Assembly: GCA_040386315.1 (NCBI GenBank) | Contig: JAZKFS010000020.1 | Coordinates: forward strand, 4,620 to 68,619 | Source of the DNA: Bacteroidota bacterium | GTDB taxonomy: Bacteria; Bacteroidota; Ignavibacteria; Kapaibacteriales; DASPKH01 | Direction: 5' to 3' | Length of the DNA: 64,000 nt | Part shown: piece by piece, positions 1 to 64,000 of the stretch | Layout: every line of letters starts with the position of its first letter | Position numbering within the stretch: the stretch's first letter is position 1 | Position numbers and translations under genes: made by a program | Notes under the pieces: generated by a model | Database searches by the model: none | Seen by the model: only the letters and a program-made list of their open reading frames with translations | What the model was told of the DNA's origin: nothing

Positions 1-1660
1 TGCCTGTATTATTACGGAAGGTAAAATGAACAGTTTTTTTCTTTTCACTTGCTACTGATAGAACTTTATCCGACGATTTATCACGATAAGCAATTCCTGC
101 AATATCCGAAGGATAGGTAAGTGTTGCTGGCTGTGACATCATAATATAATATCCGTTTCCCGCTCTCATTGAATCAAGCGCTTTTATGCCGAGCGCAGGC
201 CAATATACTTTTCCGTCATTATCCCGCGCCGCTACCAATGCTGTAGAAATTCCGCCAAGCGCACTTGCAATATCAATATTCGACCTGCGCAAATACGAAA
301 CAAGATTCCAACCCTTTTCAAGTGAAAGTCCTGTTGCTTCAGGAATTGATTTTAAACCGCGAATAGGCAATGCACTTCCTGCCAACATATATGCCTGATA
401 ACCATGCTGAAAATTCCATCCTCCAATTTCATTAATTCCAAGCGACGGCCAGTAAATATCACCCGCTCCATTTTTCATAAGTAAAAGCGATGGTTGGATT
501 GTCGCCGTAATTACATCAAGATTTGTTGTTTCGGGCAGGACATAGCTTGAAAAAGTATTCCATCCGGCATTTAAAGAAAGCGTTTGTGTCATATTTACGC
601 GAACGCCAAGCGAGCTGAGAACATACACATTATTTTTTGAGTAAAGCGCTGAGCCGCTTTGATATGTAGCAAGTGCATTGTAGCTTGTTCCGGTTTCCCC
701 ATCCCAAACCTTGTAAAGTAAAGTATCTCCCGGCGCAAATCCGTCTTTAATTGTGGTCTGGTCATTATCGCCCCAAACGGTCAGTGTGAGATTTTCACCT
801 TGCCACATGCCATAGCCACCGGAAATTGTATCTGCTCCGCTTACAAAGAAAACCCCGACAGCATCGCCTTTTGTAAGTAATCGCGTCCCAGTACTTGGCT
901 TGATAGCTTTAGGAATTGCAATAGTTGCGCTATTTCCTGTATTTGATGTGAAATTCCAAGTATCTGGTGGTGCAGCTGAAACTAAGCCATTTAATGTGAT
1001 AATGATTGAATCTGACAAGCAATTTACATTATATGTTCGTAAAACTAAATTAGCAGTATAGCTACCTGGATTTTGTGCAGTGAATTGAATTTTAATACTA
1101 TCTTGAGGGGAGGTAGTAAGAGGAAATTTATCTTTATTGATAATTACAAATGGTGAAGCTGTTGAAACAGAGGTTATAGTAACTGGAATTCCAGACTGAG
1201 AAAGTTGTATTGTAGTATCAATAATTTGCGTAGAGGTTTTAGATAGATTTATCTGGTTAGGTAAAATCTGTCCATTCTCGGGTCTATACAAAACTACAGA
1301 CTCACATTTGACTACTAAAGCAAATGTGTCACCATTGCCAGTAGTTAATTTGAAAGTATGTAAAAATAAACCTGATGTTTGAGGAGTACACCCCACTGCT
1401 GATGAGATAGCTCCACCAGCGACCAAAACAGTATCGTCTAAACGTGCTTTATTCATTTGGAAGATGCCACTACTTTCAGGCGCGAAGTTTCTTATTGAAA
1501 GCGCACTTATCCCGAAGTTTTCAAAAGTAACAGCTAATACTTTTGAATTTCCTACACAAATTTTACCAAAATCTAATGTATCAGGATTAAAGCCTACCTG
1601 AGCCAAGGCAATATCAAATGAAAAAATGAGGAAAGCAAATAAGAATAAAATTCGCTTCAT
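1..1660 (-). CDS. Secreted protein, N-terminal part only (gene runs off the left edge); signal peptide plus beta-sandwich (choice-of-anchor-D/ASH-like) region
   Basis: My own minus-strand translation from the ATG at 1660-1658 gives MKRILFLFAFLIFSFDIALAQVGFNPDTLDFGKICVGNSKVLAVTFENFG... The frame stays open to position 1. No competing ORF of 60 aa or more is listed between 400 and 1750. Composition is T/S/N/G-rich and K-poor, like the other surface proteins here. Confidence 0.6.
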   Translation of the reverse strand, partial: MKRILFLFAFLIFSFDIALAQVGFNPDTLDFGKICVGNSKVLAVTFENFGISALSIRNFAPESSGIFQMNKARLDDTVLVAGGAISSAVGCTPQTSGLFLHTFKLTTGNGDTFALVVKCESVVLYRPENGQILPNQINLSKTSTQIIDTTIQLSQSGIPVTITSVSTASPFVIINKDKFPLTTSPQDSIKIQFTAQNPGSYTANLVLRTYNVNCLSDSIIITLNGLVSAAPPDTWNFTSNTGNSATIAIPKAIKPSTGTRLLTKGDAVGVFFVSGADTISGGYGMWQGENLTLTVWGDNDQTTIKDGFAPGDTLLYKVWDGETGTSYNALATYQSGSALYSKNNVYVLSSLGVRVNMTQTLSLNAGWNTFSSYVLPETTNLDVITATIQPSLLLMKNGAGDIYWPSLGINEIGGWNFQHGYQAYMLAGSALPIRGLKSIPEATGLSLEKGWNLVSYLRRSNIDIASALGGISTALVAARDNDGKVYWPALGIKALDSMRAGNGYYIMMSQPATLTYPSDIAGIAYRDKSSDKVLSVASEKKKTVHFTFRNNTG

Positions 1661-1749
1661 TAGTAGCTCCGGGGTTGTTTTATTATCGTTTAGGTATTCC
1701 TGAAAATTAAGAAATAATTTTTCATTTAAATATCAATTCTTTTAAAAAC

Positions 1750-2565
1750 CTACTTCATCTTCAAAAGATACGTCGCCTCAAGCGCAAGGATTTCCTTCAC
1801 GCCGGGAATGCTTTTCAAAGGAGTGAGCGGAATGGCGGGCAGCCCGAACTTCATTTTAAAAACCGGGCGCAGCAGGTAATAATCTTCGCGCACAATATCG
1901 TAACCCGCCGAGCGCGCCGCTTTTAAAAACTTCCCCGCCGACAGGCGAATTCTTTTTAAACGATGCACTTCCTCCTTATCCACCTCATGCGCATCGCCCG
2001 AATCCACAATCGCGCTGAAAAACGGTTCCGGCAGCAGGTGCACATACGGCAGCTTGCCGAGCGCATTTTTTAAAATGTGCTGATGCCCGCCATAGGGCGA
2101 ATTATACGGCGGAAACGTCACGAGCAGGTGCCCGCCGGGTTTCAGCACCTTGCGGATATTGCGGATGGCCAGCTCCGCGTCGTCCAGGTGCTCTATCACA
2201 TCACGCAAAATCGCCAGGTCAAACGCATTCCGCCAGTGCCCCTTCGGCTCCGCACCTAAAATATCATGCTCGCTGAATTCAATGCCAAGCCCGAGCTTAT
2301 TGCTAATCTGCTGCCCGATGCCGATGCGGTACGTCGCAATATCCGTTCCCGCCGTCAGCCCCGCACCCGCCTCTTTAAAAGCCATCAGAACGCCGCCTTC
2401 CGCCGCGCCGATTTCCACCACCGCGTCCCCGCTTTTAAAGCCGCCATGCTGCCGCACATACGGCACCAGCACATCGCGCCCCAGCTGAAACTGATAGCCC
2501 CAGTAATATTTGTCATTTGACGTAATATCGGGCGCCGCGTTGATTGTTTGTAATATATCGGGCAT
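1750..2565 (-). CDS. Class I SAM-dependent methyltransferase
   Basis: 271-aa ORF. SAM-binding motif I VVEIGAAEGG, acidic loop TDI, post-I/II motifs ILRDVIEHL and LKPGGHLLVTFPP. Confidence 0.85.
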   Translation of the reverse strand: MPDILQTINAAPDITSNDKYYWGYQFQLGRDVLVPYVRQHGGFKSGDAVVEIGAAEGGVLMAFKEAGAGLTAGTDIATYRIGIGQQISNKLGLGIEFSEHDILGAEPKGHWRNAFDLAILRDVIEHLDDAELAIRNIRKVLKPGGHLLVTFPPYNSPYGGHQHILKNALGKLPYVHLLPEPFFSAIVDSGDAHEVDKEEVHRLKRIRLSAGKFLKAARSAGYDIVREDYYLLRPVFKMKFGLPAIPLTPLKSIPGVKEILALEATYLLKMK

Positions 2566-2610
2566 TGTTGTTTTTAAAATTCTATTTTTTAAATGCTTTT
2601 AAAAAGTATT

Positions 2611-2633
2611 GTCATTCCGGCTTGTCCGGAATC
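2611..2633. repeat. Short GC hairpin repeat of the GTCATTCC...GGAATC type
   Basis: gtcATTCCGGcttgtCCGGAATc: 7-bp stem, 5-nt loop. It has the same GTCATTCC/GGAATC ends as the hairpins at 2683-2706 and 2802-2825. Confidence 0.7.
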
Positions 2634-2680
2634 TTTCTTCAATCGTGAGCAATTCGCGTCAAATCAATTCTTTTTTACGT

Positions 2681-2825
2681 CTGTCATTCCCCTGAAAAGG
2701 GGAATCAACGACAGTTAGACGCGCCAAGTTATAATATTCGTTTTAAAACCGGCACTTTTAGAAGATGTATTGCACTATTTTCCAACTTCTTCTAGCGTTG
2801 ATTCCCCTTTTCAGGGGAATGACAG
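2681..2825. repeat. MITE-like 145-bp element bounded by perfect 30-bp terminal inverted repeats; each arm is itself a hairpin
   Basis: 2681-2710 ctgtcattcccctgaaaaggggaatcaacg is the exact reverse complement of 2796-2825 cgttgattccccttttcaggggaatgacag. The inner flank GAATCAACGCTAGAAG recurs at 45523-45538. No ORF lies inside. Confidence 0.7.
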
Positions 2826-2852
2826 TTTTATTATGAAGAAGTTTTAAAAGCC

Positions 2853-4022
2853 CTAACTCTTCGCTAAAATCTCTTTAAAAATTCCACCGATCTTTGAAAA
2901 ATCATTCGACTCCTTCGCCTCGCGCGCACCTTTTTTAAAAGCTTCAATATTGGAATTTTTAAAAAAGTCAATCAGCGCCTGCGCGAATTTTTCAACATCA
3001 TGCGGCGGAACAACAATCCCCGCACCCGTTTTTAAAACCTCTTCCGCCAGTCCACCAACATCTGTTGCCACAACCGGTTTTTCAAAACCGAAAGCGATTT
3101 TCACAATGCCGGACTGCGTTGCGGAAATATACGGCAGCGCAACGACGTCCGCCGCCGTGTAGTAGAGCGGAATATCCTCATTCGGCACGTACTCGTTTAT
3201 CATCGTGATGGAAGCTTCAGTGCCGCTCTGTTTAATGAGCGCGTGATATTCTTCCACATTTTCGTACGACTCACCAACGATGAGCAGATGTGCGTCTGGC
3301 ACCTTTTTTAAAACCGCCGGAAACGCCGCAATCAGGTCGCGCAAACCTTTGTACTTGCGAATATAACCGAAAAAAAGAATTACATTTTTGTTTTTTAAAA
3401 CGAGCTTTTCTTTCGCGCTTTCAGGCGTCCACGTTTGCGCGGCGTTTTCGCTTGTGTGAAAAAGCGGGAGCGTGGATTGCCAGATGGGTTTTCCGCCAAA
3501 CATACTTTTTAAAAAGTCGCGAACAGAATCGGACAGCGTGAGGAAAGCGTCGGCGTGGCGCAGCGCGATTTTCGTGAGGAAAGTATCAATGAAACGCGCT
3601 TCGTGGGAAATCACATTTTCCGTGATGAAAAGCACTTTTATTCCGGCCTTTTTTAAAATTCCCGCAATAATATTATACGCCATTCCGAAAAATGGCTGAT
3701 ACCAGTCAAAAGCAACAAGGTCAGGTTTTAAAAGCAGGATTTCGCGCGCAGTTTTGTACCACGTGAGGGGATTTATCGAGTCAATCGTGCGATGAACAGG
3801 ATGCGGTTTTGCCGGGACCTTGCTCACGTCTTCCTGCCGAACACCGGGGAAAAGCAATTGCGGATAAAGCCGCGTAAAGGAAAAAACCTCCACGTCGAAG
3901 TCTTTTACAAGCTGTTCGTAGAGGTTGCCGACGAAGAGTGCCGGGCCGCCGCGATACGGATACGCAGGGCCGACGATGACGATTTTCTTTTTAAAAGAAT
4001 CGTTTTTTAAAAGATCACTCAT
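2853..4022 (-). CDS. Glycosyltransferase family 4 (GT-B, retaining type)
   Basis: The ORF is listed as 2853..4052. The likely start is MSDLLK at 4022, which forms an ATGA overlap with the stop of the upstream GT9 gene. N-terminal GPAYPYRGG, C-terminal E-x7-E region FGFEKPVVATDVGGLAEEV. Confidence 0.85.
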   Translation of the reverse strand: MSDLLKNDSFKKKIVIVGPAYPYRGGPALFVGNLYEQLVKDFDVEVFSFTRLYPQLLFPGVRQEDVSKVPAKPHPVHRTIDSINPLTWYKTAREILLLKPDLVAFDWYQPFFGMAYNIIAGILKKAGIKVLFITENVISHEARFIDTFLTKIALRHADAFLTLSDSVRDFLKSMFGGKPIWQSTLPLFHTSENAAQTWTPESAKEKLVLKNKNVILFFGYIRKYKGLRDLIAAFPAVLKKVPDAHLLIVGESYENVEEYHALIKQSGTEASITMINEYVPNEDIPLYYTAADVVALPYISATQSGIVKIAFGFEKPVVATDVGGLAEEVLKTGAGIVVPPHDVEKFAQALIDFFKNSNIEAFKKGAREAKESNDFSKIGGIFKEILAKS

Positions 4023-5116
4023 CGCTCTACAGAAGCTGATACCGAGCGGCACACAGCGTCAAAAATCTGGTCTGTTCCGAGTGAATCCATGCACTGATAG
4101 CTTGGATTCGTACATTTCGGGCTGTAAAAGCAGTGACATGGGTTTTTCGGCTGGATGATCTCGCCGCGCCCGTACAATTCAAATTCGTAAGGATTAAAAA
4201 TATTATTGAATAGCACCAAGTGCTTTTTTAAAGCGATGGCGATGTGCATTGCCATTGTTACGCCCGAAACGATCACGTCGCACTCATTCATGAGTGAGAT
4301 GAATTGTGGCAGTGGGAATTGCCCTGCATAATAGGCGCCCGTTTCTTTTGAAAGATTTGTATTGAAATCGTGCTCATCCTTACCGCCGAGAAGTATTGGG
4401 CAAAAACCAGCCTTCTGGAGCTTTACGATAAGATCAGCCCAAGACTCGCGCGGCCAGAGACGGGAAATCCAGCGCTCACCGCAACCTGTATTTAAACCGA
4501 TAATTGGTCTTCCGCCGGAAGGAATGCGCCAGTCAATTTTTTCGACATCGCGAAGCAGATATTCTTCGCCTTTAAATTCCCAACCGCAAATCTCGAACGC
4601 TTCCTGAACGTATGATTTTTTATTATTCTGATTGATGTCATCGAAAATTCCAGTAACGAATTTATGTTCTGCACGCGCATCAACGGGCGATGGCTTTCCA
4701 TTTTTTAACGTAAAACCGATCTTTTCCGGCGCATCAAGCATTTTTAAAAGCGCGCATGCGGAAGCATCTTTATCAAGATTTATGATCGTATCAAATTCCG
4801 TTGCCCGCAGGACGAGAATTGACTCATCATTGAATTTTAAAGGACGGTGAACATTTTTTGGCAAAAACTCCGGCGTATGCGTTACCCACCAGATAGCGGC
4901 ATTCGGGTATTCCTGCTGGATTTTTAAAAGCAGCGGCGTTGTACGGATCACATCACCAATTGCCCCAAGTTTTATAATAAGAATAGATTTCTGCTGCGGC
5001 TTATAAAAACTACAACCGTCGCAATGCACACCATATTCCTTGTGCGGAGCGCATGGTATATCTCCGCGAAAATGCAGGCAGTTTTCATGAATCTTGATAT
5101 TATTTAATACCTGCAT
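4019..5116 (-). CDS. Glycosyltransferase family 9 (heptosyltransferase-like) with Cys-rich N- and C-terminal extensions
   Basis: GT9 signature ILIIKLGAIGDVIRTTPLL plus the GVTMAMHIAIAL region. It is flanked by CLHFRGDIPCAPHKEYGVHCDGC and CHCFYSPKCTNPSYQC. Confidence 0.8.
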   Translation of the reverse strand: MQVLNNIKIHENCLHFRGDIPCAPHKEYGVHCDGCSFYKPQQKSILIIKLGAIGDVIRTTPLLLKIQQEYPNAAIWWVTHTPEFLPKNVHRPLKFNDESILVLRATEFDTIINLDKDASACALLKMLDAPEKIGFTLKNGKPSPVDARAEHKFVTGIFDDINQNNKKSYVQEAFEICGWEFKGEEYLLRDVEKIDWRIPSGGRPIIGLNTGCGERWISRLWPRESWADLIVKLQKAGFCPILLGGKDEHDFNTNLSKETGAYYAGQFPLPQFISLMNECDVIVSGVTMAMHIAIALKKHLVLFNNIFNPYEFELYGRGEIIQPKNPCHCFYSPKCTNPSYQCMDSLGTDQIFDAVCRSVSASVER

Positions 5117-5119
5117 ATT

Positions 5120-5911
5120 TTAAAACCTGTATTGTAGTAAAAAGGAAACAAGCATATTGTGGATATACCCTTCGTGATCATCTGGATATGGTAGTGGAGC
5201 TTCGCTATTGTCAGGAGTAAAGAGTTCACCTCGCGCGTGATCGCGGCCGATTAGATTGACTATGCCATATCCGGCACTAAAATTAACATAAATCGGGTCG
5301 GAAATTTCACCATCTATACCAAGGCGTACAGCGCCGCCAAGACGGAAGGCGTCCGGTTTTTTCTCTCCATGTCCTATATCTAAAACTATATTATCGCCCA
5401 ATCGAACCCAGCGAAAATCAAACTGCTTGGCAATAATAAAGGCTCCTCTGGCTTCTATACCTGCATATATCCGCGCATCTCCGGGTGGATACTCTAAGAA
5501 CGCATATTCTGTACCAAGTACAAGTGTCGGCATATCTACAGGATATTTAATAAAGTATGTGGACGCGGCGAGTTGGATACGCTGTACACCACGCAGGAAA
5601 TAATAATCCAGGCCGGTGGTTATTCTCAGCTTTCTCTTAGTATCTATGCCGTACAGCATCCTTAACGATAACCCTACCTGCTGGCCGTCAAATCCCGCCC
5701 CGGGCACTTCGCCTTCCTGATGCGGCACGATATTTTCAAGTGCGGCATTCTCGTTCACGATCCACATAGTCGTCAGACCGCCGGTAAGCTGGAAATTCCG
5801 GTTGGTCTGCGCTTTTAAAGGTATAGACAAAAGCGCTATAAAAATAACGGCAAATGCGGTTTTATACAATCGTAATGCGATATGATCCATTATATTACTT
5901 TTTAAAAGCAC
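5120..5911 (-). CDS. Hypothetical outer-membrane beta-barrel protein
   Basis: Signal peptide ending ...LSIPLKAQ, alternating amphipathic beta-strand pattern, G/Y-rich, C-terminal LLQYRF (terminal aromatic typical of OMPs). Packed with no gaps between the GT2 and GT9 genes. Confidence 0.55.
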   Translation of the reverse strand: MLLKSNIMDHIALRLYKTAFAVIFIALLSIPLKAQTNRNFQLTGGLTTMWIVNENAALENIVPHQEGEVPGAGFDGQQVGLSLRMLYGIDTKRKLRITTGLDYYFLRGVQRIQLAASTYFIKYPVDMPTLVLGTEYAFLEYPPGDARIYAGIEARGAFIIAKQFDFRWVRLGDNIVLDIGHGEKKPDAFRLGGAVRLGIDGEISDPIYVNFSAGYGIVNLIGRDHARGELFTPDNSEAPLPYPDDHEGYIHNMLVSFLLQYRF

Positions 5912-5913
5912 AA

Positions 5914-7020
5914 TTAATACAGGCGTTCCTGGATGTTATATTTAAAATTCTGCATGGAATTTTTTACGATCAATTCCGCGATCAGGCCGATGGAAATAAG
6001 TTGTACTCCTACAATTATCAGGCCAATCCCAAAGATAGCTAACGGGCGATTGCTCAGATTCGTTTTTCCGAGCACCCACTCAATCGTCAGGTAAAGGTCA
6101 ATTAAAAACCCAATAAGCGCCAAAAGCGCTCCAACCGTCCCAAAAAGGTGAAGCGGACGCTTAGTGTATCGTGTGGTAAAAAGTACCGTCAGGAGGTCTA
6201 AAAATCCTTTTAAAAACCTGCTCGCGCCAAATTTAGAATGGCCGTGAATACGCGGATGATGCTGTACAGGGATTTCCGTTACTTTAAAACCATCCCAATG
6301 AGCAAGTGCGGGAAGGTAACGGTGCATCTCGCCATAAACCTGAAGTGATTTTACCACTTCACGGCGATAGCCTTTTAAACCACAGTTAAAATCATGCAGT
6401 TTTATACCGCTGGCTTTGGATGTTACCCAATTAAAAAATTTTGATGGGAGAGTTTTACTGATCGGATCATATCGTTTTTTCTTCCAACCCGATACCAGGT
6501 CATAACCGCTTTTTAAAGTTTCAAGCAGCGCAGGAATTTCAGCGGGATCATCCTGCAGGTCGGCATCCATTGTAATTACATATTTTCCGCGCGCATCTGC
6601 AAATCCAACCGCAAGCGCTGCGGATTTACCATAATTACGGCGAAACCTGATGGCTTTAAAACGTGGATTACGGCGGTTTAGATCACGAATTACCTGAAAT
6701 GAAGTATCGGTCGAACCATCATCAATGAATAACACTTCCCACGCATTTTGCGCAACTACCTGAAGCTGCGTTTCAAGGCGCGCGGCAAGCTCCGGCAGTG
6801 AGCCCTCTTCGTTTAAAAGTGGAATTACTACTGAAATATAGATTGGCTCCGGCCTGTCATTGCGTTGTTGCTGCTCGCGAGGCTTTTTAAAAGGCTTATC
6901 GGGGTAGCGGCGCTCACGCGGTGCTCCGCCTGTCTGGTTTTCCTTAGCGGCAGGAGGTGTAAACGCCTGTGCTTTTCTTTTTTCCTGTGATCTATGTGGC
7001 TCTGTTTGATCGTGTGGCAA
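5914..7020 (-). CDS. GT2 polyprenyl-phosphate glycosyltransferase (ArnC/GtrB/DPM1-like) with a basic N-terminal extension of about 70 aa
   Basis: ISVVIPLLNEE...FIDDGSTD...ITMDADLQDDP catalytic motifs and two C-terminal TM helices. The N-terminus is K/R/Q/P-rich, with no internal start codon before the GT2 core. Confidence 0.85.
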   Translation of the reverse strand: MPHDQTEPHRSQEKRKAQAFTPPAAKENQTGGAPRERRYPDKPFKKPREQQQRNDRPEPIYISVVIPLLNEEGSLPELAARLETQLQVVAQNAWEVLFIDDGSTDTSFQVIRDLNRRNPRFKAIRFRRNYGKSAALAVGFADARGKYVITMDADLQDDPAEIPALLETLKSGYDLVSGWKKKRYDPISKTLPSKFFNWVTSKASGIKLHDFNCGLKGYRREVVKSLQVYGEMHRYLPALAHWDGFKVTEIPVQHHPRIHGHSKFGASRFLKGFLDLLTVLFTTRYTKRPLHLFGTVGALLALIGFLIDLYLTIEWVLGKTNLSNRPLAIFGIGLIIVGVQLISIGLIAELIVKNSMQNFKYNIQERLY

Positions 7021-7202
7021 ACTAAGCTTCTCCTTTTTAAAAACAATTTTTGTGCTTCGTAGCGCTGGCAGAAATTACTATTTAACGAAACTTTTCAAGC
7101 AATAATACTACAAATGTAATTTCAATTTACTACAAAATACAGATTTTATAGGTTTAAACAAAAAAAGGTGGCCATTTCGACTACCTTTTTAAAAGATTTT
7201 CT

Positions 7203-9614
7203 TTATCCCAGCGCAGCTATTTCACTCAATTCATTGTGTGCAACTTCATGTGCAGTATAGAATTGCTGGCGGCTATCCAGTTCAAACGTTCCTGCATATT
7301 CATGTTCGTACGTAATATTCGGCGCCGTACCCGCTGCTACGAAAACCGCTCTCGCCTGAAGCTCAACTTTTTCGCCTGTATCTACGTAGCGCGCATCTTC
7401 CCGTTTTTGATGCCTTTCAAAAACCACGCTTTCTACTGCACCATACTGATCTAATTTTGCCTCGTACGGAGAGAGATTTTCCGCAATGTAAATTCCTTCG
7501 CGAAGCGCTTCAATTACTTCTTCATGATTTAAACGATAGGCCGGAGAGTCCTGTAGCATTTTTCGATACACTAGTGTAACGCCGCCCCATTGATTTAAAA
7601 GCGGGAGAAAATTCGGTTTTTCACCTGCGGCTACTGCGCGTTCACGTTCCTGCTGGATCAGCTTTCCATGTTCGTAAAACCGCTTTCCGATAACTAATTC
7701 TTCTTCATCATACATTTTCCAGAACTCATCTTCGCCCATCTGCTCTTTTAAAAGATCAGCGCGTTCTGCAAATTTTTCCACCTGGACCGGGTAATATGCG
7801 AGCGTTTCCGTTGCAGTATCGGTACCGGTCAGTCCGCCACCGATCACGATTGCCGGGAGTTGAACCTGGAGATTTGCCAAAGAATCTTTCTTTGCAGCGC
7901 CGGTTAATTGCAGCGCCATCAGAAAATCCGACGCTTTGCGAATTCCGCGGCTGATATTATTTTTCATGGAAATGATCGTCGGGCGTCCTGCTCCTGCTGC
8001 CAGGGCTATATGGTCAAATCCCATTTCCCACGCATCTTCTATCAGCATCGTTCCGCCAAAACGGACTCCATCGAGGATTTTAAAAGAATTACGGCGCTCT
8101 AAAATTAAATGTAAGACTGTAAGAAAATTCTTATCCCACCTCACTGTAATTCCATATTCACTTACACCACCAAAACCTTCCAAAACACGCTCGTCCAATG
8201 GACGCTCGATCTCTTTTGAAAAATCGTACACCGGCTCTGAAATATCCCGTTCCAGAATATCTTTTAAAGCTTCTACTTTTAAACCTTCCACGCCAACAAC
8301 GGCGAAACCTTCATTTAAAAGATGATTACATAACGTATATCCGGCAGGGCCTAACCCAACAACGAGAACCTTCTTTCCATTATACGGAATCGGCGCCGGA
8401 CGTTCGATCTTTAAAGGATTCCACCGAGTCAGCAGTGCGTAAATTTCAAAACCCCACGGCAGGCGAAGCACATCGGTCAGGATAGAGGTTTCCACCTTTG
8501 GAATATTCACCGGCTCCTGCTTTTGAAAAATGCACGCTTTCATACAATCATTGCAAATACGGTGTCCCGTTCCCGCGCACATCGGATTGTCAATTGCGAT
8601 CATCGCAAGCGCGCCGATGGAGAAGCCTGTGCCTTTCAGCTTGTGCATTTCACTGATGCGCTCTTCCAGCGGACATCCCGTCAACTTAATGCCAAGCGGA
8701 TTCAGCTTCAATTCCCCTGTTTTTTCTTTTAAACCATGCGAGCACGAATCTTTCTCCCGCTCGTGGCAGATCAGGCAGTATTCAATTTCCTTCATGGATT
8801 CGCGCAGCGTACCGCGATTGTCCGTCAGTTTAAAACCGTCACGCCTGTGAAGTTTATGCTCCGGCCCGATCATGATTTCAGGAATTTTCGCATTCGCCCT
8901 TTCTACTTCCACAAGGTTTTCAAAATTCAGTTTTTCCGGCGCCCACGAACTCAACCAATTTTTAAAACTTTCCGGGTAAAGGAATCTTCGTAAGAAATAG
9001 TATTCCTCAAGCTGCGCTAATGCTTCTTTTGCTTTTTCGGTTACGGTATCTTTTTCCTGCGCGTCAGATTCAAAAGTTTTTAAAACATTCTCACGAAATC
9101 TGCCATTTACAGCATCCTGCATTTCCTCTACAACGGCAGCGAAGGCAAGCTCTTCATCATTATTCCACGGCAGGTTTTTAAAAGCTCCGGTTTGAAAATT
9201 CTGATAGAATTGCTCTAATTCTTTTAAACGTTCTTCTGTCTGAATTTGGGGAACATCCTTTTTACGGATCATTCCTTTTTTAACAAAATTCATTTTAAAA
9301 CGCATCACAAGCTGCTCATTGCTGAGCCGGCCATGCAGAATTTCCACTTCACCTTCGATTTTAAAAAGCTTTATGAGGAACATTTCCAAAGCTTTTCCGG
9401 CATTGATCAGGATTTCCGAGATCTGTGGTTGAGTCTTGCCCGCACCGGAATTCCCCCGATATTCATCAAAGTTTTTAAAACCATCGGGATCGATAGTATC
9501 ATAGAAAAGATTGAATTCTTTTAAAAGATCATGCAGGCGATAGGGATCATACAGATCCGAATATGTAAATCCTTCGATCCCCAGATTCTCTAATATTTGT
9601 TGTTCCTGATTCAT
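7203..9614 (-). CDS. Large Fe-S/FAD-NAD(P) oxidoreductase (GltD/pyridine-nucleotide-disulfide-oxidoreductase-like C-terminal half; uncharacterized N-terminal half)
   Basis: 803 aa. Cys clusters CLICHEREKDSCSHG, CPLEE and CAGTGHRICNDCMKAC, followed by the Rossmann motif KKVLVVGLGPAGYTLCNHL and a second nucleotide-binding region IVIGGGLTGTD. Confidence 0.6.
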   Translation of the reverse strand: MNQEQQILENLGIEGFTYSDLYDPYRLHDLLKEFNLFYDTIDPDGFKNFDEYRGNSGAGKTQPQISEILINAGKALEMFLIKLFKIEGEVEILHGRLSNEQLVMRFKMNFVKKGMIRKKDVPQIQTEERLKELEQFYQNFQTGAFKNLPWNNDEELAFAAVVEEMQDAVNGRFRENVLKTFESDAQEKDTVTEKAKEALAQLEEYYFLRRFLYPESFKNWLSSWAPEKLNFENLVEVERANAKIPEIMIGPEHKLHRRDGFKLTDNRGTLRESMKEIEYCLICHEREKDSCSHGLKEKTGELKLNPLGIKLTGCPLEERISEMHKLKGTGFSIGALAMIAIDNPMCAGTGHRICNDCMKACIFQKQEPVNIPKVETSILTDVLRLPWGFEIYALLTRWNPLKIERPAPIPYNGKKVLVVGLGPAGYTLCNHLLNEGFAVVGVEGLKVEALKDILERDISEPVYDFSKEIERPLDERVLEGFGGVSEYGITVRWDKNFLTVLHLILERRNSFKILDGVRFGGTMLIEDAWEMGFDHIALAAGAGRPTIISMKNNISRGIRKASDFLMALQLTGAAKKDSLANLQVQLPAIVIGGGLTGTDTATETLAYYPVQVEKFAERADLLKEQMGEDEFWKMYDEEELVIGKRFYEHGKLIQQERERAVAAGEKPNFLPLLNQWGGVTLVYRKMLQDSPAYRLNHEEVIEALREGIYIAENLSPYEAKLDQYGAVESVVFERHQKREDARYVDTGEKVELQARAVFVAAGTAPNITYEHEYAGTFELDSRQQFYTAHEVAHNELSEIAALG

Positions 9615-9657
9615 CGTAACTATTTCTTTTAAAAACTTTTCCTTTTAAAAACTTCAA

Positions 9658-10476
9658 TTATTGCTTTATAAATCGTTGAATTTTTTTGTCGGTATCTGTT
9701 GTAATAACGATCGCATAAACTCCAGCTGGCAGATTATTCAGGTCAATTGGTTTTAAAGGGAGTGCTTCTCCTGATAAAACAGTTTGCCCTGTTACTGATA
9801 TGATCGAATATTTCGTAATATTATCCGAATGAATGAACAGCTTGTCTTGCGCAGGATTTGGATAAATACTTAGTACAGCATCTTGATTATTCGTTTTAAA
9901 ATCCTCGACTGATTCAGGTTCTGGCGACATATTAAAATGAACCGTGATACGGAGATTTTCTATATTTTCATTCGTATAGAGCGCTTCGGTTGAATCTTTT
10001 AAACTGATATTGATAATATTTCCTGTCACTAAATCCTGAATTCTTGCTGAATCTATATATTGTGAAAGTGGTTGCCATCTGATATAAAAATCTTTATAAC
10101 TGTCATCTTTATCACCCTGACGAACCGGCCCGGGCGCGATTCCCAAATCGTATGTCTTTGTAAACTGAGTTGTACTTTCAAATCCGCGGAAATCTCTATA
10201 GCTATAAATATTCAAATCCATTATTGTATCATAGAATGCAAAACGCCCACCCAACCCACTTGGCGGATAGCCAGGGTAAATGTCCTTTTCACCTAAAGCT
10301 TTATCGTAGCCATCAGTAGCTCCTTTTTTTATGCCAAATTCCAATGGAACGACAATGGTTTGTCCCGGTTTGCCGGATAGCATCATTTTAATAGTAATGC
10401 TATCAGGTTGGGCAAATGCAGAACTATAGCTAATTACCAGTGCTATAAATATTTTTAAAAGATTCTTTCCAGTCAT
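9658..10476 (-). CDS. T9SS C-terminal-sorting-domain secreted protein (last gene of the cargo operon)
   Basis: ORF listed as 9658..10521. The likely start is MTGKNLLKIFIALVISYSSAFAQ at 10476. The C-terminus YPNPAQDKLFIHSD...AGVYAIVITTD...RFIKQ matches the Por/T9SS tail pattern. Confidence 0.75.
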   Translation of the reverse strand: MTGKNLLKIFIALVISYSSAFAQPDSITIKMMLSGKPGQTIVVPLEFGIKKGATDGYDKALGEKDIYPGYPPSGLGGRFAFYDTIMDLNIYSYRDFRGFESTTQFTKTYDLGIAPGPVRQGDKDDSYKDFYIRWQPLSQYIDSARIQDLVTGNIINISLKDSTEALYTNENIENLRITVHFNMSPEPESVEDFKTNNQDAVLSIYPNPAQDKLFIHSDNITKYSIISVTGQTVLSGEALPLKPIDLNNLPAGVYAIVITTDTDKKIQRFIKQ

Positions 10477-10502
10477 ATCTACACCTCTTACGTAGAAGAT
10501 AT

Positions 10503-10542
10503 GTATAAAAATGGGCAACAACGGATTGCGCCATTGTTGCCC
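10503..10542 (-). terminator. Hairpin plus U-tract downstream of the 1029-aa gene (intra-operon terminator/attenuator)
   Basis: GGGCAACAA (10513-10521) pairs with TTGTTGCCC (10534-10542) across a 12-nt loop. On the minus strand it is followed by ATTTTTATAC. Confidence 0.5.
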
Positions 10543-10579
10543 ATTGTAGAATTAATTTTCCTTTTTAAAGGAATATTTC

Positions 10580-13500
10580 TTAGTGCGTTACAGTAATTGT
10601 GCGAACGATTACTGTTTCACCAGCAACGAATTTTACAAGATACTGTCCGCTTGGAAGTGTGCTTGCATTGAATGTCAATTCCTGAGTTGCTCCAGCTACT
10701 GCTCCACTAACAAGAGTTTGTACTTCCTGTCCAAGAGCATTAAATACTTTTACAGTAGCTACACCAGCATTAGGCATAGAATATGTAATTGTAGCAACAT
10801 TTGAAACCGGGTTTGGAGATACTTTTACATCAAAGTTAGCTGCACCATTGCTTGCCTGAAGCAATTTAATAGTACCTACTTTCTTATCTGCAATTTGAAC
10901 GCTCTCTCCTTTTCCAATATTACCAATGATTTCGCCTGTAGCTGCATTTACCACTGTATATTGAGCATTTGTGTTTTCAACTGCTACGTTTACAGGATAT
11001 TCTGCACCCTGGATTCTGATCGCTGCATTACCAGTAGCAACACTGCTGTTATTAGTAAAGCGTACATCGAATAGATCAGCCGGAGGTAGTGGCGGTAATT
11101 CAAATGATTCAGTATTTACTGTTGGATTTGCTATGTATAATGAACCATTATGTGTAGCATCAGTAATACTGATCTTTGCACTATTTGCATATACTTCCTG
11201 ATTGCTGACAGTATTAGCACTATTTCCACGGGTTTCAGCAATTAGCTTAAGGAATGCTGAACCTTCAGTTACTTTTAACCAGTAGCCAAGCCCTGGAACG
11301 AGTTCAGAAACTTCAACATACCCACGATCTGTCACATATCCGTACACTCCACCAGTTCTGCGTGGCGTCGGCTGTCCAGCAATTGGATCAAACTGAATTC
11401 TGTCAATATTTACCGGTACTGATAAACTACCGATAGTATTCCATCCGGTTGAGATATTTACTTCATCGCGGAAATCAATTCTCTGAAGGCGCGTACCAGC
11501 AACTTTATTGTCAACTACCGGGCCAAATCGAACAAAGTATCCAATTCCAACTTTAGGAACTGCTGCATCCTGATAAATTCCTTTTGAGTAAATAATCGGT
11601 TGCTCAGTTAAGCGATTAGGATAGATATCATCCCAGCTCGTGCTTGACGGACGTACCGGAAGAGAAAGTAAATTCCAACCTCTTCTTGTTACCGGATATT
11701 CAATTACTTTTGGTAATGTATATTCAATAATAAAGGAGCTAATAGCAGCATCGTTAATTGTAATTGAGCGACGTGTACCACCTAATCCCGTTCCTGCTGT
11801 ACGCAGGTCAAAGCTAAAGCGTGTTCCATTTAATGTATCACGAATAAATAGTTGTCCTTCGCTTGGGAAATCTTCGGTATCATACGTGACCGTTACCTGT
11901 GATGTCGTAAAGCCAGCACCACGCTCAAAACGTACTTTATAGATTAGCGTAGTATCTGCATTAACGTTCCGTATATCACGAGATTCATACATTCCTGTTA
12001 AATCTCCCAGGCCATTTACGTGATCTGTAACTTCAGGATTTGTGCTGTATAAACGTGCGCTGAAAACTCCTGTGCCCTGAGGATCAGGATATGGAAATTC
12101 TCCAAACAATGTATCTACACCATCTGTTGCACGTAATCCGGTTCCGATCATTAATTTTGAAGTAACCGATCCGGCACCAACACGTGTAATATCAAAACGG
12201 ATACCTGTTCCACCACCATTTGTATTATTTGGCTCGTTCGGACGGCGAACATTGATATATGTTACTTTCAAACGAACCGGTGTAAATTCTGCAGATGCTG
12301 AACGAAATGTGATATAGCCCACATAGATACCTGTAGCATCCAAATCGTCCTTAATCTGAGGATCAAGTTCATTTGGATCTACTACGATACGGAAATTCAA
12401 TAATGGATCTTTCTGTGTTGTTACAGTTTGATCGGCATTTTGAAATCCAGGACCTCCAGGTCCAAGAATACCATTATCAATGTAATCTATCTCACCAAAT
12501 CTTCTAGCAGAAGGAATTGGGTTTTTTGCGCCAAAGGTTAAAAACTTTAACCATTTTGAGCTTGACTCAACACTAATATCTGTGAGGCGTGTAAAAGATA
12601 TTGACGGATCCGCGATAACATTGATCGCCTGTGTACCCCGGCTGTTTGCTAAATTTGGATTGATTGTTGCGCCATCTTCTACTACTATTGGAGTAGTTAA
12701 CTCCCATAAAGTATTGGAAAGTTGACGCACTTTAGCATCTAAACCAACATTCGGTAAGAAAGAAAAGCGCGGAACATCTGTAACTACTGCATAAATCACA
12801 CCCGGCTTAATCGGTTCTGCCGGATTTGAAAGACGATCTAATCCAGCAAGTCCAAAATTGAGGTCACCTACTGCCGGAGTAGGATACTCAGGAGTTCCTG
12901 GGAATGGGGACTGCTGAGCTATATTTAAGTCATTATACCGTAATGTATCGTTAGTAATAATGATAGGAGTATTTGTTGTACCAACTCCTGAGCTTGTTCC
13001 TACTACACGAAAACGGATATATAATAATTCCTGAAACTCACGTGCATTACAATCAACAGATTTATCATATGGATCTGTTTGTCCTGCTGCGGTAGTCGGA
13101 GCTAAGGGCTTTGTAGAAGCTCCTGCAATACGGATTCTTCTACCGAAGAAGCGGTTAGGAGTTACTACACCAAGACTTGTCTGATATGTATCATCCTCTG
13201 TATCATCAAAGCTAAGATCAAATTCTCTTGCAAGTGAATTAGTATCACTGGAAAGCGGGCCAAAACGCTCAAGGCCTACTGCTCTAAAAATACGCTCATC
13301 GTATTGTACTTTAAACTGAAAGCTATAAATCGGCGTAGCATTGAACCTAGGGTCAATACCATTTAAAAAGCAATTTTTTATAAATACAGGCACAAGGATT
13401 TCCCGAGGCTCACTATTTAAATTTATTGCTTTCGGTACATATATCCGGTCATCCGGATAATTTGTCCCATTCCCAGTTGAGTTGGGATTTGGACGGGATA

Positions 13501-13636
13501 TCAAGCTCAATTGTGGAACTTGCGGTCTAAGTAGCTGTGCCTGAGCAAATGAGCTGCCACAGATGACCATGCCCATAATCAAAGCGAAAGCTTTCAGGAG
13601 ACTATTTCTCCCTTGTAACGGATACCAGTTTTGCAT
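10580..13636 (-). CDS. Large T9SS cargo protein with a cohesin-like N-terminal module
   Basis: ORF listed as 10580..13669. The signal peptide is best from M12 (MQNWYPL...ICGSSFAQA). The cohesin-like stretch is ILVPVFIKN...IYSFQFKVQYDERIFRAVGLE. T9SS tail: SPNPVSNVATITYSM...GQYLVKFVAGE...ITVTH. Confidence 0.8.
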   Translation of the reverse strand: MQNWYPLQGRNSLLKAFALIMGMVICGSSFAQAQLLRPQVPQLSLISRPNPNSTGNGTNYPDDRIYVPKAINLNSEPREILVPVFIKNCFLNGIDPRFNATPIYSFQFKVQYDERIFRAVGLERFGPLSSDTNSLAREFDLSFDDTEDDTYQTSLGVVTPNRFFGRRIRIAGASTKPLAPTTAAGQTDPYDKSVDCNAREFQELLYIRFRVVGTSSGVGTTNTPIIITNDTLRYNDLNIAQQSPFPGTPEYPTPAVGDLNFGLAGLDRLSNPAEPIKPGVIYAVVTDVPRFSFLPNVGLDAKVRQLSNTLWELTTPIVVEDGATINPNLANSRGTQAINVIADPSISFTRLTDISVESSSKWLKFLTFGAKNPIPSARRFGEIDYIDNGILGPGGPGFQNADQTVTTQKDPLLNFRIVVDPNELDPQIKDDLDATGIYVGYITFRSASAEFTPVRLKVTYINVRRPNEPNNTNGGGTGIRFDITRVGAGSVTSKLMIGTGLRATDGVDTLFGEFPYPDPQGTGVFSARLYSTNPEVTDHVNGLGDLTGMYESRDIRNVNADTTLIYKVRFERGAGFTTSQVTVTYDTEDFPSEGQLFIRDTLNGTRFSFDLRTAGTGLGGTRRSITINDAAISSFIIEYTLPKVIEYPVTRRGWNLLSLPVRPSSTSWDDIYPNRLTEQPIIYSKGIYQDAAVPKVGIGYFVRFGPVVDNKVAGTRLQRIDFRDEVNISTGWNTIGSLSVPVNIDRIQFDPIAGQPTPRRTGGVYGYVTDRGYVEVSELVPGLGYWLKVTEGSAFLKLIAETRGNSANTVSNQEVYANSAKISITDATHNGSLYIANPTVNTESFELPPLPPADLFDVRFTNNSSVATGNAAIRIQGAEYPVNVAVENTNAQYTVVNAATGEIIGNIGKGESVQIADKKVGTIKLLQASNGAANFDVKVSPNPVSNVATITYSMPNAGVATVKVFNALGQEVQTLVSGAVAGATQELTFNASTLPSGQYLVKFVAGETVIVRTITVTH

Positions 13637-13681
13637 AATGCTTTCTCCTAATTTTGTAAATAGGACCATTGAATAAAAACT

Positions 13682-14878
13682 TTATTTATTAAGTGTTATA
13701 ATTTCCCTTGTATTAGTAAATACATTCCTTATAACTGCGATGTATTTACCTGCCTCTAATGAATTTTTATCTATAATTATGGAATTTCCTGTACTTCTGT
13801 ATTTTCCTCTTAATTGGCCCAGGATTGAATATACCATAATTTCATATCTGTCATCTATCTCTATTTTCCAGCTATCTTTTAAATCCTCTACTTTCCATTC
13901 TTTTATATTATTTATTCTATCTATTGTATTAATGATCTTTTTTTGGTTTGTAACTGAGATTGACACACTATCTTTTAAAAAAGAAACACACGAGCAATCA
14001 TTTATATCTTTTAAAACCACATTTATGCTACTTACTTCATTTGTATCTCTTTCTCTTTTAAAAACTGCTTTAATCTTGCGATCTACTGCTGAATTTGTAT
14101 CCAGATTTTTAAAAGAAATTTCAACTCCCGTTATTGTTGAGTCCACTTTTACAATTTCAATATCTTGCGTCTCTGCTGCTATTTGTGATATTTTAAAACT
14201 GGATGTATTATAATCCACTTTTAAAATCCCCTCCCTTAGCTTTGTTCCAGTCGAGGCATTTATAGAAAATATTACCTGCTGAGTAAGAATGCTATCATTA
14301 AAATTTAAACTATCTTGTGATGCTTTTACAGAAGCAAATCTTTTTAAAGACTTTCCTTCCTGCACCAGTACTTTTGCATTTACCGTATCGGTAATCGGCC
14401 TTTTAAATTCTATATCAAAATATGATATTTCTACATTAACTGTATCTGCACATGTGCTTAGCACAGTACCCAGGAAGGCTATCAGTGGTTCACTCCCTGT
14501 TACAGGAATATCTTGGATATTTCCACCTGTCGCTCTTACCACTCCTTTACCGGCAAAGTAACCCTGGGTTGGAAATCCTGTAAATTTTTCACTAAGAGTT
14601 CCACTTGTCAACACCTGATCAAACTTTATTTTATTTTGATCAAATTTTAATTCTATGTCAAAGTACAGTAAACTATCACTTTTTAAAACTTGTCCTATTT
14701 GTCCTACTTGTCCTAATGATACAGCTACCACTACCCGCTTACTTCCCGAGCAAACATCTACTGTATCAACTGCATATGCAGATATTGTTGCTACTTGCGC
14801 CATCAGGGGCTGCGCACTGATAATTAATATCAGTGGCAGCACCCATGTAAGCACTTTTTTTAAAAGCAATTGCTGCAT
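13682..14878 (-). CDS. AT-rich, K-rich T9SS-tail secreted protein with a cohesin-like N-terminal module
   Basis: Signal peptide MQQLLLKKVLTWVLPLILIISAQPLMAQ. VVVAVSLGQ...LLYFDIELKFDQNKIKFDQVLTSG. C-terminus IMVYSILGQ...AGKYIAVIRN...ITLNK. Confidence 0.7.
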   Translation of the reverse strand: MQQLLLKKVLTWVLPLILIISAQPLMAQVATISAYAVDTVDVCSGSKRVVVAVSLGQVGQIGQVLKSDSLLYFDIELKFDQNKIKFDQVLTSGTLSEKFTGFPTQGYFAGKGVVRATGGNIQDIPVTGSEPLIAFLGTVLSTCADTVNVEISYFDIEFKRPITDTVNAKVLVQEGKSLKRFASVKASQDSLNFNDSILTQQVIFSINASTGTKLREGILKVDYNTSSFKISQIAAETQDIEIVKVDSTITGVEISFKNLDTNSAVDRKIKAVFKRERDTNEVSSINVVLKDINDCSCVSFLKDSVSISVTNQKKIINTIDRINNIKEWKVEDLKDSWKIEIDDRYEIMVYSILGQLRGKYRSTGNSIIIDKNSLEAGKYIAVIRNVFTNTREIITLNK

Positions 14879-14879
14879 C

Positions 14880-16823
14880 TTAACGAATTACAACAAGTGT
14901 TTTATTCATTGTCATACCTTCTCCTTGTAGGCGATAGGTATATGTACCGGCTCCTACTGAATTACCGCTGTCGTCTGTTCCATTCCATTCAGTTACATTC
15001 ATTCCCTTATCCATCAGACCTGCTTTTAAAGTTTTCACTTTATTACCAAGCATATCAAATATAGCAAGTTCGTAATTTCCATTTTGTGGAATTGCAACTG
15101 TAATAGAAGTTGTATTAACTACAGGATTTGGATAGTTAGATAATGCTTGTGTATTTGCATTTTCATCCTTATTTACCAATATCGACTGTCCTGACTTTTG
15201 ATTATCATTAAATCGAACTTCATTTATTGTTAAGCTTGCATCTGAAGTTTTTACAGTAATATAGGCAATTGGCTCGTTTGCATTAAATTCGCCAGTTGCA
15301 CTGATTACTACAGTACTTCCATTCCCTTCAATAAGCACCTTGTTTTCACCAAGTTCTACGCCACTAACTTCAAGAATCTCTCCGTTCACGTTGAATTTGG
15401 TTGCAATAGCGCCTTTAGCAAAACCATTTAATTGTACAGGGATACGATATGTATTTCCATCTACATTAACTGGTGTTCCGATTGCTACATCATTTGCAGA
15501 CTTTTCATTAACACCAGCACGTCCGTAAGGGATAATGGTGTCAAGCAACCAAGGAAGTGTTGGTACACGTCCTGACATGTATAGCATAATTAAAGCAGCA
15601 TCATATTCCGTTGCTTCGAAGAAGAATGATGGATTTCCTGCAAGAAATGGCAAAGAATTATCTGGTGCCACATTTGTTAAATCATAATCAGACAGATTAC
15701 GATTTATCACCGAGCGACGGTAACGTGGTACATCAGTTGAGTTATCAGCACTTCTTGTAGAAAAATAATACCGACCGTTATGATTTACATCTCCATGAAA
15801 AGCATTGCGCTCGCGAAGACTATCTAATGGACGATTCATTGCTTGTGCACGTAGGATAACGCGAGCATCATTCACTGTTACAAAACGATTCTGTGGTAAT
15901 CCACGGTGCTTACCAACCTGTGAAAGATCAGCATCGCCATCACCCCAACCACTTACAAGAAGACGTACATTTACACTTAGACGGACAACAGTGTCACTAC
16001 CACCTGAAGGCTGCCATAAATTTGAAAGGCGTGTACTTGTACGAGCTGTATTAATGTTACCATTAAACTCAAGTGCATTAATATAATCTCCATTTTCCCC
16101 TTTAATTCCAACTGACGCGCCTTGAGTTACTACAGTTGAACCGTTTCCACCAATTTGTCCGTATGCAAATTCAATATCACCTTGAAAATTGTTTGTATTT
16201 CCTAATCTTAGGCTATCTGACTCATATAGATAAAGTTGAAAATTAGCAACACTTGATGGAATAAGCTCATTATTAATATTCAAATTTTGCCATTGCACTA
16301 TAAATGCATTTCTGAATGTCCCGCTTCCATCATTTACAGAACGTGTTCCATAAGAAATCTCTGATGGCAAATACTGTGATTCACCAAGTGTTCCCGGACC
16401 TTTACGATAATAGTGATCTCCAAAAAATGGAGCAACAATATTTACCGGTTGTGTATTTGTAAACAGTGACTGAGGATTATCTGCCGGAATATTAGGTGGC
16501 TGTGTTTTCGTAAACAACACAAATCCATTAATATTTATCCAGACATCACTATAAAGCGTACCATTATAAGAAAATTGGAATGGTAGATTAACTCGAACAT
16601 ACCCATCATCTCTATCAGCAGGATCACTTGATCCAATCTGTGGGGGAAGTCTAAAGTCGTCAGCAGGCAGGACTGTCTTGCTAACCAGTGGAGTATAAGG
16701 ACGATTGCCTACTTTGGTAGCAGCCCTAAAATCCGCCGTAACATCTGCCTGTGCCTGTTGTGTAGTTGCGCCAAAGTATAAACCTAGAGCTGCACCTACT
16801 GCCAGAAGGACACGGTATTTCAT
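14880..16823 (-). CDS. T9SS cargo protein with dockerin-like Ca-binding segments and a cohesin-like module
   Basis: Signal peptide ...TTQQAQA. GDGDADLSQ...VNDARVILRAQAM and HGDVNHNGRYYF...EYDAALIMLYMSG. YRIPVQLNGFAKGAIATKFNVNGEILEVSGVELGE. T9SS/FlgD-Ig-like tail YPNPVVNTTSITV...FDMLGNKVKTL...GTYTYRLQGEG. Confidence 0.8.
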   Translation of the reverse strand: MKYRVLLAVGAALGLYFGATTQQAQADVTADFRAATKVGNRPYTPLVSKTVLPADDFRLPPQIGSSDPADRDDGYVRVNLPFQFSYNGTLYSDVWININGFVLFTKTQPPNIPADNPQSLFTNTQPVNIVAPFFGDHYYRKGPGTLGESQYLPSEISYGTRSVNDGSGTFRNAFIVQWQNLNINNELIPSSVANFQLYLYESDSLRLGNTNNFQGDIEFAYGQIGGNGSTVVTQGASVGIKGENGDYINALEFNGNINTARTSTRLSNLWQPSGGSDTVVRLSVNVRLLVSGWGDGDADLSQVGKHRGLPQNRFVTVNDARVILRAQAMNRPLDSLRERNAFHGDVNHNGRYYFSTRSADNSTDVPRYRRSVINRNLSDYDLTNVAPDNSLPFLAGNPSFFFEATEYDAALIMLYMSGRVPTLPWLLDTIIPYGRAGVNEKSANDVAIGTPVNVDGNTYRIPVQLNGFAKGAIATKFNVNGEILEVSGVELGENKVLIEGNGSTVVISATGEFNANEPIAYITVKTSDASLTINEVRFNDNQKSGQSILVNKDENANTQALSNYPNPVVNTTSITVAIPQNGNYELAIFDMLGNKVKTLKAGLMDKGMNVTEWNGTDDSGNSVGAGTYTYRLQGEGMTMNKTLVVIR

Positions 16824-16872
16824 AATTACTCCTTTATTTTTTTTAAATTATTATCGTATTAGTAATCTTGCT

Positions 16873-16898
16873 GAGGGTTCTTTATATAAAGAACCCTC
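16873..16898. promoter_or_regulatory. Perfect 26-bp palindrome between the giant adhesin gene and the next operon gene (RNA hairpin, no U-tract)
   Basis: gagggttctttat|ataaagaaccctc: the reverse complement of the first 13 nt equals the last 13 nt exactly. It lies in the 91-bp spacer 16824-16914. Confidence 0.6.
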
Positions 16899-16914
16899 CT
16901 GCAAAACATTATTC

Positions 16915-19900
16915 TTAGCGAATAATCATCATCTGACGTGTCATATTCACTGAACCACTTGATAGACGCGCTACATACATACCTGACGGTAATGCTATGC
17001 CATTTCCATCTTTTGCATTCCATTCTATTACGTTTGCAGTCCCTGCAGGATAGAATCCGCTAAAGTCAGCTACTTTGCTTCCTAAAGCATCAAATATCTC
17101 AAACGTTACCTTTCCTTCTACAGGAAGAGTAAATTGCATTTTCGTGCTGCCTGAGAATGGATTAGGTATGTTTTGGAAAGATTCGCTATTGAATCCTGCT
17201 ACCGGCTGCTCGTCTTCTACGCCACTTGCAAAGTCATATCTAATAACGAAGTTGCTTATCGCGTCACGGAAGATAGTAACAGTAATTGTACCATCAGCAG
17301 CGCTTGTATCAACATTGATATCTTGAGCACTACGAGATGCACCTGTTCTCATATTGATCGCAAAGATATTACCCTGCGAGCTACCATCTAATAACCACCA
17401 TGAACTTCCTGCCGGGTTGCGTACTGCATCAGTTTTTGCTGGAACATTATTTTTATTCCATTTGATGGTTACAGGATAATTAGGCGAGGTATTTCCAACT
17501 ACATCACCCGCCTGGAAGCGGCCTTTGTAATATGCTTCGCCGATCACCCCAGCTACTGCTCTTGGGAAAATATCCCTTAGGGCACCATTTGACGAAGGTA
17601 TTGTCCAACGAGTGTCATACACATCAATTGGTGGAATTGGAGGTAATTCATATTCACAATAGTTAGAATCGAGTTTACCTACTGCATTTGCAGATTCACC
17701 AGTTGTAGCATTGACTGCTGTACCCCATTCAATAACCTGGAATGCGCCTTTGCTATTTGAAATAGTCATTGGTACAATAAAGTCTGTTGGTTGAGATACA
17801 TTAATTTTATAGCTGATTGTCCTTCTTGCTCCAGCTTTATCTGTTGCTGTAATGTAAAGAGTTGCTTTACCTTGAGCATCAAGAGTATCCTGGAAGTTCG
17901 TAGCTGTAATCGTCAGGGTTACTGAATCCGTTGTCTGAGGTCCCGAAATCACACTTGGGGTAACTGTAAAGCCACTTTCAGTTGTAATTGTAACGGTCTC
18001 ATTTCCATTAGTTCCCTTACGTGTAAGATCAATATCTCTAAGCACGATTGTGCCAGTATATGATTTACCAATCTCAATACATTGGACAGTCGGAATTGCA
18101 GTTAGGATCGGAGGATGATTTACAGCTATTACGCGAATTGTGAATGTGCGTACATCTGTTAACCCGCCTTCATCTTTTACAACTACCGTAAATGTTACGG
18201 TTGTATCGTTAAATGGCAAGTCTGTTACACGTGGTGTTCCAAAAAGAATTCCACTTACAGGATCAATCTTTAACCAGTTTGGCGCTGTTTTTGAATTGCG
18301 CACATCGAATGAACCTGCTTCATCTGCGAAACACTCATCACGAGGGATAAATGTGCTTGTATCGTTAGCATAAAGCAATTTGAATCTCTGATCCTGGCCG
18401 AAGTTTGGATCTGTTACACGGACTCGACGTAGTGAATCAAGAAGTGCTATATTATAATCCTGATCTTCGATTGCATCAGGGAAAGTAGCATTCTCAATAC
18501 GTGGAGCAACGTTTACCATTACACGGCGTGTAAGTGTATTAATTCTTCCATGCCCATCATTAACCACAAATGTTACAGTAGTATCGGTATTTAGAGCACC
18601 TTCAAACTGACGTACCGGGGTTAATAAATTATATGCCTGAGCTGAATCAATTCTAATACTTAGCTGCCCTGCTGATGTAAAGTCTGCACCAAATGGATCC
18701 AGAGCATTAAAATCACCATATTGTCTAAAGTACTGATTAGACATCCAGGTAGGACGTACTAGAGTCACTTCATCTGTTACTGAATCAGTTGGATTACGGC
18801 GAAGTGCAATTGATTGGAATCCATAAGCTGTTTTACCATAACGGAAGTCCCAACCGCGTGCTGCTGCTGCCGCATCTTCAGCTTCATCATCAGTCTGAAG
18901 GTCAATCTGGAAACGTAGTTTATCTGTTAAATTTGCAACAAGCATCTCATCTGTTCCACACTTATAAACATTCTGTGTGAAGATAGGATTAGTATCTGTT
19001 ACAAATACTCTAAACTGATATGTAGCTATTGAATTAGCACCTACATTAATTGTATCTTGTTGTAAGTAGCGTGCATTCGTTACATCATAAGCTTCCGCAT
19101 GGAAATATGGCGGGAAGATATTAATATATCGTGCAATAACACTATCAGCTAATCCTGCGGCACGTAATGAATCCAATGTGTTGATATTTGGCGGGAAATT
19201 ACGAATTCCTACCGTTACCATTTCACCACCCGGAACCACAAATGGATTCGTTGGACGGCCACCAAGAACACGATAGCCACGTGCACCGAATGCTGTTCCC
19301 TGTGAAGCATTGATTGTTGTATCAGTTAGCCAATATGAAAGTCCAGATCCCGGCTCTACACTATATGTATAGGTTAGTTGCGTGAAATCATTTGGAGTCA
19401 ATACTGAACGCGGATCGTAGAAGATATTTGAATCTACTCCGCTGATTGTAAAGATTGAATCACGTCCCGGAGCACGTTCTAGATCATTTACATCACGAGG
19501 ATATGTTCTATCTTCGCTTACAAAGATCATATTACGCAACTCTACCGGCAGAAGATTACGCAGGTTGTTGATGTTACCTGTAAATACTGGAGGAGGTGTT
19601 GAAACTCCTACGTTAAATACTAACGCATCATCATAAGCTGCATTTACACCTTCATTCCAAAGTACCGTACGAGAAACTACCCGAACTAAATCTCCATTTG
19701 CAACCGGTAACGCTCTATAGCGCTCACCAGCCCAGAAATTAATACGATTCACCCTGTTTTGATCAATCTGACTATTGTCATCGTTTGATATTGGAAGGCG
19801 AGGACGATTGCTAAACTGAACTCCAAACTCGTTTGGAGCGCCTAAGACATTCGAACCAGCCTCATACCGGCGTCCGACTAGTGCTGCCGCATCTTCATTT

Positions 19901-22900
19901 GCTCCATTCTGAGCTAATTGAGCTAACAACTCACGTCCACTACCTAAGTTTGCTAATCCTTCAGCCGAACGGCGGAATGTCGTATTACCAGTTCTATTTG
20001 CTGAATCTGGTAGCATTTCAATCCGTCCTCTGAATATCTCGCTAGACGTTGTGACTTGGCGAAGATTCGCACGTACAAAGTCACCCGTTGTTTCGTTGAT
20101 TACGAAGAATACAGTTTCATTAACTGTAGGAGCATTTGGATGATCCTGGTTACTCAACTCTGCTGTTCCGCTATAATTAGCGCGTGTTTCAAGGAATAAA
20201 GGATAACCAATTGGCTGGTCGCCCTTGAATTCACTTTGCAGAGCATTGATATTAGCATCAACTTCAGCTACAAATGGATCACGTCCTAAACGGCGTACAT
20301 AGCGATTAAATGAAGGCGAACCCGCAGTATTTGTAAAACGACGAATTGATTTTGGAATACCTACAGCAAAGTCCTCAATCGGTGACATGCGACGACGTGA
20401 ATAATCAGCTGTCTTAATGTCCGTACCTTTATCAAAAAGATCATATATACGGCCCTGCATTAATAGTTTCTCTGGAATACTATTTGCAGCCGGTGTATTT
20501 TGATTATCAAATGCTATGTTGCCAACAGGAATTGGCGTATAGTTAAAACGTTGAGAGGATTCAAACGGCCCTTGCTCTTTAGGATTTGAACTATTGCGGA
20601 TATAACGCAAATGCGTAGTACCGTCACCAGCTACAAAGAAAGTCTCCTGAAGAGTTCCTGATTCCGGTAGTATTGTCGTTACCGGTGCTTCAGTCTGGCC
20701 CCAGTAATTACCGCGAAGAGTATCAACACCACCACTTCCAATAAGGCCGGTTGACGAAGTTCCTTTTGTATTAGGAGCATCAGGAAGGCGAATCAGAAAG
20801 CGTGCTGTATTATCATACATTGAATTCGCAGCAATGCTTGAAGAAGCATACGGAAGAGGCCCGATAATTTCTCCATAGAGAATTGCTCCCGCAAGATCAC
20901 TTGATGCAGGGTTTTCTCTGAAAGCCGAAGTTGTCCGGATATATGGCCCTGTAATTGCATTCTGCTCACGGCCTGTATCAGATAATGCAGTATTATTAGT
21001 AATAAGTGAGCGCTGGAATACTAATTTTAGATCGTAGTTATCTGAATATACCGCTGCTCCTGTGAATGCAGTATTATTTTGAATACGCACGCGATTAAAG
21101 ATAATAGAATCAGTACGACCGATATTATTTGTTGAAGCTTCATCAAGAATGTAAATAGCACCACCTAAGCCGGTACCGTTTTCAGGTAATCCTACGCCAG
21201 GGTGTGTACGTACTACATCACCTAATTGAGTTGTTCCTGTACCAAGCTGTGCAAGATTTACAACAGCTTCATTATCAATGAATCGTGTAAGCATCCGTGC
21301 ATCAGGCGGCGTAATTGCTGAAGCAGCATTTGTAAATACTTCATTTGACGAAGTAAATGTCGTTGCTTCACCTGATGGCAAGGTTGTTAACTGATCTAAG
21401 TCTGTTAACATATATCGTCTGGAATCATCACCAGGGCTAACCATTGCTACTGCTCCACCATTACTAAAGTTTGCGGTATTCATTACGAATTCCACTCCTT
21501 TTAGAACATTAAGAGTAGCGTTTAGCGTATAGATGGCACCACCACCACGAACCAACGCACGGGATGAAGCTTGAAGAGTTGCATCTGAAGTATCAACAAA
21601 TCTTCCTAGACCTACCACATTGCTGTCCAAGATAGCACGAACTATTTGTACATAGCGGCGCGCTAATGGCAAAGCCGGATCAATATTTAATGTAATAGCA
21701 CCACCGGAATACCCTGCTGTATTACGTGTAAATTCTACACGGAATGGGCGTGAATAACCAATAACCAGGTTACCTGATACACCACCAGCTCCATATACGG
21801 TCATGTTTTTCTGAGCATAGATAGCACCACCATGAAAGGTAGCTACGTTACGATCAAATACAACATTATACCCATAGTTGCGAGTTAAGATAAGTGCATC
21901 AGATCCACCAATGATTGGTGATGGGCGTACTTCGCTCAATGTCGCTGAATTACCAACGAAGATAGCACCGCCTCTTGAAGCTCTGTTGCTTAAGTAGTGT
22001 GATGGATATCTTGAATCAAGCGTCTGACCGCCACGAACCTGTAAACGTCCTGCAGTAGCATCTACATAAATAGCTCCACCCATTGAATAGCTCAATGAAT
22101 TTGTACCTGCAGTAGGATTATCACTGATAAATGGAACAATCGCTTGATTAGCATTGAATCTACCGGCAATTGTTACAGATGTCTGCTCACCTACATATAG
22201 TGCACCACCACGCGCTCCCAATGTACCTGCATTATTCTGAAGATTGTTAGCAATGTTACCGCTAAAGTTAATATAATCATTAGAACCGGTAGAAATACCA
22301 TTAACATCATTATTAACACCTAATGCCACTTCAATAGCACTTCCACCATTAGCAGCACTTGCACCGGCAATAACCATTGCCCCACCAAATGCCTGATTTC
22401 TGGCAGCTGTTCCATTAAAGGTTGCAGCATTATTTACATCGTCAGTTAAGATCGTACCTACACCCGGTACAAATATCTGGCGAACATTTGCATTAATTAC
22501 TCTATTTGCATCAAAGTTTAACTGACGAACACGTCCTAATAACACCGCTAAACGTGCATCATCCACACCTTGACGCTGTACATCTGTAAATGGCTCAGCT
22601 GTTGCCGTAGCAAGATTATCAATTGCAGGAATAGCCTGAACTACGGCTGCACCGGTTGAATTTTCAGTTACAGCACCGTTTGCAGTACCAGGATAATTCG
22701 GAAGCGCTGCTGTTGATACAGTTGGAAATAGTCCAGTTCCAACCGGAGCTTCCAGAAGTTGAAGAGCACCACCGCGATTACGGGCAAAGTTGTTTGTGAA
22801 ATTACAGTTTACAAGCCACGTACGTGACGAGAAACTTGTAAGAGCACCACCACCACCATTAGAACGTGAACGTAAATCATCATTTACTGCTGCACGTGCT

Positions 22901-23847
22901 GCTGTTGTTCCACCAGCTTGGTAATAATCTCTTCTATCTACTGTAGTATCTTTGCGGAAATCTTGAAAATTTACGTCACGGAAAAATGCAGCCCGTGCAC
23001 CCGGAAGAACAACGATATGTCCATACTCACGCGAGAAAGCGTTTACACGGCGACCTTTAAAGGTAATCGTTGATGGAGTAATATTTACACTACTACCATT
23101 TGCACGGAGGAATGATTGAATATTAATGTTTGGGTCAGTATTTGCAAACCGTAAGCGAGCTGCTGTATAAAGCAACGCTGCTTCAGGAGTTGCAAGAAAC
23201 TGCGGAGAATTCGTTGTTGCAGTCGGGTCACTTAAGTTTATTAAGTTACGATTACGCGAATTCGCTGTACCACCGGTTTGACCAGGAGCAAGCGTAGTAT
23301 CCAGGACAACGTTATAAACAAAATTATTTTTGCCTGAATTTGCAGTATTACGATTTCCTGCTACAGTTACCTCATTCGGTGTTGAAATTGTAAACACACC
23401 CGGAGATAAAAAGAAACCAGGATCAGCAAAACCATAAGGGCGCTGGATGCCCGGAGTTACCGGGTCTAGATCAACGTTAATAAAATTAACATTGTTGTAT
23501 GTTACCGACATACGCCCGTCAGCGATAATACGCCCGCCGGTCGAGTCAATCATACGGCCGTTATCGGTAAACTCTACAGTTGTACCCGGCTCAATAATTA
23601 AAGTACCGCCAATAGTATATGTACCATTGACGCGATAGAGAGTATCTCTCAAAAATACTCGGACTTCGCCGGGACTGACACGCCCATTGACTTCCGCAAT
23701 TGGCGGCGCAGCAAACACTTCAGAAGCTGAAAGTGCAAGCACCATCCATAAAGCTAAACGAAACAAACGTTGCATAGAACCTCCGTTTGGTAAAAAAGAA
23801 TTAACCACATTATTACTATTATTTATAATTTTTAAATCTGTTTTCAT
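16915..23847 (-). CDS. Giant (about 2300 aa) T9SS-secreted adhesin: Pmp-like right-handed beta-helix repeats, Ig/cadherin-like (He_PIG-type) domains, T9SS tail
   Basis: About 10 GGA[ILV] repeats, often with an FxxN context (NRGGALQLL, RGGALYVGE, MGGAIYVDA, RGGAIFVGN, HGGAIYAQK, SGGAITLNI, GGGAIYTLN, LGGAIYILD). APNWLKIDPVSGILFGTP...VVVKDEGG. Tail IPNPFSGSTKMQF...FEIFDALGSKV...GMYVARLSSG. The real start may be the second ATG at 23775 (MQRLFRLALWMVLALSASEVFA). Confidence 0.85.
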   Translation of the reverse strand: MKTDLKIINNSNNVVNSFLPNGGSMQRLFRLALWMVLALSASEVFAAPPIAEVNGRVSPGEVRVFLRDTLYRVNGTYTIGGTLIIEPGTTVEFTDNGRMIDSTGGRIIADGRMSVTYNNVNFINVDLDPVTPGIQRPYGFADPGFFLSPGVFTISTPNEVTVAGNRNTANSGKNNFVYNVVLDTTLAPGQTGGTANSRNRNLINLSDPTATTNSPQFLATPEAALLYTAARLRFANTDPNINIQSFLRANGSSVNITPSTITFKGRRVNAFSREYGHIVVLPGARAAFFRDVNFQDFRKDTTVDRRDYYQAGGTTAARAAVNDDLRSRSNGGGGALTSFSSRTWLVNCNFTNNFARNRGGALQLLEAPVGTGLFPTVSTAALPNYPGTANGAVTENSTGAAVVQAIPAIDNLATATAEPFTDVQRQGVDDARLAVLLGRVRQLNFDANRVINANVRQIFVPGVGTILTDDVNNAATFNGTAARNQAFGGAMVIAGASAANGGSAIEVALGVNNDVNGISTGSNDYINFSGNIANNLQNNAGTLGARGGALYVGEQTSVTIAGRFNANQAIVPFISDNPTAGTNSLSYSMGGAIYVDATAGRLQVRGGQTLDSRYPSHYLSNRASRGGAIFVGNSATLSEVRPSPIIGGSDALILTRNYGYNVVFDRNVATFHGGAIYAQKNMTVYGAGGVSGNLVIGYSRPFRVEFTRNTAGYSGGAITLNIDPALPLARRYVQIVRAILDSNVVGLGRFVDTSDATLQASSRALVRGGGAIYTLNATLNVLKGVEFVMNTANFSNGGAVAMVSPGDDSRRYMLTDLDQLTTLPSGEATTFTSSNEVFTNAASAITPPDARMLTRFIDNEAVVNLAQLGTGTTQLGDVVRTHPGVGLPENGTGLGGAIYILDEASTNNIGRTDSIIFNRVRIQNNTAFTGAAVYSDNYDLKLVFQRSLITNNTALSDTGREQNAITGPYIRTTSAFRENPASSDLAGAILYGEIIGPLPYASSSIAANSMYDNTARFLIRLPDAPNTKGTSSTGLIGSGGVDTLRGNYWGQTEAPVTTILPESGTLQETFFVAGDGTTHLRYIRNSSNPKEQGPFESSQRFNYTPIPVGNIAFDNQNTPAANSIPEKLLMQGRIYDLFDKGTDIKTADYSRRRMSPIEDFAVGIPKSIRRFTNTAGSPSFNRYVRRLGRDPFVAEVDANINALQSEFKGDQPIGYPLFLETRANYSGTAELSNQDHPNAPTVNETVFFVINETTGDFVRANLRQVTTSSEIFRGRIEMLPDSANRTGNTTFRRSAEGLANLGSGRELLAQLAQNGANEDAAALVGRRYEAGSNVLGAPNEFGVQFSNRPRLPISNDDNSQIDQNRVNRINFWAGERYRALPVANGDLVRVVSRTVLWNEGVNAAYDDALVFNVGVSTPPPVFTGNINNLRNLLPVELRNMIFVSEDRTYPRDVNDLERAPGRDSIFTISGVDSNIFYDPRSVLTPNDFTQLTYTYSVEPGSGLSYWLTDTTINASQGTAFGARGYRVLGGRPTNPFVVPGGEMVTVGIRNFPPNINTLDSLRAAGLADSVIARYINIFPPYFHAEAYDVTNARYLQQDTINVGANSIATYQFRVFVTDTNPIFTQNVYKCGTDEMLVANLTDKLRFQIDLQTDDEAEDAAAAARGWDFRYGKTAYGFQSIALRRNPTDSVTDEVTLVRPTWMSNQYFRQYGDFNALDPFGADFTSAGQLSIRIDSAQAYNLLTPVRQFEGALNTDTTVTFVVNDGHGRINTLTRRVMVNVAPRIENATFPDAIEDQDYNIALLDSLRRVRVTDPNFGQDQRFKLLYANDTSTFIPRDECFADEAGSFDVRNSKTAPNWLKIDPVSGILFGTPRVTDLPFNDTTVTFTVVVKDEGGLTDVRTFTIRVIAVNHPPILTAIPTVQCIEIGKSYTGTIVLRDIDLTRKGTNGNETVTITTESGFTVTPSVISGPQTTDSVTLTITATNFQDTLDAQGKATLYITATDKAGARRTISYKINVSQPTDFIVPMTISNSKGAFQVIEWGTAVNATTGESANAVGKLDSNYCEYELPPIPPIDVYDTRWTIPSSNGALRDIFPRAVAGVIGEAYYKGRFQAGDVVGNTSPNYPVTIKWNKNNVPAKTDAVRNPAGSSWWLLDGSSQGNIFAINMRTGASRSAQDINVDTSAADGTITVTIFRDAISNFVIRYDFASGVEDEQPVAGFNSESFQNIPNPFSGSTKMQFTLPVEGKVTFEIFDALGSKVADFSGFYPAGTANVIEWNAKDGNGIALPSGMYVARLSSGSVNMTRQMMIIR

Positions 23848-23885
23848 TATTTTCTTAACTGATGTACAGGTATGTATTGGATAGT

Positions 23886-24608
23886 TTATTCAATTACCGT
23901 GCCAAGTCTTCCGAGAGCGCTTTTTGCTAAGCCGGAAAACTCAGTATATTCATTCTGACCGACAACTTCACGATACAGTTTTTCTGCTTTCTGCTTATCA
24001 TTTGCTTTTTCATAAGCCAGAGCAGCAAAGTATTTATATCGTTCTTCAAGTCCTATTTCTGCTCCGGCAGATGCTGCTTTTTCATATAGTTCCGCAGCAT
24101 TTTTAAAATCTCCCTTCTCTTCCTTAGCAGCGGCAAGGCCGGCCTGTGCACCCGCCTGTACTAATGGAGAATCCGAATCATCAGCATCTTCAAAATATTT
24201 CACTGCCTGATCGGCTTTGCGTTGCGCCAGCATTGCATTGCCTGCATAAAGGGCCGCTACATTTCCGGTTTCCGTCCCATCATAATCACGAACAATCCTC
24301 TCCAAACCATATACGCTTTGACCACGAACTTTGCGTGAAGGATCGCCTTTTAAAGCTTTTTCATAATCTCCTGCATCATAATATTCACGAATGCGAGAGA
24401 GCGCCAAGGCTCCTTCATTCGTTTTTGCTTCGTTCTGTGAACGGAAAAACAGCCAGGCAGCAGCGGCTATCAGTACAACTGCCGTAATGCCTCCAATCAG
24501 TTTGAGGTTTTCCTGAAGTTTCGTCCGTACATTTTGAAGCTGTGTATCTTCAGCTGTAGTCTCTTCAGCATCGTATACCGCTACATTTCCTTTTGGATTT
24601 GTATCCAT
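23886..24608 (-). CDS. Membrane-anchored TPR-like protein (YfgM-type architecture)
   Basis: ORF listed to 24674. The likely start is MDTNPKGN at 24608. One TM helix (IGGITAVVLIAAAAWLFF) followed by TPR-like helical repeats (AALYAGNAMLAQRKADQAVKYFE, AAELYEKAA, ALAYEKANDKQKAEKLY). Confidence 0.6.
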   Translation of the reverse strand: MDTNPKGNVAVYDAEETTAEDTQLQNVRTKLQENLKLIGGITAVVLIAAAAWLFFRSQNEAKTNEGALALSRIREYYDAGDYEKALKGDPSRKVRGQSVYGLERIVRDYDGTETGNVAALYAGNAMLAQRKADQAVKYFEDADDSDSPLVQAGAQAGLAAAKEEKGDFKNAAELYEKAASAGAEIGLEERYKYFAALAYEKANDKQKAEKLYREVVGQNEYTEFSGLAKSALGRLGTVIE

Positions 24609-24677
24609 TATCCTTCTCGCTTTCTGGTGATTTTGGAATATTAAAAGATTTTTTAAACACTCTTGGGATAACAATAG

Positions 24678-24751
24678 TGCGCCCGAAGGGGATCGAACCC
24701 CCAGCCTTTGGAATCGGAATCCAACGCTCTATCCAATTGAGCTACGGGCGC
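24678..24751 (-). tRNA. tRNA-Arg (anticodon CCG)
   Basis: The reverse complement folds as a cloverleaf: acceptor GCGCCCG/CGGGCGC, D arm GCTC-AATTGGATA-GAGC, anticodon arm TTGGA-TTCCGAT-TCCAA, T arm with the TTCGATC loop, discriminator A. No encoded CCA. Confidence 0.9.
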
Positions 24752-24765
24752 CTCTACATTATTAT

Positions 24766-25016
24766 TTTTAAAAGACTGCTGCTAATCTTTTAAAAGCAAG
24801 TTGCAAATATAGCAGTCCCAAGCTCAAAAACAAATGAATTTTTTTTTAAAGTTTTTTTAAAAAGCAAATTTTGTGGAAAACTTTTCTACTTTCCCTTTTA
24901 AAAAGTGTCAGGTTTTTTTCATAGTGTCAGGTTTATTACACACTTTTTATTCTGACACTTTACACTTTTTAAAAAATCTTTTAAAAACTTGTTTTAAAAC
25001 TTCACGGTTTTTAAAA
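24766..25016. repeat. Array of 8 TTTTAAAA copies (E1 terminator / tRNA promoter region)
   Basis: Copies start at 24766, 24788, 24855, 24896, 24967, 24979, 24992 and 25009. Confidence 0.85.
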
Positions 25017-27198
25017 CAGCAGCTTTAATATCTTCAGAATTTAAAAGAGTGGCAGTTTCCAAAACTTTTGAAAAACCAACCGGAGTAAATTTAGAACCAA
25101 CACGAGCAACAGGAGCATCCAGATAGCGGAAAAGCTCTTCGCCAATAGCAGCCGCAACCTCACCACCAAATCCACCCATCACTTTATCTTCATGCGCGAC
25201 AATTGCACGGCCTGTTTTCTTCACGGATTCAAAAACTCTTTCCTTGTCCCATGGAGAAAGCGAACGTAAGTCAATGACCTCTAACGAAATACCGTCCTTT
25301 TCGAGTTCCCCCGCAGCTTTTAAAGCGATATGAACGGCGTTTCCGTAGGAAATGACCGTTGCAGCTGTTCCTTCACGGCGAACTTTTGCTTTTCCAAATG
25401 GAATTATAAAATCTTCGCCCGGAATGGAAGCGGACGTTCCGCGGAAATTATACAAGAATTTCGGCTCTAAAAACATCGTCGTTCCGCGTGAACGAATCGA
25501 ATTGCGCATAAGCCCGATAGCGTCATCCGCAAACGCCGGACACACCACGCGAATTCCCGGCAGCGTCGTAAATGTTCCTTCCAAATTCTGGGAGTGGTAC
25601 AAACCGCCTTGGATATAACCACCGCTCGCCAGGCGAATAACGATATTCGGCGAAAACTGCCCTTTCGTGCGCCAGTAATCATGCGAGCACTCAATCAACT
25701 GCTCCATTGCCGGCCAGAAATAATCCGCGAATTCCGCGCCTTCTACCACAACGCGAATATCGTCTCTATACCGCGAGAAACCATTTGCTGTTCCAACGAT
25801 ATAATCTTCAGCTATCGGCGCGTTGAAAACACGCTCATTGCCGAATTCATCGAGCAAACCTTTGCAAACGTTAAAAATACCCTGCTTTTTCTTCGACGCT
25901 ACGTCCTGTCCCCAAAGGAAAGTATTTTCATTGCGGCGGAATTCCTCGATGAGCGTCTGATTAATTGCTTCGCGAAGCATCAGTTGCGGCTCTTCCGGCT
26001 TGCTGGTATATTTTGCTTCGGAATTATCGTCGTAATTCACGATCGGGTCAGGAAGCAAAAACTGCGAATACGATTCCGGGGCAGGGTCAGCCGCAGCTTC
26101 ACCACGGTCAGCCGCAGCGTAAATCGCTTTCACGTTTTCGTCTTCCAGCTCTTTAATTTGCTCGTCTGTTAGGATTCCTTTTTCAATCAGCAGCGCGCGC
26201 ATACGAGTAAGCGGGTCACGGGCGCGAACTTCCTCAATTTCTTCTTTCGTGCGATAAAGCTCCTGATTGTCAGAATTCGAATGCGAGCCGATACGGTCGC
26301 AATCTGCGTGGACCATCGCCGGGCCTTCGCCGGAAAGCACATAATTACGAGCTTCCTGCATCGCGCGGAATGAATCGAACGGGTCACGTCCGTCACAGTT
26401 GATAATTTTTAAATATTTAAAACCAACGAAATTGTCTGAAATATTCGTATTCGCCGACTGCTCGTGAACCGGAACGGAAATCCCAAATTTATTATTCTGA
26501 ATCACGAAAATCACCGGAAGGCGTTCGCGCGAAGCTCCATTCACGGCTTCATAGAAATATCCTTCAGAGCAAGCCGACTCACCGCCGGAATAAATTGAAA
26601 TCTCGTCGCCTTTATATTTTTTAATCGCGCGCGCTACACCGGCTGCGTGCTGCGAGTGATTTCCCGTGCAGCTCGAACCGTTCTGAATACGGATAGACGG
26701 TTTTGCAAAGTGATTGCTCATGTGACGTCCGCCGCCGGCAACATCTCCGTCCTTGCTCAAACCGTTTAAAATTAGTTCATCAACCGTGATTCCCGCCGCC
26801 AAACACGTCATCATGTCGCGGTAATACGGGAAAAGAAAATCTTTTCCCTGGCGGAAAGTCAAACCGGTTGCCAACTGAATCCCGTCATGTCCCGCGAACG
26901 GCGCATGATACGACCAGCCCTTCGCCACTTTTAAATACATCGCAGCTTTTTCATCCAGGCGACGTCCAAGATGCATCATTTTGTACCACTCGATTATCGT
27001 CGCGTTATCAAAACCCGTCGTATCGAATGTGCTGAAATGATTCACCGGCTGCTTTGCTTCAGCAGGTTTTGCAGTTGATTTCCCGTTTTTAGCGGGCGCA
27101 GTTTTATTATTAGAGCCATTCACAGCGGGCTTTTGAGTACCATTTGCTTTTGGCTTTGTTTCTTTAATTGGAGCTTTTGCTTGAGATTTCGTTGCCAT
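24994..27198 (-). CDS. Branched-chain 2-oxoacid dehydrogenase E1 component, fused alpha+beta subunits (TPP-dependent)
   Basis: 734 aa. Alpha part with the TPP motif GGESACSEGYFYEAVN, beta part REAINQTLIEEF...FLWGQDV and the C-terminal transketolase-like domain. K/A/P-rich N-terminal extension of about 55 aa. Confidence 0.85.
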   Translation of the reverse strand: MATKSQAKAPIKETKPKANGTQKPAVNGSNNKTAPAKNGKSTAKPAEAKQPVNHFSTFDTTGFDNATIIEWYKMMHLGRRLDEKAAMYLKVAKGWSYHAPFAGHDGIQLATGLTFRQGKDFLFPYYRDMMTCLAAGITVDELILNGLSKDGDVAGGGRHMSNHFAKPSIRIQNGSSCTGNHSQHAAGVARAIKKYKGDEISIYSGGESACSEGYFYEAVNGASRERLPVIFVIQNNKFGISVPVHEQSANTNISDNFVGFKYLKIINCDGRDPFDSFRAMQEARNYVLSGEGPAMVHADCDRIGSHSNSDNQELYRTKEEIEEVRARDPLTRMRALLIEKGILTDEQIKELEDENVKAIYAAADRGEAAADPAPESYSQFLLPDPIVNYDDNSEAKYTSKPEEPQLMLREAINQTLIEEFRRNENTFLWGQDVASKKKQGIFNVCKGLLDEFGNERVFNAPIAEDYIVGTANGFSRYRDDIRVVVEGAEFADYFWPAMEQLIECSHDYWRTKGQFSPNIVIRLASGGYIQGGLYHSQNLEGTFTTLPGIRVVCPAFADDAIGLMRNSIRSRGTTMFLEPKFLYNFRGTSASIPGEDFIIPFGKAKVRREGTAATVISYGNAVHIALKAAGELEKDGISLEVIDLRSLSPWDKERVFESVKKTGRAIVAHEDKVMGGFGGEVAAAIGEELFRYLDAPVARVGSKFTPVGFSKVLETATLLNSEDIKAAVLKTVKF

Positions 27199-27227
27199 AG
27201 TTTCCTCTGGAAGGAAATTCCTATATT

Positions 27228-27296
27228 TTTTAAAACCTTGTTTTTAAAAACTTTTTACTATTTGAGATACCGACTTTTTAAAAGATTCTTTTAAAA
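27228..27296. repeat. 4 TTTTAAAA copies in the 98-bp ilvE/E1 spacer
   Basis: Copies start at 27228, 27242, 27276 and 27289. Confidence 0.85.
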
Positions 27297-28262
27297 TCAA
27301 TTATGCTCTACCGCAGCTTTTTTATCCGAACTGAATTTTTCAAAATCCACATACGTCAGCCAGCCGTGGTCATCTTTTCCGTCACATACGATTGAGAAGA
27401 ATTTGTCCTGAATTTTATGCGTAATTTCACCCACTGTTCCATCACCGATTTTAATTCCATCTACCGAACGAACCGGAGTAATTTCAGCCGCTGTTCCCGT
27501 AAAGAAAATCTCGTCTGCTGTATACAGCGATGCACGTGGAACAGAACCTTCAATCACTTCGTAGCCCATTTCTTTCGCCAGCGTAATAATGGAAGCACGT
27601 GTAACGCCCGGCAAAATTGAAGCTCCAAGTGACGGGGTAATGATTTTTCCATCAGCAACAAAAAAGATATTCTGACCGCTGCCTTCGCTTACGCAACCAT
27701 TTCCGTCAAGCGTGATTCCTTCTGAATATCCGTGACGATGCGCCTCGATTTTTACAAGCTGCGAATTCAGGTAATTTCCGCCCGCTTTTGAAATTGTCGG
27801 CATCGTGTTTGGTGAAATCCTATTCCAGCTCGAAACGCCAACATCTACGCCTTCGCGAATTGCATCTTTGCCGAGATATTTGCCCCAATTCCACGTTGCG
27901 ATAATCAGCTCAACCGGGCAATTTAAAGGAAAAACACCAAGTTCTTCATAGCCGCGATATGCAAGCGGGCGAATGTAGCATTCCTCAATATGATTTTTCC
28001 CGACAATATCAAGCGTCGCCTGGCAAATCTCATCAACAGAATATGGAAGGTCAGCGTAGTAAATCCGCGCCGAATGATACAGCCGCTCGATATGCTCGCG
28101 CAGGCGGAAAATCGCCGTTCCCTTCGGAGTTTTGTACGCGCGGATGCCTTCAAACCAGCTCGAACCGTAGTGCATTACGTGCGAAAGTACATGTATTTTC
28201 GCATCGTCCCAGCGCACAAATTCGCCGTTCATCCATATATAATCTGTCTTTGGCAGAGGCAT
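27297..28262 (-). CDS. ilvE: Branched-chain-amino-acid aminotransferase (class IV PLP enzyme)
   Basis: MNGEFVRWDDAKIHVLSHVMHYGSSWFEGIRAY..., TISKAGGNYLNSQL, GVTRASII, EIFFTGTAAEITPV. Confidence 0.9.
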   Translation of the reverse strand: MPLPKTDYIWMNGEFVRWDDAKIHVLSHVMHYGSSWFEGIRAYKTPKGTAIFRLREHIERLYHSARIYYADLPYSVDEICQATLDIVGKNHIEECYIRPLAYRGYEELGVFPLNCPVELIIATWNWGKYLGKDAIREGVDVGVSSWNRISPNTMPTISKAGGNYLNSQLVKIEAHRHGYSEGITLDGNGCVSEGSGQNIFFVADGKIITPSLGASILPGVTRASIITLAKEMGYEVIEGSVPRASLYTADEIFFTGTAAEITPVRSVDGIKIGDGTVGEITHKIQDKFFSIVCDGKDDHGWLTYVDFEKFSSDKKAAVEHN

Positions 28263-28275
28263 AGTGTTCCTCGTT

Positions 28276-28387
28276 TTTTAAAAAGAATACGGTGAAAAAT
28301 CGCAGCTCTTTTTAAAAGCTTTCATAAAATTTTTACTTTTAAAAACTTTACAAAAGCTTTTGAAAACTGCTTTCCTGTTTTTTAAAA
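28276..28387. repeat. 4 TTTTAAAA copies in the gatB/ilvE spacer
   Basis: Copies start at 28276, 28310, 28337 and 28380. Confidence 0.85.
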
Positions 28388-28419
28388 CCCCCTTTCAACC
28401 CAACTGCTATGCGCTCTTT

Positions 28420-29868
28420 TTATGCTTGCTCTAAATGCTTTTTCAATGTTTCTGTCACAAGGCGCGGATTGCCCTTGCCCTGCGTGGCTTTTAAAACTGT
28501 TCCGACCATAAACCCGAAAAGATTCGTGCGACCGGCTTTATATTCTGCCACTTTATCCTGATTTTCTTTTAAAAAGTTGATGACCAGCTCATCAATCATT
28601 CCCGTATCGGAAACCTGCGCCAATCCGCGCTTTTCAACGATTTCCTTCGGCGATTCACCTTTTAAAACATCAGGGAAAATTTCCTTCGCGATTTTACTGC
28701 TAATCACATCCGCCGCGAAAAGGTCAACCAATTCCGCCAGCAATCTCGGCTGAACTCCGGTTTCCTGCGCTTCGATTTTTTTATCGCTCATAATGCGCAT
28801 CACGTCCGTCATCACCCAGTTGCTTACGAGTTTAAAACGGTCTTTCGATTTTTCAGCAAGGAATTCGCAGCACTCTTCAAAATACGCCGCGAGAGATTTT
28901 TCCTCAACCAAAACCGCCGCATCATACTCCGGCAAACCATACTGGTTTTTAAAACGGTCACGTTTTGCGCCCGGCAGCTCCGGCAGCTCATGCTTCACGC
29001 GATGAATCCACGCCTCGCTCACATTCACCGGCACTAAATCCGGCTCCGGGAAATATCTGTAATCGTGCGCTTTTTCCTTCGTACGCATTTCACGGGTTTG
29101 CTGCTTGCCCGCGTCCCACTGAAGCGTAATCTGGCGAACTTCACCACCCGATTTCGTCAGCTCGATTTGCCGCTGAATTTCATATTCCAGCGCTTTTTCC
29201 ACGTTGCGAAAACTATTCAAATTCTTCACTTCGGTGCGAGTGTACAGCTTATTATCGCCCTTCGGACGAACCGACACGTTCGCATCACAGCGCAGCGAAC
29301 CTTCTTCCATATTCCCGTCGCAAATCCCAAGATACATCACGGTCTGGCGGATATGCGCGAGATATTTATACGCTTCCTGTGGCGTGCGGATATCCGGCTC
29401 GGACACAATCTCAATCAGCGGCACACCCGAACGGTTCAAGTCCACAAGCGTGTCAATATCAAGGTCGTGAATGGATTTACCCGCGTCTTCCTCCATGTGA
29501 ATCCGCGTAATCCCAATTTTCTTTTTTGCGCCATCGTGCTCGATTTCCACATGACCATCATAGCAAATCGGGTCTTCATACTGCGAAATCTGGTAGCCCT
29601 TCGGCAAATCCGGATAGAAATAATTTTTGCGCGAAAAAGTCGAAACCGGGCGAATATTGCAATTCGTCGCCAAGCCCATTCTTAATGTGTACTCGACAAC
29701 ATTATTATTCAAAACCGGCAAACATCCCGGATGCCCGAGGCACACCGGACACGTATTCGTATTCGGCGAAGCGCCATACACCGTCGAGCAACGGCAAAAC
29801 GCCTTCGTCGCTGTCAGCAACTGAACGTGAACCTCAAGGCCTATGACCGCTTCAAAATCTGCGTGCAT
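28420..29868 (-). CDS. gatB: Asp-tRNA(Asn)/Glu-tRNA(Gln) amidotransferase subunit B
   Basis: EAVIGLEVHVQL, KAFCRCS...NTNTCPVCLGHPGCLPVLN, RIHMEEDAGK, and a C-terminal YqeY-like tail. Confidence 0.95.
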   Translation of the reverse strand: MHADFEAVIGLEVHVQLLTATKAFCRCSTVYGASPNTNTCPVCLGHPGCLPVLNNNVVEYTLRMGLATNCNIRPVSTFSRKNYFYPDLPKGYQISQYEDPICYDGHVEIEHDGAKKKIGITRIHMEEDAGKSIHDLDIDTLVDLNRSGVPLIEIVSEPDIRTPQEAYKYLAHIRQTVMYLGICDGNMEEGSLRCDANVSVRPKGDNKLYTRTEVKNLNSFRNVEKALEYEIQRQIELTKSGGEVRQITLQWDAGKQQTREMRTKEKAHDYRYFPEPDLVPVNVSEAWIHRVKHELPELPGAKRDRFKNQYGLPEYDAAVLVEEKSLAAYFEECCEFLAEKSKDRFKLVSNWVMTDVMRIMSDKKIEAQETGVQPRLLAELVDLFAADVISSKIAKEIFPDVLKGESPKEIVEKRGLAQVSDTGMIDELVINFLKENQDKVAEYKAGRTNLFGFMVGTVLKATQGKGNPRLVTETLKKHLEQA

Positions 29869-29915
29869 CTATTGAAAATCTTTAAAATTTTATCGTAAAT
29901 CTTTGTCAATTCTCT

Positions 29916-30163
29916 TTTTAAAAACTCCGCATAATCTTTTAAAGACCGCGCCTTCACAAGACTTAGTAGCTTTTACAGGCATTACGCGAAAGTCTGCAAA
30001 GATACGAAAAACATTCTAAACTTTATGTTTCACGCCGCGAGGATTTTTAAAAAGTGTAGTTTTAAAAACCTTTTAAAAAGAAATTCATAACAATTTGGTA
30101 ACATTGCCGCAGAATCATTGTTTTAAAAGCAAATCATCGCACTTTTTAAAAGAGTTTTTAAAA
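29916..30163. repeat. 7 TTTTAAAA copies in the divergent gatB / phosphatase promoter region
   Basis: Copies start at 29916, 30045, 30060, 30071, 30121, 30144 and 30156. Confidence 0.85.
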
Positions 30164-30167
30164 GAAC

Positions 30168-30839
30168 ATGCCCGAACCACGGCGCTTCGTCATCTCCGAC
30201 ATTCACGGCTGCGCAAAAACATTCCGTGCGCTTTTACAAAAGATTCATCTGCATAAAACCGACACGCTCTACCTGCTCGGCGACTACGTCAATCGCGGCC
30301 CCGACAGCAAAGGCGTTTTAGACTACGTTTTTAAACTTTTAAAAGCCGGCTACGATGTGCGCGCCTCGATTGGAAATCACGATGAATTGTTAATCCGCGC
30401 GTATGAATTTCCTGAAGTAATTGATTTTTTTAAAAAGGGAAAAGCAGGAAAGCGAACGCTGAAGAGTTTTGATGTGAAAAGCGCAGACCAGATTCCGGCG
30501 AAATATTACGAATTTTTGAAAACCCTGCCGCTGTATTTTCTCCTCGATGACTTCGTGCTCGTCCACGCCGGCCTGAACTTTTCAAAAGACGACCCATTCG
30601 AAGACATCGGCGCAATGATGTGGACGAAAAACCACCGCGTTGTCCGCAAGCGGATAGGCGGCCGGCGCATCATCTCCGGACACTCCCCCAAGAAAAAAGA
30701 CGCCATCGCCAAAAGTCTTTTAAAAGACAAAATCTTCATTGACAACGGCTGCGTAAAAACAAAAGTCGGCGGGATGGGGAGTCTGTGTGCGCTGGAGCTG
30801 AATGCGATGAAATTGTATTTTCAGGATAATGAGGAGTAG
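30168..30839 (+). CDS. Metallophosphoesterase (PPP-family Ser/Thr phosphatase / ApaH-like)
   Basis: FVISDIHGC, GDYVNRGPDS, GNHD, VHAG and GH motifs in the canonical order. Confidence 0.8.
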   Translation: MPEPRRFVISDIHGCAKTFRALLQKIHLHKTDTLYLLGDYVNRGPDSKGVLDYVFKLLKAGYDVRASIGNHDELLIRAYEFPEVIDFFKKGKAGKRTLKSFDVKSADQIPAKYYEFLKTLPLYFLLDDFVLVHAGLNFSKDDPFEDIGAMMWTKNHRVVRKRIGGRRIISGHSPKKKDAIAKSLLKDKIFIDNGCVKTKVGGMGSLCALELNAMKLYFQDNEE

Positions 30840-30843
30840 ATTT

Positions 30844-33800
30844 TTAAAAAGATTGTACAGAAATAGAGGTCGTTTCCTGTGATTTATTCCGATGCTTCAC
30901 AGCATTTTCGCCATCGCCAATCGCTTCATACGCTTCGGCGAGTGTAATGTGAATTTTCCGCTCATCGCTTTTCGCATTACTTTCTGTCACGATTTCCAGG
31001 CTTTCTTTTAAAAGCCCGATCGCTTCGTTAACTTTCCCGGTTTTTAAAAGGATGTTTGCGGTTTCCGTCAGGCACGACGCTTCGCCCATTGTATTTCCGA
31101 TCGCGCGGAAAATGGCGAGCGCTTCGGCCAAGTATTCCAGCGCTTTTTCATTGTCTTCCTGCCGCACGAATGCACCGCCGAGTTTTAAAAGCGTGAGCGC
31201 TTCACCTTTTTTATCGCCGATCTTCCTGCGCAGGTCTAAACTTTTAAAATGATAATCGAGCGCGGTGGCATTATCGCCGAGATGCGCGTAATACGAACCA
31301 ATATTATTCAGCGAACTCGCCTCGCCGAATTTATCGCCAAGCTCACGTTTTATCTCCAGGCTTTGAAACTGATAATTCAGCGCGCGTTCGTGTTCGCCCA
31401 TCGCGCTGTAGAGATTGCCGATATTATTCAGCGCGAAGGACTGCGACTGACGATTGCCATTTTCCTCGTGCATTTTCAGGCTTTGCAGGTAATGTTTTAA
31501 AGCGCGCTGGTGCTCGCCCATGTTTTTAAAAGCATTGCCGATATTATTATGCGAAGCGGCAACGCCAAATTCATCACCGGAGGCCTCAAACATTGCCTGG
31601 CTTTGCTGCGCATATTGGAGCGATTTCGGGTAATTTCCCAGATCATAATACACGGTTGAAAGACGGTTAAAACTGGATGCTTCGCCTTTTACATCGCCGA
31701 TCTTTTTAAAAATCGCGGCAGATTCTTCAAATTTTGCAATTGCCGCCGGTTGCAATCCAACTCGCCAGTAACACGTCGCCGCATGCTGAATACTTGTGGC
31801 AAGCCCGATCGTATAGCCCATTTTCTCGGAAAGGCGATATGTCTCATCGCAGATTTTTAAAGCTTCCTGCGGGTCAATTTTCGACTTGTACATCGCCAGC
31901 GAATTCAGCGCGTCAATGCGTTCGGTTTCCAGCGAAAGCGTTTTGATCTTTTCTTCTAAAGCGCGAATTGTGTCAGGAATGGAATGCGTGATTTCCGCTT
32001 CATTTGCAAGCGGGATCTCAAACAAAAATGCTGCGCCGTGGCCGGGTTCGCTTTCGCACCAGATCTTCGCGTTCATCGCTTCGCTGAGTTTTTTTACGAT
32101 CGAAAGTCCAAGCCCGGTGGATGATTCGCCACCCGTTGGCAAAGCCGAAAGCCGGGCGAATTTTCCGAATAATTTTTGCTTGTCGTCATCATTCAACCCC
32201 GGCCCTTCGTCCTGCACTTTTAAAACCGCCGTTTTTAAAACGCTTTTTTCGATGCTGATAGTGACGGATTTTCCATGCGGCGAATATTTTATGGCGTTGG
32301 AAATAAGATTGTCGAGAACTTCCTGGAGTGCGTGTTTATCAGCTTTTACCGTAAGCGAATGAAGCTGCGTTTTAAAAACAATCGAAATATTTTTAGCATT
32401 TGCGCGCTCGCGATATTCTTCACTGAGCTGCCGCGCGATGGAAACAATATCCAGCACTTCCAGCGAAATATTGATCTTACCCGACTCAATTGCATTCACG
32501 TCCAGCAGGTTTGAAACGATGTCGCGCATCCGCGTTGCCGTTGTTTCGATGGACTTAATTTTATCGAGAATTTTCTCTTTTGAAAACCTGTCGTAGTAGC
32601 GCGAAAGGATTTCCGACGAAAGAATAATCGCAGCAAGCGGATTTTTTAAATCATGCGCCGCGATGCCGAGAAATTCATTTTTTTCGTTATTTAATTCCGT
32701 CAGATATTGATTCGCTTCCAGCAGATTTTTATTTAAAGCTTCGGTTTCTTCCTGCGAATCCACAAGCCGCTCGTTCAGCATTTGCACTTTTTCGAGTGCC
32801 TGCGCAATTTCCACATTTTTTAAACGGTAGATTTCCGCATTTAAAGCTTCTCGTTCAGCTTTTTCCTTATCGCGTTTTAAAATTGAAATCCTGTCTGCCA
32901 GCGCAACGGAAAGCAAGACAACTTCAAGCGCCGAGCCAACCTGAACGCCATATTGCGTGATAAGATTATTCGGCAAAACGCCAACCGTTTTTAAAACAAA
33001 AATGAAAAGCCCGGCGACAAACACAGCCCACGCGCTCACATAAAACCGCGCCGGACGATAGCCGTTTTTCAAACTCAAAATCGCCGCCGCGATCACCATT
33101 CCAACAAACGGAAATGCCATCGCAATTGCAATACGGATGAGAACGGAATATTCTATAAAAAGCGAAAGCGCGATCAGCAGCAGACTTGAGTACATCTGCC
33201 ACGTGATGAATTTATTAAGCTTCGGAGTGTTGACTTTAGTGTTTAAAAATTCCTTCGTAAAAATGAGCGCAAAACACTGAAACGCAAACGCGGAAAACAT
33301 CAGCGCTTTATTCGCCCACCACGGCGACTGCGGCCATAGATATTCAAACGACAGCCCGTTGATCGTCATTTGAAAAAGCGTGAAAAACACGAGGTAGCCG
33401 GTGTAGGAAACGTAGGTGCGGTCGCGCAGGAAGATAAAAACGGAGAGATTGTACAGCACCATGATAAGCATAATGCCGTAATACAGCCCAAGCACGATCT
33501 GCTCTTCGTGGTCTTTCGCGATGAATGCCTGCATGCTCCAGAGCGTGAGCGGGATCTGCACCGAACCGCTTGTTTGCAGGCGCATGTAGTAGGTGTTCGA
33601 CGTGTTTTTTTCGAGAGGAAGGCGGAAAATAATATTGCGGTGCTTCAGCTCGCGCATTGAAAACGGGAATTTATCGCCCGAGGCAACTTTTTTAAAACTT
33701 CCGTCCAGCTGCGCTGTATAAAGCTGTGCTTCATCAAGAACGGGATAGCTCAGTTCCAGCAGCCATTCAGCCGATTCTTCCAGCGAATTAACCACCGTAA

Positions 33801-34071
33801 AGCGCACCCAAAAAGCAGATTTCGTCAGGCCGTAGCCCGGCACATCTTCCTTGCTTTTTAAAAACTTTCCTGAATTTTCGGGCGACGAAACATTTGCAAT
33901 GGTGAGCTTCCCGGCTTTATCCTCCAGAATTTCAAGATGTTTACCAAGCACAACTTTGCCGGCTTTGTCGCTGAGCACAGCCGTTTCCTGCGCCGCGCCT
34001 TTAAAAGGCAGACAGCACAGGAGGAAAACGAATATTTTTAAAAACTGCGGAAGGCGCGGCTGTGCTGTCAT
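30844..34071 (-). CDS. Sensor histidine kinase: 7TMR-DISM extracellular domain, 7 TM, HisKA/HATPase, and a C-terminal TPR array of about 330 aa
   Basis: 1075 aa. Signal peptide and periplasmic domain, seven hydrophobic helices (aa about 190-400), coiled coil, H-box IAAHDLKNPL, N/G boxes NLISNAIKYSP...DEGPGL...GLGLSIVKKL, then about 8 TPR-like repeats (NNIGN.Y...G....AL.Y..QSL). Confidence 0.85.
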   Translation of the reverse strand: MTAQPRLPQFLKIFVFLLCCLPFKGAAQETAVLSDKAGKVVLGKHLEILEDKAGKLTIANVSSPENSGKFLKSKEDVPGYGLTKSAFWVRFTVVNSLEESAEWLLELSYPVLDEAQLYTAQLDGSFKKVASGDKFPFSMRELKHRNIIFRLPLEKNTSNTYYMRLQTSGSVQIPLTLWSMQAFIAKDHEEQIVLGLYYGIMLIMVLYNLSVFIFLRDRTYVSYTGYLVFFTLFQMTINGLSFEYLWPQSPWWANKALMFSAFAFQCFALIFTKEFLNTKVNTPKLNKFITWQMYSSLLLIALSLFIEYSVLIRIAIAMAFPFVGMVIAAAILSLKNGYRPARFYVSAWAVFVAGLFIFVLKTVGVLPNNLITQYGVQVGSALEVVLLSVALADRISILKRDKEKAEREALNAEIYRLKNVEIAQALEKVQMLNERLVDSQEETEALNKNLLEANQYLTELNNEKNEFLGIAAHDLKNPLAAIILSSEILSRYYDRFSKEKILDKIKSIETTATRMRDIVSNLLDVNAIESGKINISLEVLDIVSIARQLSEEYRERANAKNISIVFKTQLHSLTVKADKHALQEVLDNLISNAIKYSPHGKSVTISIEKSVLKTAVLKVQDEGPGLNDDDKQKLFGKFARLSALPTGGESSTGLGLSIVKKLSEAMNAKIWCESEPGHGAAFLFEIPLANEAEITHSIPDTIRALEEKIKTLSLETERIDALNSLAMYKSKIDPQEALKICDETYRLSEKMGYTIGLATSIQHAATCYWRVGLQPAAIAKFEESAAIFKKIGDVKGEASSFNRLSTVYYDLGNYPKSLQYAQQSQAMFEASGDEFGVAASHNNIGNAFKNMGEHQRALKHYLQSLKMHEENGNRQSQSFALNNIGNLYSAMGEHERALNYQFQSLEIKRELGDKFGEASSLNNIGSYYAHLGDNATALDYHFKSLDLRRKIGDKKGEALTLLKLGGAFVRQEDNEKALEYLAEALAIFRAIGNTMGEASCLTETANILLKTGKVNEAIGLLKESLEIVTESNAKSDERKIHITLAEAYEAIGDGENAVKHRNKSQETTSISVQSF

Positions 34072-34175
34072 AAAAAATGGGGTGGTGAAACCTTTTTAAA
34101 ACTTCTTTTAAAAGGAAATTTGGGAATTCTTTTAAAAACCTAAGCTCAAATATACCAATTATTTGCCTTTTAAAA
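34036..34175. repeat. 5 TTTTAAAA copies spanning the kinase start / mutase-subunit stop
   Basis: Copies start at 34036, 34094, 34106, 34130 and 34168. Confidence 0.85.
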
Positions 34176-35580
34176 CATCAATCGTCCCACGAATCTGAAA
34201 CAGCTTCCGTGCGATATCCGATTGCTCTTCAGTATGTTTGTCGTAGCGCTTGCTATCTTCCGCGATTTCTGCCAAATATCTCGTTCTCTCCGGCGGAATA
34301 ATATGGATTTTCTCACTCATTTCAGCGGTAATTTCATATTTTGAAGCCCAGTCGAGCTTCATTTTCTCAGTGATCTTATTGATAATTGCGCGGTACAAAG
34401 AATTCGTGCCGGGGTCATTAAACTGCGCAGCAATTGATCCATACACCGGCATTTCCTCAAGCGGCTTGCCGAAAAGCTGGCGGCTGCGCTGATACTGCTT
34501 GCGCACGTCGCGGATCGCATCGAGTGCACCACGTTTGTCAAATTTATTTAAAGCAATAATATCGGCATAATCAATCATGTCAATTTTTTCAAGCTGCGTC
34601 GCGGCACCATATTCCGGCGTCATCACGTAAAGCGACACGTCGGCGATTTCCGTGATTTCCGAATCGCTCTGGCCAATTCCCGCCGTTTCTACAATTATCA
34701 GGTCAAAGCCCGCAGCTTTTAAAACTTCCAGCGATGTCTGCACATTTTTGTTTAGCGCCACGTTTGCTTCGCGCGTAGCGAATGAGCGCATGTATACGCG
34801 ATCGTTGCTCACGGAATTCATGCGAATCCTGTCGCCCAAAAGCGCACCACCCGTTTTGCGTTTCGACGGGTCAACTGACACAACAGCAATTGTTTTATCT
34901 TTAAAATCCACGAGGAATCGGCGAACAAGCTCATCCGTCAACGAGGATTTCCCCGCACCGCCCGTTCCGGTAATTCCCAGAACGGGAATTACTTTTTCTT
35001 CAGCCGCACCCTGTAGCCCTTTTAAAAACTTCGCGCTTTCTTCCGGATTATTTTCAATGAGCGTAATCGCCTGCGCGATCGCCAGCGGATTCTTTTTAAA
35101 AACTTCGCTCTGCAGATTGTTTTTAAAAGTCACCGGCGTTTCATAGTCCGACTGCTGGATTACGTCGTTGATCATTCCCTGCAAGCCTAGCGAACGTCCG
35201 TCATCCGGCGAATAAATTCGCGTGATTCCGTACTTGTGCAATTCATCAATTTCTGTGGGCAGGATCGTTCCACCGCCGCCGCCGAAAATCTTGATGTGCC
35301 CTGCACCACGTTCTTTTAAAAGGTCGAACATATATTTAAAATACTCAACGTGACCGCCCTGGTAGCTCGTGATCGCGACAGATTGTGCGTCTTCCTGTAT
35401 CGCGCAGTCCACGATCTCCTGCACTGAGCGGTTATGCCCGAGGTGGATCACTTCCGCGCCCGTGCCTTGCAAAATTCGGCGCATGATATTAATTGCCGCG
35501 TCGTGCCCGTCGAAAAGCGATGCGGCTGTGACGATGCGGACTTTATTTTTTGGTTTGTATGCTTCGGCAGGGGTGGTCAT
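34159..35580 (-). CDS. B12-binding domain + MeaB-type G-protein chaperone (equivalent to the N-terminal two domains of fused isobutyryl-CoA mutase IcmF)
   Basis: 473 aa. Cobalamin DxHxxG motif [13 protein letters not shown] with ...VIHLGHNRS...ITSYQGGH. P-loop [26 protein letters not shown]. Confidence 0.8.
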
Positions 35581-35614
35581 ATATTTTTTTAAAAGTAAAG
35601 TTTTTAAAAGTGCT

Positions 35615-37111
35615 TTAAAAATGAAACTGACCGCTTATATAAAGAACGGTTGCAGTAAGATTATGCGATAAAGCGGGAATTGAATTACTATATTTACGCC
35701 CAAAATTTTCAACTGATGCATCATATTTCGGCGTTACAAAATCCGGCACCACATGTTGGCGTACCGATACATGATATGATACACTCGGAGTTACATAATA
35801 TCCAACTGAACCACCTATCATCCACCCGATTAAAGATTCAGCCTTTTCAAATATCAGCGGCGGCTGGGGTTGAATTCCTTCATCCGCAGGAGCAGGGTAC
35901 GTAAGCCTGCCATTTACACTAGCATTTGTAACTGTAGCTCCAAGTGCAATGGAGGTTTCAAATCCTGCCGGGCTTAAAACCAATGGCGAATTAATGATGA
36001 ACACTCCATATACTGTACCTGATAGGGTGCGTACTGCATAGAAATCCTGATCTTCAGGAAACGGCTCATTGAGTAATTTACCCGGTAAGAACTCAGCCCC
36101 GATACGTAAGCGACGTGTTATAGAATATTCAGCATTAATGGTGTAGCCAAAATAGCGTGTTAAATTAATCTCCGTTGGAGACTTGATATCAGGAAGTGCG
36201 GCGGCTAATCCCAGGGACAGATGAAATCTTTTCATATATGTCTTGGTTTCTTCATCAGTGATTGGAAGCTTGCTCTCTTTTAATGCCTCTGCTGTTTCGA
36301 TTGATCGTTTCACTTCCGGTGGAATTCGTATAGTATTATTAATGATAGATTCACTCTCCAGTATACTTTGCCATTGATTAAAGATCTCCTTTCTCCTTCC
36401 GATTATTATATCGGAGTATTGGGTGTATCCATATAGCGCGCCATAACCTGCGCCTAGAAGCATACTTGGAACTATATCTATACTATTATACTGCCTGCTA
36501 ATCCTCTCCATAATATACCACCCTAAGGCTCCCGCTGTAGCTACGGTTCCGGCTTTTACTGAAGTATTCAGCAGTGGCCGGTCTTTAAAATGGATTTTAT
36601 CAATATCCTGAAATGAAATAACCTGAATATTCTTCTCTGCTTCACGCCAGCTATATTTCTCGGAATTCTTCCAGATTCCGAGCAAGGAATCATTGACGAA
36701 TAATAAGCGACCGCTAATATCTCTACCTTCGCTTGTCACCCGCACTACTTTTCCATCCGCCGGTTCTATTTCAGATATTCTGACATATTTCCGTACTACA
36801 GGATTTGCTTTAAATCTTTCCGGCTCTTCAGCATTCTCGATGTATGACTTTATTTCTTCTGCATCTTTAAAGCTGATCGTAAAGTTTGTATCATTACGCT
36901 CTTTTCTGGTAATGATTATTGTAATAGAATCAGCGTTTTTCTCAGCTCTTGCCGATACAAATCGTCCAATATCATAAAACAGTCCGAAATATACACGTTC
37001 ATCCGCATCTATTCCATCACCTACACGTTCACTTATCCTATACTTTTCGCTCTGACCAAAACTTACTACAAATCCGATAAAAAATATAACTACAATCCTT
37101 ACCAATAGCAT
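35615..37111 (-). CDS. Hypothetical envelope protein (signal peptide, probable C-terminal beta-barrel)
   Basis: ORF listed to 37144. The likely start is [20 protein letters not shown] at 37111. The C-terminal third has alternating strand-like segments and ends ...LYISGQFHF. Confidence 0.5.
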
Positions 37112-37155
37112 TTTCAAATCTCTGTAATGAATTCTAAAGCACAAAATTACGAAGT

Positions 37156-37327
37156 TTTTAAAAGATTATTCTGTTTGTCATCTGTTTTTTAAAAGAAAGC
37201 CAATATACTCTTTTAAAAGCTTGTTGTAAAAATGTTTTTAAAAGGATTTTACCAGCGAACAAAGCGTTAATTTTGTAATCTTTTATAAATTTATAAATCC
37301 TTGTAAAACTTTGTCAATCTTTTAAAA
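37156..37327. repeat. 5 TTTTAAAA copies in a divergent promoter region
   Basis: Copies start at 37156, 37187, 37211, 37236 and 37320. Confidence 0.85.
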
Positions 37328-37336
37328 ATAGAAATT

Positions 37337-38614
37337 ATGTTCAGACCAGTTTCCCCAGCCGAAGCCGTTTCCGTGATAAAATCGGGCGACCGCGTGTATG
37401 TGCACAGCGTTGCCGCCGCGCCGCAAGTTCTTATTAATGCTATGACCGAACGTGCGAATGAACTTAAAAACGTAGAAGTTGTGCATCTTCATACCGAGGG
37501 CAATGCGCCGTATGCTGCGCCCGGGATGGAAGAGAGTTTTTCGGTGAATGTGCTTTTTACGGGTGCAAATGTGCGTGAGGCGGTGCAGAGTGGCCGCGCG
37601 AATTACGTTCCGGTATTTTTGAGCGAGGTTCCGGCGCTTTTCCGCTTGAAAATTCTACCGCTCGACGTAGCGCTGGTGCAGGTTTCTGTGCCGGATAAGC
37701 ATGGATATTGTTCGCTTGGAATTTCCGTTGATGCCACGCTTGCGGCGGTGCAGTCGGCGAAAGTGACGATTGCGCAGATGAACCCGCAGATGCCGCGCAC
37801 GCATGGTGACAGTATGATCCATATCAGCAAATTCCACGCGTTTATTGAGGCGGACGAGCCGCTGTGCATTCATGAAGAGCATCCGCCGTCGGAGGACGAA
37901 CTCGCGATTGGGCGTCATGTAGCGGAATTGATTGAAAACGGCGCGACGCTGCAAATGGGTATTGGCGCGATTCCGAACGCGGTTCTGGCGTCGCTCACGA
38001 ATCATAAAGGGCTGGGAATCCACACGGAAATGTTCTCTGACGGCGTGATTCCGCTGGTGGAGCGTGGCATTATCACGGGCGAGCACAAGAAAATTTATAA
38101 AAATAAAATCGTGTCGGGTTTTGTGATGGGCACGCGAAAATTGTACGATTTTATTGACGACAATCCGAAGGTCGCCATGCTCGACATCGCGTATGTGAAC
38201 GACACGGCGAATATCCGCAAAAACCCGAAAGTAACGGCGATAAATAGCGCAATCGAGGTGGACCTGAGCGGGCAGGTGTGCGCGGACACTATCGGCACGC
38301 GGCAGTTTTCCGGTGTGGGTGGGCAGATGGACTTTATCCGCGGGGCATCGCTCTCGGAAGGCGGCAAGCCGATAATCGCGCTGCCATCAGCTACAAAGCG
38401 CGGCGAATCACGCATCACGACGTTTTTAAAACAGGGCGCAGGCGTTACAACCACGCGCGCGCACGTGCACTACATCGTAACGGAATACGGAGTGGCCTAT
38501 CTCTACGGGCGCAACATGGCGCAGCGTGCCAAAGCGCTCATCGCCATCGCACATCCCGACCACCGCGAACGCCTTGAACGCGAGGCGCATGAGGCGCGGT
38601 TGTTGAGGTTTTAA
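37337..38614 (+). CDS. Acetyl-CoA hydrolase/transferase family enzyme (4-hydroxybutyrate / butyryl-CoA:acetate CoA-transferase type)
   Basis: 425 aa. LQMGIGAIPNAV, HTEMFSDG, NSAIEVDLSGQVCAD...SGVGGQMDF, TTRAHVHYIVTEYG. The TAA stop lies inside a TTTTAAAA copy (38609). Confidence 0.8.
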   Translation: MFRPVSPAEAVSVIKSGDRVYVHSVAAAPQVLINAMTERANELKNVEVVHLHTEGNAPYAAPGMEESFSVNVLFTGANVREAVQSGRANYVPVFLSEVPALFRLKILPLDVALVQVSVPDKHGYCSLGISVDATLAAVQSAKVTIAQMNPQMPRTHGDSMIHISKFHAFIEADEPLCIHEEHPPSEDELAIGRHVAELIENGATLQMGIGAIPNAVLASLTNHKGLGIHTEMFSDGVIPLVERGIITGEHKKIYKNKIVSGFVMGTRKLYDFIDDNPKVAMLDIAYVNDTANIRKNPKVTAINSAIEVDLSGQVCADTIGTRQFSGVGGQMDFIRGASLSEGGKPIIALPSATKRGESRITTFLKQGAGVTTTRAHVHYIVTEYGVAYLYGRNMAQRAKALIAIAHPDHRERLEREAHEARLLRF

Positions 38615-38689
38615 AAAAGTGTTTTTAAAGGAATATTTTTAAAATGAAATCCTGCTTTCGGGCGGGATTTTTAAGAGAGTGTTTATACG

Positions 38690-39277
38690 ATGTCAGTAAG
38701 CCAGCTTCTTCAGGTAATGAAATATATGTCTCCCGGCATCCCGGATGAGGAATTGGATAACTTACTGCTAATGCTGAGCGAAGGACAGGTTTCCCGTGGT
38801 GAGCATCTTGTGACTGCAGGCCAGAATTTCAGGTTTATAAACTTTATTACGAAGGGTGCTGCCAGGATGTATCACCTTCATAAAAACGGGAACGAAACGA
38901 ATATAATTCTTGGTGTGGAAAATGACTTCGTCCAGGATTATGAAAGCCTGATAAAAGGGAAGACCTCTGATTTTTATGTTCAGGCGACCGAAGATTCATC
39001 CTTTATTCATATTGATTATAATAAATTTGAAGAATTGTTGGGCTCTACCAAACACTGGGAACACTGCGGACGGATGATAAATCAGTTCGTACTGCTCGGT
39101 GTTTTCGCTAGCGCGCAATCCTTTATGTTTTTGACGCCGCAGGAACGCTATCTGAAACTACTCCGTGAGCAGCCCCGCCTTATACAGCGGTTTTCGCAGG
39201 AACACATTGCGTCGTATCTTGGCATAAAACGTGAATCTCTGAGCCGGATAAAAAATCGCGTAGCACGACGATTTTAA
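38690..39277 (+). CDS. Crp/Fnr-family transcriptional regulator
   Basis: 195 aa. N-terminal cNMP-binding-like beta-roll, C-terminal HTH QEHIASYLGIKRESLSRIKNR. Confidence 0.75.
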   Translation: MSVSQLLQVMKYMSPGIPDEELDNLLLMLSEGQVSRGEHLVTAGQNFRFINFITKGAARMYHLHKNGNETNIILGVENDFVQDYESLIKGKTSDFYVQATEDSSFIHIDYNKFEELLGSTKHWEHCGRMINQFVLLGVFASAQSFMFLTPQERYLKLLREQPRLIQRFSQEHIASYLGIKRESLSRIKNRVARRF

Positions 39278-39366
39278 CCAAAGTCACATATTTTTATACC
39301 GTCGGCTCTGCATTTTTGTTTTTATAAATAACCACATTTTTAAAAACATCAATCGGAGAATTCCTA

Positions 39367-39846
39367 ATGAAAATTACCATCAGGGAAGCCGCACTGTGGC
39401 TTGGCATGTTTTTCTTTTCCATTCTCATCGGGGCGACAATATACCAGATGCTCGTCATCGTACCCGAGTTCACGCGCGACATACCTCATTCAATGATAAA
39501 CTTCGCCCGGGGCAATATCCACACCTTTGCTTTTTGGGCATCGCCTATCCTGCCGGTGGGGTTCTTTCTTGTAGTAATTGCCCTTGTTCTCAACTGGAAG
39601 ACGCCGCGAAAAAAATGGCTGATTTTTTCAATTTCACTGGCTGTCGTGGGAGAAATAATAACTATTCTCCTTGTTTATCCGCAGCTGAAGCTAATGGGCC
39701 TTCTGGACGGAATGCCAACTACCGATGTTTCTCTTCTGGCCGCAACTATAAAAAACTTCGTTGTAGCCGACCAACTCAGATTTTTCCTGCTGGCAATTCC
39801 TTCATTTTTCTTTTATCTCAAGGCACTGACTATAAGAGTTGAGTAG
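39367..39846 (+). CDS. Small integral membrane protein (4 TM; DUF1772-like)
   Basis: 159 aa with four hydrophobic helices. The overlapping alternate-frame ORF 39396..39842 is rejected. Confidence 0.5.
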   Translation: MKITIREAALWLGMFFFSILIGATIYQMLVIVPEFTRDIPHSMINFARGNIHTFAFWASPILPVGFFLVVIALVLNWKTPRKKWLIFSISLAVVGEIITILLVYPQLKLMGLLDGMPTTDVSLLAATIKNFVVADQLRFFLLAIPSFFFYLKALTIRVE

Positions 39847-39866
39847 TTGTTTAAAAAAAAGAAAAA

Positions 39867-39989
39867 GGAATCCAGCGGATTCCCATGTTTATAGAAAATA
39901 TGTCCGAATAATGTTTGTGCGACCCCAGCCGGGGTCGAACCTTTTTAAAAATGCTTTGGAGCTATAAATCTGTAATCCCTCTGGGATTA
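39867..39989. repeat. Three consecutive short GC-stem hairpins (REP-like), two of them followed by T-runs
   Basis: GGAATCCagcGGATTCC (39867-39883), CGACCCCagccGGGGTCG (39920-39937, then aaccTTTTT), TAATCCCtctGGGATTA (39973-39989, then TTTTT). Confidence 0.6.
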
Positions 39990-40051
39990 TTTTTAAAAGA
40001 AGTTTTTCTGTAATTTTAAAAAGTGCTTTTTAAAAATTATCACTGAGCTTT

Positions 40052-41035
40052 ATGTCTGAAGAAAAGCTGACACCGACGCGTTTAGTTTTTATACCGTTTT
40101 TGATTATTTCTATTCTATTTCCAGTAATTTATAGCCTCCTACATTGGCTGCTTCTTACGAATTACGAAATTTTTGAATTTGACATTTTGGTTGATTATTT
40201 TCTACCAATATTGCTTGCTTTGGGACTTTACGTAGTATTTATAAATTCACGGATTGACTTATTAGACCATACAATAACAGATAATGTGCATTATGATGGA
40301 GGGAAATTTCTTTTTATAATTGCGGCGATAGGGATTACAGTACCAACGATAATTCTTCAGAAGACCGTTCATGAAATAGCAGGAAAGATAACTGAGCTAG
40401 GAGCAATCAGCGAAATCAAGCAGCACCGACCGACAAAATATTATAATTTGAAAAGTTATTTCATAGAAAAGAATTATCCTGGAATTTATACAAATGAATG
40501 GAATTATAAACTTAACACCAATTTTGATGTATATATAGTCGCTCCTATACTGAATTCTGCTCAGGATACTAATTTGCCAAAGTATGATGCTTGGATAGGA
40601 AAAATTTATCGCTTTGATATTGATAAAAATGAAAACAGCAAGGTGAAGGAACAAGCATTTGAGAGTTTCACTAATAAAAGCATCGAAAGTTTTAAAAATA
40701 GTACGTTTACCGGCTTTAATCATTTGGAGCGAATGCGACAAGACGTTTCGGCTTATCAGCTAGCGGCATATCAAACTGATAAGGCAGATACGGAGCCGAT
40801 AATTTTTGAGGCAAAGTTTGAACCTTTTGAAGCAAGAGCAGAGGGTGACTTAGAGCTTTGTATTTTTATTTACTGTATTTCAACGGCAGCATTCTTTTTC
40901 TTAACCTATAATAAACCATTTAATAAATACAGGTTAAGCCGCTTTTTAAAAATTCCTTACGAAGATCAACGCCAACCTGTAAGAGACCCGAATTACAAAT
41001 CAAAAAAACGTCGCAATCGCTCGCAGAATCTTTAA
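40052..41035 (+). CDS. Hypothetical membrane protein (AT-rich orphan)
   Basis: 327 aa. Several N-terminal TM helices, one late TM, basic tail [13 protein letters not shown] recognise no motif. Confidence 0.45.
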
Positions 41036-41111
41036 AATCCAAACAAACCTCTCCATATTTCGTCCTTGTGTCGTAAATTTGCAGGAGTTTTTAAAAACAA
41101 CGGACAGCACT

Positions 41112-43139
41112 ATGCAAACCCAATCTACGACCGGACATACAGATAATATTACGAATGGAAAAAACGGCCACGCAAATGGCCACGGGAGCGAACTTGTCGC
41201 CGAGCTGGAGCGTCGCTATGCGGAGCTGGAGGCACGGCTTTCGCCCGATGTGCGCGAGCTGCTTAAAGGGTGGGAAGCCAAAAAGCAAAATTACCTTGAT
41301 GAGAATTTCACCTACACCGTTCGTGGGAAGGATATTAAGGTGAAAAATTCTACGAAGTCGCTCAGCCAGCTCGATATTCCGAAGGTGTCCGTGCCGAAGT
41401 ACAAGGATTGGGGCGAAATCGTGAGCTGGTCGCTGCAGGAGAATTTCCCCGGCGAATTTCCGTACACGGCGGGCGTGTATCCTTTTAAAAGGCAGGGCGA
41501 AGACCCGACGCGGATGTTTGCCGGAGAAGGCGGGCCGGAGCGCACGAACCGCCGTTTTCACTATCTGAGCTTAGGAATGCCGGCCGCGCGCCTTTCGACG
41601 GCGTTTGACTCGGTGACGCTGTATGGCGAAGACCCCGATGAGCGCCCGGATATTTACGGCAAAATCGGCAATTCCGGCGTTTCTATCGCGACGCTTGATG
41701 ATGCGAAAAAGCTGTATTCGGGTTTTGACCTGTGCGCGCCAACAACGTCTGTTTCCATGACGATTAACGGCCCGGCGCCAATGCTGCTCGCGTTTTTTAT
41801 GAATGCGGCGATTGACCAGCAGTGCGAAAAATATATTGTTGAAAATGGTCTTGAAACTGAAATTGAACAAAAATTAGAAGATATTTTTAAAAAGAAAGGA
41901 ATCGAGCGTCCGCGCTACAGCGGCGACCTGCCGGAAGGAAATAACGGCCTCGGGCTGAGGCTTCTTGGCGTGACGGGCGACGAAGTTCTGCCAGCTGACG
42001 TGTACGCAAAATGCAAGCAAACCGCGCTGCAATCGGTTCGCGGAACGGTGCAGGCGGACATTTTAAAAGAAGACCAGGCGCAGAATACGTGTATTTTTTC
42101 GACGGAATTTGCGCTGCGCATGATGGGCGATATTCAGCAGTATTTTATTGAGAAAAAAGTCCGCAATTTCTACTCGGTTTCCATTTCGGGTTATCACATT
42201 GCCGAGGCCGGTGCAAATCCTGTTACGCAGCTTGCGCTCACGCTTTCCAATGGTTTTACCTTTGTGGAATATTACCTTTCGCGCGGTATGCACATTGACG
42301 ATTTCGCGCCGAATCTTTCCTTTTTCTTTTCAAACGGCATTGACCCGGAATATTCCGTGATTGGCCGCGTGGCGCGCCGCATCTGGGCAAAAGCCATGAA
42401 GAACAAGTACGGCGGCAACGAGCGCTCGCAGATGCTGAAATATCACATCCAGACCTCGGGACGTTCGCTGCACGCGCAGGAAATTGATTTTAACGACATC
42501 CGCACGACGCTACAGGCGCTCTATGCGATTTACGACAATTGCAATTCGCTCCACACGAACGCGTACGACGAAGCAATCACAACGCCAACGGAAGAGTCCG
42601 TTCGCCGCGCCGTAGCTATCCAGCTTATCATCAACCGCGAGTTGGGTTTAGCCAAAAATGAAAATCCGCTCCAGGGCAGCTTTATTATTGAAGAATTGAC
42701 CGACCTTGTAGAAGAAGCTGTTTTAAACGAATTTAATAAGATTGCTGAACGTGGTGGCGTTCTTGGCGCGATGGAAATGATGTACCAGCGGAATAAAATC
42801 CAGGAAGAATCGCTCTACTACGAAATGCAAAAGCACACGGGCGAATATCCAATCATCGGCGTGAATACATTCCTCAGCAGCAAGGGTTCGCCGACGGTTA
42901 TCCCGCAGGAAGTAATCCGCTCGACTGACGAAGAAAAGCAATTCCAAATCAACACCGTTCGCACTTTTCAAAAGCGCAATGAAGCACATTCAGAAACAGT
43001 TTTAAAAGATTTGCAAAGCGTCGCGGTGCGCAATCAGAATATTTTTGAAGGTCTGATGGAAGCGGCGAAGGCGTGCTCGCTTGGGCAGCTTTCTCATGCG
43101 CTGTATCAGGTTGGCGGGCAGTATCGGCGGAATATGTAG
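41112..43139 (+). CDS. Acyl-CoA mutase substrate-binding (TIM-barrel) subunit, IcmF C-terminal-type (isobutyryl-CoA-mutase-like)
   Basis: The ORF is listed from a TTG at 41079; the first ATG is at 41112. [50 protein letters not shown] (methylmalonyl-CoA mutases have NTYIYPP here, from memory), [28 protein letters not shown]. Confidence 0.8.
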
Positions 43140-43346
43140 GAATTTTAAAAAGCTTTTTTTTAAAGCTCTTTTGCTTCATTGCAGAAGGGCTTTTTGCTTT
43201 TTAAATCACTTCTTTTAAAAAGGTATAATTAAAAAACAATATGAAATAATACAGTATTTCGGTATTTTGCTGAATATTACAAAAAAACAGTTTATAGAAA
43301 AGAAACTTTCTGCCTATATTCTTTTAAAGATCATTATGAGTTTTTT

Positions 43347-44936
43347 ATGAACTCGCCACCTATAACTGATAAAAATACTCCTCCCGAAGATGAATGGCCG
43401 GATAACTTTGGCTATCAGTTGCTGTTTGAAAAGCACCCGAATCCGATGCTTATTTTTTCTCTCGCTGATTTTACAATTCTCAATATCAATCCGGCCGCAA
43501 TAGAAAAATACGGTTACTCACGCGAGGAGTTTTTAAAACTCACCATGCTGGACATTCGCCCCGCAGAGGACAAAGAGTTTTTCCTGAATTTCATGGCTTC
43601 GGCAGAAAAGAATTTTCGTATAAATGGCCACTGGCGCCATCAGAAAAAAAACGGAGAAATAATTTTTGTGCAGGTTTCTTCCCAGCCGATTACGTGGCAG
43701 GGGAAGGAAGCACGGATTTTTTCCATCAACGATATTACCGAGCTTAAAAACACCGAATACCGGCTGCGTGAATCAGAGAAATTATATAAACATGTTATTG
43801 AAAACGCTGGCGATTATATTTATACCACTGACGCCAACGGATATTTTCTTGACGCAAACGAAGCAGCTTTAAAAGTATCCGGCTATACACTGGAAGAGCT
43901 GCACGGATATAGATATATTGACCTCATCGCACCCGACTTTCGCAAAAAAATCGCCTATCGCTATATGCGGCAGTTTTTAAACCAGGAAAAATCCCTTCAT
44001 GTGGAATTTCCTTTTGTTACCAAATCCGGCGCTATCAGGTGGTTCGGACAGTATTCTACCTTGATTTGTAAAGAGAGCGAACCGGTTGGATTTCACGTCA
44101 TCGGTTACGATATTACCAGCCGGAAAATCGCAGAAGTGGAACTCAATAAAGCCAATATCGCACTTGAGCGCCGCGTAGAAGAGCGCACAGGAGAGCTTGG
44201 CAAAACGCTGGAGCGCCTGCAGGGAGCGCTTGAAAGGGAAAAGGAATTGAGCGAATTAAAATCGCGGTTCGTTACGATGATCTCGCATGAATTTCGCACA
44301 CCGCTGACGAGCATTCTTTCTAATACTGAGATCCTGCAACGCTATGGAGAACATATTGAAAAGCCCAAACGTGAGAAAATGTACACCGTCATAGTAGAAT
44401 CCATCCGCCACATGACGCATCTTCTGGAAGATGTGCTGGAATTCAGCCGGGCAAATCATACAAAACTTTCATTTCATCCCGACTCTCACAATCCGCTCAC
44501 AGTATTTGAGGATATCGTCGAGCAGGCACGCACCATCCATAGCGAACGGGAGATTTTACTTCAATTTTCCGGGAAACGCGAGAATGTTTGTTTTGAGCGG
44601 AAATTGTTGCGTGTAATTGTTACAAATCTTCTCTCCAACGCTTTAAAATACTCACCGAAAACTTCCCCAGTCGAGATCACTCTCCACGTCGAAGAGCGCA
44701 CCATGCACTTTACAGTTTCCGACTACGGAATAGGAATGAATGAGGAAGAATTACAAAATCTCTTCGAGCCATTCTATCGCGGAAAATCTGTCGAAACGAT
44801 TCATGGCACAGGACTCGGGCTTTCCATCGTACAGCAAAGTGTAGAGCGGCATGATGGCAAAATTTCCGTGCAAAGTGAAGCAGGGAAGGGAACACGCTTT
44901 TCCGTAGAACTTCCCATATCAGAAGTGCACGCCTGA
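43347..44936 (+). CDS. PAS-PAS sensor histidine kinase (cytoplasmic)
   Basis: 529 aa. Two PAS-like modules, H-box MISHEFRTPL, HATPase NLLSNALKYSP...DYGIGM...GTGLGLSIV. Confidence 0.85.
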   Translation: MNSPPITDKNTPPEDEWPDNFGYQLLFEKHPNPMLIFSLADFTILNINPAAIEKYGYSREEFLKLTMLDIRPAEDKEFFLNFMASAEKNFRINGHWRHQKKNGEIIFVQVSSQPITWQGKEARIFSINDITELKNTEYRLRESEKLYKHVIENAGDYIYTTDANGYFLDANEAALKVSGYTLEELHGYRYIDLIAPDFRKKIAYRYMRQFLNQEKSLHVEFPFVTKSGAIRWFGQYSTLICKESEPVGFHVIGYDITSRKIAEVELNKANIALERRVEERTGELGKTLERLQGALEREKELSELKSRFVTMISHEFRTPLTSILSNTEILQRYGEHIEKPKREKMYTVIVESIRHMTHLLEDVLEFSRANHTKLSFHPDSHNPLTVFEDIVEQARTIHSEREILLQFSGKRENVCFERKLLRVIVTNLLSNALKYSPKTSPVEITLHVEERTMHFTVSDYGIGMNEEELQNLFEPFYRGKSVETIHGTGLGLSIVQQSVERHDGKISVQSEAGKGTRFSVELPISEVHA

Positions 44937-44951
44937 GTTCTTTTAAAAACG

Positions 44952-44984
44952 AAAAACGCCGCCTTTTTTAAAAGCAGCGTTTTT
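44952..44984. terminator. Bidirectional hairpin between convergent genes, with TTTTAAAA at the apex
   Basis: AAAAACGCCGC (44952-44962) and GCAGCGTTTTT (44974-44984) are complementary with one mismatch. The loop contains the TTTTAAAA at 44966. A- and T-runs lie on both sides. Confidence 0.5.
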
Positions 44985-45007
44985 AAAGATATTTTCTTTT
45001 AAAAATC

Positions 45008-45382
45008 TTAATTCTGCGAATGCAGCGCCATTTTATTCCCTTCGCTGTCAATGAATACCGCGCAATGTCCATACTCCGGCGTGATCTCCGTTTTTGGCAT
45101 GATCACTTTTCCACCCGCCGGCTCGATACGATTTAAAACATCTGTCAGGTCATTGCCGCAATTCAAATATACCATTGTACCGTCAGCGCTTGGTTTGTAA
45201 CCTTCGCCTGCTACCACTGCACCGCTCACTCCGCCGCCTGCGAAAAAGCCCATGTCAAGATTGCCCATTTTATTGACGGATAAATCCGCTTGCAGGATCT
45301 CGCTATAGAATTTCACAGCGCGGTTGAAATCCGCTGCGGGGATTTCAAACCAGTTTATCGCATTTGGTTTTTGCTCTTCCAT
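45008..45382 (-). CDS. VOC-family (glyoxalase/bleomycin-resistance fold) protein
   Basis: 124 aa. INWFEIPAADFNRAVKFYSEIL...FIDSEGNKMALHS, typical of small VOC proteins. Confidence 0.7.
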   Translation of the reverse strand: MEEQKPNAINWFEIPAADFNRAVKFYSEILQADLSVNKMGNLDMGFFAGGGVSGAVVAGEGYKPSADGTMVYLNCGNDLTDVLNRIEPAGGKVIMPKTEITPEYGHCAVFIDSEGNKMALHSQN

Positions 45383-45506
45383 CGTCTTTCCTCTTTTAAA
45401 AAAATGTTTGGTGAAATATGCTGGTGAGCGAAACTTACTAAAGATTTTGGTACTGAAACTGTTAAGATTTAGATAAATATTAAAAGTCTTTTAAAAGCAT
45501 TTTGTA

Positions 45507-45586
45507 ATTCTGAGTAGAGCGAAGAATCAACGCTAGAAGTTCGCGTTAGGATATTCCGCCGTAGATTCTTCGCTCTGCTCAGAATG
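45507..45586. repeat. Inverted-repeat element of the same family as 2681-2825
   Basis: ATTCTGAGTAGAGCGAAGAATC (45507-45528) against GATTCTTCGCTCTGCTCAGAAT (45565-45586): 22-bp arms, 1 mismatch. The inner flank GAATCAACGCTAGAAG is shared with the 2.7-kb element. Confidence 0.7.
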
Positions 45587-45605
45587 AAATTTTCCGTTTT
45601 AAAAA

Positions 45606-46199
45606 CTACTTATAAAAATACTTCGGCGCCCACTCACCCGCGCCGTTTTCCAGCAAGTCGAATAAATACCACACGCTGCAATAATTATCGCCGGGGCCGA
45701 ATTCATCTTTGGCGACACGCGTGATATTGCCCATGAAATCCTTTTTAAAAGTGGAAACGCCGGGACCCACATAGCTCATGCCGTCCTGCACATACGCAAA
45801 ACCCATGTCGGTCGTAAATTCCTGCGTGGCGTCGCTCATCATCACGAATTCCCAGCCGCGGCTCCCGGCAAATTCGCGCTGCACGTCGGGTTCGTCCGGC
45901 GAGACAACGACGAAGGCGGCACGGTCGTTCAGGTGCTGCCACACGCCGTTGAAACCGTCGGCCCAGAGCGTGCAGTAGGAGCAGCGCTTGCCCATGTTGT
46001 GAATGAGGATCAGCTCATCGCGCTCGCCGAAAAGCTCCGCCAGCGACACGTCCGCGCCGTCCCAGTCTTTAAAAGAATATTCCTTTGTCATCGGCTCGGG
46101 CTGTGATTTTTTCAGCTCCAGCAGGCGACGCTGCCGTTCGGCGATCTCGTCGGTAAGCTGCTTGATTTCTTCTTCGCGGGTGAGTTCTGCGGTTTCCAT
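45606..46199 (-). CDS. Thioredoxin-fold protein, DUF899-like
   Basis: 197 aa. N-terminal coiled region, then ...LILIHNMGKRCSYCTLWADGFNG... Confidence 0.55.
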   Translation of the reverse strand: METAELTREEEIKQLTDEIAERQRRLLELKKSQPEPMTKEYSFKDWDGADVSLAELFGERDELILIHNMGKRCSYCTLWADGFNGVWQHLNDRAAFVVVSPDEPDVQREFAGSRGWEFVMMSDATQEFTTDMGFAYVQDGMSYVGPGVSTFKKDFMGNITRVAKDEFGPGDNYCSVWYLFDLLENGAGEWAPKYFYK

Positions 46200-46333
46200 C
46201 GGTGTAATTCCAATGTTTTTAAAAACGTCTGGTGAATTTTGTGCTGTGGCAAATTAGGAAAGTTTTGTGAGGTTTTAAAAGAATTTTTTTCGTAGTTTTT
46301 GGGAAATGTTAAATGCGAACTTTTTAAAAAGAA

Positions 46334-46840
46334 ATGAAAAAGAAACTGTTCTATATTTCGCTTGTAATTTTAATCCTGTTTTTCCAGCCTGCATTTCAAA
46401 GACCACCAATTGAAATTCAGATTCCAATTTTAAAATTTATTATTCAATTCTCATTTTATCTCGCTTTAGCCACTTTATCAGTTATTACTGTTTTAATAAT
46501 TCCGGAAAAAATTTCGGAAAAATCTTTCCAGATATTTGCTGTTATTCCAGTTATTCCATTTTTCTTTTTTGCGCTTTTCGGCTTGATCTTTTCCACATTT
46601 AGTTCAAATTCATTTTATAAAGACCAATATTCTTATATAAACGCCGTAACAAATGAAAAATATATTGATCAATATAATGACCAAGGTGCATTGGGCGGTA
46701 CTTCACGTTTGATTCATGCACAGGAAATTCTTGGCGATAAGATTCGCTGGTTTAATAATGTTAATTCTCAAAATTTACCAAAAGGGAAATGGTATGTTTT
46801 TGAAAATGATAGTTTAAAAGATTCAATTCTTGTCCATTAA
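46334..46840 (+). CDS. Hypothetical membrane protein (AT-rich orphan)
   Basis: 168 aa with three N-terminal hydrophobic helices. No recognisable motif. Confidence 0.4.
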   Translation: MKKKLFYISLVILILFFQPAFQRPPIEIQIPILKFIIQFSFYLALATLSVITVLIIPEKISEKSFQIFAVIPVIPFFFFALFGLIFSTFSSNSFYKDQYSYINAVTNEKYIDQYNDQGALGGTSRLIHAQEILGDKIRWFNNVNSQNLPKGKWYVFENDSLKDSILVH

Positions 46841-46971
46841 CTTTCCCTTTTTAAAAACTCCCTTCTCCGTATCTTTGCGGATTAAACTTTTTCACCGAAA
46901 GTAACTATCTTCACACCAGATGTTTTATTGAATGGAAGTTGCTTTTAAAAACTATTCGGGCTTTATAAAAA

Positions 46972-49689
46972 ATGAAAAAAGTGCTTATTATTCTGGGCGG
47001 GCTGCTCGTTGTTTTTGTTGGCGCGCTCGTGGCGGTTCCTCTCTTTTTTAAAGATGAGATCACGGCGCTCGCCAAGCAGACTATCAACAAAAATCTGAAG
47101 GCGGACGCGGATTTTAAAAGCGTGGATGTGTCGCTGCTGAAGGATTTTCCGCGGCTGCATTTTGCGATGGAAAATTTTTCCGTGGTGAACCGTGCGCCTT
47201 TTAAAGACACGCTGGCGTACATTCCGTCGCTGGGCGTTTCGCTCGATGCGTGGGATTATATCACGTCGCAGAAGGTTTCGATTCTCGCGGTGAATGTCGA
47301 AAAGCCGCGCATCAACGCGCATATTTTAAAAGATTCCACCAAAAACTGGGATATTTTTATTGCCAGCGACAAGCCGGGTTTTGCTTCTACGCAAGTTGAT
47401 AAAATTTTAAAAGATATTTCCGGTGAACTCCAGGAGTTTTCGGTGAATGATGCGACTATTATTTTTACCGATGATGCGGGTAATAAATCTGCGCTTTTAA
47501 AAAACTTTTCAGCCAGCGGAAACGGCGATTTTTCAAAGCAGGTTTTCGTCCTCGAAACAGAAGCGAACGGGCTGACAAGCTTTACTTATGGCGGCATTCC
47601 ATTCCTGCGTGAAGCTGTTACAAAACTCAACGCCGACCTGCAATTTGACATGACGAAAAAGCAAATTCTTTTAAAAGAAAACAACCTGCTTTTAAACGAT
47701 TTGCCTGTTGGATTTTCCGGCACGGTTGACCTTTTGGAAAATGATGCGTACGGCGTGAACATAGATTTTAAAGCAAAGGAAAGTTCTTTTAAAAACTTTT
47801 TGTCGCTCATTCCGGCGTTTTACACGAATAAAGTGAAGGATTTTAAAAGCTTAAAAACTGCCGGAACGATGGCGCTTCAGGGAGCGGTGAAGGGAACATA
47901 TTCCGACAAAACTTTGCCTGGATTTAACGCTACACTTCAGCTCAATAACGGCATGTTTCAATATCCTGATTTGCCGTCGGCAGTGCGAAATGTTGCGGCG
48001 GACGTGCGTATAACCAATCCTGACGGCGTGCCGAATAACGCGGTTGTGGACGTTCGCCGCGGCCATGCGGAAATGGACGGTGACCCGTTTGATGCGAAAC
48101 TGCTTTTAAAAACGCCGATTTCTGACCCGTATATTGACGGTGCTTTTAAAGGAAAAATCAACCTTACGAACGTAAAAAAATTCTTCCCGCTTGAGCCGGG
48201 AACAGACGTGGGCGGAATTGTTGGTGGTGAGATAGTTTTAAAAGGAAACCTTTCGATGCTGGAAAATAAGCAGTACGAACGCTTCACCGCACAAGGCGCG
48301 GGCTATGCGCAAAACCTCGTTGTGAAAAGTCCGCAACTTGCCGAAACGGTGACAATTCAAAACGCAAATCTCGCTTTTTCGCCACAATCTGCGCAACTGA
48401 CAAACCTCGCGATGAAAATTGGCGGAAGTGATTTAAGTGGTTCGGGACGGTTGGATAATTTGCTGGCATATGTGCTTAAAGATGAAGAATTACGTGGCGA
48501 AATGAGCGTAAATTCCAACGTGATGAACCTCAATCCGTGGATGCCGAAGGAAACGAAAGCATCGCAGCAATCGGCGTCAACGCAAAAGCAATTTGACAAA
48601 ACGCTTGTGACGGATTTGCCCGAAAATCTGAATTTTAAAATCAACGCCGTGATGAACCGCGTTCTGTATGATAACCTGATTTTATCGAACGTGAAGGGAA
48701 TTCTGACGCTGGCGAATAAAATTCTGCGCATCGAGCAGAGCCAGATGGATTTGCTTGGCGGGAATATGGCGATGAGCGGCACGTACAATACGCAAACGCC
48801 GGGCAAACCGCAGTCGGCGCTGGATATGACGGTCACGAATTTCAGCTTTGCGGAAACCTACAAAGCATTTGCTACGGCGAAAGCGTTCGTGCCGTTCATG
48901 GAGCTGCTTAAAGGAAGCTTTAATGCGAAAATGCAGTTTGCCACTGACCTTGACGGAACGCTGATGCCGATTTTTCCGTCGGTGACGAGCGTTGGCGGGC
49001 TGGCGATTGACCAGGTGCGCGTGGAAGGTTTTAAGCCGTTTGCAAAGGTTGCCGAGCTTTTAAAAATGCCGGAGCTGGCGAATCCACAGCTTACGAATAT
49101 CAAGCCGAGTTATAGAATTGAAAAAGGGCGGCTGTTCCTTCCGGCGTTCGCTTTTAAAGTTGGCGATAAAGACGTGACGATGAGCGGTTCGAGCGGGCTG
49201 GACAAAACGATTGACTACGTAATGAATATGAAAGTGCCGACGGGAACGCTGGCGTCGCAAGCAAATCAGGCGCTTTCGGGGCTTTTAAAAACAAATATCA
49301 GTGCAATAAAAAGTTCGACGGTGGACGTTGCGATAAAAATCACGGGAACATTCGACAACCCTAAAATATCAACAACGCTCGGCAACGTCGTTCAAGACCA
49401 GATTGATAACACAAAACAAGCGCTCGAAGACGAAGCAAAGCGCCGCCTCGACGAAGAAAAAGCCAAAATTGACCAGCGTTTAAAAGATGAAGAAGCGAAA
49501 CTGCGCGACAAAGTAAACACAGAAGCGGAAAAAGCAAAGCAGCAAATCGAAGCAGAAAAAGAGAGATTGCGCCAAGCCGCTGAAGCCGAGAAAGAACGCC
49601 TCCGCAAAGAAGCTGAAGCGGAAAAAGAGCGTTTGAAAAAGAAAGCGGAAGAGGAATTGAAGAAGAGATTTCCGTTTAAAAAGCCGTAG
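46972..49689 (+). CDS. AsmA-family outer-membrane-biogenesis protein with a K/E-rich coiled-coil tail
   Basis: 905 aa. N-terminal anchor MKKVLIILGGLLVVFVGALVAVPLFF, a long beta-rich body, and the C-terminal tandem EAEKERLR(Q/K)xA x3 encoded at about 49540-49650. Confidence 0.7.
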   Translation: MKKVLIILGGLLVVFVGALVAVPLFFKDEITALAKQTINKNLKADADFKSVDVSLLKDFPRLHFAMENFSVVNRAPFKDTLAYIPSLGVSLDAWDYITSQKVSILAVNVEKPRINAHILKDSTKNWDIFIASDKPGFASTQVDKILKDISGELQEFSVNDATIIFTDDAGNKSALLKNFSASGNGDFSKQVFVLETEANGLTSFTYGGIPFLREAVTKLNADLQFDMTKKQILLKENNLLLNDLPVGFSGTVDLLENDAYGVNIDFKAKESSFKNFLSLIPAFYTNKVKDFKSLKTAGTMALQGAVKGTYSDKTLPGFNATLQLNNGMFQYPDLPSAVRNVAADVRITNPDGVPNNAVVDVRRGHAEMDGDPFDAKLLLKTPISDPYIDGAFKGKINLTNVKKFFPLEPGTDVGGIVGGEIVLKGNLSMLENKQYERFTAQGAGYAQNLVVKSPQLAETVTIQNANLAFSPQSAQLTNLAMKIGGSDLSGSGRLDNLLAYVLKDEELRGEMSVNSNVMNLNPWMPKETKASQQSASTQKQFDKTLVTDLPENLNFKINAVMNRVLYDNLILSNVKGILTLANKILRIEQSQMDLLGGNMAMSGTYNTQTPGKPQSALDMTVTNFSFAETYKAFATAKAFVPFMELLKGSFNAKMQFATDLDGTLMPIFPSVTSVGGLAIDQVRVEGFKPFAKVAELLKMPELANPQLTNIKPSYRIEKGRLFLPAFAFKVGDKDVTMSGSSGLDKTIDYVMNMKVPTGTLASQANQALSGLLKTNISAIKSSTVDVAIKITGTFDNPKISTTLGNVVQDQIDNTKQALEDEAKRRLDEEKAKIDQRLKDEEAKLRDKVNTEAEKAKQQIEAEKERLRQAAEAEKERLRKEAEAEKERLKKKAEEELKKRFPFKKP

Positions 49690-49720
49690 TTGTTGACTTA
49701 AGTTTTAAAAAGTTTTTAAA

Positions 49721-49756
49721 GGGCAGATTTTTAAAAGAATCTGTCCTTTTTTATTT
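49721..49756 (+). terminator. Rho-independent terminator of the AsmA-like gene, with TTTTAAAA forming the loop
   Basis: GGGCAGATT (49721-49729) pairs with AATCTGTCC (49738-49746; one G-U). The loop overlaps the TTTTAAAA at 49729. It is followed by TTTTTTATTTTT. Confidence 0.65.
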
Positions 49757-49853
49757 TTAAAATGAAATAAGATTTTAAAGGTTTTATGGTTAAAAGAAAA
49801 GCATAAAAGCATATTTTTGTACGCTATCATTTTTATCTTTTAAAAACTCTCTT

Positions 49854-51950
49854 ATGAAAATACGCTTTCTTTTTCTATTCCTACTATGTTCAGTATTGAC
49901 GCCGGCTTATTCGCAGAATAAAATCTACTGGCAGGAAAATTTTGATAAAAATGAGCGGGGATGGCTGACCGGAGACCGCGGTATTTTCTCTGGAAAGATA
50001 GAAAACGGAAAGTATATTTTCACTCAAAAGAGGGAAGGTTCGTTTGGGTTTCAATTTAAAAGTGTTCCTCTTGATCCTGACAAGGATTTCACCATTGAGT
50101 CGGTGATCACGCAAATTGAAGGTACAGATAATAATGGATTTGGAATTGTCTGGGGCGCTCTTGATATAAACAACTTTAATATTTGCCTCGCCAAGAGTAA
50201 CAGCATGTACGCTGTATTTATAGTGCGGGATGGCAGATTGCAGGTTATTAAAGACTGGACAAAAGCTGATTTTGTAAAGCCGACGGGAGAAAAGAATACT
50301 TTTAAAATTATCCAAAAAGGGAAGAATCTGCAATTCCTTTTAAATGATAGCGAGGCATTTTCGGGACAGGCGCCCAAGTTTGCAGGCACGAATCTGGGGA
50401 TAATTACCCTGACTGCGATGACAATAGCATGTGAAGGGATCACGGTAAAACAGGATAATCCTATTAATGTTGTTCCTAAAATAAAAAAGGGAGTTTTAAA
50501 AGAAAATCTGGGTGAAAATATTAACAATCAGTATGAGCAGGTTGTGCCGGTCATAGCGCCGGATGGAAACACGCTTTATTGGTCAACGAGCTTTTCCCCT
50601 GAAAATACCGGCGGGGCATTAGATGGAGAGGAAATATGGTATTCAACCTTACAGAACGGAAAGTGGAGTAAATATAAGAATATTGGCAGGCCTTTGAATA
50701 ACAGGGAGCCGAATTGGGTGATCTCCGTAACACCCGATAATAACACCATGCTGATAGCCAATCAATATCGAGCAAACGGTGAGTCCAATGGTGGCGGCCT
50801 TTCTCAGACGCATCGAACAAAAGACGGCTGGAGTCTTCCTGAAAATGTCAATATTAAAAATCTGGACAATCGCGGTACTTCCTATAATTTCTGCCTTTCT
50901 AATGACCGAAAAATTCTTCTCATGACAATAAAGCGCGGCGATACGTACGGCGGTAATGATGTGTATGTATGTTTTTTGCAGGCGGACGGATCGTGGTCTG
51001 AACCAAAAAATTTAGGAAAGACGATCAATACATTTGCTGATGAACTCACGCCATTCCTGGCAGCGGATGGTATTACGCTTTACTACAGTTCGATGGCAAA
51101 ACCCGGCTATGGCGATGCAGATATTTTTATGTCCAAACGGCTTGATGATTCCTGGACAAACTGGAGCGAACCTAAGAATTTAGGCCCTGAGATCAATTCA
51201 CCAATGAGAGATGCCGGTTTTACTCTGACTGCTTCCGGTGAATATGGCTACCTGACATCTTCCAGCAATTCGCTTGGCGGTAGTGATATTTTTAGAATGA
51301 AAATACCCGATGCGATTAAACCAGAGCCTGTTGTGCTGGTATATGGGAAGGTTTTAAATAGTAAAACGAAAGAACCGCTTGAGACAAATATCATCTATCG
51401 CGAACTTTCTACGGATAAGGAAGTCGGCCTTGCACGCTCTAATCCAAGCGACGGAAGCTACAAAATCATCCTCCCGGCAGGACGCGCGTATAGCTTTCTC
51501 GGAGCAAAAGAGAATTTCTATTCCATCAGTGAAAATTTTGACGTAAAAAAACTTTTAAAGTACAAGGAAATTGAAAAAAATCTATTTTTAACTCCCGTGG
51601 AAGTCGGCGCAACAATCCTTTTAAACAATATTTTCTTTGATTTTGGAAAAGCTGTTCTGCGCTCTGAATCATTTCCTGAACTCGCCCGCGCGGTAGATTT
51701 TTTAAAACTCAACCCACAGATCAGCGTGGAAGTGAACGGCCATACGGACAATGTTGGCAATGACGCTAACAATCAAAAGCTCTCGGAAGACCGCGCAAAA
51801 GCTGTCGCAGATTATCTCGTTTCTAAAAATATCCCACGCGAACGGATTTCTTCAAAAGGGTACGGAAAAACCAAGCCAATTAAAACCAATGATACAGAAG
51901 AAAATCGCCAGTTTAACCGCCGTGTGGAGTTTACGATTTTAAAGAAATAG
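49854..51950 (+). CDS. OmpA-family envelope protein with TolB-like (PD40/WD40-like) beta-propeller repeats
   Basis: 698 aa. Signal peptide ...LTPAYSQ, repeated ...NT..DE..P.ls.DG..LYfsS... units, C-terminal OmpA domain FDFGKAVLR...NGHTDNVGNDANNQKLSEDRAKAV...NRRVEF. Confidence 0.8.
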   Translation: MKIRFLFLFLLCSVLTPAYSQNKIYWQENFDKNERGWLTGDRGIFSGKIENGKYIFTQKREGSFGFQFKSVPLDPDKDFTIESVITQIEGTDNNGFGIVWGALDINNFNICLAKSNSMYAVFIVRDGRLQVIKDWTKADFVKPTGEKNTFKIIQKGKNLQFLLNDSEAFSGQAPKFAGTNLGIITLTAMTIACEGITVKQDNPINVVPKIKKGVLKENLGENINNQYEQVVPVIAPDGNTLYWSTSFSPENTGGALDGEEIWYSTLQNGKWSKYKNIGRPLNNREPNWVISVTPDNNTMLIANQYRANGESNGGGLSQTHRTKDGWSLPENVNIKNLDNRGTSYNFCLSNDRKILLMTIKRGDTYGGNDVYVCFLQADGSWSEPKNLGKTINTFADELTPFLAADGITLYYSSMAKPGYGDADIFMSKRLDDSWTNWSEPKNLGPEINSPMRDAGFTLTASGEYGYLTSSSNSLGGSDIFRMKIPDAIKPEPVVLVYGKVLNSKTKEPLETNIIYRELSTDKEVGLARSNPSDGSYKIILPAGRAYSFLGAKENFYSISENFDVKKLLKYKEIEKNLFLTPVEVGATILLNNIFFDFGKAVLRSESFPELARAVDFLKLNPQISVEVNGHTDNVGNDANNQKLSEDRAKAVADYLVSKNIPRERISSKGYGKTKPIKTNDTEENRQFNRRVEFTILKK

Positions 51951-51961
51951 CATTAAAATAA

Positions 51962-51992
51962 AAAAGGCAGGTTTTTACAAGATCTGCCTTTT
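51962..51992. terminator. Bidirectional terminator hairpin between convergent genes
   Basis: AAAAGGCAG (51962-51970) pairs with CTGCCTTTT (51984-51992) across a 13-nt loop. The A-run and T-run are part of the arms. Confidence 0.6.
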
Positions 51993-52005
51993 CTTGTTTT
52001 AAAAC

Positions 52006-52545
52006 CTAATCATGCTTCGTATAAATCAGTTTCGTCGTGTCAAATCCGCTTGATTGTGCAATTCCCACAAGCTGATTTTTCACAACATCATTCATCTGCG
52101 GCGTGCGTGAGAGCAGCCATAAATACTCACGGCTCGGCGTTCCTACAAGCGCGTGCTGGTAATTCTCGTCCACATATAAAATCCAGTAATCTCCGCTGAA
52201 TGGCCAGAAAAATGTGACTTTTAATTTCGAATTCGTTGTTTTGTCCACGACTTCAGCTTTTCCTTCCACATCTTCCATTTCACCATCGCTTTTTAAACAT
52301 TTATTATACACTTTTATCGTGCCGTCGTCATTGAGCGAATATTCGGCGAATGTATTGCGGCAGCCGGATTCCTCGCGGAAAGGCAGGCGCGCGACTTCAT
52401 ACCATTTCCCGGTATATTTCTTTAAATCTACATTTTTTGCGGTTTCAAGCGGCGGATACTTGTCGTCCTTTTTTAAAAGAAAATACGAGCCGGCGAAAAT
52501 TGCCGCAGCCGCCGAACCCATGATAATTTTATTCCGTGTTTTCAT
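52006..52545 (-). CDS. blc: Bacterial lipocalin (Blc-like)
   Basis: 179 aa. YTGKWYEVARLPFREE...C.NTFAEYSL...YWILYVDENYQHALVGTPSREYLWLLSR. Confidence 0.85.
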   Translation of the reverse strand: MKTRNKIIMGSAAAAIFAGSYFLLKKDDKYPPLETAKNVDLKKYTGKWYEVARLPFREESGCRNTFAEYSLNDDGTIKVYNKCLKSDGEMEDVEGKAEVVDKTTNSKLKVTFFWPFSGDYWILYVDENYQHALVGTPSREYLWLLSRTPQMNDVVKNQLVGIAQSSGFDTTKLIYTKHD

Positions 52546-52633
52546 TGTTTTTTAAAAGTCGTTTTTAAAAGTTTGTACGGAAACGTTATTTTGGCATAAA
52601 GTATTCCGCACTTTTCAGAAATCTTTTAAAAAC

Positions 52634-53020
52634 ATGAGCAGAAAAAACATCTCCAGCGGCGCTCCGTGGGAAGCAACTGTCGGGTATTCACGCGCTGTAA
52701 AAGTCGGAAATTTAATTTTTGTGGCGGGAACGACTGCAACAAATTTTGACGGGGAAATTGTTGGAATTGGTAATGCGTATGAGCAAGCTGTTTTCGTTTT
52801 AAAAAAGATTGAAACAGCTTTAAAAGAAGCTGATGCGTCTTTTAAAAACGTCGTTCGCACGCGGATTTTTGTGAAAAATATGGACGACTGGGAAAGTATC
52901 GGACGCGCTCACGGCGAGGTTGAAGTCCGTGCGCGTGTCAGCGTCGTCGTCGTTGAGGTGAGCCGGTTTATACACAATGATATTTTGGTGGAAATTGAAG
53001 TTGATGCGGTGATTGATTAA
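52634..53020 (+). CDS. RidA/YjgF-family protein with an atypical V/R/E-rich segment
   Basis: 128 aa. SSGAPWEATVGYSRAVKVGNLIFVAGTTA..., VVRTRIFV..., ...ILVEIEVDAVID. The segment GEVEVRARVSVVVVEV (about 52915-52965) looks unlike the family as I remember it. Confidence 0.75.
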   Translation: MSRKNISSGAPWEATVGYSRAVKVGNLIFVAGTTATNFDGEIVGIGNAYEQAVFVLKKIETALKEADASFKNVVRTRIFVKNMDDWESIGRAHGEVEVRARVSVVVVEVSRFIHNDILVEIEVDAVID

Positions 53021-53027
53021 GTCGTTT

Positions 53028-53100
53028 TTTTAAAACGAAAAAAGGTTTTAAAAGAATTGCTCTTTTAAAACCTTTTGCTTTTTAGAATCTATTTTTAAAA
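53028..53100. repeat. 4 TTTTAAAA copies in an 82-bp spacer between convergent genes
   Basis: Copies start at 53028, 53046, 53073 and 53093. Confidence 0.85.
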
Positions 53101-53102
53101 AC

Positions 53103-53477
53103 TTAGTCCAGCATCAGTTCCGGCATTGCAAAATGCTTTTCGGTTGCGCGGTGGAGAGCTGTTTCTGTGATGTACGAGTGAGAGTCATTCCACACTGCCG
53201 CGCCATCTTTAAGCAAAATGACCTGCGGGCTTTCGTGGCGGACGTTTAAATGTTCTGCGGCTTTATTTGAAGCGGGGCGCGCTGCCTGAACGGTAATCAC
53301 GTAGTGCTCTACGTCATCGTGCGCGTTTTGGAAATACGAATGAAATTCGTCAAAAGCATTGGCGCTGACAGGACATGTCACGCTGTGTTTAAAAAGCACA
53401 ATCGGCTTTTGGTGTGATTTTTCCATCACGTTGTTGAATTCTTCGATTGTACGAATCTGAGTAATGCTTTTGTTCAT
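53103..53477 (-). CDS. YtxJ-like monothiol thioredoxin-fold protein (bacillithiol-system type)
   Basis: 124 aa. PIVLFKHSVTCPVSANAFDEF with a single active-site Cys in the TCPxS context. Confidence 0.7.
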   Translation of the reverse strand: MNKSITQIRTIEEFNNVMEKSHQKPIVLFKHSVTCPVSANAFDEFHSYFQNAHDDVEHYVITVQAARPASNKAAEHLNVRHESPQVILLKDGAAVWNDSHSYITETALHRATEKHFAMPELMLD

Positions 53478-53516
53478 AAGCCCCTGGGAGGAAAAAGGTT
53501 TATAAAAATTTTCACA

Positions 53517-53552
53517 TAAAAAAAGCAGAACAACTGCTTAAATTGTTCTGCT
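53517..53552 (-). terminator. Rho-independent terminator of the metalloprotease gene
   Basis: AGCAGAACAA (53524-53533) pairs with TTGTTCTGCT (53543-53552) across a 9-nt loop. On the minus strand it is followed by a run of 7 U. Confidence 0.8.
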
Positions 53553-53572
53553 CTAACGATTTCCGATTTTCT

Positions 53573-56248
53573 TTATTGTTTTTCGCTTCCGAACATCATC
53601 ATTGGAGCCTGCTGCTGATTTTGCTTTCCTTCCAAAGCCAGCTTAATATCCTGCAAAATATGCTCGCGGTGCGCCGCAGTTTCTACGTCGCCGCCTTTTG
53701 CCGATGCCAGCATTTTCTGGATATTCTTAAGCGAATAGAGAGCCATGCTTTGCGAAGGATTGTCATATTGCCCCCACATAGCCCTTCCTTTTACCATGTC
53801 AATCAGGTCGCCAACGTATTCGAGCTGCAGATTCTGGCGGAATGTATTGACCGCGCTCTTCGCATCATCTTTAAAAATTGCATTCGTGAGATCAGTCATG
53901 TACTCGCCGAGAGTATATTGATTGCCATAATTTTTTGTGTCATTAATTCTTTTTAAAACAACAGGACTGGTCAGGTGCATGAGAACACCGCGCTGCATAT
54001 TCAAAGCCCGGTCATAAATTTTCGGGTCGCTGCCAACGTTGAATCCACGGCGCTGCGGCTGTAGATATGCGTATAGTCCATCCCAGCTTTTAAAAGCATC
54101 CGGCGCAAAAAGATGTTTTGAAATTGCTGTCATCGCGCGCTTCTGGTCTGCATATGGAACAGGCGTATATGGCTGGGTTGCGCCCGGCTGGCCGATCATC
54201 GAACGGTCGATATACACGCCGCCGATGTAGCGGGAAATAATTCCCGCCGCTTCAGCTTTTTGTGATGACATCCAGAAGAATGCATCACGCATGTCATGAT
54301 ATGATTTGCCGGGTTCGGAATAGCGCGTTTTTACTGTTTTTAAAAGCGTGTCAACGAACTGCATTCTTTCGACCGAATAGCTGATGGCATCGCCGGACAT
54401 ATCACCGATCATGACGCGCGGGTCTATTCCGCTGTAACCCGGAACGCGCATGTCGTCGGCATCATTTCCAAAGGTCAGCTGTGGGTCGGATGAACGTGCG
54501 AGGATTCCGGCCAGGCGAATTTTTTCCGCTTCTTCGCTTTCGCTTGCAGGCGAGTAGCCGAATTCAATTGCCCAATTGTCGTACGGCCCGGGCGTCGTTG
54601 TGAAATACTGTCCCTGGTTAGATTTGTCAAGTGCAAGGTTCACGGCAGGATAGTCCATCACCGAACCCGTTAGACCAACTTCCGCTGTGCGTGCAGCATT
54701 GTGAATATCAGCAGGCATCCAGATCTGGCTTGATTTCATGTTGTGGTTCAAGCCCATTGTGTGGCCCATTTCATGCAGTACAAGGTAGTAGAGAGATTGT
54801 TTTAAAAACTCGCTTTGCTCCACTTCAGAAAGGCTTCGCGCTTTTAAAGCCGCTTTGCCGAAAAGTGACTGCATGCGCACATAATCTCCTGCGGCGCATC
54901 CTTTGCTGTGGTTGTGGAATTTCTCGAATTCTTCATAGCTTTTAAAAGTGCCGCTTTTCATTGCATCGTAGGCATCCATGTGGGAAAGCCCCGCACGGTC
55001 AAACAGCTTTTCCGAAGCTGTGCGGTTCACCATATAGACATATTCGAGCATGATGTCAGCACCAAGGATTTGTCCCGTGCGCGGGTTTGCAAAGCTCGGG
55101 CCGTAGCCGCCAAACGGAGGATTCGGCGAAGACGTCCAGCGGAGCACATTGTAGCGAATATCGCCCGCATCCCAGTCCGCATCGTCCGGCTGCACTTTCA
55201 TCACCACCGCGTTTTTAAAACCTGCTTTTTCAAACGCTTTATTCCAAGCGTTCCCGGCGTCGATAATCGTCTGACGGAATTCCACTGGCGTTGTATTTTC
55301 CACCCACCACGTAATTGGCTCAACAGGTTCGGAAAGAGCTGCGGTCGGGTCTTTTTTCACAAGATTCCAGCGGTTGATTACATCGCGATACGGCGTAACA
55401 CTTGCTGATGTCATGTCATCAACCTGCTGTCCAAAGTATCCAACTCGCGGGTCGTCGTAGCGCGGTTTAAAATCATTTTTCGGCGCTTCAAGCAGCGTGT
55501 GCTGGACCTTTACACTCACGTAGCGGTCGTCCGTTACCTCAGAGCCGCCGCTTACCATCGGATACGGATTTTCGTACACATACTCGGAAACGACATTCGT
55601 ATTTTCAGGATAGTTTTTTAAAGAAACATATTTCGTTTTTTCGCGGCTGAGATGCCCGAGATTAAAGAACATCTGTCCCATCATTCCCGGCCACGGCGAA
55701 GGTTTGATCTGCGAGATATTTTCTGTTAAAAAGAGATCGTCCGCTTTTATCAGGAACTCAGCCTTATTAGAATCCTGCGCTGCAATTCGCTGCGACATGA
55801 ACGGCGATTTGCTGATATTCGCTCCCGCCGCTTTTGAAATCGCGTTATTCGGGTCAAAGTAGAAATTCGGATTTTCGGTTGTAAATTCAATCCGGTCATA
55901 ATATTTATTCACCGAAAAAATCTTGCTGTCGCGGTACACGCCACGGTTCAGCCACAGCGACGCAGGACCGTCAACGGTTTGGCTGAAATAAATAAACTCC
56001 TTCCCGATCTGGTCTTTTTTCACGAGCAGGTACGCCGAACCCGATACGGTGTCCTGATAAATCGTGAAAAGCCCGTCAATTTTGCGGCAGGATTTCACCG
56101 TTTCCCCGATGCTTTTCGGCTTGTCGCCCTTGCCGCCGCCCATCATGGACATATCGCCCCCGCCACCTTCGAACATAAACGGCGGCTGAGCCTGAGTAGC
56201 ACACGCGCCAAGCGACAGCGCTGCAACTATGGAAAGAAGTTTTTTCAT
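53573..56248 (-). CDS. Secreted/lipoprotein zinc metalloprotease (large HExxH family, DUF4953/DUF5117-type architecture)
   Basis: 891 aa. Lipobox-like LSLGAC. Zinc site LVLHEMGHTMGLNHN, then downstream GSVMDY. Confidence 0.8.
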   Translation of the reverse strand: MKKLLSIVAALSLGACATQAQPPFMFEGGGGDMSMMGGGKGDKPKSIGETVKSCRKIDGLFTIYQDTVSGSAYLLVKKDQIGKEFIYFSQTVDGPASLWLNRGVYRDSKIFSVNKYYDRIEFTTENPNFYFDPNNAISKAAGANISKSPFMSQRIAAQDSNKAEFLIKADDLFLTENISQIKPSPWPGMMGQMFFNLGHLSREKTKYVSLKNYPENTNVVSEYVYENPYPMVSGGSEVTDDRYVSVKVQHTLLEAPKNDFKPRYDDPRVGYFGQQVDDMTSASVTPYRDVINRWNLVKKDPTAALSEPVEPITWWVENTTPVEFRQTIIDAGNAWNKAFEKAGFKNAVVMKVQPDDADWDAGDIRYNVLRWTSSPNPPFGGYGPSFANPRTGQILGADIMLEYVYMVNRTASEKLFDRAGLSHMDAYDAMKSGTFKSYEEFEKFHNHSKGCAAGDYVRMQSLFGKAALKARSLSEVEQSEFLKQSLYYLVLHEMGHTMGLNHNMKSSQIWMPADIHNAARTAEVGLTGSVMDYPAVNLALDKSNQGQYFTTTPGPYDNWAIEFGYSPASESEEAEKIRLAGILARSSDPQLTFGNDADDMRVPGYSGIDPRVMIGDMSGDAISYSVERMQFVDTLLKTVKTRYSEPGKSYHDMRDAFFWMSSQKAEAAGIISRYIGGVYIDRSMIGQPGATQPYTPVPYADQKRAMTAISKHLFAPDAFKSWDGLYAYLQPQRRGFNVGSDPKIYDRALNMQRGVLMHLTSPVVLKRINDTKNYGNQYTLGEYMTDLTNAIFKDDAKSAVNTFRQNLQLEYVGDLIDMVKGRAMWGQYDNPSQSMALYSLKNIQKMLASAKGGDVETAAHREHILQDIKLALEGKQNQQQAPMMMFGSEKQ

Positions 56249-56259
56249 AGCGAAAACCT

Positions 56260-56380
56260 TTTTAAAAGAAATATGAAGAAGCGAAGTGTGTGGCTTTTTA
56301 AAAAACGAGCAGACGTAAAATATGAAAGAAGAGTTTTTAAAACAAATTTATTTTGTTAAATAATTGTGAATATTTTAAAA
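56260..56380. repeat. 4 TTTTAAAA copies upstream of the metalloprotease gene
   Basis: Copies start at 56260, 56296, 56335 and 56373. Confidence 0.85.
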
Positions 56381-56405
56381 ACTCTTCCCAATATCCGTAA
56401 ATATA

Positions 56406-59078
56406 TCAATCTACTAAAATTACGGAATATGTTATAGCGCTACCTGTATGCTGATTTAAAAGAGTATAGAAATATGCTCCAACCGGAAGACTGCTCATGG
56501 GAATTGCCAGCTTGCCAGAATATGCCTCCGCTGTCGTTTTAAAAACTACCTTTCCCAGAATATCAGAACAGGATATGCTGTACAAGCATTTATCTGTCGT
56601 ACTGCACTCATCCTGGAGCATAAATGTAACATTTTTGTCCGCACTTTTTGAGAATGGATTTGGATAAATGAAGCCCGCACGGAGCGTATCCTGTGGAATT
56701 TCAACATCGGTCTTTTTAAAAGTTGTTATTGGTTTTAAAATGATATTATCTGCCAATAAACTGTATTCAAAACCTTTTGGATTTTTACCGACACTTTTAA
56801 AAGTAATTGTGTGGTTACCTTTTTTAAGGAAAATACTACTGTCAATAAGAATTTCCGGTGAACGGATCGGGTGTCCGAAATCCAAATCAACATACCCGTC
56901 AAAATACGCCAATGGAATACTGTCTATTTGGATTTCATACTGTCCATAGCGTGAACCCATTGTTAAAAAGGTTGATAGTCGAAATGTATCTGTATCGGGA
57001 AGGGAAAATATAAAGGTGACATGTCCTCCACTATCCGGATAAAAAAAGAAAGCATTTTGTTGACTCCACTTTTCGTAACTCCAGTAGCCCAAACTAGTAC
57101 TCGGCTCTCCAACTCCCGATACCATTTCCTTTACGGTCATGTCTTCTATTTCATAATTAAGGGTTCTCGTTTTAAAAAATGTATTAAGGGAAAGTACTGT
57201 AAGGCCATTGGAAGTCACACCTTCAACATGGTAATATCCTGTGTCAATTTGTGGGATCGTAACATATGTTTGAAAAGAATACGAGGAATCAGCCTTTGCA
57301 GAGCCACAATGAATTCCATTTACATACAGCTTAATATTTTCATTAAGTGCAAATCCTTTCCCGATTATAGCTAAGGTATCACCGTGATATAACCCATGAG
57401 GCAATGAATCCTTACGGCAATACATAAGAGGGCTATTTAATATCGCAATCTTATGTGTGTATTTTTCATTATTAATTTCAAGATCATATAATCCGGCTTT
57501 AAAAATATCTGAGACTGTTGTAGTAATTTTAAAAGCTCCTTTGTCATCACACTGAGCTGAAAATATTTCTACTCCATTAAGTTTTCCTATTACCTGCTCC
57601 TGAAAATCATATCCACTCCCGGCAATTTGCCATGTCTGGTCAGATACAATTGTATCGGTGTTAGTCCAGTAGCGCGTCCATTGTTTATAAAATAATCCAA
57701 CAGTTCTATAAGGCGCCGGAAAATCGTTACTTACTCCATGTTCCCAATCTATATCCAAGGACTTTTTAAAATCAATAGCATCCAGGCAATGAAACCTGTA
57801 CATAAATTTTAAATGTGTCGGGCAGCCGGCAAATGGTAGTGCAAATGCCCCATCAAAAAAATACCATCCACCATTGAAATAATCTTCTGTGCCCGGATAT
57901 TCCATATAATTTTTAGGCATTGAATCTATGGTGATGTGTGGATTGCCTTCGAGATACGTTGGAAGGTTTTTGCCTTTTTGACGGACATCCATGATAGTTC
58001 CTATGTACCGTCCTTGTCCTCTTGTCTTGGCAACCTGATGATAAACTTTATATTTTGCCTTATCTATGGAATTAAATTGAGCAAAGAAATATCCGTGCTT
58101 TTGTATATCAATTTTTTTATCAAAGTATTCAACCTTACTTTCAATTTTAACATTTTTCCTACCTCTGTTAATAAGACGGAGATGAGCATTAACAGCAAAT
58201 GGCATGGGAAAATAAGCAGTAAGGCCTGAATCTATAGAAGCATGGATATAGTATGATGTAATATTGCGCAGACTATCCGATACCAAAAAGAAATCACTGA
58301 CCGGAACATCTACGGCAGGATACGGCGAATTATCCCAGAAGATCTGCAAAATCAGGCTATCTGCTATTAAATCTTTGTAACTATCTAATTTCAGATGTAT
58401 AGCGCTAATGATTCCACTTTTATTAATATCTGCTAATAGTAGCGTATCTGAGTATTTCATAGATTTTGATTGGATAGCGGAAGCCATCTCTACACTATAC
58501 TCAGGTTGTCTCCTTTCCCATGCATCTTCGGCTATTTTCTGCTGTAGCGCTAGTTCCGTTGTAGTATCCATGGTAAAGCGAGGGGGCGTTATCTCAAGTG
58601 GTAAAGGGCGCCATGAAACAGCCCAGAACAAACACCAGGGCGGTGAGTTTGATGTAATATAAATACGGAACTTACTTTGGTATGCCATCTGCACATTACA
58701 TATTATTCCTCCCGACATCATTGTATCTAAAGGTGCTCGGAGTAACCCGTGATTATTTTTTGAAAACAAATCTAATGTTTCTGAAATAACAAGTTTATCA
58801 TCAATCCAGATATTTATAGTGTCATCTAATATCACACCGGGATTTGTCCAATCGAAAGTAAGCCATATATGAGTTATTATCCCCGAGCCCGAATCCTGTA
58901 TATTACGCGCACTCGGGCTTATTCCGCTTGAAAATTTCTGCGGATACAGCGAATCAATATAGGTAATGGCCAATGGGTCGGTAAGGCGCTGATACGGATT
59001 GATTTGTCCATAAAGAGCACAAGAAGTGAAATACAGGAATGCAGTAAGGCATATTTGCCGGATACATTTATTTTTCAT
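56406..59078 (-). CDS. DUF2961 (GH172-like) domain protein with a T9SS C-terminal sorting domain
   Basis: ORF listed to 59120. The likely start is MKNKCIRQICLTAFLYFTSCALYGQ at 59078. LEGNPHITIDS...EYPGTEDYFNGGWYF resembles the DUF2961 core. Tail YPNPFSKSADKNVTF...GAYFYTLLN...VILVD. Confidence 0.65.
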   Translation of the reverse strand: MKNKCIRQICLTAFLYFTSCALYGQINPYQRLTDPLAITYIDSLYPQKFSSGISPSARNIQDSGSGIITHIWLTFDWTNPGVILDDTINIWIDDKLVISETLDLFSKNNHGLLRAPLDTMMSGGIICNVQMAYQSKFRIYITSNSPPWCLFWAVSWRPLPLEITPPRFTMDTTTELALQQKIAEDAWERRQPEYSVEMASAIQSKSMKYSDTLLLADINKSGIISAIHLKLDSYKDLIADSLILQIFWDNSPYPAVDVPVSDFFLVSDSLRNITSYYIHASIDSGLTAYFPMPFAVNAHLRLINRGRKNVKIESKVEYFDKKIDIQKHGYFFAQFNSIDKAKYKVYHQVAKTRGQGRYIGTIMDVRQKGKNLPTYLEGNPHITIDSMPKNYMEYPGTEDYFNGGWYFFDGAFALPFAGCPTHLKFMYRFHCLDAIDFKKSLDIDWEHGVSNDFPAPYRTVGLFYKQWTRYWTNTDTIVSDQTWQIAGSGYDFQEQVIGKLNGVEIFSAQCDDKGAFKITTTVSDIFKAGLYDLEINNEKYTHKIAILNSPLMYCRKDSLPHGLYHGDTLAIIGKGFALNENIKLYVNGIHCGSAKADSSYSFQTYVTIPQIDTGYYHVEGVTSNGLTVLSLNTFFKTRTLNYEIEDMTVKEMVSGVGEPSTSLGYWSYEKWSQQNAFFFYPDSGGHVTFIFSLPDTDTFRLSTFLTMGSRYGQYEIQIDSIPLAYFDGYVDLDFGHPIRSPEILIDSSIFLKKGNHTITFKSVGKNPKGFEYSLLADNIILKPITTFKKTDVEIPQDTLRAGFIYPNPFSKSADKNVTFMLQDECSTTDKCLYSISCSDILGKVVFKTTAEAYSGKLAIPMSSLPVGAYFYTLLNQHTGSAITYSVILVD

Positions 59079-59092
59079 TGAGATTAGCGTGC

Positions 59093-59227
59093 TTTTAAAA
59101 GAAGTAGAGATAAGCTGCAAGATATGAAATAGTTTTTAAAAACCAATATTCCAGAACTCTTTTTAAAAGCCGATTCAGCTATTTCTCATAATTTTGCTTT
59201 TAAAACGTCACTGCATTCTTTTAAAAA
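59093..59227. repeat. 5 TTTTAAAA copies in a divergent promoter region (DUF2961 gene / prfC)
   Basis: Copies start at 59093, 59134, 59162, 59199 and 59220. Confidence 0.85.
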
Positions 59228-59247
59228 CCACCTGACTCTAAACCCAA

Positions 59248-60825
59248 ATGTCACAACTCGATAAAGAAATTTCACGCCGCCGGACTGTTGCTATCATCTC
59301 ACACCCGGATGCGGGGAAAACCACGCTCACGGAAAAGCTGCTTTTATATTCCGGCGCAATCCATACAGCCGGAAACGTAACAGGCGGAAAGCGCACCACA
59401 ACGACGTCTGACTGGATGGCTATTGAGCAGCAGCGCGGGATTTCGGTATCGTCGAGTGCAATGCGTGTGGAGTATGGCGATGTACTTTTAAATATCCTCG
59501 ATACGCCGGGTCACCAGGATTTTTCCGAGGATACATACCGAACACTGATGGCAGTGGACTGCGCGATAATGCTTCTGGACGCGGGGCGTGGTGTGCAGGA
59601 GCAGACCATTAAGCTTTTTAAAGTGTGCCGCGACCGTGGGATTCCGATTATCACGTTCATCAATAAAATGGACAGGCCGGCGCTTGACCCGTTCGAGCTG
59701 CTGGATAATGTTGAAAAAGTGCTGGGCATTACGGCTGTTCCGCTGACGTGGCCGGTGGGCGACGGGCCGCAGTTCCGCGGTGTGTACGAGCGTAGCGACA
59801 AACGTTTTCACCTGTTTGAAAAAACGACGGGCGGTATGTATAAAGCGCCAGTTTCGATCTCGGACATTAATGATGAATATATCAAAAATCTGCTTGGCGG
59901 AACGGCTCACGCAAAGCTACTTGAAGATTTGGAAATGATCGAGCACGTGCTCCCGCCATTTGATATGGAAGCGTTTTTAAAAGCGGAAATCACGCCGGTT
60001 TTCTGGGGAAGCGCGATTACGAATTTCGGCGTTGAAAGCTTTTTGCAGCATTTAATTGACCTTGCGCCACCGCCGCAGCCTTTAAATTCTTCCGCCGGAA
60101 AAATTGAACCGGAAAAGGATTTCTTTTCAGCATTTGTCTATAAAGTGCAGGCAAATATGAATAAATCGCACCGCGACAGGATTTCCTTTGTGCGAGTAAT
60201 CTCTGGCAGATTCGAGCGCGGCATGACGGTGAAGCACCCGCGTTCCGGCAAGGAAGTGAAATTGAATTACCCGTTCCAGCTATTCGGACAAGACCGTGAA
60301 ATCCTTGATGAAGCATTTCCCGGCGACGTAATGGGTTTGACGAATCCGGGATTATTCTCTGTTGGCGATGTAGTCACGAGCGGACAGGAATTTTCCATTC
60401 CGCATTTTCCGCGTTTCGCACCGGAGATTTTCGCGCGTGTATATCCGGCGAGCCATTCCTACAGCAAGTCTTTCCGTAAAGGGATTGAGCAGCTCGGCGA
60501 GGAAGGCGTTATCCAGATTTTTACCGATGCAGAAGGCAGCCCATCGCCGCTTGTCGCCGCCGTTGGTGAACTCCAGTTACAGGTTTTCACGTGGCGAATG
60601 GAAGCTGAATATAATGAGAAAGTGACGTTGGAAAGATTGCCATTTACGCGCACGCGCTGGCTGGGTTCTGATGTTCGCCCGGCCACGGCTACGACAATCG
60701 CTTATGACGAAAAAGGCCGCGCGGTTGCACTTTTTAAAAGCGACTGGGAAATGGCGTATGCAGTGGAACGCACTCCGGGATTGGTTTTACTTGAAACGCC
60801 GCAGCAGGAAGAAGTTGTAAAGTAG
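59248..60825 (+). CDS. prfC: Peptide chain release factor 3 (GTPase)
   Basis: RRTVAIISHPDAGKTTLTEKLLL, DTPGHQDF, NKMDR. Length is 525 aa. Confidence 0.95.
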   Translation: MSQLDKEISRRRTVAIISHPDAGKTTLTEKLLLYSGAIHTAGNVTGGKRTTTTSDWMAIEQQRGISVSSSAMRVEYGDVLLNILDTPGHQDFSEDTYRTLMAVDCAIMLLDAGRGVQEQTIKLFKVCRDRGIPIITFINKMDRPALDPFELLDNVEKVLGITAVPLTWPVGDGPQFRGVYERSDKRFHLFEKTTGGMYKAPVSISDINDEYIKNLLGGTAHAKLLEDLEMIEHVLPPFDMEAFLKAEITPVFWGSAITNFGVESFLQHLIDLAPPPQPLNSSAGKIEPEKDFFSAFVYKVQANMNKSHRDRISFVRVISGRFERGMTVKHPRSGKEVKLNYPFQLFGQDREILDEAFPGDVMGLTNPGLFSVGDVVTSGQEFSIPHFPRFAPEIFARVYPASHSYSKSFRKGIEQLGEEGVIQIFTDAEGSPSPLVAAVGELQLQVFTWRMEAEYNEKVTLERLPFTRTRWLGSDVRPATATTIAYDEKGRAVALFKSDWEMAYAVERTPGLVLLETPQQEEVVK

Positions 60826-60877
60826 TTTTGAGTGGTAAGTGTTTAGTTTTAAATTTTGTTTAAATATGTTTTTAAAA

Positions 60878-61693
60878 CTATTCTTTCTCAAAAAAGTAAT
60901 CGGTTTTGCTCGGTAATTGGCGGCTTTTAAAACCAAATTTTTTCATGTACTCCAGGATTTGCGGCTTCTCTGTCTGATCATGAAGTATTTCACATACGAT
61001 CCGCATTCGCTTATTCTCTGCCAGCAGGTTTTTCATTCCTTTTAAAACTTCAAGTTCGTGGCCTTCCACATCAATTTTTATCAGGTCAATTTCACCCGTC
61101 GCGACATTATTTTCTTTTAAAAATTCATCAATTGAGATCGTTGGAATGGTAAGTGTCTGAGCGCTCTTCGTACTATCGGAAACAATTTTTGACATGCTCG
61201 AATTTGTCGCCGATATTTCAAATGTCATCTCTCCTTTGGCCGATGAAACTCCTTTATTGACCGCAACAACTTTATCGGACATCGCATTCAGCGCAATATT
61301 CTGTGTCAGATATGTATACGGTTCGGGCGTTGGCTCAAAAGCATACGCCTTTTGTGCGGTTTTTCCGGCAACAATGCTCCACTTACCGATATGCGCGCCA
61401 ATATCCAGGAAAACTCCCCGGCAGCTTTTAAAAATCTCCGCCAAACCCTCTTCGTGCATCGGATTTATGCTGTAATCATAATCTGAATGCGACTTTATTT
61501 TCCATTTTCCCAGGTTATTTTGGAGGATGTAATCTTCTTTAAAAAGATACGGAAGTGGAAGTTTGGTTTTAAAAGTTTTATTGATGAGCAGGACAGGGAT
61601 TTTTACAAACTTCTCCAGCGCATATTTAATTTTAAAAGGCAGCGGAGCGTTGATCTCTTTAAAAATATAGGTAAGATAATCCGGCAGGTTCAT
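60878..61693 (-). CDS. FkbM-family methyltransferase
   Basis: The ORF is listed from a TTG at 61762; the first ATG (MNLPDYL) is at 61693. VFLDIGAHIGKWS...AYAFEP...IDLIKIDVEGHELEVLKG. Confidence 0.8.
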   Translation of the reverse strand: MNLPDYLTYIFKEINAPLPFKIKYALEKFVKIPVLLINKTFKTKLPLPYLFKEDYILQNNLGKWKIKSHSDYDYSINPMHEEGLAEIFKSCRGVFLDIGAHIGKWSIVAGKTAQKAYAFEPTPEPYTYLTQNIALNAMSDKVVAVNKGVSSAKGEMTFEISATNSSMSKIVSDSTKSAQTLTIPTISIDEFLKENNVATGEIDLIKIDVEGHELEVLKGMKNLLAENKRMRIVCEILHDQTEKPQILEYMKKFGFKSRQLPSKTDYFFEKE

Positions 61694-61778
61694 AGACGAA
61701 GTTTTTTTTAAGCACAAAGAATTAATTCGGAGCAAAGTTAACCATAAAAATTCAACACTCAAAACTCACCATTCAAAA

Positions 61779-62735
61779 CTACTCCCACGTATAGCCGATC
61801 ATCAGCCGGAGTCCTGCGAAATACTGCCGCCAGTTTGCATCTTTTAAAATTGATGTCTGCGGGAGAATTGCACACACCTCAGCGCTTGCAGTAACAGGCC
61901 CAAGTGTACCGCCCCAGCCGATGGCAACATCATAGGCATACCGAAAGCTATTGAGTTCGCTTAGGCGAACATCATTCATGAGTTGCACGGTATCTCTATC
62001 ATTGGCATAGCGCAGTTCGTCTTTTGCGTTAGCGATCTGTACATATTGTGTTGTGCTGCTGTACAGAGCGTAGTATCCCGTCACTCCGCCATAAAGATAA
62101 TAATATGAGGCCAGCCCGCCAAACTCTGTCGCGCTCAGGAATGCTCCATAAATGGGAAGCGTAAATCCGGCTGAACCTTTTAAAAGATATTCATTCATGG
62201 CAATAACGCTAACTTCCTTCAAAGGCTGCCGGTGGCCTGCAAGGTCAAGATATTCGCGCGATTCGTCATTTGAAAACAGCATGGAATTGTTATGATCAAA
62301 TCCTGCGCCCAAACGGATAATACCCGGAAATGGGAGGTAACGCTGATATGCCAAACCGTAGTGTATTGTTTCGTGTTCAGGAAATTCATCATTCCGTTCT
62401 TTGCTGCCGGGTTCTATAAATTCCCGCTGCTCATCGCTTGTAAATGCATCAAAATTTGTGAACGGATATTTTGTATTTTTAAAGCTTTTCGAGCGGATAT
62501 CATGCGCCCGCTCTATGTAAAAATTAGGCCAGGCCGAACTGCCTCCTGCATAGAATATCGTCTGCCCCGGGCTTGGCGTTGGGAACCAACCTTTTGAATA
62601 ATGCCCGATCAGGTCGCTTTCAAATTCAAAATTTTCAGGATACAAGCCCTCTTCGTCTGTTGTGTCCTGCGCTTTTAAAAACGTCGTAGCGGCAAATATC
62701 AGCAGAATTATTTTTAAAACGCTTTTAAAAATCAT
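61779..62735 (-). CDS. Hypothetical outer-membrane protein
   Basis: ORF listed to 62798. The likely start is MIFKSVLKIILLIFAATTFLKAQ at 62735, directly after the upstream stop. G/Y/A-rich strand-like C-terminal half ending ...LMIGYTWE. Confidence 0.5.
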   Translation of the reverse strand: MIFKSVLKIILLIFAATTFLKAQDTTDEEGLYPENFEFESDLIGHYSKGWFPTPSPGQTIFYAGGSSAWPNFYIERAHDIRSKSFKNTKYPFTNFDAFTSDEQREFIEPGSKERNDEFPEHETIHYGLAYQRYLPFPGIIRLGAGFDHNNSMLFSNDESREYLDLAGHRQPLKEVSVIAMNEYLLKGSAGFTLPIYGAFLSATEFGGLASYYYLYGGVTGYYALYSSTTQYVQIANAKDELRYANDRDTVQLMNDVRLSELNSFRYAYDVAIGWGGTLGPVTASAEVCAILPQTSILKDANWRQYFAGLRLMIGYTWE

Positions 62736-62737
62736 CT

Positions 62738-63421
62738 TCACGGGATCACCATCATCTGTTGAAGCGCTTCGCCGGAATTCGTGAAGAGCCGCACCCAATA
62801 CACACCCGCCGCAAAATTCACATCCGGAATAATTGAAAATGTATGAATCGTTGCTGTCTGCTCGCCAAGGTCTTTTAAAAGAATTTCTTTTCCCAAAAGC
62901 GTATAAAAACCAAACGTAACATTTGACGTTTTATCAAGCCGGTACGCCCACGTAATTTCCTGCCCGCGCGATGCCGGATTTGGAAAACCCTCTATCAATG
63001 TTGCGGGGCGAATGTATGGTAGTGGCGCACCAATTGATTCCGTGATAATTATTCCTTTAAAATCGCTCACCGCAATTCCGTCGATCGTCACATTTTTAAA
63101 AGAAATCTCACACACGGAATCCGAACCCGCAAGCGCTTCCCCTTTTAAAAATATCGTGTCGCGTGCCGAAAAACTGAACGAATAGACAGAATCATTTTCC
63201 CTTTTTAAAACAACAGAATCTGCTTTTAAAAACTCTTCGGGATAAAAAACCGTTGGATTGCTGAGCAAAAACTGTCCGGAAATTTTCACAATTTCCTCGT
63301 CAGGTTTATCAACGATCAGGCGCAATTCCACCTTCTCGCCAACGATCCCGTGCGCCGTATCAGACTGCGCGAATGCAAAAGTTTTTAAAAGGAAAAAACT
63401 AAAAAGTATTATTTTTTTCAT
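62738..63421 (-). CDS. Small T9SS-tail secreted protein with a cohesin-like body
   Basis: 227 aa. Signal peptide MKKIILFSFFLLKTFAFAQ. VELRLIVDKP...ISGQFLLSNPTVFYPEEF. Tail FPNPASRGQEITWAY...AGVYWVRLF...MMVIP. Confidence 0.7.
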   Translation of the reverse strand: MKKIILFSFFLLKTFAFAQSDTAHGIVGEKVELRLIVDKPDEEIVKISGQFLLSNPTVFYPEEFLKADSVVLKRENDSVYSFSFSARDTIFLKGEALAGSDSVCEISFKNVTIDGIAVSDFKGIIITESIGAPLPYIRPATLIEGFPNPASRGQEITWAYRLDKTSNVTFGFYTLLGKEILLKDLGEQTATIHTFSIIPDVNFAAGVYWVRLFTNSGEALQQMMVIP

Positions 63422-63423
63422 GC

Positions 63424-64000
63424 TTATTTATCTGTAATAATAAATTCCGTGCGCCTGTTTTTCCGGCGATTTTCTTCCGTATCATTTTTTGCAACAGGGC
63501 TGTTTTCACCAAAACCTTTTGACTTCAGTCGCGACTTGGCAATTCCCATTTTTAAAAGCGCGTTCATCACCGATTCGGCGCGATCTTCGGAAAGTTTCAT
63601 ATTTGATTCTGCACTTCCCTCATTATCCGTATGTCCGCGAACTTCAATTTTCAACGAAGAATAATTTTTTAAGACATCTGCAATTTCCTGAATTCGTGGT
63701 TGCGATTGAGCTTTAATTTCCGCGCTTCCCGATTCAAATTCAATATTCACCAGCGCAATGCTTCCCGTTTCGTCAAACTTTGAAAAAACCGAGCGGTCGT
63801 ACTCGCCCGATGCTTTTAAAACGTCGCCCAGCTCGGGGATTTTTAAAATCACATTTGCCGTATGGAGCGCCTCGCATTGCGGCGGCGTATAGGTTATTTT
63901 ATAATAATTATTCAGCGAACGGTAAATATCAGCGAAAACGTACGGAAATTCCTTGTTGGAATAGATCCTGTAAAACCGCCCGCCGGAATATTGCGAAAGG
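63424..64000 (-). CDS. OmpA-family protein, C-terminal part only (gene runs off the right edge)
   Basis: The listed ORF begins at a GTG (63852), but I checked the same frame codon by codon and it stays open to 64000 (...YRIYSNKEFPYVFADIYRSLNNYYKITYTPPQCEALHTANVILKIPE...). OmpA_C motifs: FESGSAEI...GHTDNEGSAESNMKLSEDRAESV...NRRTEF. Confidence 0.75.
   Translation of the reverse strand, partial: LSQYSGGRFYRIYSNKEFPYVFADIYRSLNNYYKITYTPPQCEALHTANVILKIPELGDVLKASGEYDRSVFSKFDETGSIALVNIEFESGSAEIKAQSQPRIQEIADVLKNYSSLKIEVRGHTDNEGSAESNMKLSEDRAESVMNALLKMGIAKSRLKSKGFGENSPVAKNDTEENRRKNRRTEFIITDK

Follow-up and report, generated by a model that had tools for sequence, protein, structure and literature searches.

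Two genes in a 64,000-nucleotide stretch of DNA from a Bacteroidota bacterium (the whole of this stretch is referred to here as the window) very probably specify the two subunits of a naturally split IcmF, the AdoCbl-dependent isobutyryl-CoA/n-butyryl-CoA mutase, and derive from the fission of a fused icmF gene. That the subunits assemble, that they are enzymatically active and that they have a physiological role is predicted from the sequence. No natural split IcmF was described in the literature covered by our full-text searches, the original IcmF paper (PMC2804213) lying outside their scope. The two genes are divergent, on opposite strands with 5.5 kb between them, and each has a clean start and stop (Table 1).

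Table 1. Features of the split icmF locus (positions are those of the window)
Feature	Positions	Strand	Description
IcmF N-half ("small subunit")	34159..35580	minus	473 aa; B12-binding Rossmann domain, MeaB/MeaI-type G-protein and first linker helix
Long C-terminal alpha-helix of N-half	34165..34293	minus	Residues 430-472; equals first part of IcmF linker; AF2 secondary structure
G-protein chaperone domain	34360..35082	minus	About residues 167-407; P-loop GTGGAGKSS, 11-residue switch motif, switch III Q329/K332, NKFD
Cobalamin-binding domain	35131..35547	minus	About residues 12-150; DGHD His-ligand motif (24-27) and GHNRS; PF02310, TIGR00640
Acetyl-CoA hydrolase/transferase-family CoA-transferase	37337..38614	plus (strand of barrel gene)	PF02550, PF13336; TIGR03948 317 bits, below cutoff of 674.8
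IcmF C-half ("large subunit")	41112..43139	plus	675 aa; disordered leader, remaining linker and substrate TIM barrel
Leader of C-half	41112..41183	plus	About 24 residues, His/Asn/Gly/Thr-rich; without counterpart in fused IcmF; predicted disordered
Phe136 codon	41517..41519	plus	Equals IcmF Phe598 (Tyr in MCM, Ile in HCM); first specificity residue
Insertion (residues 252-294)	41865..41993	plus	About 43 residues relative to C. metallidurans IcmF; gap in alignment
Gln324 codon	42081..42083	plus	Equals IcmF Gln742 (Arg in MCM); second specificity residue
Terminator-like hairpin	43162..43193	plus	13-bp stem then T-run, directly 3' of barrel gene; from consensus scan only

Domain content and complementarity of the two halves

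The initial annotation had recognized in these genes the complementary parts of an IcmF-type mutase, one of them a B12 domain fused to a G-protein without a barrel, and both points are upheld by domain searches and by alignment to the C. metallidurans enzyme (4xc6, whose residue numbers are those of the tagged protein). In the N-half, Pfam detects B12-binding at residues 15-113 and MeaB at residues 168-364. This half scores 693.8 bits against the NCBIfam IcmF model NF045497 (model positions 1-465 of 1076), and phmmer aligns its residues 9-472 to residues 42-506 of the 4xc6 chain (E=1.9e-158). The DGHD motif aligns with that of IcmF, giving a cobalamin-binding domain of the DxH type, and the surrounding FDGHDAAIN is kept in 118 of the 120 best homologue clusters. 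There follows a MeaI/MeaB-type G domain with P-loop, switches and NKxD, whose motifs are invariant among the homologues, including switch III, where Q329 and K332 align with the Q341 and K344 that IcmF needs for GTPase activity (PMC10481361). An AF2 model of the N-half (pLDDT 79) matches 4xc6 at TMq 0.77 with 54% identity; its G domain resembles MeaB and MMAA structurally (TMt 0.56-0.65). The B12 domain of the N-half is similar in sequence to the small subunit of HCM (4r3u_C, E=1.9e-14). The alternative that the 473-aa protein might better fit a stand-alone MeaB fails: it reaches 157 bits against TIGR00750 (cutoff 240.75), it has an N-terminal B12 domain, and its match to the Pfam MeaB model PF03308 (E=3.5e-43) is confined to positions 1-200 of the 273 in the model, leaving the C-terminal dimerization region of MeaB unmatched.

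The C-half matches MM_CoA_mutase (PF01642) in Pfam, and its alignment to NF045497 (1109.7 bits) extends to the end of the model. A TTG at 41079 could serve as an alternative start; translation from the ATG at 41112 gives the 675-aa product, with which a database protein (P0121) shares 100% identity. Against 4xc6 (E=9e-265) it aligns in two segments, residues 23-251 with 506-733 and residues 295-675 with 733-1113. The insertion that separates these is common to the fused IcmFs of Bacteroidota and Leptospira, which align across it as a single segment, and is therefore no peculiarity of split enzymes. AF2 modelled this half poorly (pLDDT 63), and nothing but the secondary structure at the N-terminus of the model was used: pLDDT is about 30 over residues 1-24, after which come two helices.

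All the motifs quoted in the initial annotation are present, among them NTCIFSTEF, and the pair of specificity residues that it had singled out for inspection proves to be that of ICM (Phe598/Gln742 of IcmF), not of MCM: Phe136 and Gln324 align with Tyr and Arg of the MCM type (Tyr89/Arg207), and the score against the MCM model NF006944 is 332 bits, the cutoff being 876. The Phe136 motif (TRMFAGEG) is found in 119, and the 10-residue Gln324 motif in all, of the 120 best homologue clusters. An enzyme of this architecture could nonetheless have another main substrate, such as isovaleryl-CoA or pivalyl-CoA: fused IcmF acts to a minor extent as a pivalyl-CoA mutase, structures exist with isovaleryl- and pivalyl-CoA bound (5cjv, 5cjw), and the pathway genes of the window do not pin the substrate. 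We regard this as quite improbable, since both specificity residues and the motifs around them are identical to those of characterized IcmF; moreover, Kitanishi et al. reportedly found in 2015 that dedicated PCM activity requires a changed Phe598.

Taken together the halves lack no segment of IcmF, the N-half covering 42-506 and the C-half 506-1113 of 4xc6, so that the linker (of which the tail of the N-half supplies about 463-506) again leads into a C-terminal TIM barrel. Their NF045497 scores add up to 1803 bits (693.8 + 1109.7), above the whole-protein cutoff of 1500. The N-half polypeptide stops just past its long terminal helix (residues 430-472), and the cut lies between this helix and the disordered leader of the C-half, in a variable linker loop at about native residue 486 of IcmF, which is probably itself disordered. 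What each half keeps of the linker is IcmF-specific, and in the fused enzyme the two pieces form one continuous stretch.

Conservation and origin of the split form

Strong purifying selection acts on both genes: measured against the close relative L081, the N-half has a dN/dS of 0.052 and the C-half one of 0.045, as against 0.055 for the housekeeping gene gatB. The split form is also widespread and conserved, as the survey of relatives proposed in the initial annotation made clear. It was found at 27 of 83 related loci, the N-halves all ending within a few residues of the same helix, and proteins of half length make up about 115 and 114 of the 120 best protein clusters for the N- and C-halves, respectively. 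The nearest named relatives are MAGs of Bacteroidota, Kapaibacterium and Ignavibacteria, and the split form is common in Ignavibacteria/Kapabacteria-like bacteria. Four MAG loci (L017, L033, L071, L076), in which frameshifts or runs of N interrupt otherwise fused genes, were not counted as splits. Such loci illustrate how pseudogenes or assembly artefacts might yield broken, non-functional fragments of icmF, but as an account of the window's genes this is scarcely credible, and is refuted by the selection and conservation data: the genes lie 5.5 kb from each other on opposite strands and are individually intact at both ends, dN/dS is about 0.05 for both, the catalytic motifs are all intact, and the same boundary is shared by over 25 independent assemblies and by metagenomic protein clusters numbering in the hundreds.

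In several relatives the halves are unlinked, with unrelated neighbourhoods, and in one assembly they are on different contigs. The layout in the window gives no basis to infer co-regulation of the divergent halves. It might be asked whether they function independently, the B12-GTPase protein acting as carrier or chaperone for some other client (e.g. MCM) and the barrel working with another small subunit or in another role. The unlinked arrangement would suit this idea, as would the approximately two-fold difference in dS between the halves (0.62 vs 0.29), but we think it improbable, because trees of the N and C parts are congruent, both halves occur in the same assembly, the specificity and cofactor residues are unchanged, both halves have kept contiguous pieces of the IcmF linker, and no alternative B12-binding gene was found near any stand-alone barrel in the neighbourhoods of relatives that were examined. 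From this last result, the Cbl domain must be supplied by a distant gene.

How did two genes come to share out one enzyme? The initial annotation had called a B12-G-protein fusion without a barrel an intermediate architecture, which is accurate as description. As evolutionary history it would make the split form a pre-fusion relic, between the three proteins IcmB, MeaI and IcmA and fully fused IcmF. The order B12-G-barrel makes such a stage plausible in principle, and the architecture is exactly as expected of it, but the trees (NJ, with the fused C. metallidurans IcmF, at 62% identity, as a single distant outgroup) speak otherwise. In them the split clade falls within a set of fused IcmFs from Bacteroidota and Leptospira, to which it is 70-77% identical, and in 0/100 bootstraps did all the other sequences form a monophyletic group excluding it, i.e. 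it was never basal. Monophyly of the main split clade had modest support, being obtained in 70-73/100 bootstraps with the C part or the concatenation and in 22/100 with the N part alone, and the window and L081 were joined in 100/100. A further split lineage, L040, grouped with fused Sphingobacteriales (94/100). Its halves are adjacent in one reading frame, with only stop codons between them: three within about 13 codons, comprising the stop of the N-half itself and two more. (The placement of L026 was ambiguous.) With the IcmF-specific linker segments of both halves also counting against it, a pre-fusion relic is very improbable.

From the nesting of the split forms and the in-frame halves of L040, it appears instead that the split arose secondarily, by fission of a fused icmF, and that the L040 lineage was, to judge from the trees, split independently at the same loop. 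The ancestral fused gene would have been cut in the variable linker loop. In Ignavibacteria, a DUF4397 gene stands between the halves, and insertion of this gene probably separated them there and in Kapaibacteria; no similarity to it was found for g509 and g327, two of the genes between the halves in the window, and in the window's lineage the separation probably came about by rearrangement.

Genomic context and relation to other B12-dependent mutases

The genes between the halves include, as first described, those for a probable outer-membrane (envelope) protein, a CoA-transferase and a Crp-family regulator. Two small membrane proteins, not mentioned in the initial annotation, are also encoded there. 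When RNA elements were sought, among them a cobalamin riboswitch, there was a single match, to a tRNA-Arg. The CoA-transferase had been called a 4-hydroxybutyrate-type enzyme; Pfam places it in the acetyl-CoA hydrolase/transferase family, and its score against TIGR03948 is below the cutoff (Table 1). It may be functionally associated with the barrel gene, to which it is linked in L081 (95% identical) but not in L084-L087 (82-83%), a distribution that led us to reject the linkage as strong functional evidence.

A route from valine through isobutyryl-CoA and butyryl-CoA to butyrate had been suggested from this context and from a nearby ilvE and fused BCKDH E1. IlvE is confirmed (441.6 bits against an NCBIfam cutoff of 279), and a 734-aa protein is indeed a fused alpha+beta 2-oxoacid dehydrogenase E1, of putative branched-chain specificity. 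These two genes belong to a syntenic block that also includes gatB, and genes for E2, E3 or an acyl-CoA dehydrogenase were not found in the window, so the suggested route is only weakly supported.

Set beside IcmF itself (C. metallidurans, 4XC6; NF045497), the proteins of the window contain all three of its modules and its linker, in unchanged order and at 54-62% identity; they also agree with it in the Phe/Gln pair, the His-ligand motif, the P-loop, switches II and III and NKxD. They differ from it in that these modules are shared between two polypeptides, each of which scores less than 1500 bits, that the barrel subunit has its extra disordered leader of about 22-24 residues, and that the two genes occupy opposite strands here and have lost their linkage in some relatives. 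Separate barrel and Cbl-binding subunits, which must join non-covalently, are likewise found in the classical ICM of Streptomyces (IcmA/IcmB with MeaI), and HCM (4R3U), PCM and archaeal MCM are related alpha2beta2 mutases. However, the G-protein of the window is not a stand-alone chaperone but is fused to the small subunit, IcmF-specific linker segments are retained in both subunits, and by their sequences the proteins fall in the IcmF clade, not with IcmA/IcmB. A G-protein associated with a Cbl domain, the barrel being unattached, is seen also in the complexes of MeaB with the MCM Cbl domain (8DPB) and of human MMAA with MMUT (8GJU), but the association there is non-covalent (and 8DPB is engineered or truncated), whereas here it is within a natural single polypeptide. 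Methylmalonyl-CoA mutase, the name usually given in the sources, has the same fold and belongs to the same Pfam family, but its domain order and partners differ, as do the specificity residues and model score given above.

Possible working and significance of a split IcmF

In classical two-subunit ICM (IcmA/IcmB), HCM and PCM, the active site assembles non-covalently between the Cbl domain and the barrel. The active site of the split IcmF would be formed in the same non-covalent fashion at this interface, and its GTPase domain would, as in IcmF, gate the loading of AdoCbl and the removal of damaged cofactor. Fused IcmF requires GTP-dependent filament formation for its G-domain dimer (PMC10481361, PMC11672702). 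It is conceivable, but in our view rather unlikely, that the split is adaptive and not neutral, the Cbl/G-protein module having been freed as a dissociable cofactor cassette that could be loaded or repaired off-site, and in which a MeaB-like G-domain dimer would be possible without a filament. If so, the repeated cutting of this one loop, in two lineages or more, and the long-term retention of the split would represent selection for dissociability, and the split enzymes would form a natural link between two chaperone mechanisms, the "stand-alone" and the "fused".

There are consequences for annotation, the halves being termed "cobalamin-dependent protein", "hypothetical protein" or "methylmalonyl-CoA mutase" by the sources. 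As each half falls below the cutoff of the IcmF model, an isobutyryl-CoA/butyryl-CoA isomerase will go unnoticed, or be mistaken for an MCM, when the metabolism of Ignavibacteria/Kapabacteria-type organisms is reconstructed. For the mechanism, IcmF is a model for the gating of B12 loading by a tethered G-protein chaperone, and a split IcmF, with the chaperone tethered to the Cbl domain only, would be a ready-made test of which steps need the link to the barrel; it could also show whether filament formation results from fusion. For evolution, this would be a clean and datable case of recurrent fission at one permissive loop, with all its stages represented, from in-frame stops through an intergenic spacer, an inserted gene and a rearranged locus to fully unlinked genes.

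Two genes for one IcmF

The initial annotation had placed the modules of IcmF, the fused isobutyryl-CoA mutase, in two separate genes, and both ORFs are present in the window (see table). One product (the N-half) has a B12-binding domain at residues 15-113 and a MeaB domain at residues 168-364, and the other (the C-half, or barrel) is an MM_CoA_mutase (Pfam). In the NCBIfam model for IcmF, NF045497 (1076 positions), positions 1-465 are matched by the N-half (693.8 bits) and the rest by the C-half (1109.7 bits); the scores sum to 1803 bits, and either half alone falls below the equivalog cutoff of 1500 bits. In a search against solved structures, the N-half aligned with residues 42-506 of C. 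metallidurans IcmF (4xc6, tagged numbering; E=1.9e-158) and the C-half from residue 506 to the C-terminus, 1113 (E=9e-265), so the two genes encode exactly complementary parts of IcmF, with no segment lost or duplicated. The N-half thus aligns along IcmF itself, rather than being nearer to a stand-alone MeaB with an unrelated N-terminal domain.

The residues associated with specificity are likewise those of IcmF. The barrel has TRM-F-AGEG and the Gln motif, identical to IcmF Phe598 and Gln742, and so lacks the pair found in methylmalonyl-CoA mutase (MCM), which is Tyr and Arg in the M. tuberculosis and human enzymes (the related two-subunit mutase HCM has Ile at the first position). Both motifs are essentially invariant in the best 120 homologue clusters of each half, as are the His-ligand motif FDGHDAAIN and the P-loop, switch II and NKFD. 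The GTPase activity of IcmF needs switch III residues Q341 and K344 (PMC10481361); their counterparts in the N-half, Q329 and K332, are both invariant.

An artefact or pseudogene can be excluded because the genes lie on opposite strands, 5.5 kb apart, with clean starts and stops. Compared with L081, the locus of the closest relative (95%/98% identical), the N-half has a dN/dS of 0.052 and the C-half one of 0.045, the same level as for GatB (0.055) and the CoA-transferase (0.058); it is 0.45 for a poorly conserved membrane protein beside the barrel. The dS values differ about two-fold (N-half 0.62, C-half 0.29), which could reflect recombination or differing histories of the two loci.

Coordinates of the split IcmF genes and neighbouring features (window positions unless a locus is named)
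Feature	Position	Strand	Remarks
N-half ORF	34159..35580	-	473 aa, ATG start
C-half ORF	41079/41112..43139	+	686 or 675 aa, by start
GatB-IlvE-fused E1 (alpha+beta) block	24994-29868	-	
Sensor kinase	30844-34071	-	1075 aa; 7TMR-DISM, HisKA and TPR domains; directly downstream of N-half
tRNA-Arg(CCG)	24677-24751	-	sole structured RNA detected in the window
Giant protein of 2310 aa and several proteins carrying Por_Secre_tail sorting domains for type IX secretion	16915-23847, 10580-13669, 9658-10521, 56406-59120	-	
DUF4397 gene	L006:11341-12759; equivalent sites in L008, L010, L012, L013, L014, L016, L019, L023, L038	that of the halves	about 470 aa
4HBT thioesterase	L081:11473-11985		
Junction of halves, L040	11300-11620		
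Junction of halves, L041	8730-9200		

Fission and the position of the cut

The split form is widespread among relatives, as a survey of them bore out. Half-length proteins make up most of the best 120 clusters (115 of 120 at 450-500 aa for the N-half; 114 of 120 at 650-700 aa for the C-half), their named sources being Bacteroidetes/Bacteroidota, Kapabacteria and Ignavibacteria MAGs, and NCBI names the halves 'cobalamin-dependent protein' or 'hypothetical protein'. Among 83 fetched loci, 27 are split and 51 are fused, the latter from Leptospira, Pedobacter, Solitalea, Hymenobacter, Flavobacteriales, Chitinophagales and a few Kapabacteria-like MAGs. In four MAG loci (L017, L033, L071 and L076) an apparently fused icmF is broken by frameshifts or runs of N; these breaks are probably errors of assembly or sequencing and not true splits.

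It had been suggested that the split form is an intermediate architecture, and this might be read as a relic of a step before fusion. In neighbour-joining trees rooted on C. metallidurans IcmF (100 bootstrap replicates), the main split group (23 N-halves and 12 C-halves, the window included) forms one clade adjoining fused Leptospira and nested among fused Bacteroidota; its monophyly is recovered in 22/100 replicates for the N part, 73/100 for the C part and 70/100 for the concatenation, and it is basal to all others in 0/100. Two loci from Bacteroidia MAGs, L040 and L041, fall outside this clade in every tree in which they appear, L040 grouping with fused Sphingobacteriales (94/100; L041 is not in the concatenated tree), and their fission is independent of that of the main clade. 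The two halves of L040 lie next to each other and share a reading frame, with three stop codons (the N-half's own and two more) in about 13 codons between them, followed by an ATG; in L041 a spacer of about 230 nt separates them. The nesting, the absence of basal placements and the same-frame stops of L040 together argue for gene fission, in what would be at least two events at the same loop, and lead us to reject a pre-fusion relic.

The split N-halves (469-485 aa) all stop a few residues past a conserved helix, ...L[YFW]Q[VLI][KR]G[TAS][IL]..L, and the AF2 model of the window's N-half (pLDDT 79; TMq 0.77 to 4xc6) closes with a long terminal helix, residues 430-472. At its N-terminus the C-half has a disordered leader of about 24 residues (pLDDT about 30) in which His, Asn and Gly are abundant, and two helices come next, at 25-41 and 45-62; the barrel part of its model is poor, and only this N-terminal structure was used. 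Fused relatives have a short variable segment at the cut position (Solitalea reads ...LLKSQAEPQAETIGQLEQLY...), and thus the cut falls in a loop within what a cryo-EM study takes as linker; the IcmF model of that study comprised two rigid bodies, one of residues 22-442 and one of residues 443-1093.

Gene neighbourhoods

Ten loci, from Kapaibacterium, Ignavibacteria and Melioribacter, carry the N-half, a DUF4397 gene and the C-half in that order on one strand; downstream come GatB, IlvE and fused E1, of which seven of these loci gave homologues. The DUF4397 gene may have entered the locus at the time of fission or shortly afterwards; its product has an N-terminus resembling a signal peptide and is only 25-34% identical across the ten loci, the flanking halves being about 75-80% identical. 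No relationship to DUF4397 was found for the window's intervening genes.

The GatB/IlvE/E1 block adjoins the window's N-half too, and its synteny with the IcmF locus extends to distant genomes of Kapaibacterium and Ignavibacteria, at 52-72% identity. It appears that the window lineage lost the barrel from between N-half and block by rearrangement: both the window and L081 have the barrel on the other side and other strand, with a CoA-transferase and small membrane proteins ahead of it. In relatives at 82-83% identity the barrel is a solitary gene in unrelated surroundings, and no B12-binding gene was found close by. In one MAG, GCA_019695345.1, the halves are on different contigs (JAIBAE010000054, L004; JAIBAE010000003, L085), so the genes can be completely unlinked. 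Where the window has a sensor kinase, L081 has a 4HBT thioesterase, so the neighbourhood changes quickly. The giant protein and the Por_Secre_tail proteins of the window are consistent with a member of the Bacteroidota/Ignavibacteria group.

Function and significance

By sequence the split halves fall in the IcmF clade, but the 'fused' feature that defines IcmF is absent; they are not MCM. Classical IcmA/IcmB likewise has two subunits, and differs in that the split form has the chaperone fused to the small subunit. The best-supported reading is that split IcmF would be a heteromeric isobutyryl-CoA/n-butyryl-CoA mutase of IcmA/IcmB type, carrying its chaperone on the small subunit. In the accessible literature, which did not extend to the original 2010 IcmF paper, the G-protein is stand-alone or a domain of full IcmF, and we found no description of a natural split between B12-binding domain plus G-protein and barrel.

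The proposed route from valine through isobutyryl-CoA and butyryl-CoA to butyrate is plausible, if tentative. IlvE is confirmed, and the neighbouring E1 is a fused E1 of the 2-oxoacid dehydrogenase type. The CoA-transferase belongs to its family with a score well short of the butyryl-CoA:acetate equivalog cutoff, and the closest relative alone keeps it linked to the barrel. The window yielded no riboswitch, adenosyltransferase, E2/E3 or acyl-CoA dehydrogenase. For Clostridia, it has been proposed that an IcmF next to a CoA-transferase isomerises butyrate and isobutyrate (PMC7764203), which would be a precedent, not proof, for such a pathway here.

Split IcmF is useful for annotation; it also offers a natural experiment in how a chaperone is tethered, and it exemplifies recurrent gene fission.

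What the first reader, a model, noticed from the sequence alone, without database searches (positions are those of the whole stretch)
46972..49689. Inside genes the motif sits only in the two non-stop frames and imprints FK / LK dipeptides on proteins
- In the AsmA-like gene I placed all 12 copies relative to the reading frame.
- Four are in phase T|TTT|AAA|A (47112, 47787, 47841, 48633) and give DFKS, SFKN, DFKS and NFKI.
- Eight are in phase xTT|TTA|AAA (47324, 47405, 47495, 47669, 48104, 48236, 49058, 49283) and give ILK, ILK, LLK, LLK, LLK, VLK, LLK and LLK.
- None are in the TTT|TAA frame, which would be a stop.
- The same pattern is visible in other products. The GT4 protein (10 copies in 1.17 kb) has DLLKND, LLLKPD, ILKKAG, DFLKSM, VLKNKN, AVLKKV, VLKTG, FFKNSN and IFKEIL. 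The first kinase has 14 copies.
- Per-gene density is very uneven:
  - Poorly conserved or envelope proteins are richest (GT4, the 398-aa protein, FkbM, the small T9SS protein 62738-63421).
  - Strongly conserved enzymes have few or none (E1 alpha/beta has only 1 copy, at its extreme 3' end; ilvE has 0; prfC has 2; gatB has 4, all in its C-terminal tail region).
- This is the behaviour reported for uptake sequences, which are accommodated where protein constraint is low. It implies that a DNA-level force is reshaping amino-acid sequences.
Basis: seen in the sequence. Interest (0 to 1): 0.65.

Follow-up and report, generated by a model that had tools for sequence, protein, structure and literature searches.

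The report
TTTTAAAA octamer rewrites protein sequences
An eight-base palindrome, TTTTAAAA, is so strongly favoured in the DNA of this uncultured Bacteroidota lineage that it fills almost every place in genes where the protein allows it and has tripled the matching Leu-Lys and Phe-Lys peptides, even at residues conserved elsewhere.

Summary
All 12 copies in the AsmA-like gene sit at the stated coordinates, phases and peptides. The absence of the TTT|TAA phase is true by definition of an ORF, although four genes use exactly that phase as their real stop codon.

The imprint is real and stronger than claimed:
- There are 131 intragenic copies against 15.8±3.5 when synonymous codons are shuffled.
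- 131 of the 149 motif-compatible peptides ([FLIV]LK, xFK[IMTNKSR]) are encoded by the motif (88%).
- These peptides occur at 3.1 and 3.0 times expectation, against 1.06 and 0.94 in 82 control loci.
- Motif-free orthologues lack them: AsmA has 16 against 1-2, and gatB has 4 against a mean of 1.1.
- gatB shows changes at 91-99% conserved Met residues.

The trait is clade-specific. Relatives at about 85% identity share it, including 87% of their sites. Relatives at about 47% identity have none.

The claim that low conservation means high density is not supported:
- Spearman rho is +0.16 over 20 orthologue pairs.
- There is no within-gene bias toward poorly conserved columns.
- Lysine content predicts density instead (rho 0.63).
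- Three giant secreted-protein genes have zero copies in both genomes, and this is unexplained.

What drives the motif is unresolved; an uptake sequence is unproven, and a HIP1-like iterated palindrome fits at least as well.

The parts
46972..49689 (+). AsmA-like gene (905 aa) carrying 12 TTTTAAAA copies. It has 16 motif-compatible peptides, 12 of them occupied.
   Evidence: ORF; Pfam AsmA; copies and phases; compatible peptides.
47112..47119 (+). Copy in phase xxT|TTT|AAA|Axx, giving DFKS. The Phe is conserved in 98% of homologues. The Lys is absent from the four nearest motif-free orthologues, which have S, A or T.
47324..47331 (+). Copy in phase xTT|TTA|AAA, giving ILK. The nearest motif-free orthologues have VYK or VYP. 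The Lys is conserved (76%) and the Leu is derived relative to them.
47405..47412 (+). Copy in phase xTT|TTA|AAA, giving ILK in a variable, gapped region. It is entirely lineage-specific.
47495..47502 (+). Copy in phase xTT|TTA|AAA, giving LLK. Motif-free orthologues have MIR or MLR, so Arg became Lys.
47669..47676 (+). Copy in phase xTT|TTA|AAA, giving LLK. Orthologues have TFK or TLK. The Lys is conserved (77%); the Thr became Leu and the Phe became Leu.
47787..47794 (+). Copy in phase xxT|TTT|AAA|Axx, giving SFKN. The FK is ancestral (F 100%, K 89%), so only codon choice was needed.
47841..47848 (+). Copy in phase xxT|TTT|AAA|Axx, giving DFKS. The Phe is conserved (95%) and the Lys is found in 16% of homologues.
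48104..48111 (+). Copy in phase xTT|TTA|AAA, giving LLK. Orthologues have VVK, IVR or ITK. The relative L001 has only 6 of 8 bases here.
48236..48243 (+). Copy in phase xTT|TTA|AAA, giving VLK. Orthologues have QAK or QAR. L001 has VVK (7 of 8 bases).
48633..48640 (+). Copy in phase xxT|TTT|AAA|Axx, giving NFKI. Orthologues have F-T or F-S, and Lys is found in 1% of homologues.
49058..49065 (+). Copy in phase xTT|TTA|AAA, giving LLK. The LLK is ancestral in the near orthologues, which encode it as CTG-TTG-AAG.
49283..49290 (+). Copy in phase xTT|TTA|AAA, giving LLK. The LLKT is ancestral in the near orthologues, which encode it as CTC-CTG-AAA, CTT-CTG-AAA or CTG-CTG-AAG.
2853..4052 (-). GT4 glycosyltransferase gene with 10 copies. 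All 10 compatible peptides are occupied.
30844..34071 (-). 7TM-DISM/TPR histidine kinase gene with 14 copies (14 of 14 compatible peptides occupied). Its stop codon lies inside a further copy at 30842-30849.
28420..29868 (-). gatB with 4 copies (aa 305, 401, 432, 458), all involving derived residues. These include M to V at a 91%-conserved Met and M to L at a 99%-conserved Met.
10580..23847 (-). Cold stretch. Three secreted giant-protein genes (1029, 647 and 2310 aa) and their spacers have 0 copies. The embedded 398-aa gene 13682-14878 has 8.
24992..24999 (-). Example of the third phase in use: TTT|TAA|AA supplies the stop codon of the E1 gene. The same happens at 5118, 30842 and 38609.

Best explanation
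TTTTAAAA, weakly extended to Y-TTTTAAAA-R, is a hyper-abundant palindromic octamer specific to one uncultured Bacteroidota clade. It is favoured at the level of double-stranded DNA everywhere in the genome.

Shown steps:
- Intergenic DNA carries about 21 copies per kb and genes about 2.2 per kb.
- Inside an ORF the palindrome can only be read as xTT-TTA-AAA ([FLIV]-L-K) or xxT-TTT-AAA-Axx (x-F-K-[IMTNKSR]), because the third phase contains TAA. That phase is used only where genes end.
- The pressure acts at two levels.
  - Every pre-existing compatible peptide is recoded to the motif, giving 88% occupancy.
  - Near-cognate sites are converted by mostly conservative amino-acid replacements (M/V/I/F/Y/T to L; R/T/S/A/V to K). 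These usually build on an F or K that was already there. They have tripled the compatible peptides and put 11% of all lysine codons inside a motif copy.
- Because both open phases need AAA-Lys, a gene's lysine content predicts how many copies it holds, while its conservation level shows no relation to copy number.

Inferred step: a perfect palindrome, enriched on coding and non-coding DNA alike and kept at orthologous sites in related genomes, is most simply the target of a dimeric DNA-recognising protein. Examples are an orphan methyltransferase or repair system, or a nucleoid protein, as discussed for cyanobacterial HIP1. Continued selection or biased repair would maintain the sites. Which protein is involved, and whether DNA uptake plays a part, is not shown.
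For: - Over-representation is 215 against 9.3.
- Shuffle controls give 131 against 15.8 and 5.0, and the codon-pair skew is.
- Flanking bases complete the octamer in 64% and 58% of cases, against 11.7% and 9.7%.
- Occupancy is 79/94 and 52/55.
- Peptide O/E is 3.08 and 3.03, against 1.06 and 0.94 in 342,051 aa of controls.
- Reversed-peptide controls give 94 against 27 and 55 against 14.
- AsmA has 16 compatible peptides, against 1-2 in the nearest motif-free orthologues and 4.7 as the family mean.
- gatB has 4 against 1.14, with replacements at 91% and 99% conserved Met.
- Motif-free orthologues encode LK/FK with other codons: 5 of 34 are TTA/TTT-AAA and none forms the motif.
- Clade specificity:
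  - Motif-rich loci: L001, L085-L090, at 1.1 to 4.8 copies per kb over whole loci.
  - Other assemblies and genomes: L002-L084, at 0.84 per kb or less.
- 39 of the relative's 45 genic sites are shared, against 19-42% identity for control 8-mers under identical peptides.
- 23 of 40 alignable intergenic sites are conserved, against 0.815^8 = 0.19.
- Density against Lys gives rho 0.63.
- 11% of Lys codons lie in a motif.
- Four stop codons lie inside motifs.
Against: - Three to five genes are completely exempt in two genomes, with 11 to 17 copies expected per lysine (P 9e-6 to 9e-9). A uniform genome-wide pressure does not predict this.
- The 10-fold intergenic excess and the copies 2-30 nt upstream of many start codons could mean the primary function is regulatory.
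- No gene for a candidate recognising protein was found in the 64 kb or in the related loci.
- With 88% occupancy, shared sites cannot separate site-specific selection from an ongoing drive that saturates both lineages independently.
- All numbers come from 64 kb plus about 80 kb of relatives, not whole genomes.
Confidence: 0.8

Rival explanations
1. The motif is a DNA uptake signal sequence. Competent cells preferentially take up and recombine motif-bearing DNA, and this molecular drive spreads copies into genes wherever the protein tolerates them.
For: - The peptide imprint is the behaviour documented for USS/DUS: tripeptides enriched 1.8-2.7-fold, and zero copies in the stop-containing frame of the Neisseria DUS (PMC2817400). 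Here the enrichment is about 3-fold.
- The strong intergenic excess resembles the Neisseria DUS, where 34.5% of copies lie in ORFs.
- The trait is clade-specific.
- A recombination-dependent drive could leave rarely recombining genes cold.
Against: - The motif is an 8-bp, A/T-only perfect palindrome at 3.4 per kb. That is several times denser than USS/DUS (1,471 to 1,892 copies per genome), and the known uptake sequences listed in that paper are asymmetric 9-10-mers.
- Occupancy of compatible peptides is near saturation (88%).
- The USS hallmark of preferring poorly conserved genes and residues was not found.
- Cold genes have orthologues in the relative, so they are not recent arrivals.
- No competence genes were seen in the sampled DNA. 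To my knowledge no sequence-specific uptake is known in Bacteroidota.
Confidence: 0.2
2. The motif is primarily a regulatory or translation-related A/T element of intergenic regions, such as a promoter UP-like element, a terminator or an unstructured leader. The intragenic copies are a by-product of codon-pair or mutational bias.
For: - Intergenic DNA holds 84 copies in 3.9 kb, which is 17% of its bases.
- A copy lies 2-30 nt upstream of the start codon of more than 20 genes, and copies sit at or just after stop codons.
Against: - Codon-pair bias cannot explain the requirement for the flanking T and A that complete the octamer.
- It also cannot explain the 3-fold peptide excess and the replacements at conserved residues.
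- Copies are spread evenly along genes (KS p=0.81).
- An RNA-level signal has no need to be a palindrome.
- There is no helical or other periodicity in the arrays.
Confidence: 0.12
3. A purely neutral, context-dependent mutational process, such as a polymerase or repair bias at T/A runs, generates TTTTAAAA without any selection or recognition protein.
For: - Coding and non-coding DNA are both affected.
- Decayed copies differ mostly by T- or A-run length, and one-off variants at the outer and central positions are enriched 4-16-fold.
Against: - A uniform mutational process should also act on the cold genes, which show chance-level values (O/E 0.95, none of the 3 synonymous opportunities used).
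- Sites are retained between genomes well above the synonymous background.
- The reverse arrangement AAAATTTT is not enriched (10 copies).
Confidence: 0.08
4. Protein-level selection for Leu-Lys and Phe-Lys (for example in amphipathic segments) explains the dipeptides, and the DNA motif is secondary.
For: LK and FK are mildly over-represented in the AsmA family generally (mean O/E 1.30 and 1.42 in 119 homologues).
Against: - Orthologues from motif-free relatives lack most of these residues and use other codons.
- Reversed peptides are not enriched.
- The motif is densest where nothing is translated.
Confidence: 0.02

Closest known systems
HIP1 (GCGATCGC), the highly iterated palindrome of cyanobacteria
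   Same: - It is a perfect 8-bp palindrome.
- It is tens- to hundreds-fold over-represented, with more than one copy per gene.
- It is present in coding and non-coding DNA.
- Its sites are conserved between related genomes above control motifs.
- It is specific to a lineage, and its function is unknown (PMC5861425).
   Different: - The sequence is A/T-only, not G/C-rich, and has no known methylation core.
- The phylum is different (Bacteroidota MAGs).
- One reading phase is closed by TAA, whereas HIP1 is enriched in all three.
- The intergenic excess is 10-fold, against the modest difference reported for HIP1 (O/E 37 against 25).
- Association with methyltransferases could not be examined here.
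DNA uptake signal sequences (Haemophilus USS, Neisseria DUS)
   Same: - A short genome-wide motif.
- It imprints the proteome: encodable tripeptides are enriched about 2-fold.
- Its frame use is governed by codons and stop codons.
- It is lineage-specific (PMC2817400).
   Different: - USS/DUS are asymmetric 9-12-mers at under 1 per kb.
- They are tied to demonstrated competence.
- They prefer poorly conserved genes and residues and are absent from genes without homologues.
- Here the motif is a palindromic 8-mer at 3.4 per kb and saturates its coding opportunities.
- Here it shows no conservation bias, and competence is unknown.
Chi and other species-specific over-represented octamers (Chi, KOPS)
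   Same: An 8-nt species-specific motif over-represented genome-wide and tolerated in coding sequence. This row rests on established knowledge and was not tested here.
   Different: These motifs are asymmetric and oriented with replication, and they occur about once per several kb. A palindrome carries no orientation, and its density here is more than 10-fold higher.

Membership tests
DNA uptake signal sequence (USS/DUS) | Short motif present at hundreds to thousands of copies, far above chance | tested here: met
   215 copies against 9.3 expected in 64 kb. The same holds in related assemblies.
DNA uptake signal sequence (USS/DUS) | Encodable peptides enriched in the proteome relative to other proteomes and to reversed peptides | tested here: met
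   O/E is 3.08 and 3.03, against 1.06 and 0.94 in controls. Forward against reversed counts are 94/27 and 55/14.
DNA uptake signal sequence (USS/DUS) | [quoted passage not shown] | tested here: not met
   Identity against density gives rho +0.16, p=0.5, n=20. AsmA site columns score 0.576 against 0.537 for random sites. gatB shows changes at 91% and 99% conserved Met.
DNA uptake signal sequence (USS/DUS) | Preferential uptake of motif-bearing DNA by competent cells, and competence genes in the genome | not testable with these tools
   Only 64 kb plus about 80 kb of relatives is available, and no competence gene appears among the Pfam hits. No cultured strain exists.
DNA uptake signal sequence (USS/DUS) | Asymmetric 9-12-nt core occurring in both orientations | tested here: not met
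   The core is an 8-nt perfect palindrome with only a weak Y/R flank.
Highly iterated palindrome (HIP1-type) | Perfect octameric palindrome, 15- to 300-fold over-represented, with at least one copy per gene | tested here: met
   It is 23-fold over dinucleotide shuffles and 80-fold over base composition. There are 215 copies for 41 ORFs.
Highly iterated palindrome (HIP1-type) | Enriched in coding (all frames) and non-coding DNA | tested here: inconclusive
   It is enriched in non-coding DNA and in both open frames. The third frame is closed by TAA and is used only at 4 stop codons.
Highly iterated palindrome (HIP1-type) | Sites conserved between related genomes above control motifs | tested here: met
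   39 of 45 genic sites of the relative are shared, against 19-42% for control 8-mers. 23 of 40 intergenic sites are shared, against 19% expected.
Highly iterated palindrome (HIP1-type) | Cognate orphan DNA methyltransferases recognising the motif core | not testable with these tools
   No DNA methyltransferase is present in the sampled DNA. The two methyltransferase-domain proteins (1750-2565 and 60878-61762) match general SAM-dependent and FkbM families. No methylation data are available.
Highly iterated palindrome (HIP1-type) | Sequence GCGATCGC in cyanobacteria | tested here: not met
   The sequence is TTTTAAAA and the source is a Bacteroidota MAG. This is therefore HIP-like, not HIP1.

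The most novel reading that the evidence does not exclude
An undescribed, A/T-only highly iterated palindrome defines an uncultured Bacteroidota clade. It would be maintained by a dedicated DNA-recognising system: an uptake receptor, an orphan methylase with repair, or a nucleoid protein.

Its pressure would be strong enough to recode 88% of available sites and to overwrite residues conserved in 91-99% of 80 gatB orthologues from other bacterial lineages.

A class of giant secreted-protein genes is exempt in two genomes. That would point to a region- or recombination-dependent mechanism, not a uniform one. It would also offer a second, independent system for solving the 30-year-old HIP1 question.
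Probability: 0.35. Interest if true: 0.8.

Novelty: new variant of a known kind. Interest (0 to 1): 0.62.

Why it matters
- Short DNA motifs that override protein coding are known from only a few systems (USS/DUS and HIP1), and what maintains HIP1 is still unresolved.
- This is an independent case in another phylum with an unusually clean read-out. There are only two readable frames, both need lysine, occupancy is near saturation, motif-free sister lineages serve as controls, and exempt genes sit within the same operon.
- That makes the strength, direction and regional dependence of a DNA-level pressure measurable from sequence alone.
- Practically, the motif marks membership of the clade. One relative is deposited as 'Patescibacteria', which is probably mis-binned.
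- It also warns that LK/FK-rich peptides in these proteomes are not functional motifs.

Tried and rejected
- **Source look-ups.** Exact-sequence look-ups of the window's AsmA and of P0121 found no contig. The source was identified only through protein names: an NCBI MAG 'Bacteroidota bacterium' with a 113-kb contig.
- **Genome scan.** It served as a control set, not as a source of close relatives.
- **Literature.** Searches for TTTTAAAA over-representation found nothing relevant.
- **Recent horizontal transfer as the reason for the zero-copy genes.** Rejected, because the cluster is syntenic. Its genes are 71-78% identical in the related JGI genome and are equally empty there.
- **Avoidance in those genes.** Rejected, because their values match chance (O/E 0.95).
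- **Low GC3 as the determinant.** Rejected, because rho is 0.16 and the 398-aa gene has the same GC3 with 8 copies.
- **Conservation as the determinant of density.** Rejected.
- **Other positional patterns.** There is no spacing periodicity in the arrays and no bias in intragenic position.
- **Viral scan.** The scan for motif triplets was dominated by A/T-rich giant-virus contigs. Two contigs with TTTTAAAA as their top 8-mer (L093, L101) were not pursued.
- **Protein-level selection and plain codon-pair bias.** Both rejected.
Full report

The motif is TTTTAAAA. It occurs 215 times in the 64-kb window (43% G+C), against 9.3±2.8 in dinucleotide-preserving shuffles. It is by far the commonest 8-mer. 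The reverse arrangement AAAATTTT occurs 10 times.

The ORF 46972-49689(+) is an AsmA-family protein. It carries 12 copies at exactly the listed coordinates. Four are in phase xxT|TTT|AAA|Axx (DFKS, SFKN, DFKS, NFKI). Eight are in phase xTT|TTA|AAA (ILK, ILK, LLK, LLK, LLK, VLK, LLK, LLK).

There is one slip: in the GT4 protein, IFKEIL is not a motif site, and SFKK and AFKK were missed.

The statement that no copy lies in the TTT|TAA phase is true for all 131 intragenic copies (79 in phase 1, 52 in phase 2). It follows from the definition of an ORF and carries no information. The informative version is that the third phase is used exactly where it can be. Four of 40 complete genes take their stop codon from a motif copy, at 5118, 24992, 30842 and 38609.

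**2. Is it more than codon usage and composition?**

With every protein sequence kept and synonymous codons shuffled within genes, 15.8±3.5 copies are expected. With codon order shuffled, 5.0±2.2 are expected. The observed count is 131.

- LK and FK are the two most over-represented dipeptides of the window's proteins (O/E 1.66 and 1.52).
- 123 of 170 LK are TTA-AAA, although TTA is 22% of Leu codons. 89 of 93 FK are TTT-AAA.
- The skew is not a codon-pair effect, because it extends to the bases that complete the octamer.
  - 64% of TTA-AAA pairs follow a codon ending in TT (background 11.7%).
  - 58% of TTT-AAA pairs have both a preceding T and a following A (background 9.7%).

I defined the peptides that can carry the motif without any amino-acid change: [FLIV]-L-K and x(not MWKQE)-F-K-[IMTNKSR]. 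Of these, 79 of 94 and 52 of 55 are actually encoded by the motif. That accounts for all 131 copies. Wherever the protein allows the octamer, it is there 88% of the time.

**3. Does it change proteins?**

The compatible peptides occur at 3.08 and 3.03 times the frequency expected from amino-acid composition. In 82 control loci (342,051 aa) the values are 1.06 and 0.94. They are 3.5 and 3.9 times as frequent as their reversed-order peptides, which is the control used for uptake sequences by Findlay and Redfield (PMC2817400).

Orthologue comparisons give the direction of change.
- **AsmA, overall counts.** The protein has 16 compatible peptides. Its relative at 84% identity has 12. The four nearest motif-free orthologues (45-48% identity) have 1-2. 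The mean of 119 homologues is 4.7.
- **AsmA, site by site.** Three of the 12 copies sit on an LK or FK that also exists in the motif-free orthologues, where it is encoded differently (for example CTG-TTG-AAG). The others involve lineage-specific replacements such as F-[SAT] to FK, TFK to LLK, MIR to LLK and QAK to VLK. These usually build on an F or K that was already conserved.
- **gatB.** The window protein has 4 compatible peptides, against a mean of 1.14 (maximum 3) in 80 orthologues. All four involve derived residues. These include M to V at a Met conserved in 91% of orthologues and M to L at a Met conserved in 99%.
- **Lysine share.** Eleven per cent of all lysine codons in the window lie inside a motif copy.

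The effect is stronger than the 1.8-2.7-fold reported for uptake sequences.

**4. Where does the trait occur?**

The window comes from an NCBI metagenome-assembled genome labelled 'Bacteroidota bacterium', on a 113-kb contig.

A related genome is syntenic with the window (JGI 3300043546, 985-kb contig; loci L085, L088, L090). Its proteins are 41-98% identical. It shows the same phenomenon. L088 has 4.76 copies per kb, with 3.3 per kb in coding DNA and 14.7 per kb in non-coding DNA. Its occupancy is 40 of 42 and its peptide O/E is 3.9.

Four further assemblies from ENA, Logan, NCBI and JGI carry it too (L001, L086, L087, L089).

The next relatives (AsmA 45-48% identical; L002-L004) have 0-0.06 copies per kb. 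None of 80 genomes sampled through gatB exceeds 0.84 per kb.

Between the window and the related genome, 39 of the relative's 45 genic sites are shared (61% of the window's 64). An arbitrary 8-mer under an identical peptide is identical in only 19% of cases against L085, or 42% against the closer contig L001. In alignable intergenic DNA, 23 of 40 sites are conserved, against 0.19 expected from 81.5% identity. The decayed copies differ mostly by T- or A-run length.

**5. What governs per-gene density?**

It does not hold.
- Over 20 orthologue pairs, amino-acid identity and motif density are uncorrelated (Spearman +0.16, p=0.50).
- Inside AsmA, the motif columns are no less conserved than random positions (0.576 against 0.537±0.053).
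- Copies are spread evenly along genes.

Both open phases need AAA-Lys, and lysine content predicts density. Rho is 0.63 (p=9e-6), or 0.37 after removing motif-encoded lysines.

The sharpest counter-example is a co-directional cluster of secreted proteins.
- The 1029-, 647- and 2310-aa proteins carry T9SS sorting tails and Ig-like domains. Together with their spacers they have no copy in about 12 kb.
- The 398-aa gene between them has 8.
- These genes are not recent imports. Their orthologues in the related genome are 74%, 71% and 78% identical, lie in the same order, and are equally empty.
- They do not avoid the motif. They simply show chance values (compatible peptides O/E 0.95, none of 3 used). 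The rate per lysine in other genes predicts 10.8 copies (P=9e-6), or 17.3 if two further empty genes are included.

I have no tested explanation for this exemption.

**6. How it most likely works.**

Shown: a clade-specific pressure for the octamer acts on coding and non-coding DNA. It has only two readable phases in genes. It recodes nearly all permissive peptides and has created about two thirds of them by amino-acid replacement.

Inferred: the motif is a perfect palindrome with a symmetric Y/R flank. It is enriched regardless of translation and retained at orthologous sites. The simplest agent is therefore a dimeric protein that recognises double-stranded DNA. The sites would be maintained by selection or by biased repair, as debated for HIP1 (PMC5861425).

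The uptake-sequence reading remains possible (I give it about 0.2), for these reasons.
- The motif is a palindromic A/T 8-mer, several-fold denser than USS/DUS.
- It lacks their bias toward poorly conserved positions.
- No competence genes could be examined.

A primarily regulatory origin is suggested by the 10-fold intergenic excess and by copies 2-30 nt upstream of many start codons. It cannot explain the coding imprint. A uniform neutral mutational bias is contradicted by the exempt genes and by site retention. Protein-level selection is refuted.

**7. Comparison and novelty.**

The kind of phenomenon is known: a short genomic motif imprinting the proteome, as with USS/DUS, and a hyper-abundant palindromic octamer, as with HIP1. 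The following are not described in the literature I could search:
- this sequence,
- this phylum,
- the near-saturation of coding opportunities,
- the strict lysine dependence,
- the exempt gene class.

I file it as a new variant of a known kind. It is HIP-like in form and USS-like in its effect on proteins. Membership in either family is unproven, because their defining functional features (methyltransferases; uptake) could not be tested.

Noticed in passing
window, all intergenic regions (for example 24675-24993, 27199-27296, 29869-30167, 37145-37336, 53021-53102, 59121-59247): Intergenic DNA holds 84 copies in 3.9 kb (21 per kb, 17% of its bases), in irregular arrays. A copy often lies 2-30 nt upstream of a start codon. 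The flanks prefer Y-TTTTAAAA-R, and there is no helical periodicity.
   Followed up: partly
window 5118-5125, 24992-24999, 30842-30849, 38609-38616: Four genes take their TAA stop codon from a motif copy (TTT|TAA|AA). The 'forbidden' phase is therefore used at gene ends.
   Followed up: yes
window 10580-23847 (also 2-1660 and 35615-37144); L085 1072-9996 and 11193-14366: Giant secreted or Ig-like protein genes and their spacers have zero copies in two related genomes. They are 71-78% identical between the genomes, and the 398-aa gene between them has 8 copies. They are Lys-poor (1.6-3.0%) with GC3 of 0.22-0.28. This is unexplained.
   Followed up: partly
window 2681-2710 / 2796-2825 and 45489-45532 / 45560-45603: Hairpin-forming inverted repeats (30 nt at 100% and 44 nt at 77%) share ...GAATCAACG ends, and the second is flanked by the octamer. 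They are possibly a small REP- or MITE-like family.
   Followed up: no
window 38690-39846; L090 4202-6035: There are gene-content differences inside otherwise syntenic DNA.
- The window has a Crp-like gene and a 159-aa gene, both with 0 copies, that are absent from the relative.
- The relative has an AAA_15/SMC_N gene plus a 176-aa gene (5 and 1 copies) between the methylmalonyl-CoA mutase and the PAS kinase.
   Followed up: no
L093 (IMGVR_UViG_3300035670_000695) and L101 (IMGVR_UViG_2718217985_000001): Two viral contigs have TTTTAAAA as their commonest 8-mer. L093 has 10 copies in 14 kb at 43% G+C, and L101 has 21 in 11 kb at 31% G+C. Half to two thirds of their compatible peptides are occupied. 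They may be phages of motif-bearing hosts.
   Followed up: no
L001 / protein P0001 (HYF03307.1): The relative at 84% identity is deposited as 'Patescibacteria group bacterium'. It belongs to the same 90%-identity protein cluster as the AsmA of the related Bacteroidota-like JGI genome. The label is probably a binning error.
   Followed up: partly
window 24677-24751 (-): tRNA-Arg(CCG). No motif copy lies inside it, and copies start 15 nt downstream of its end in + strand coordinates (24766).
   Followed up: no
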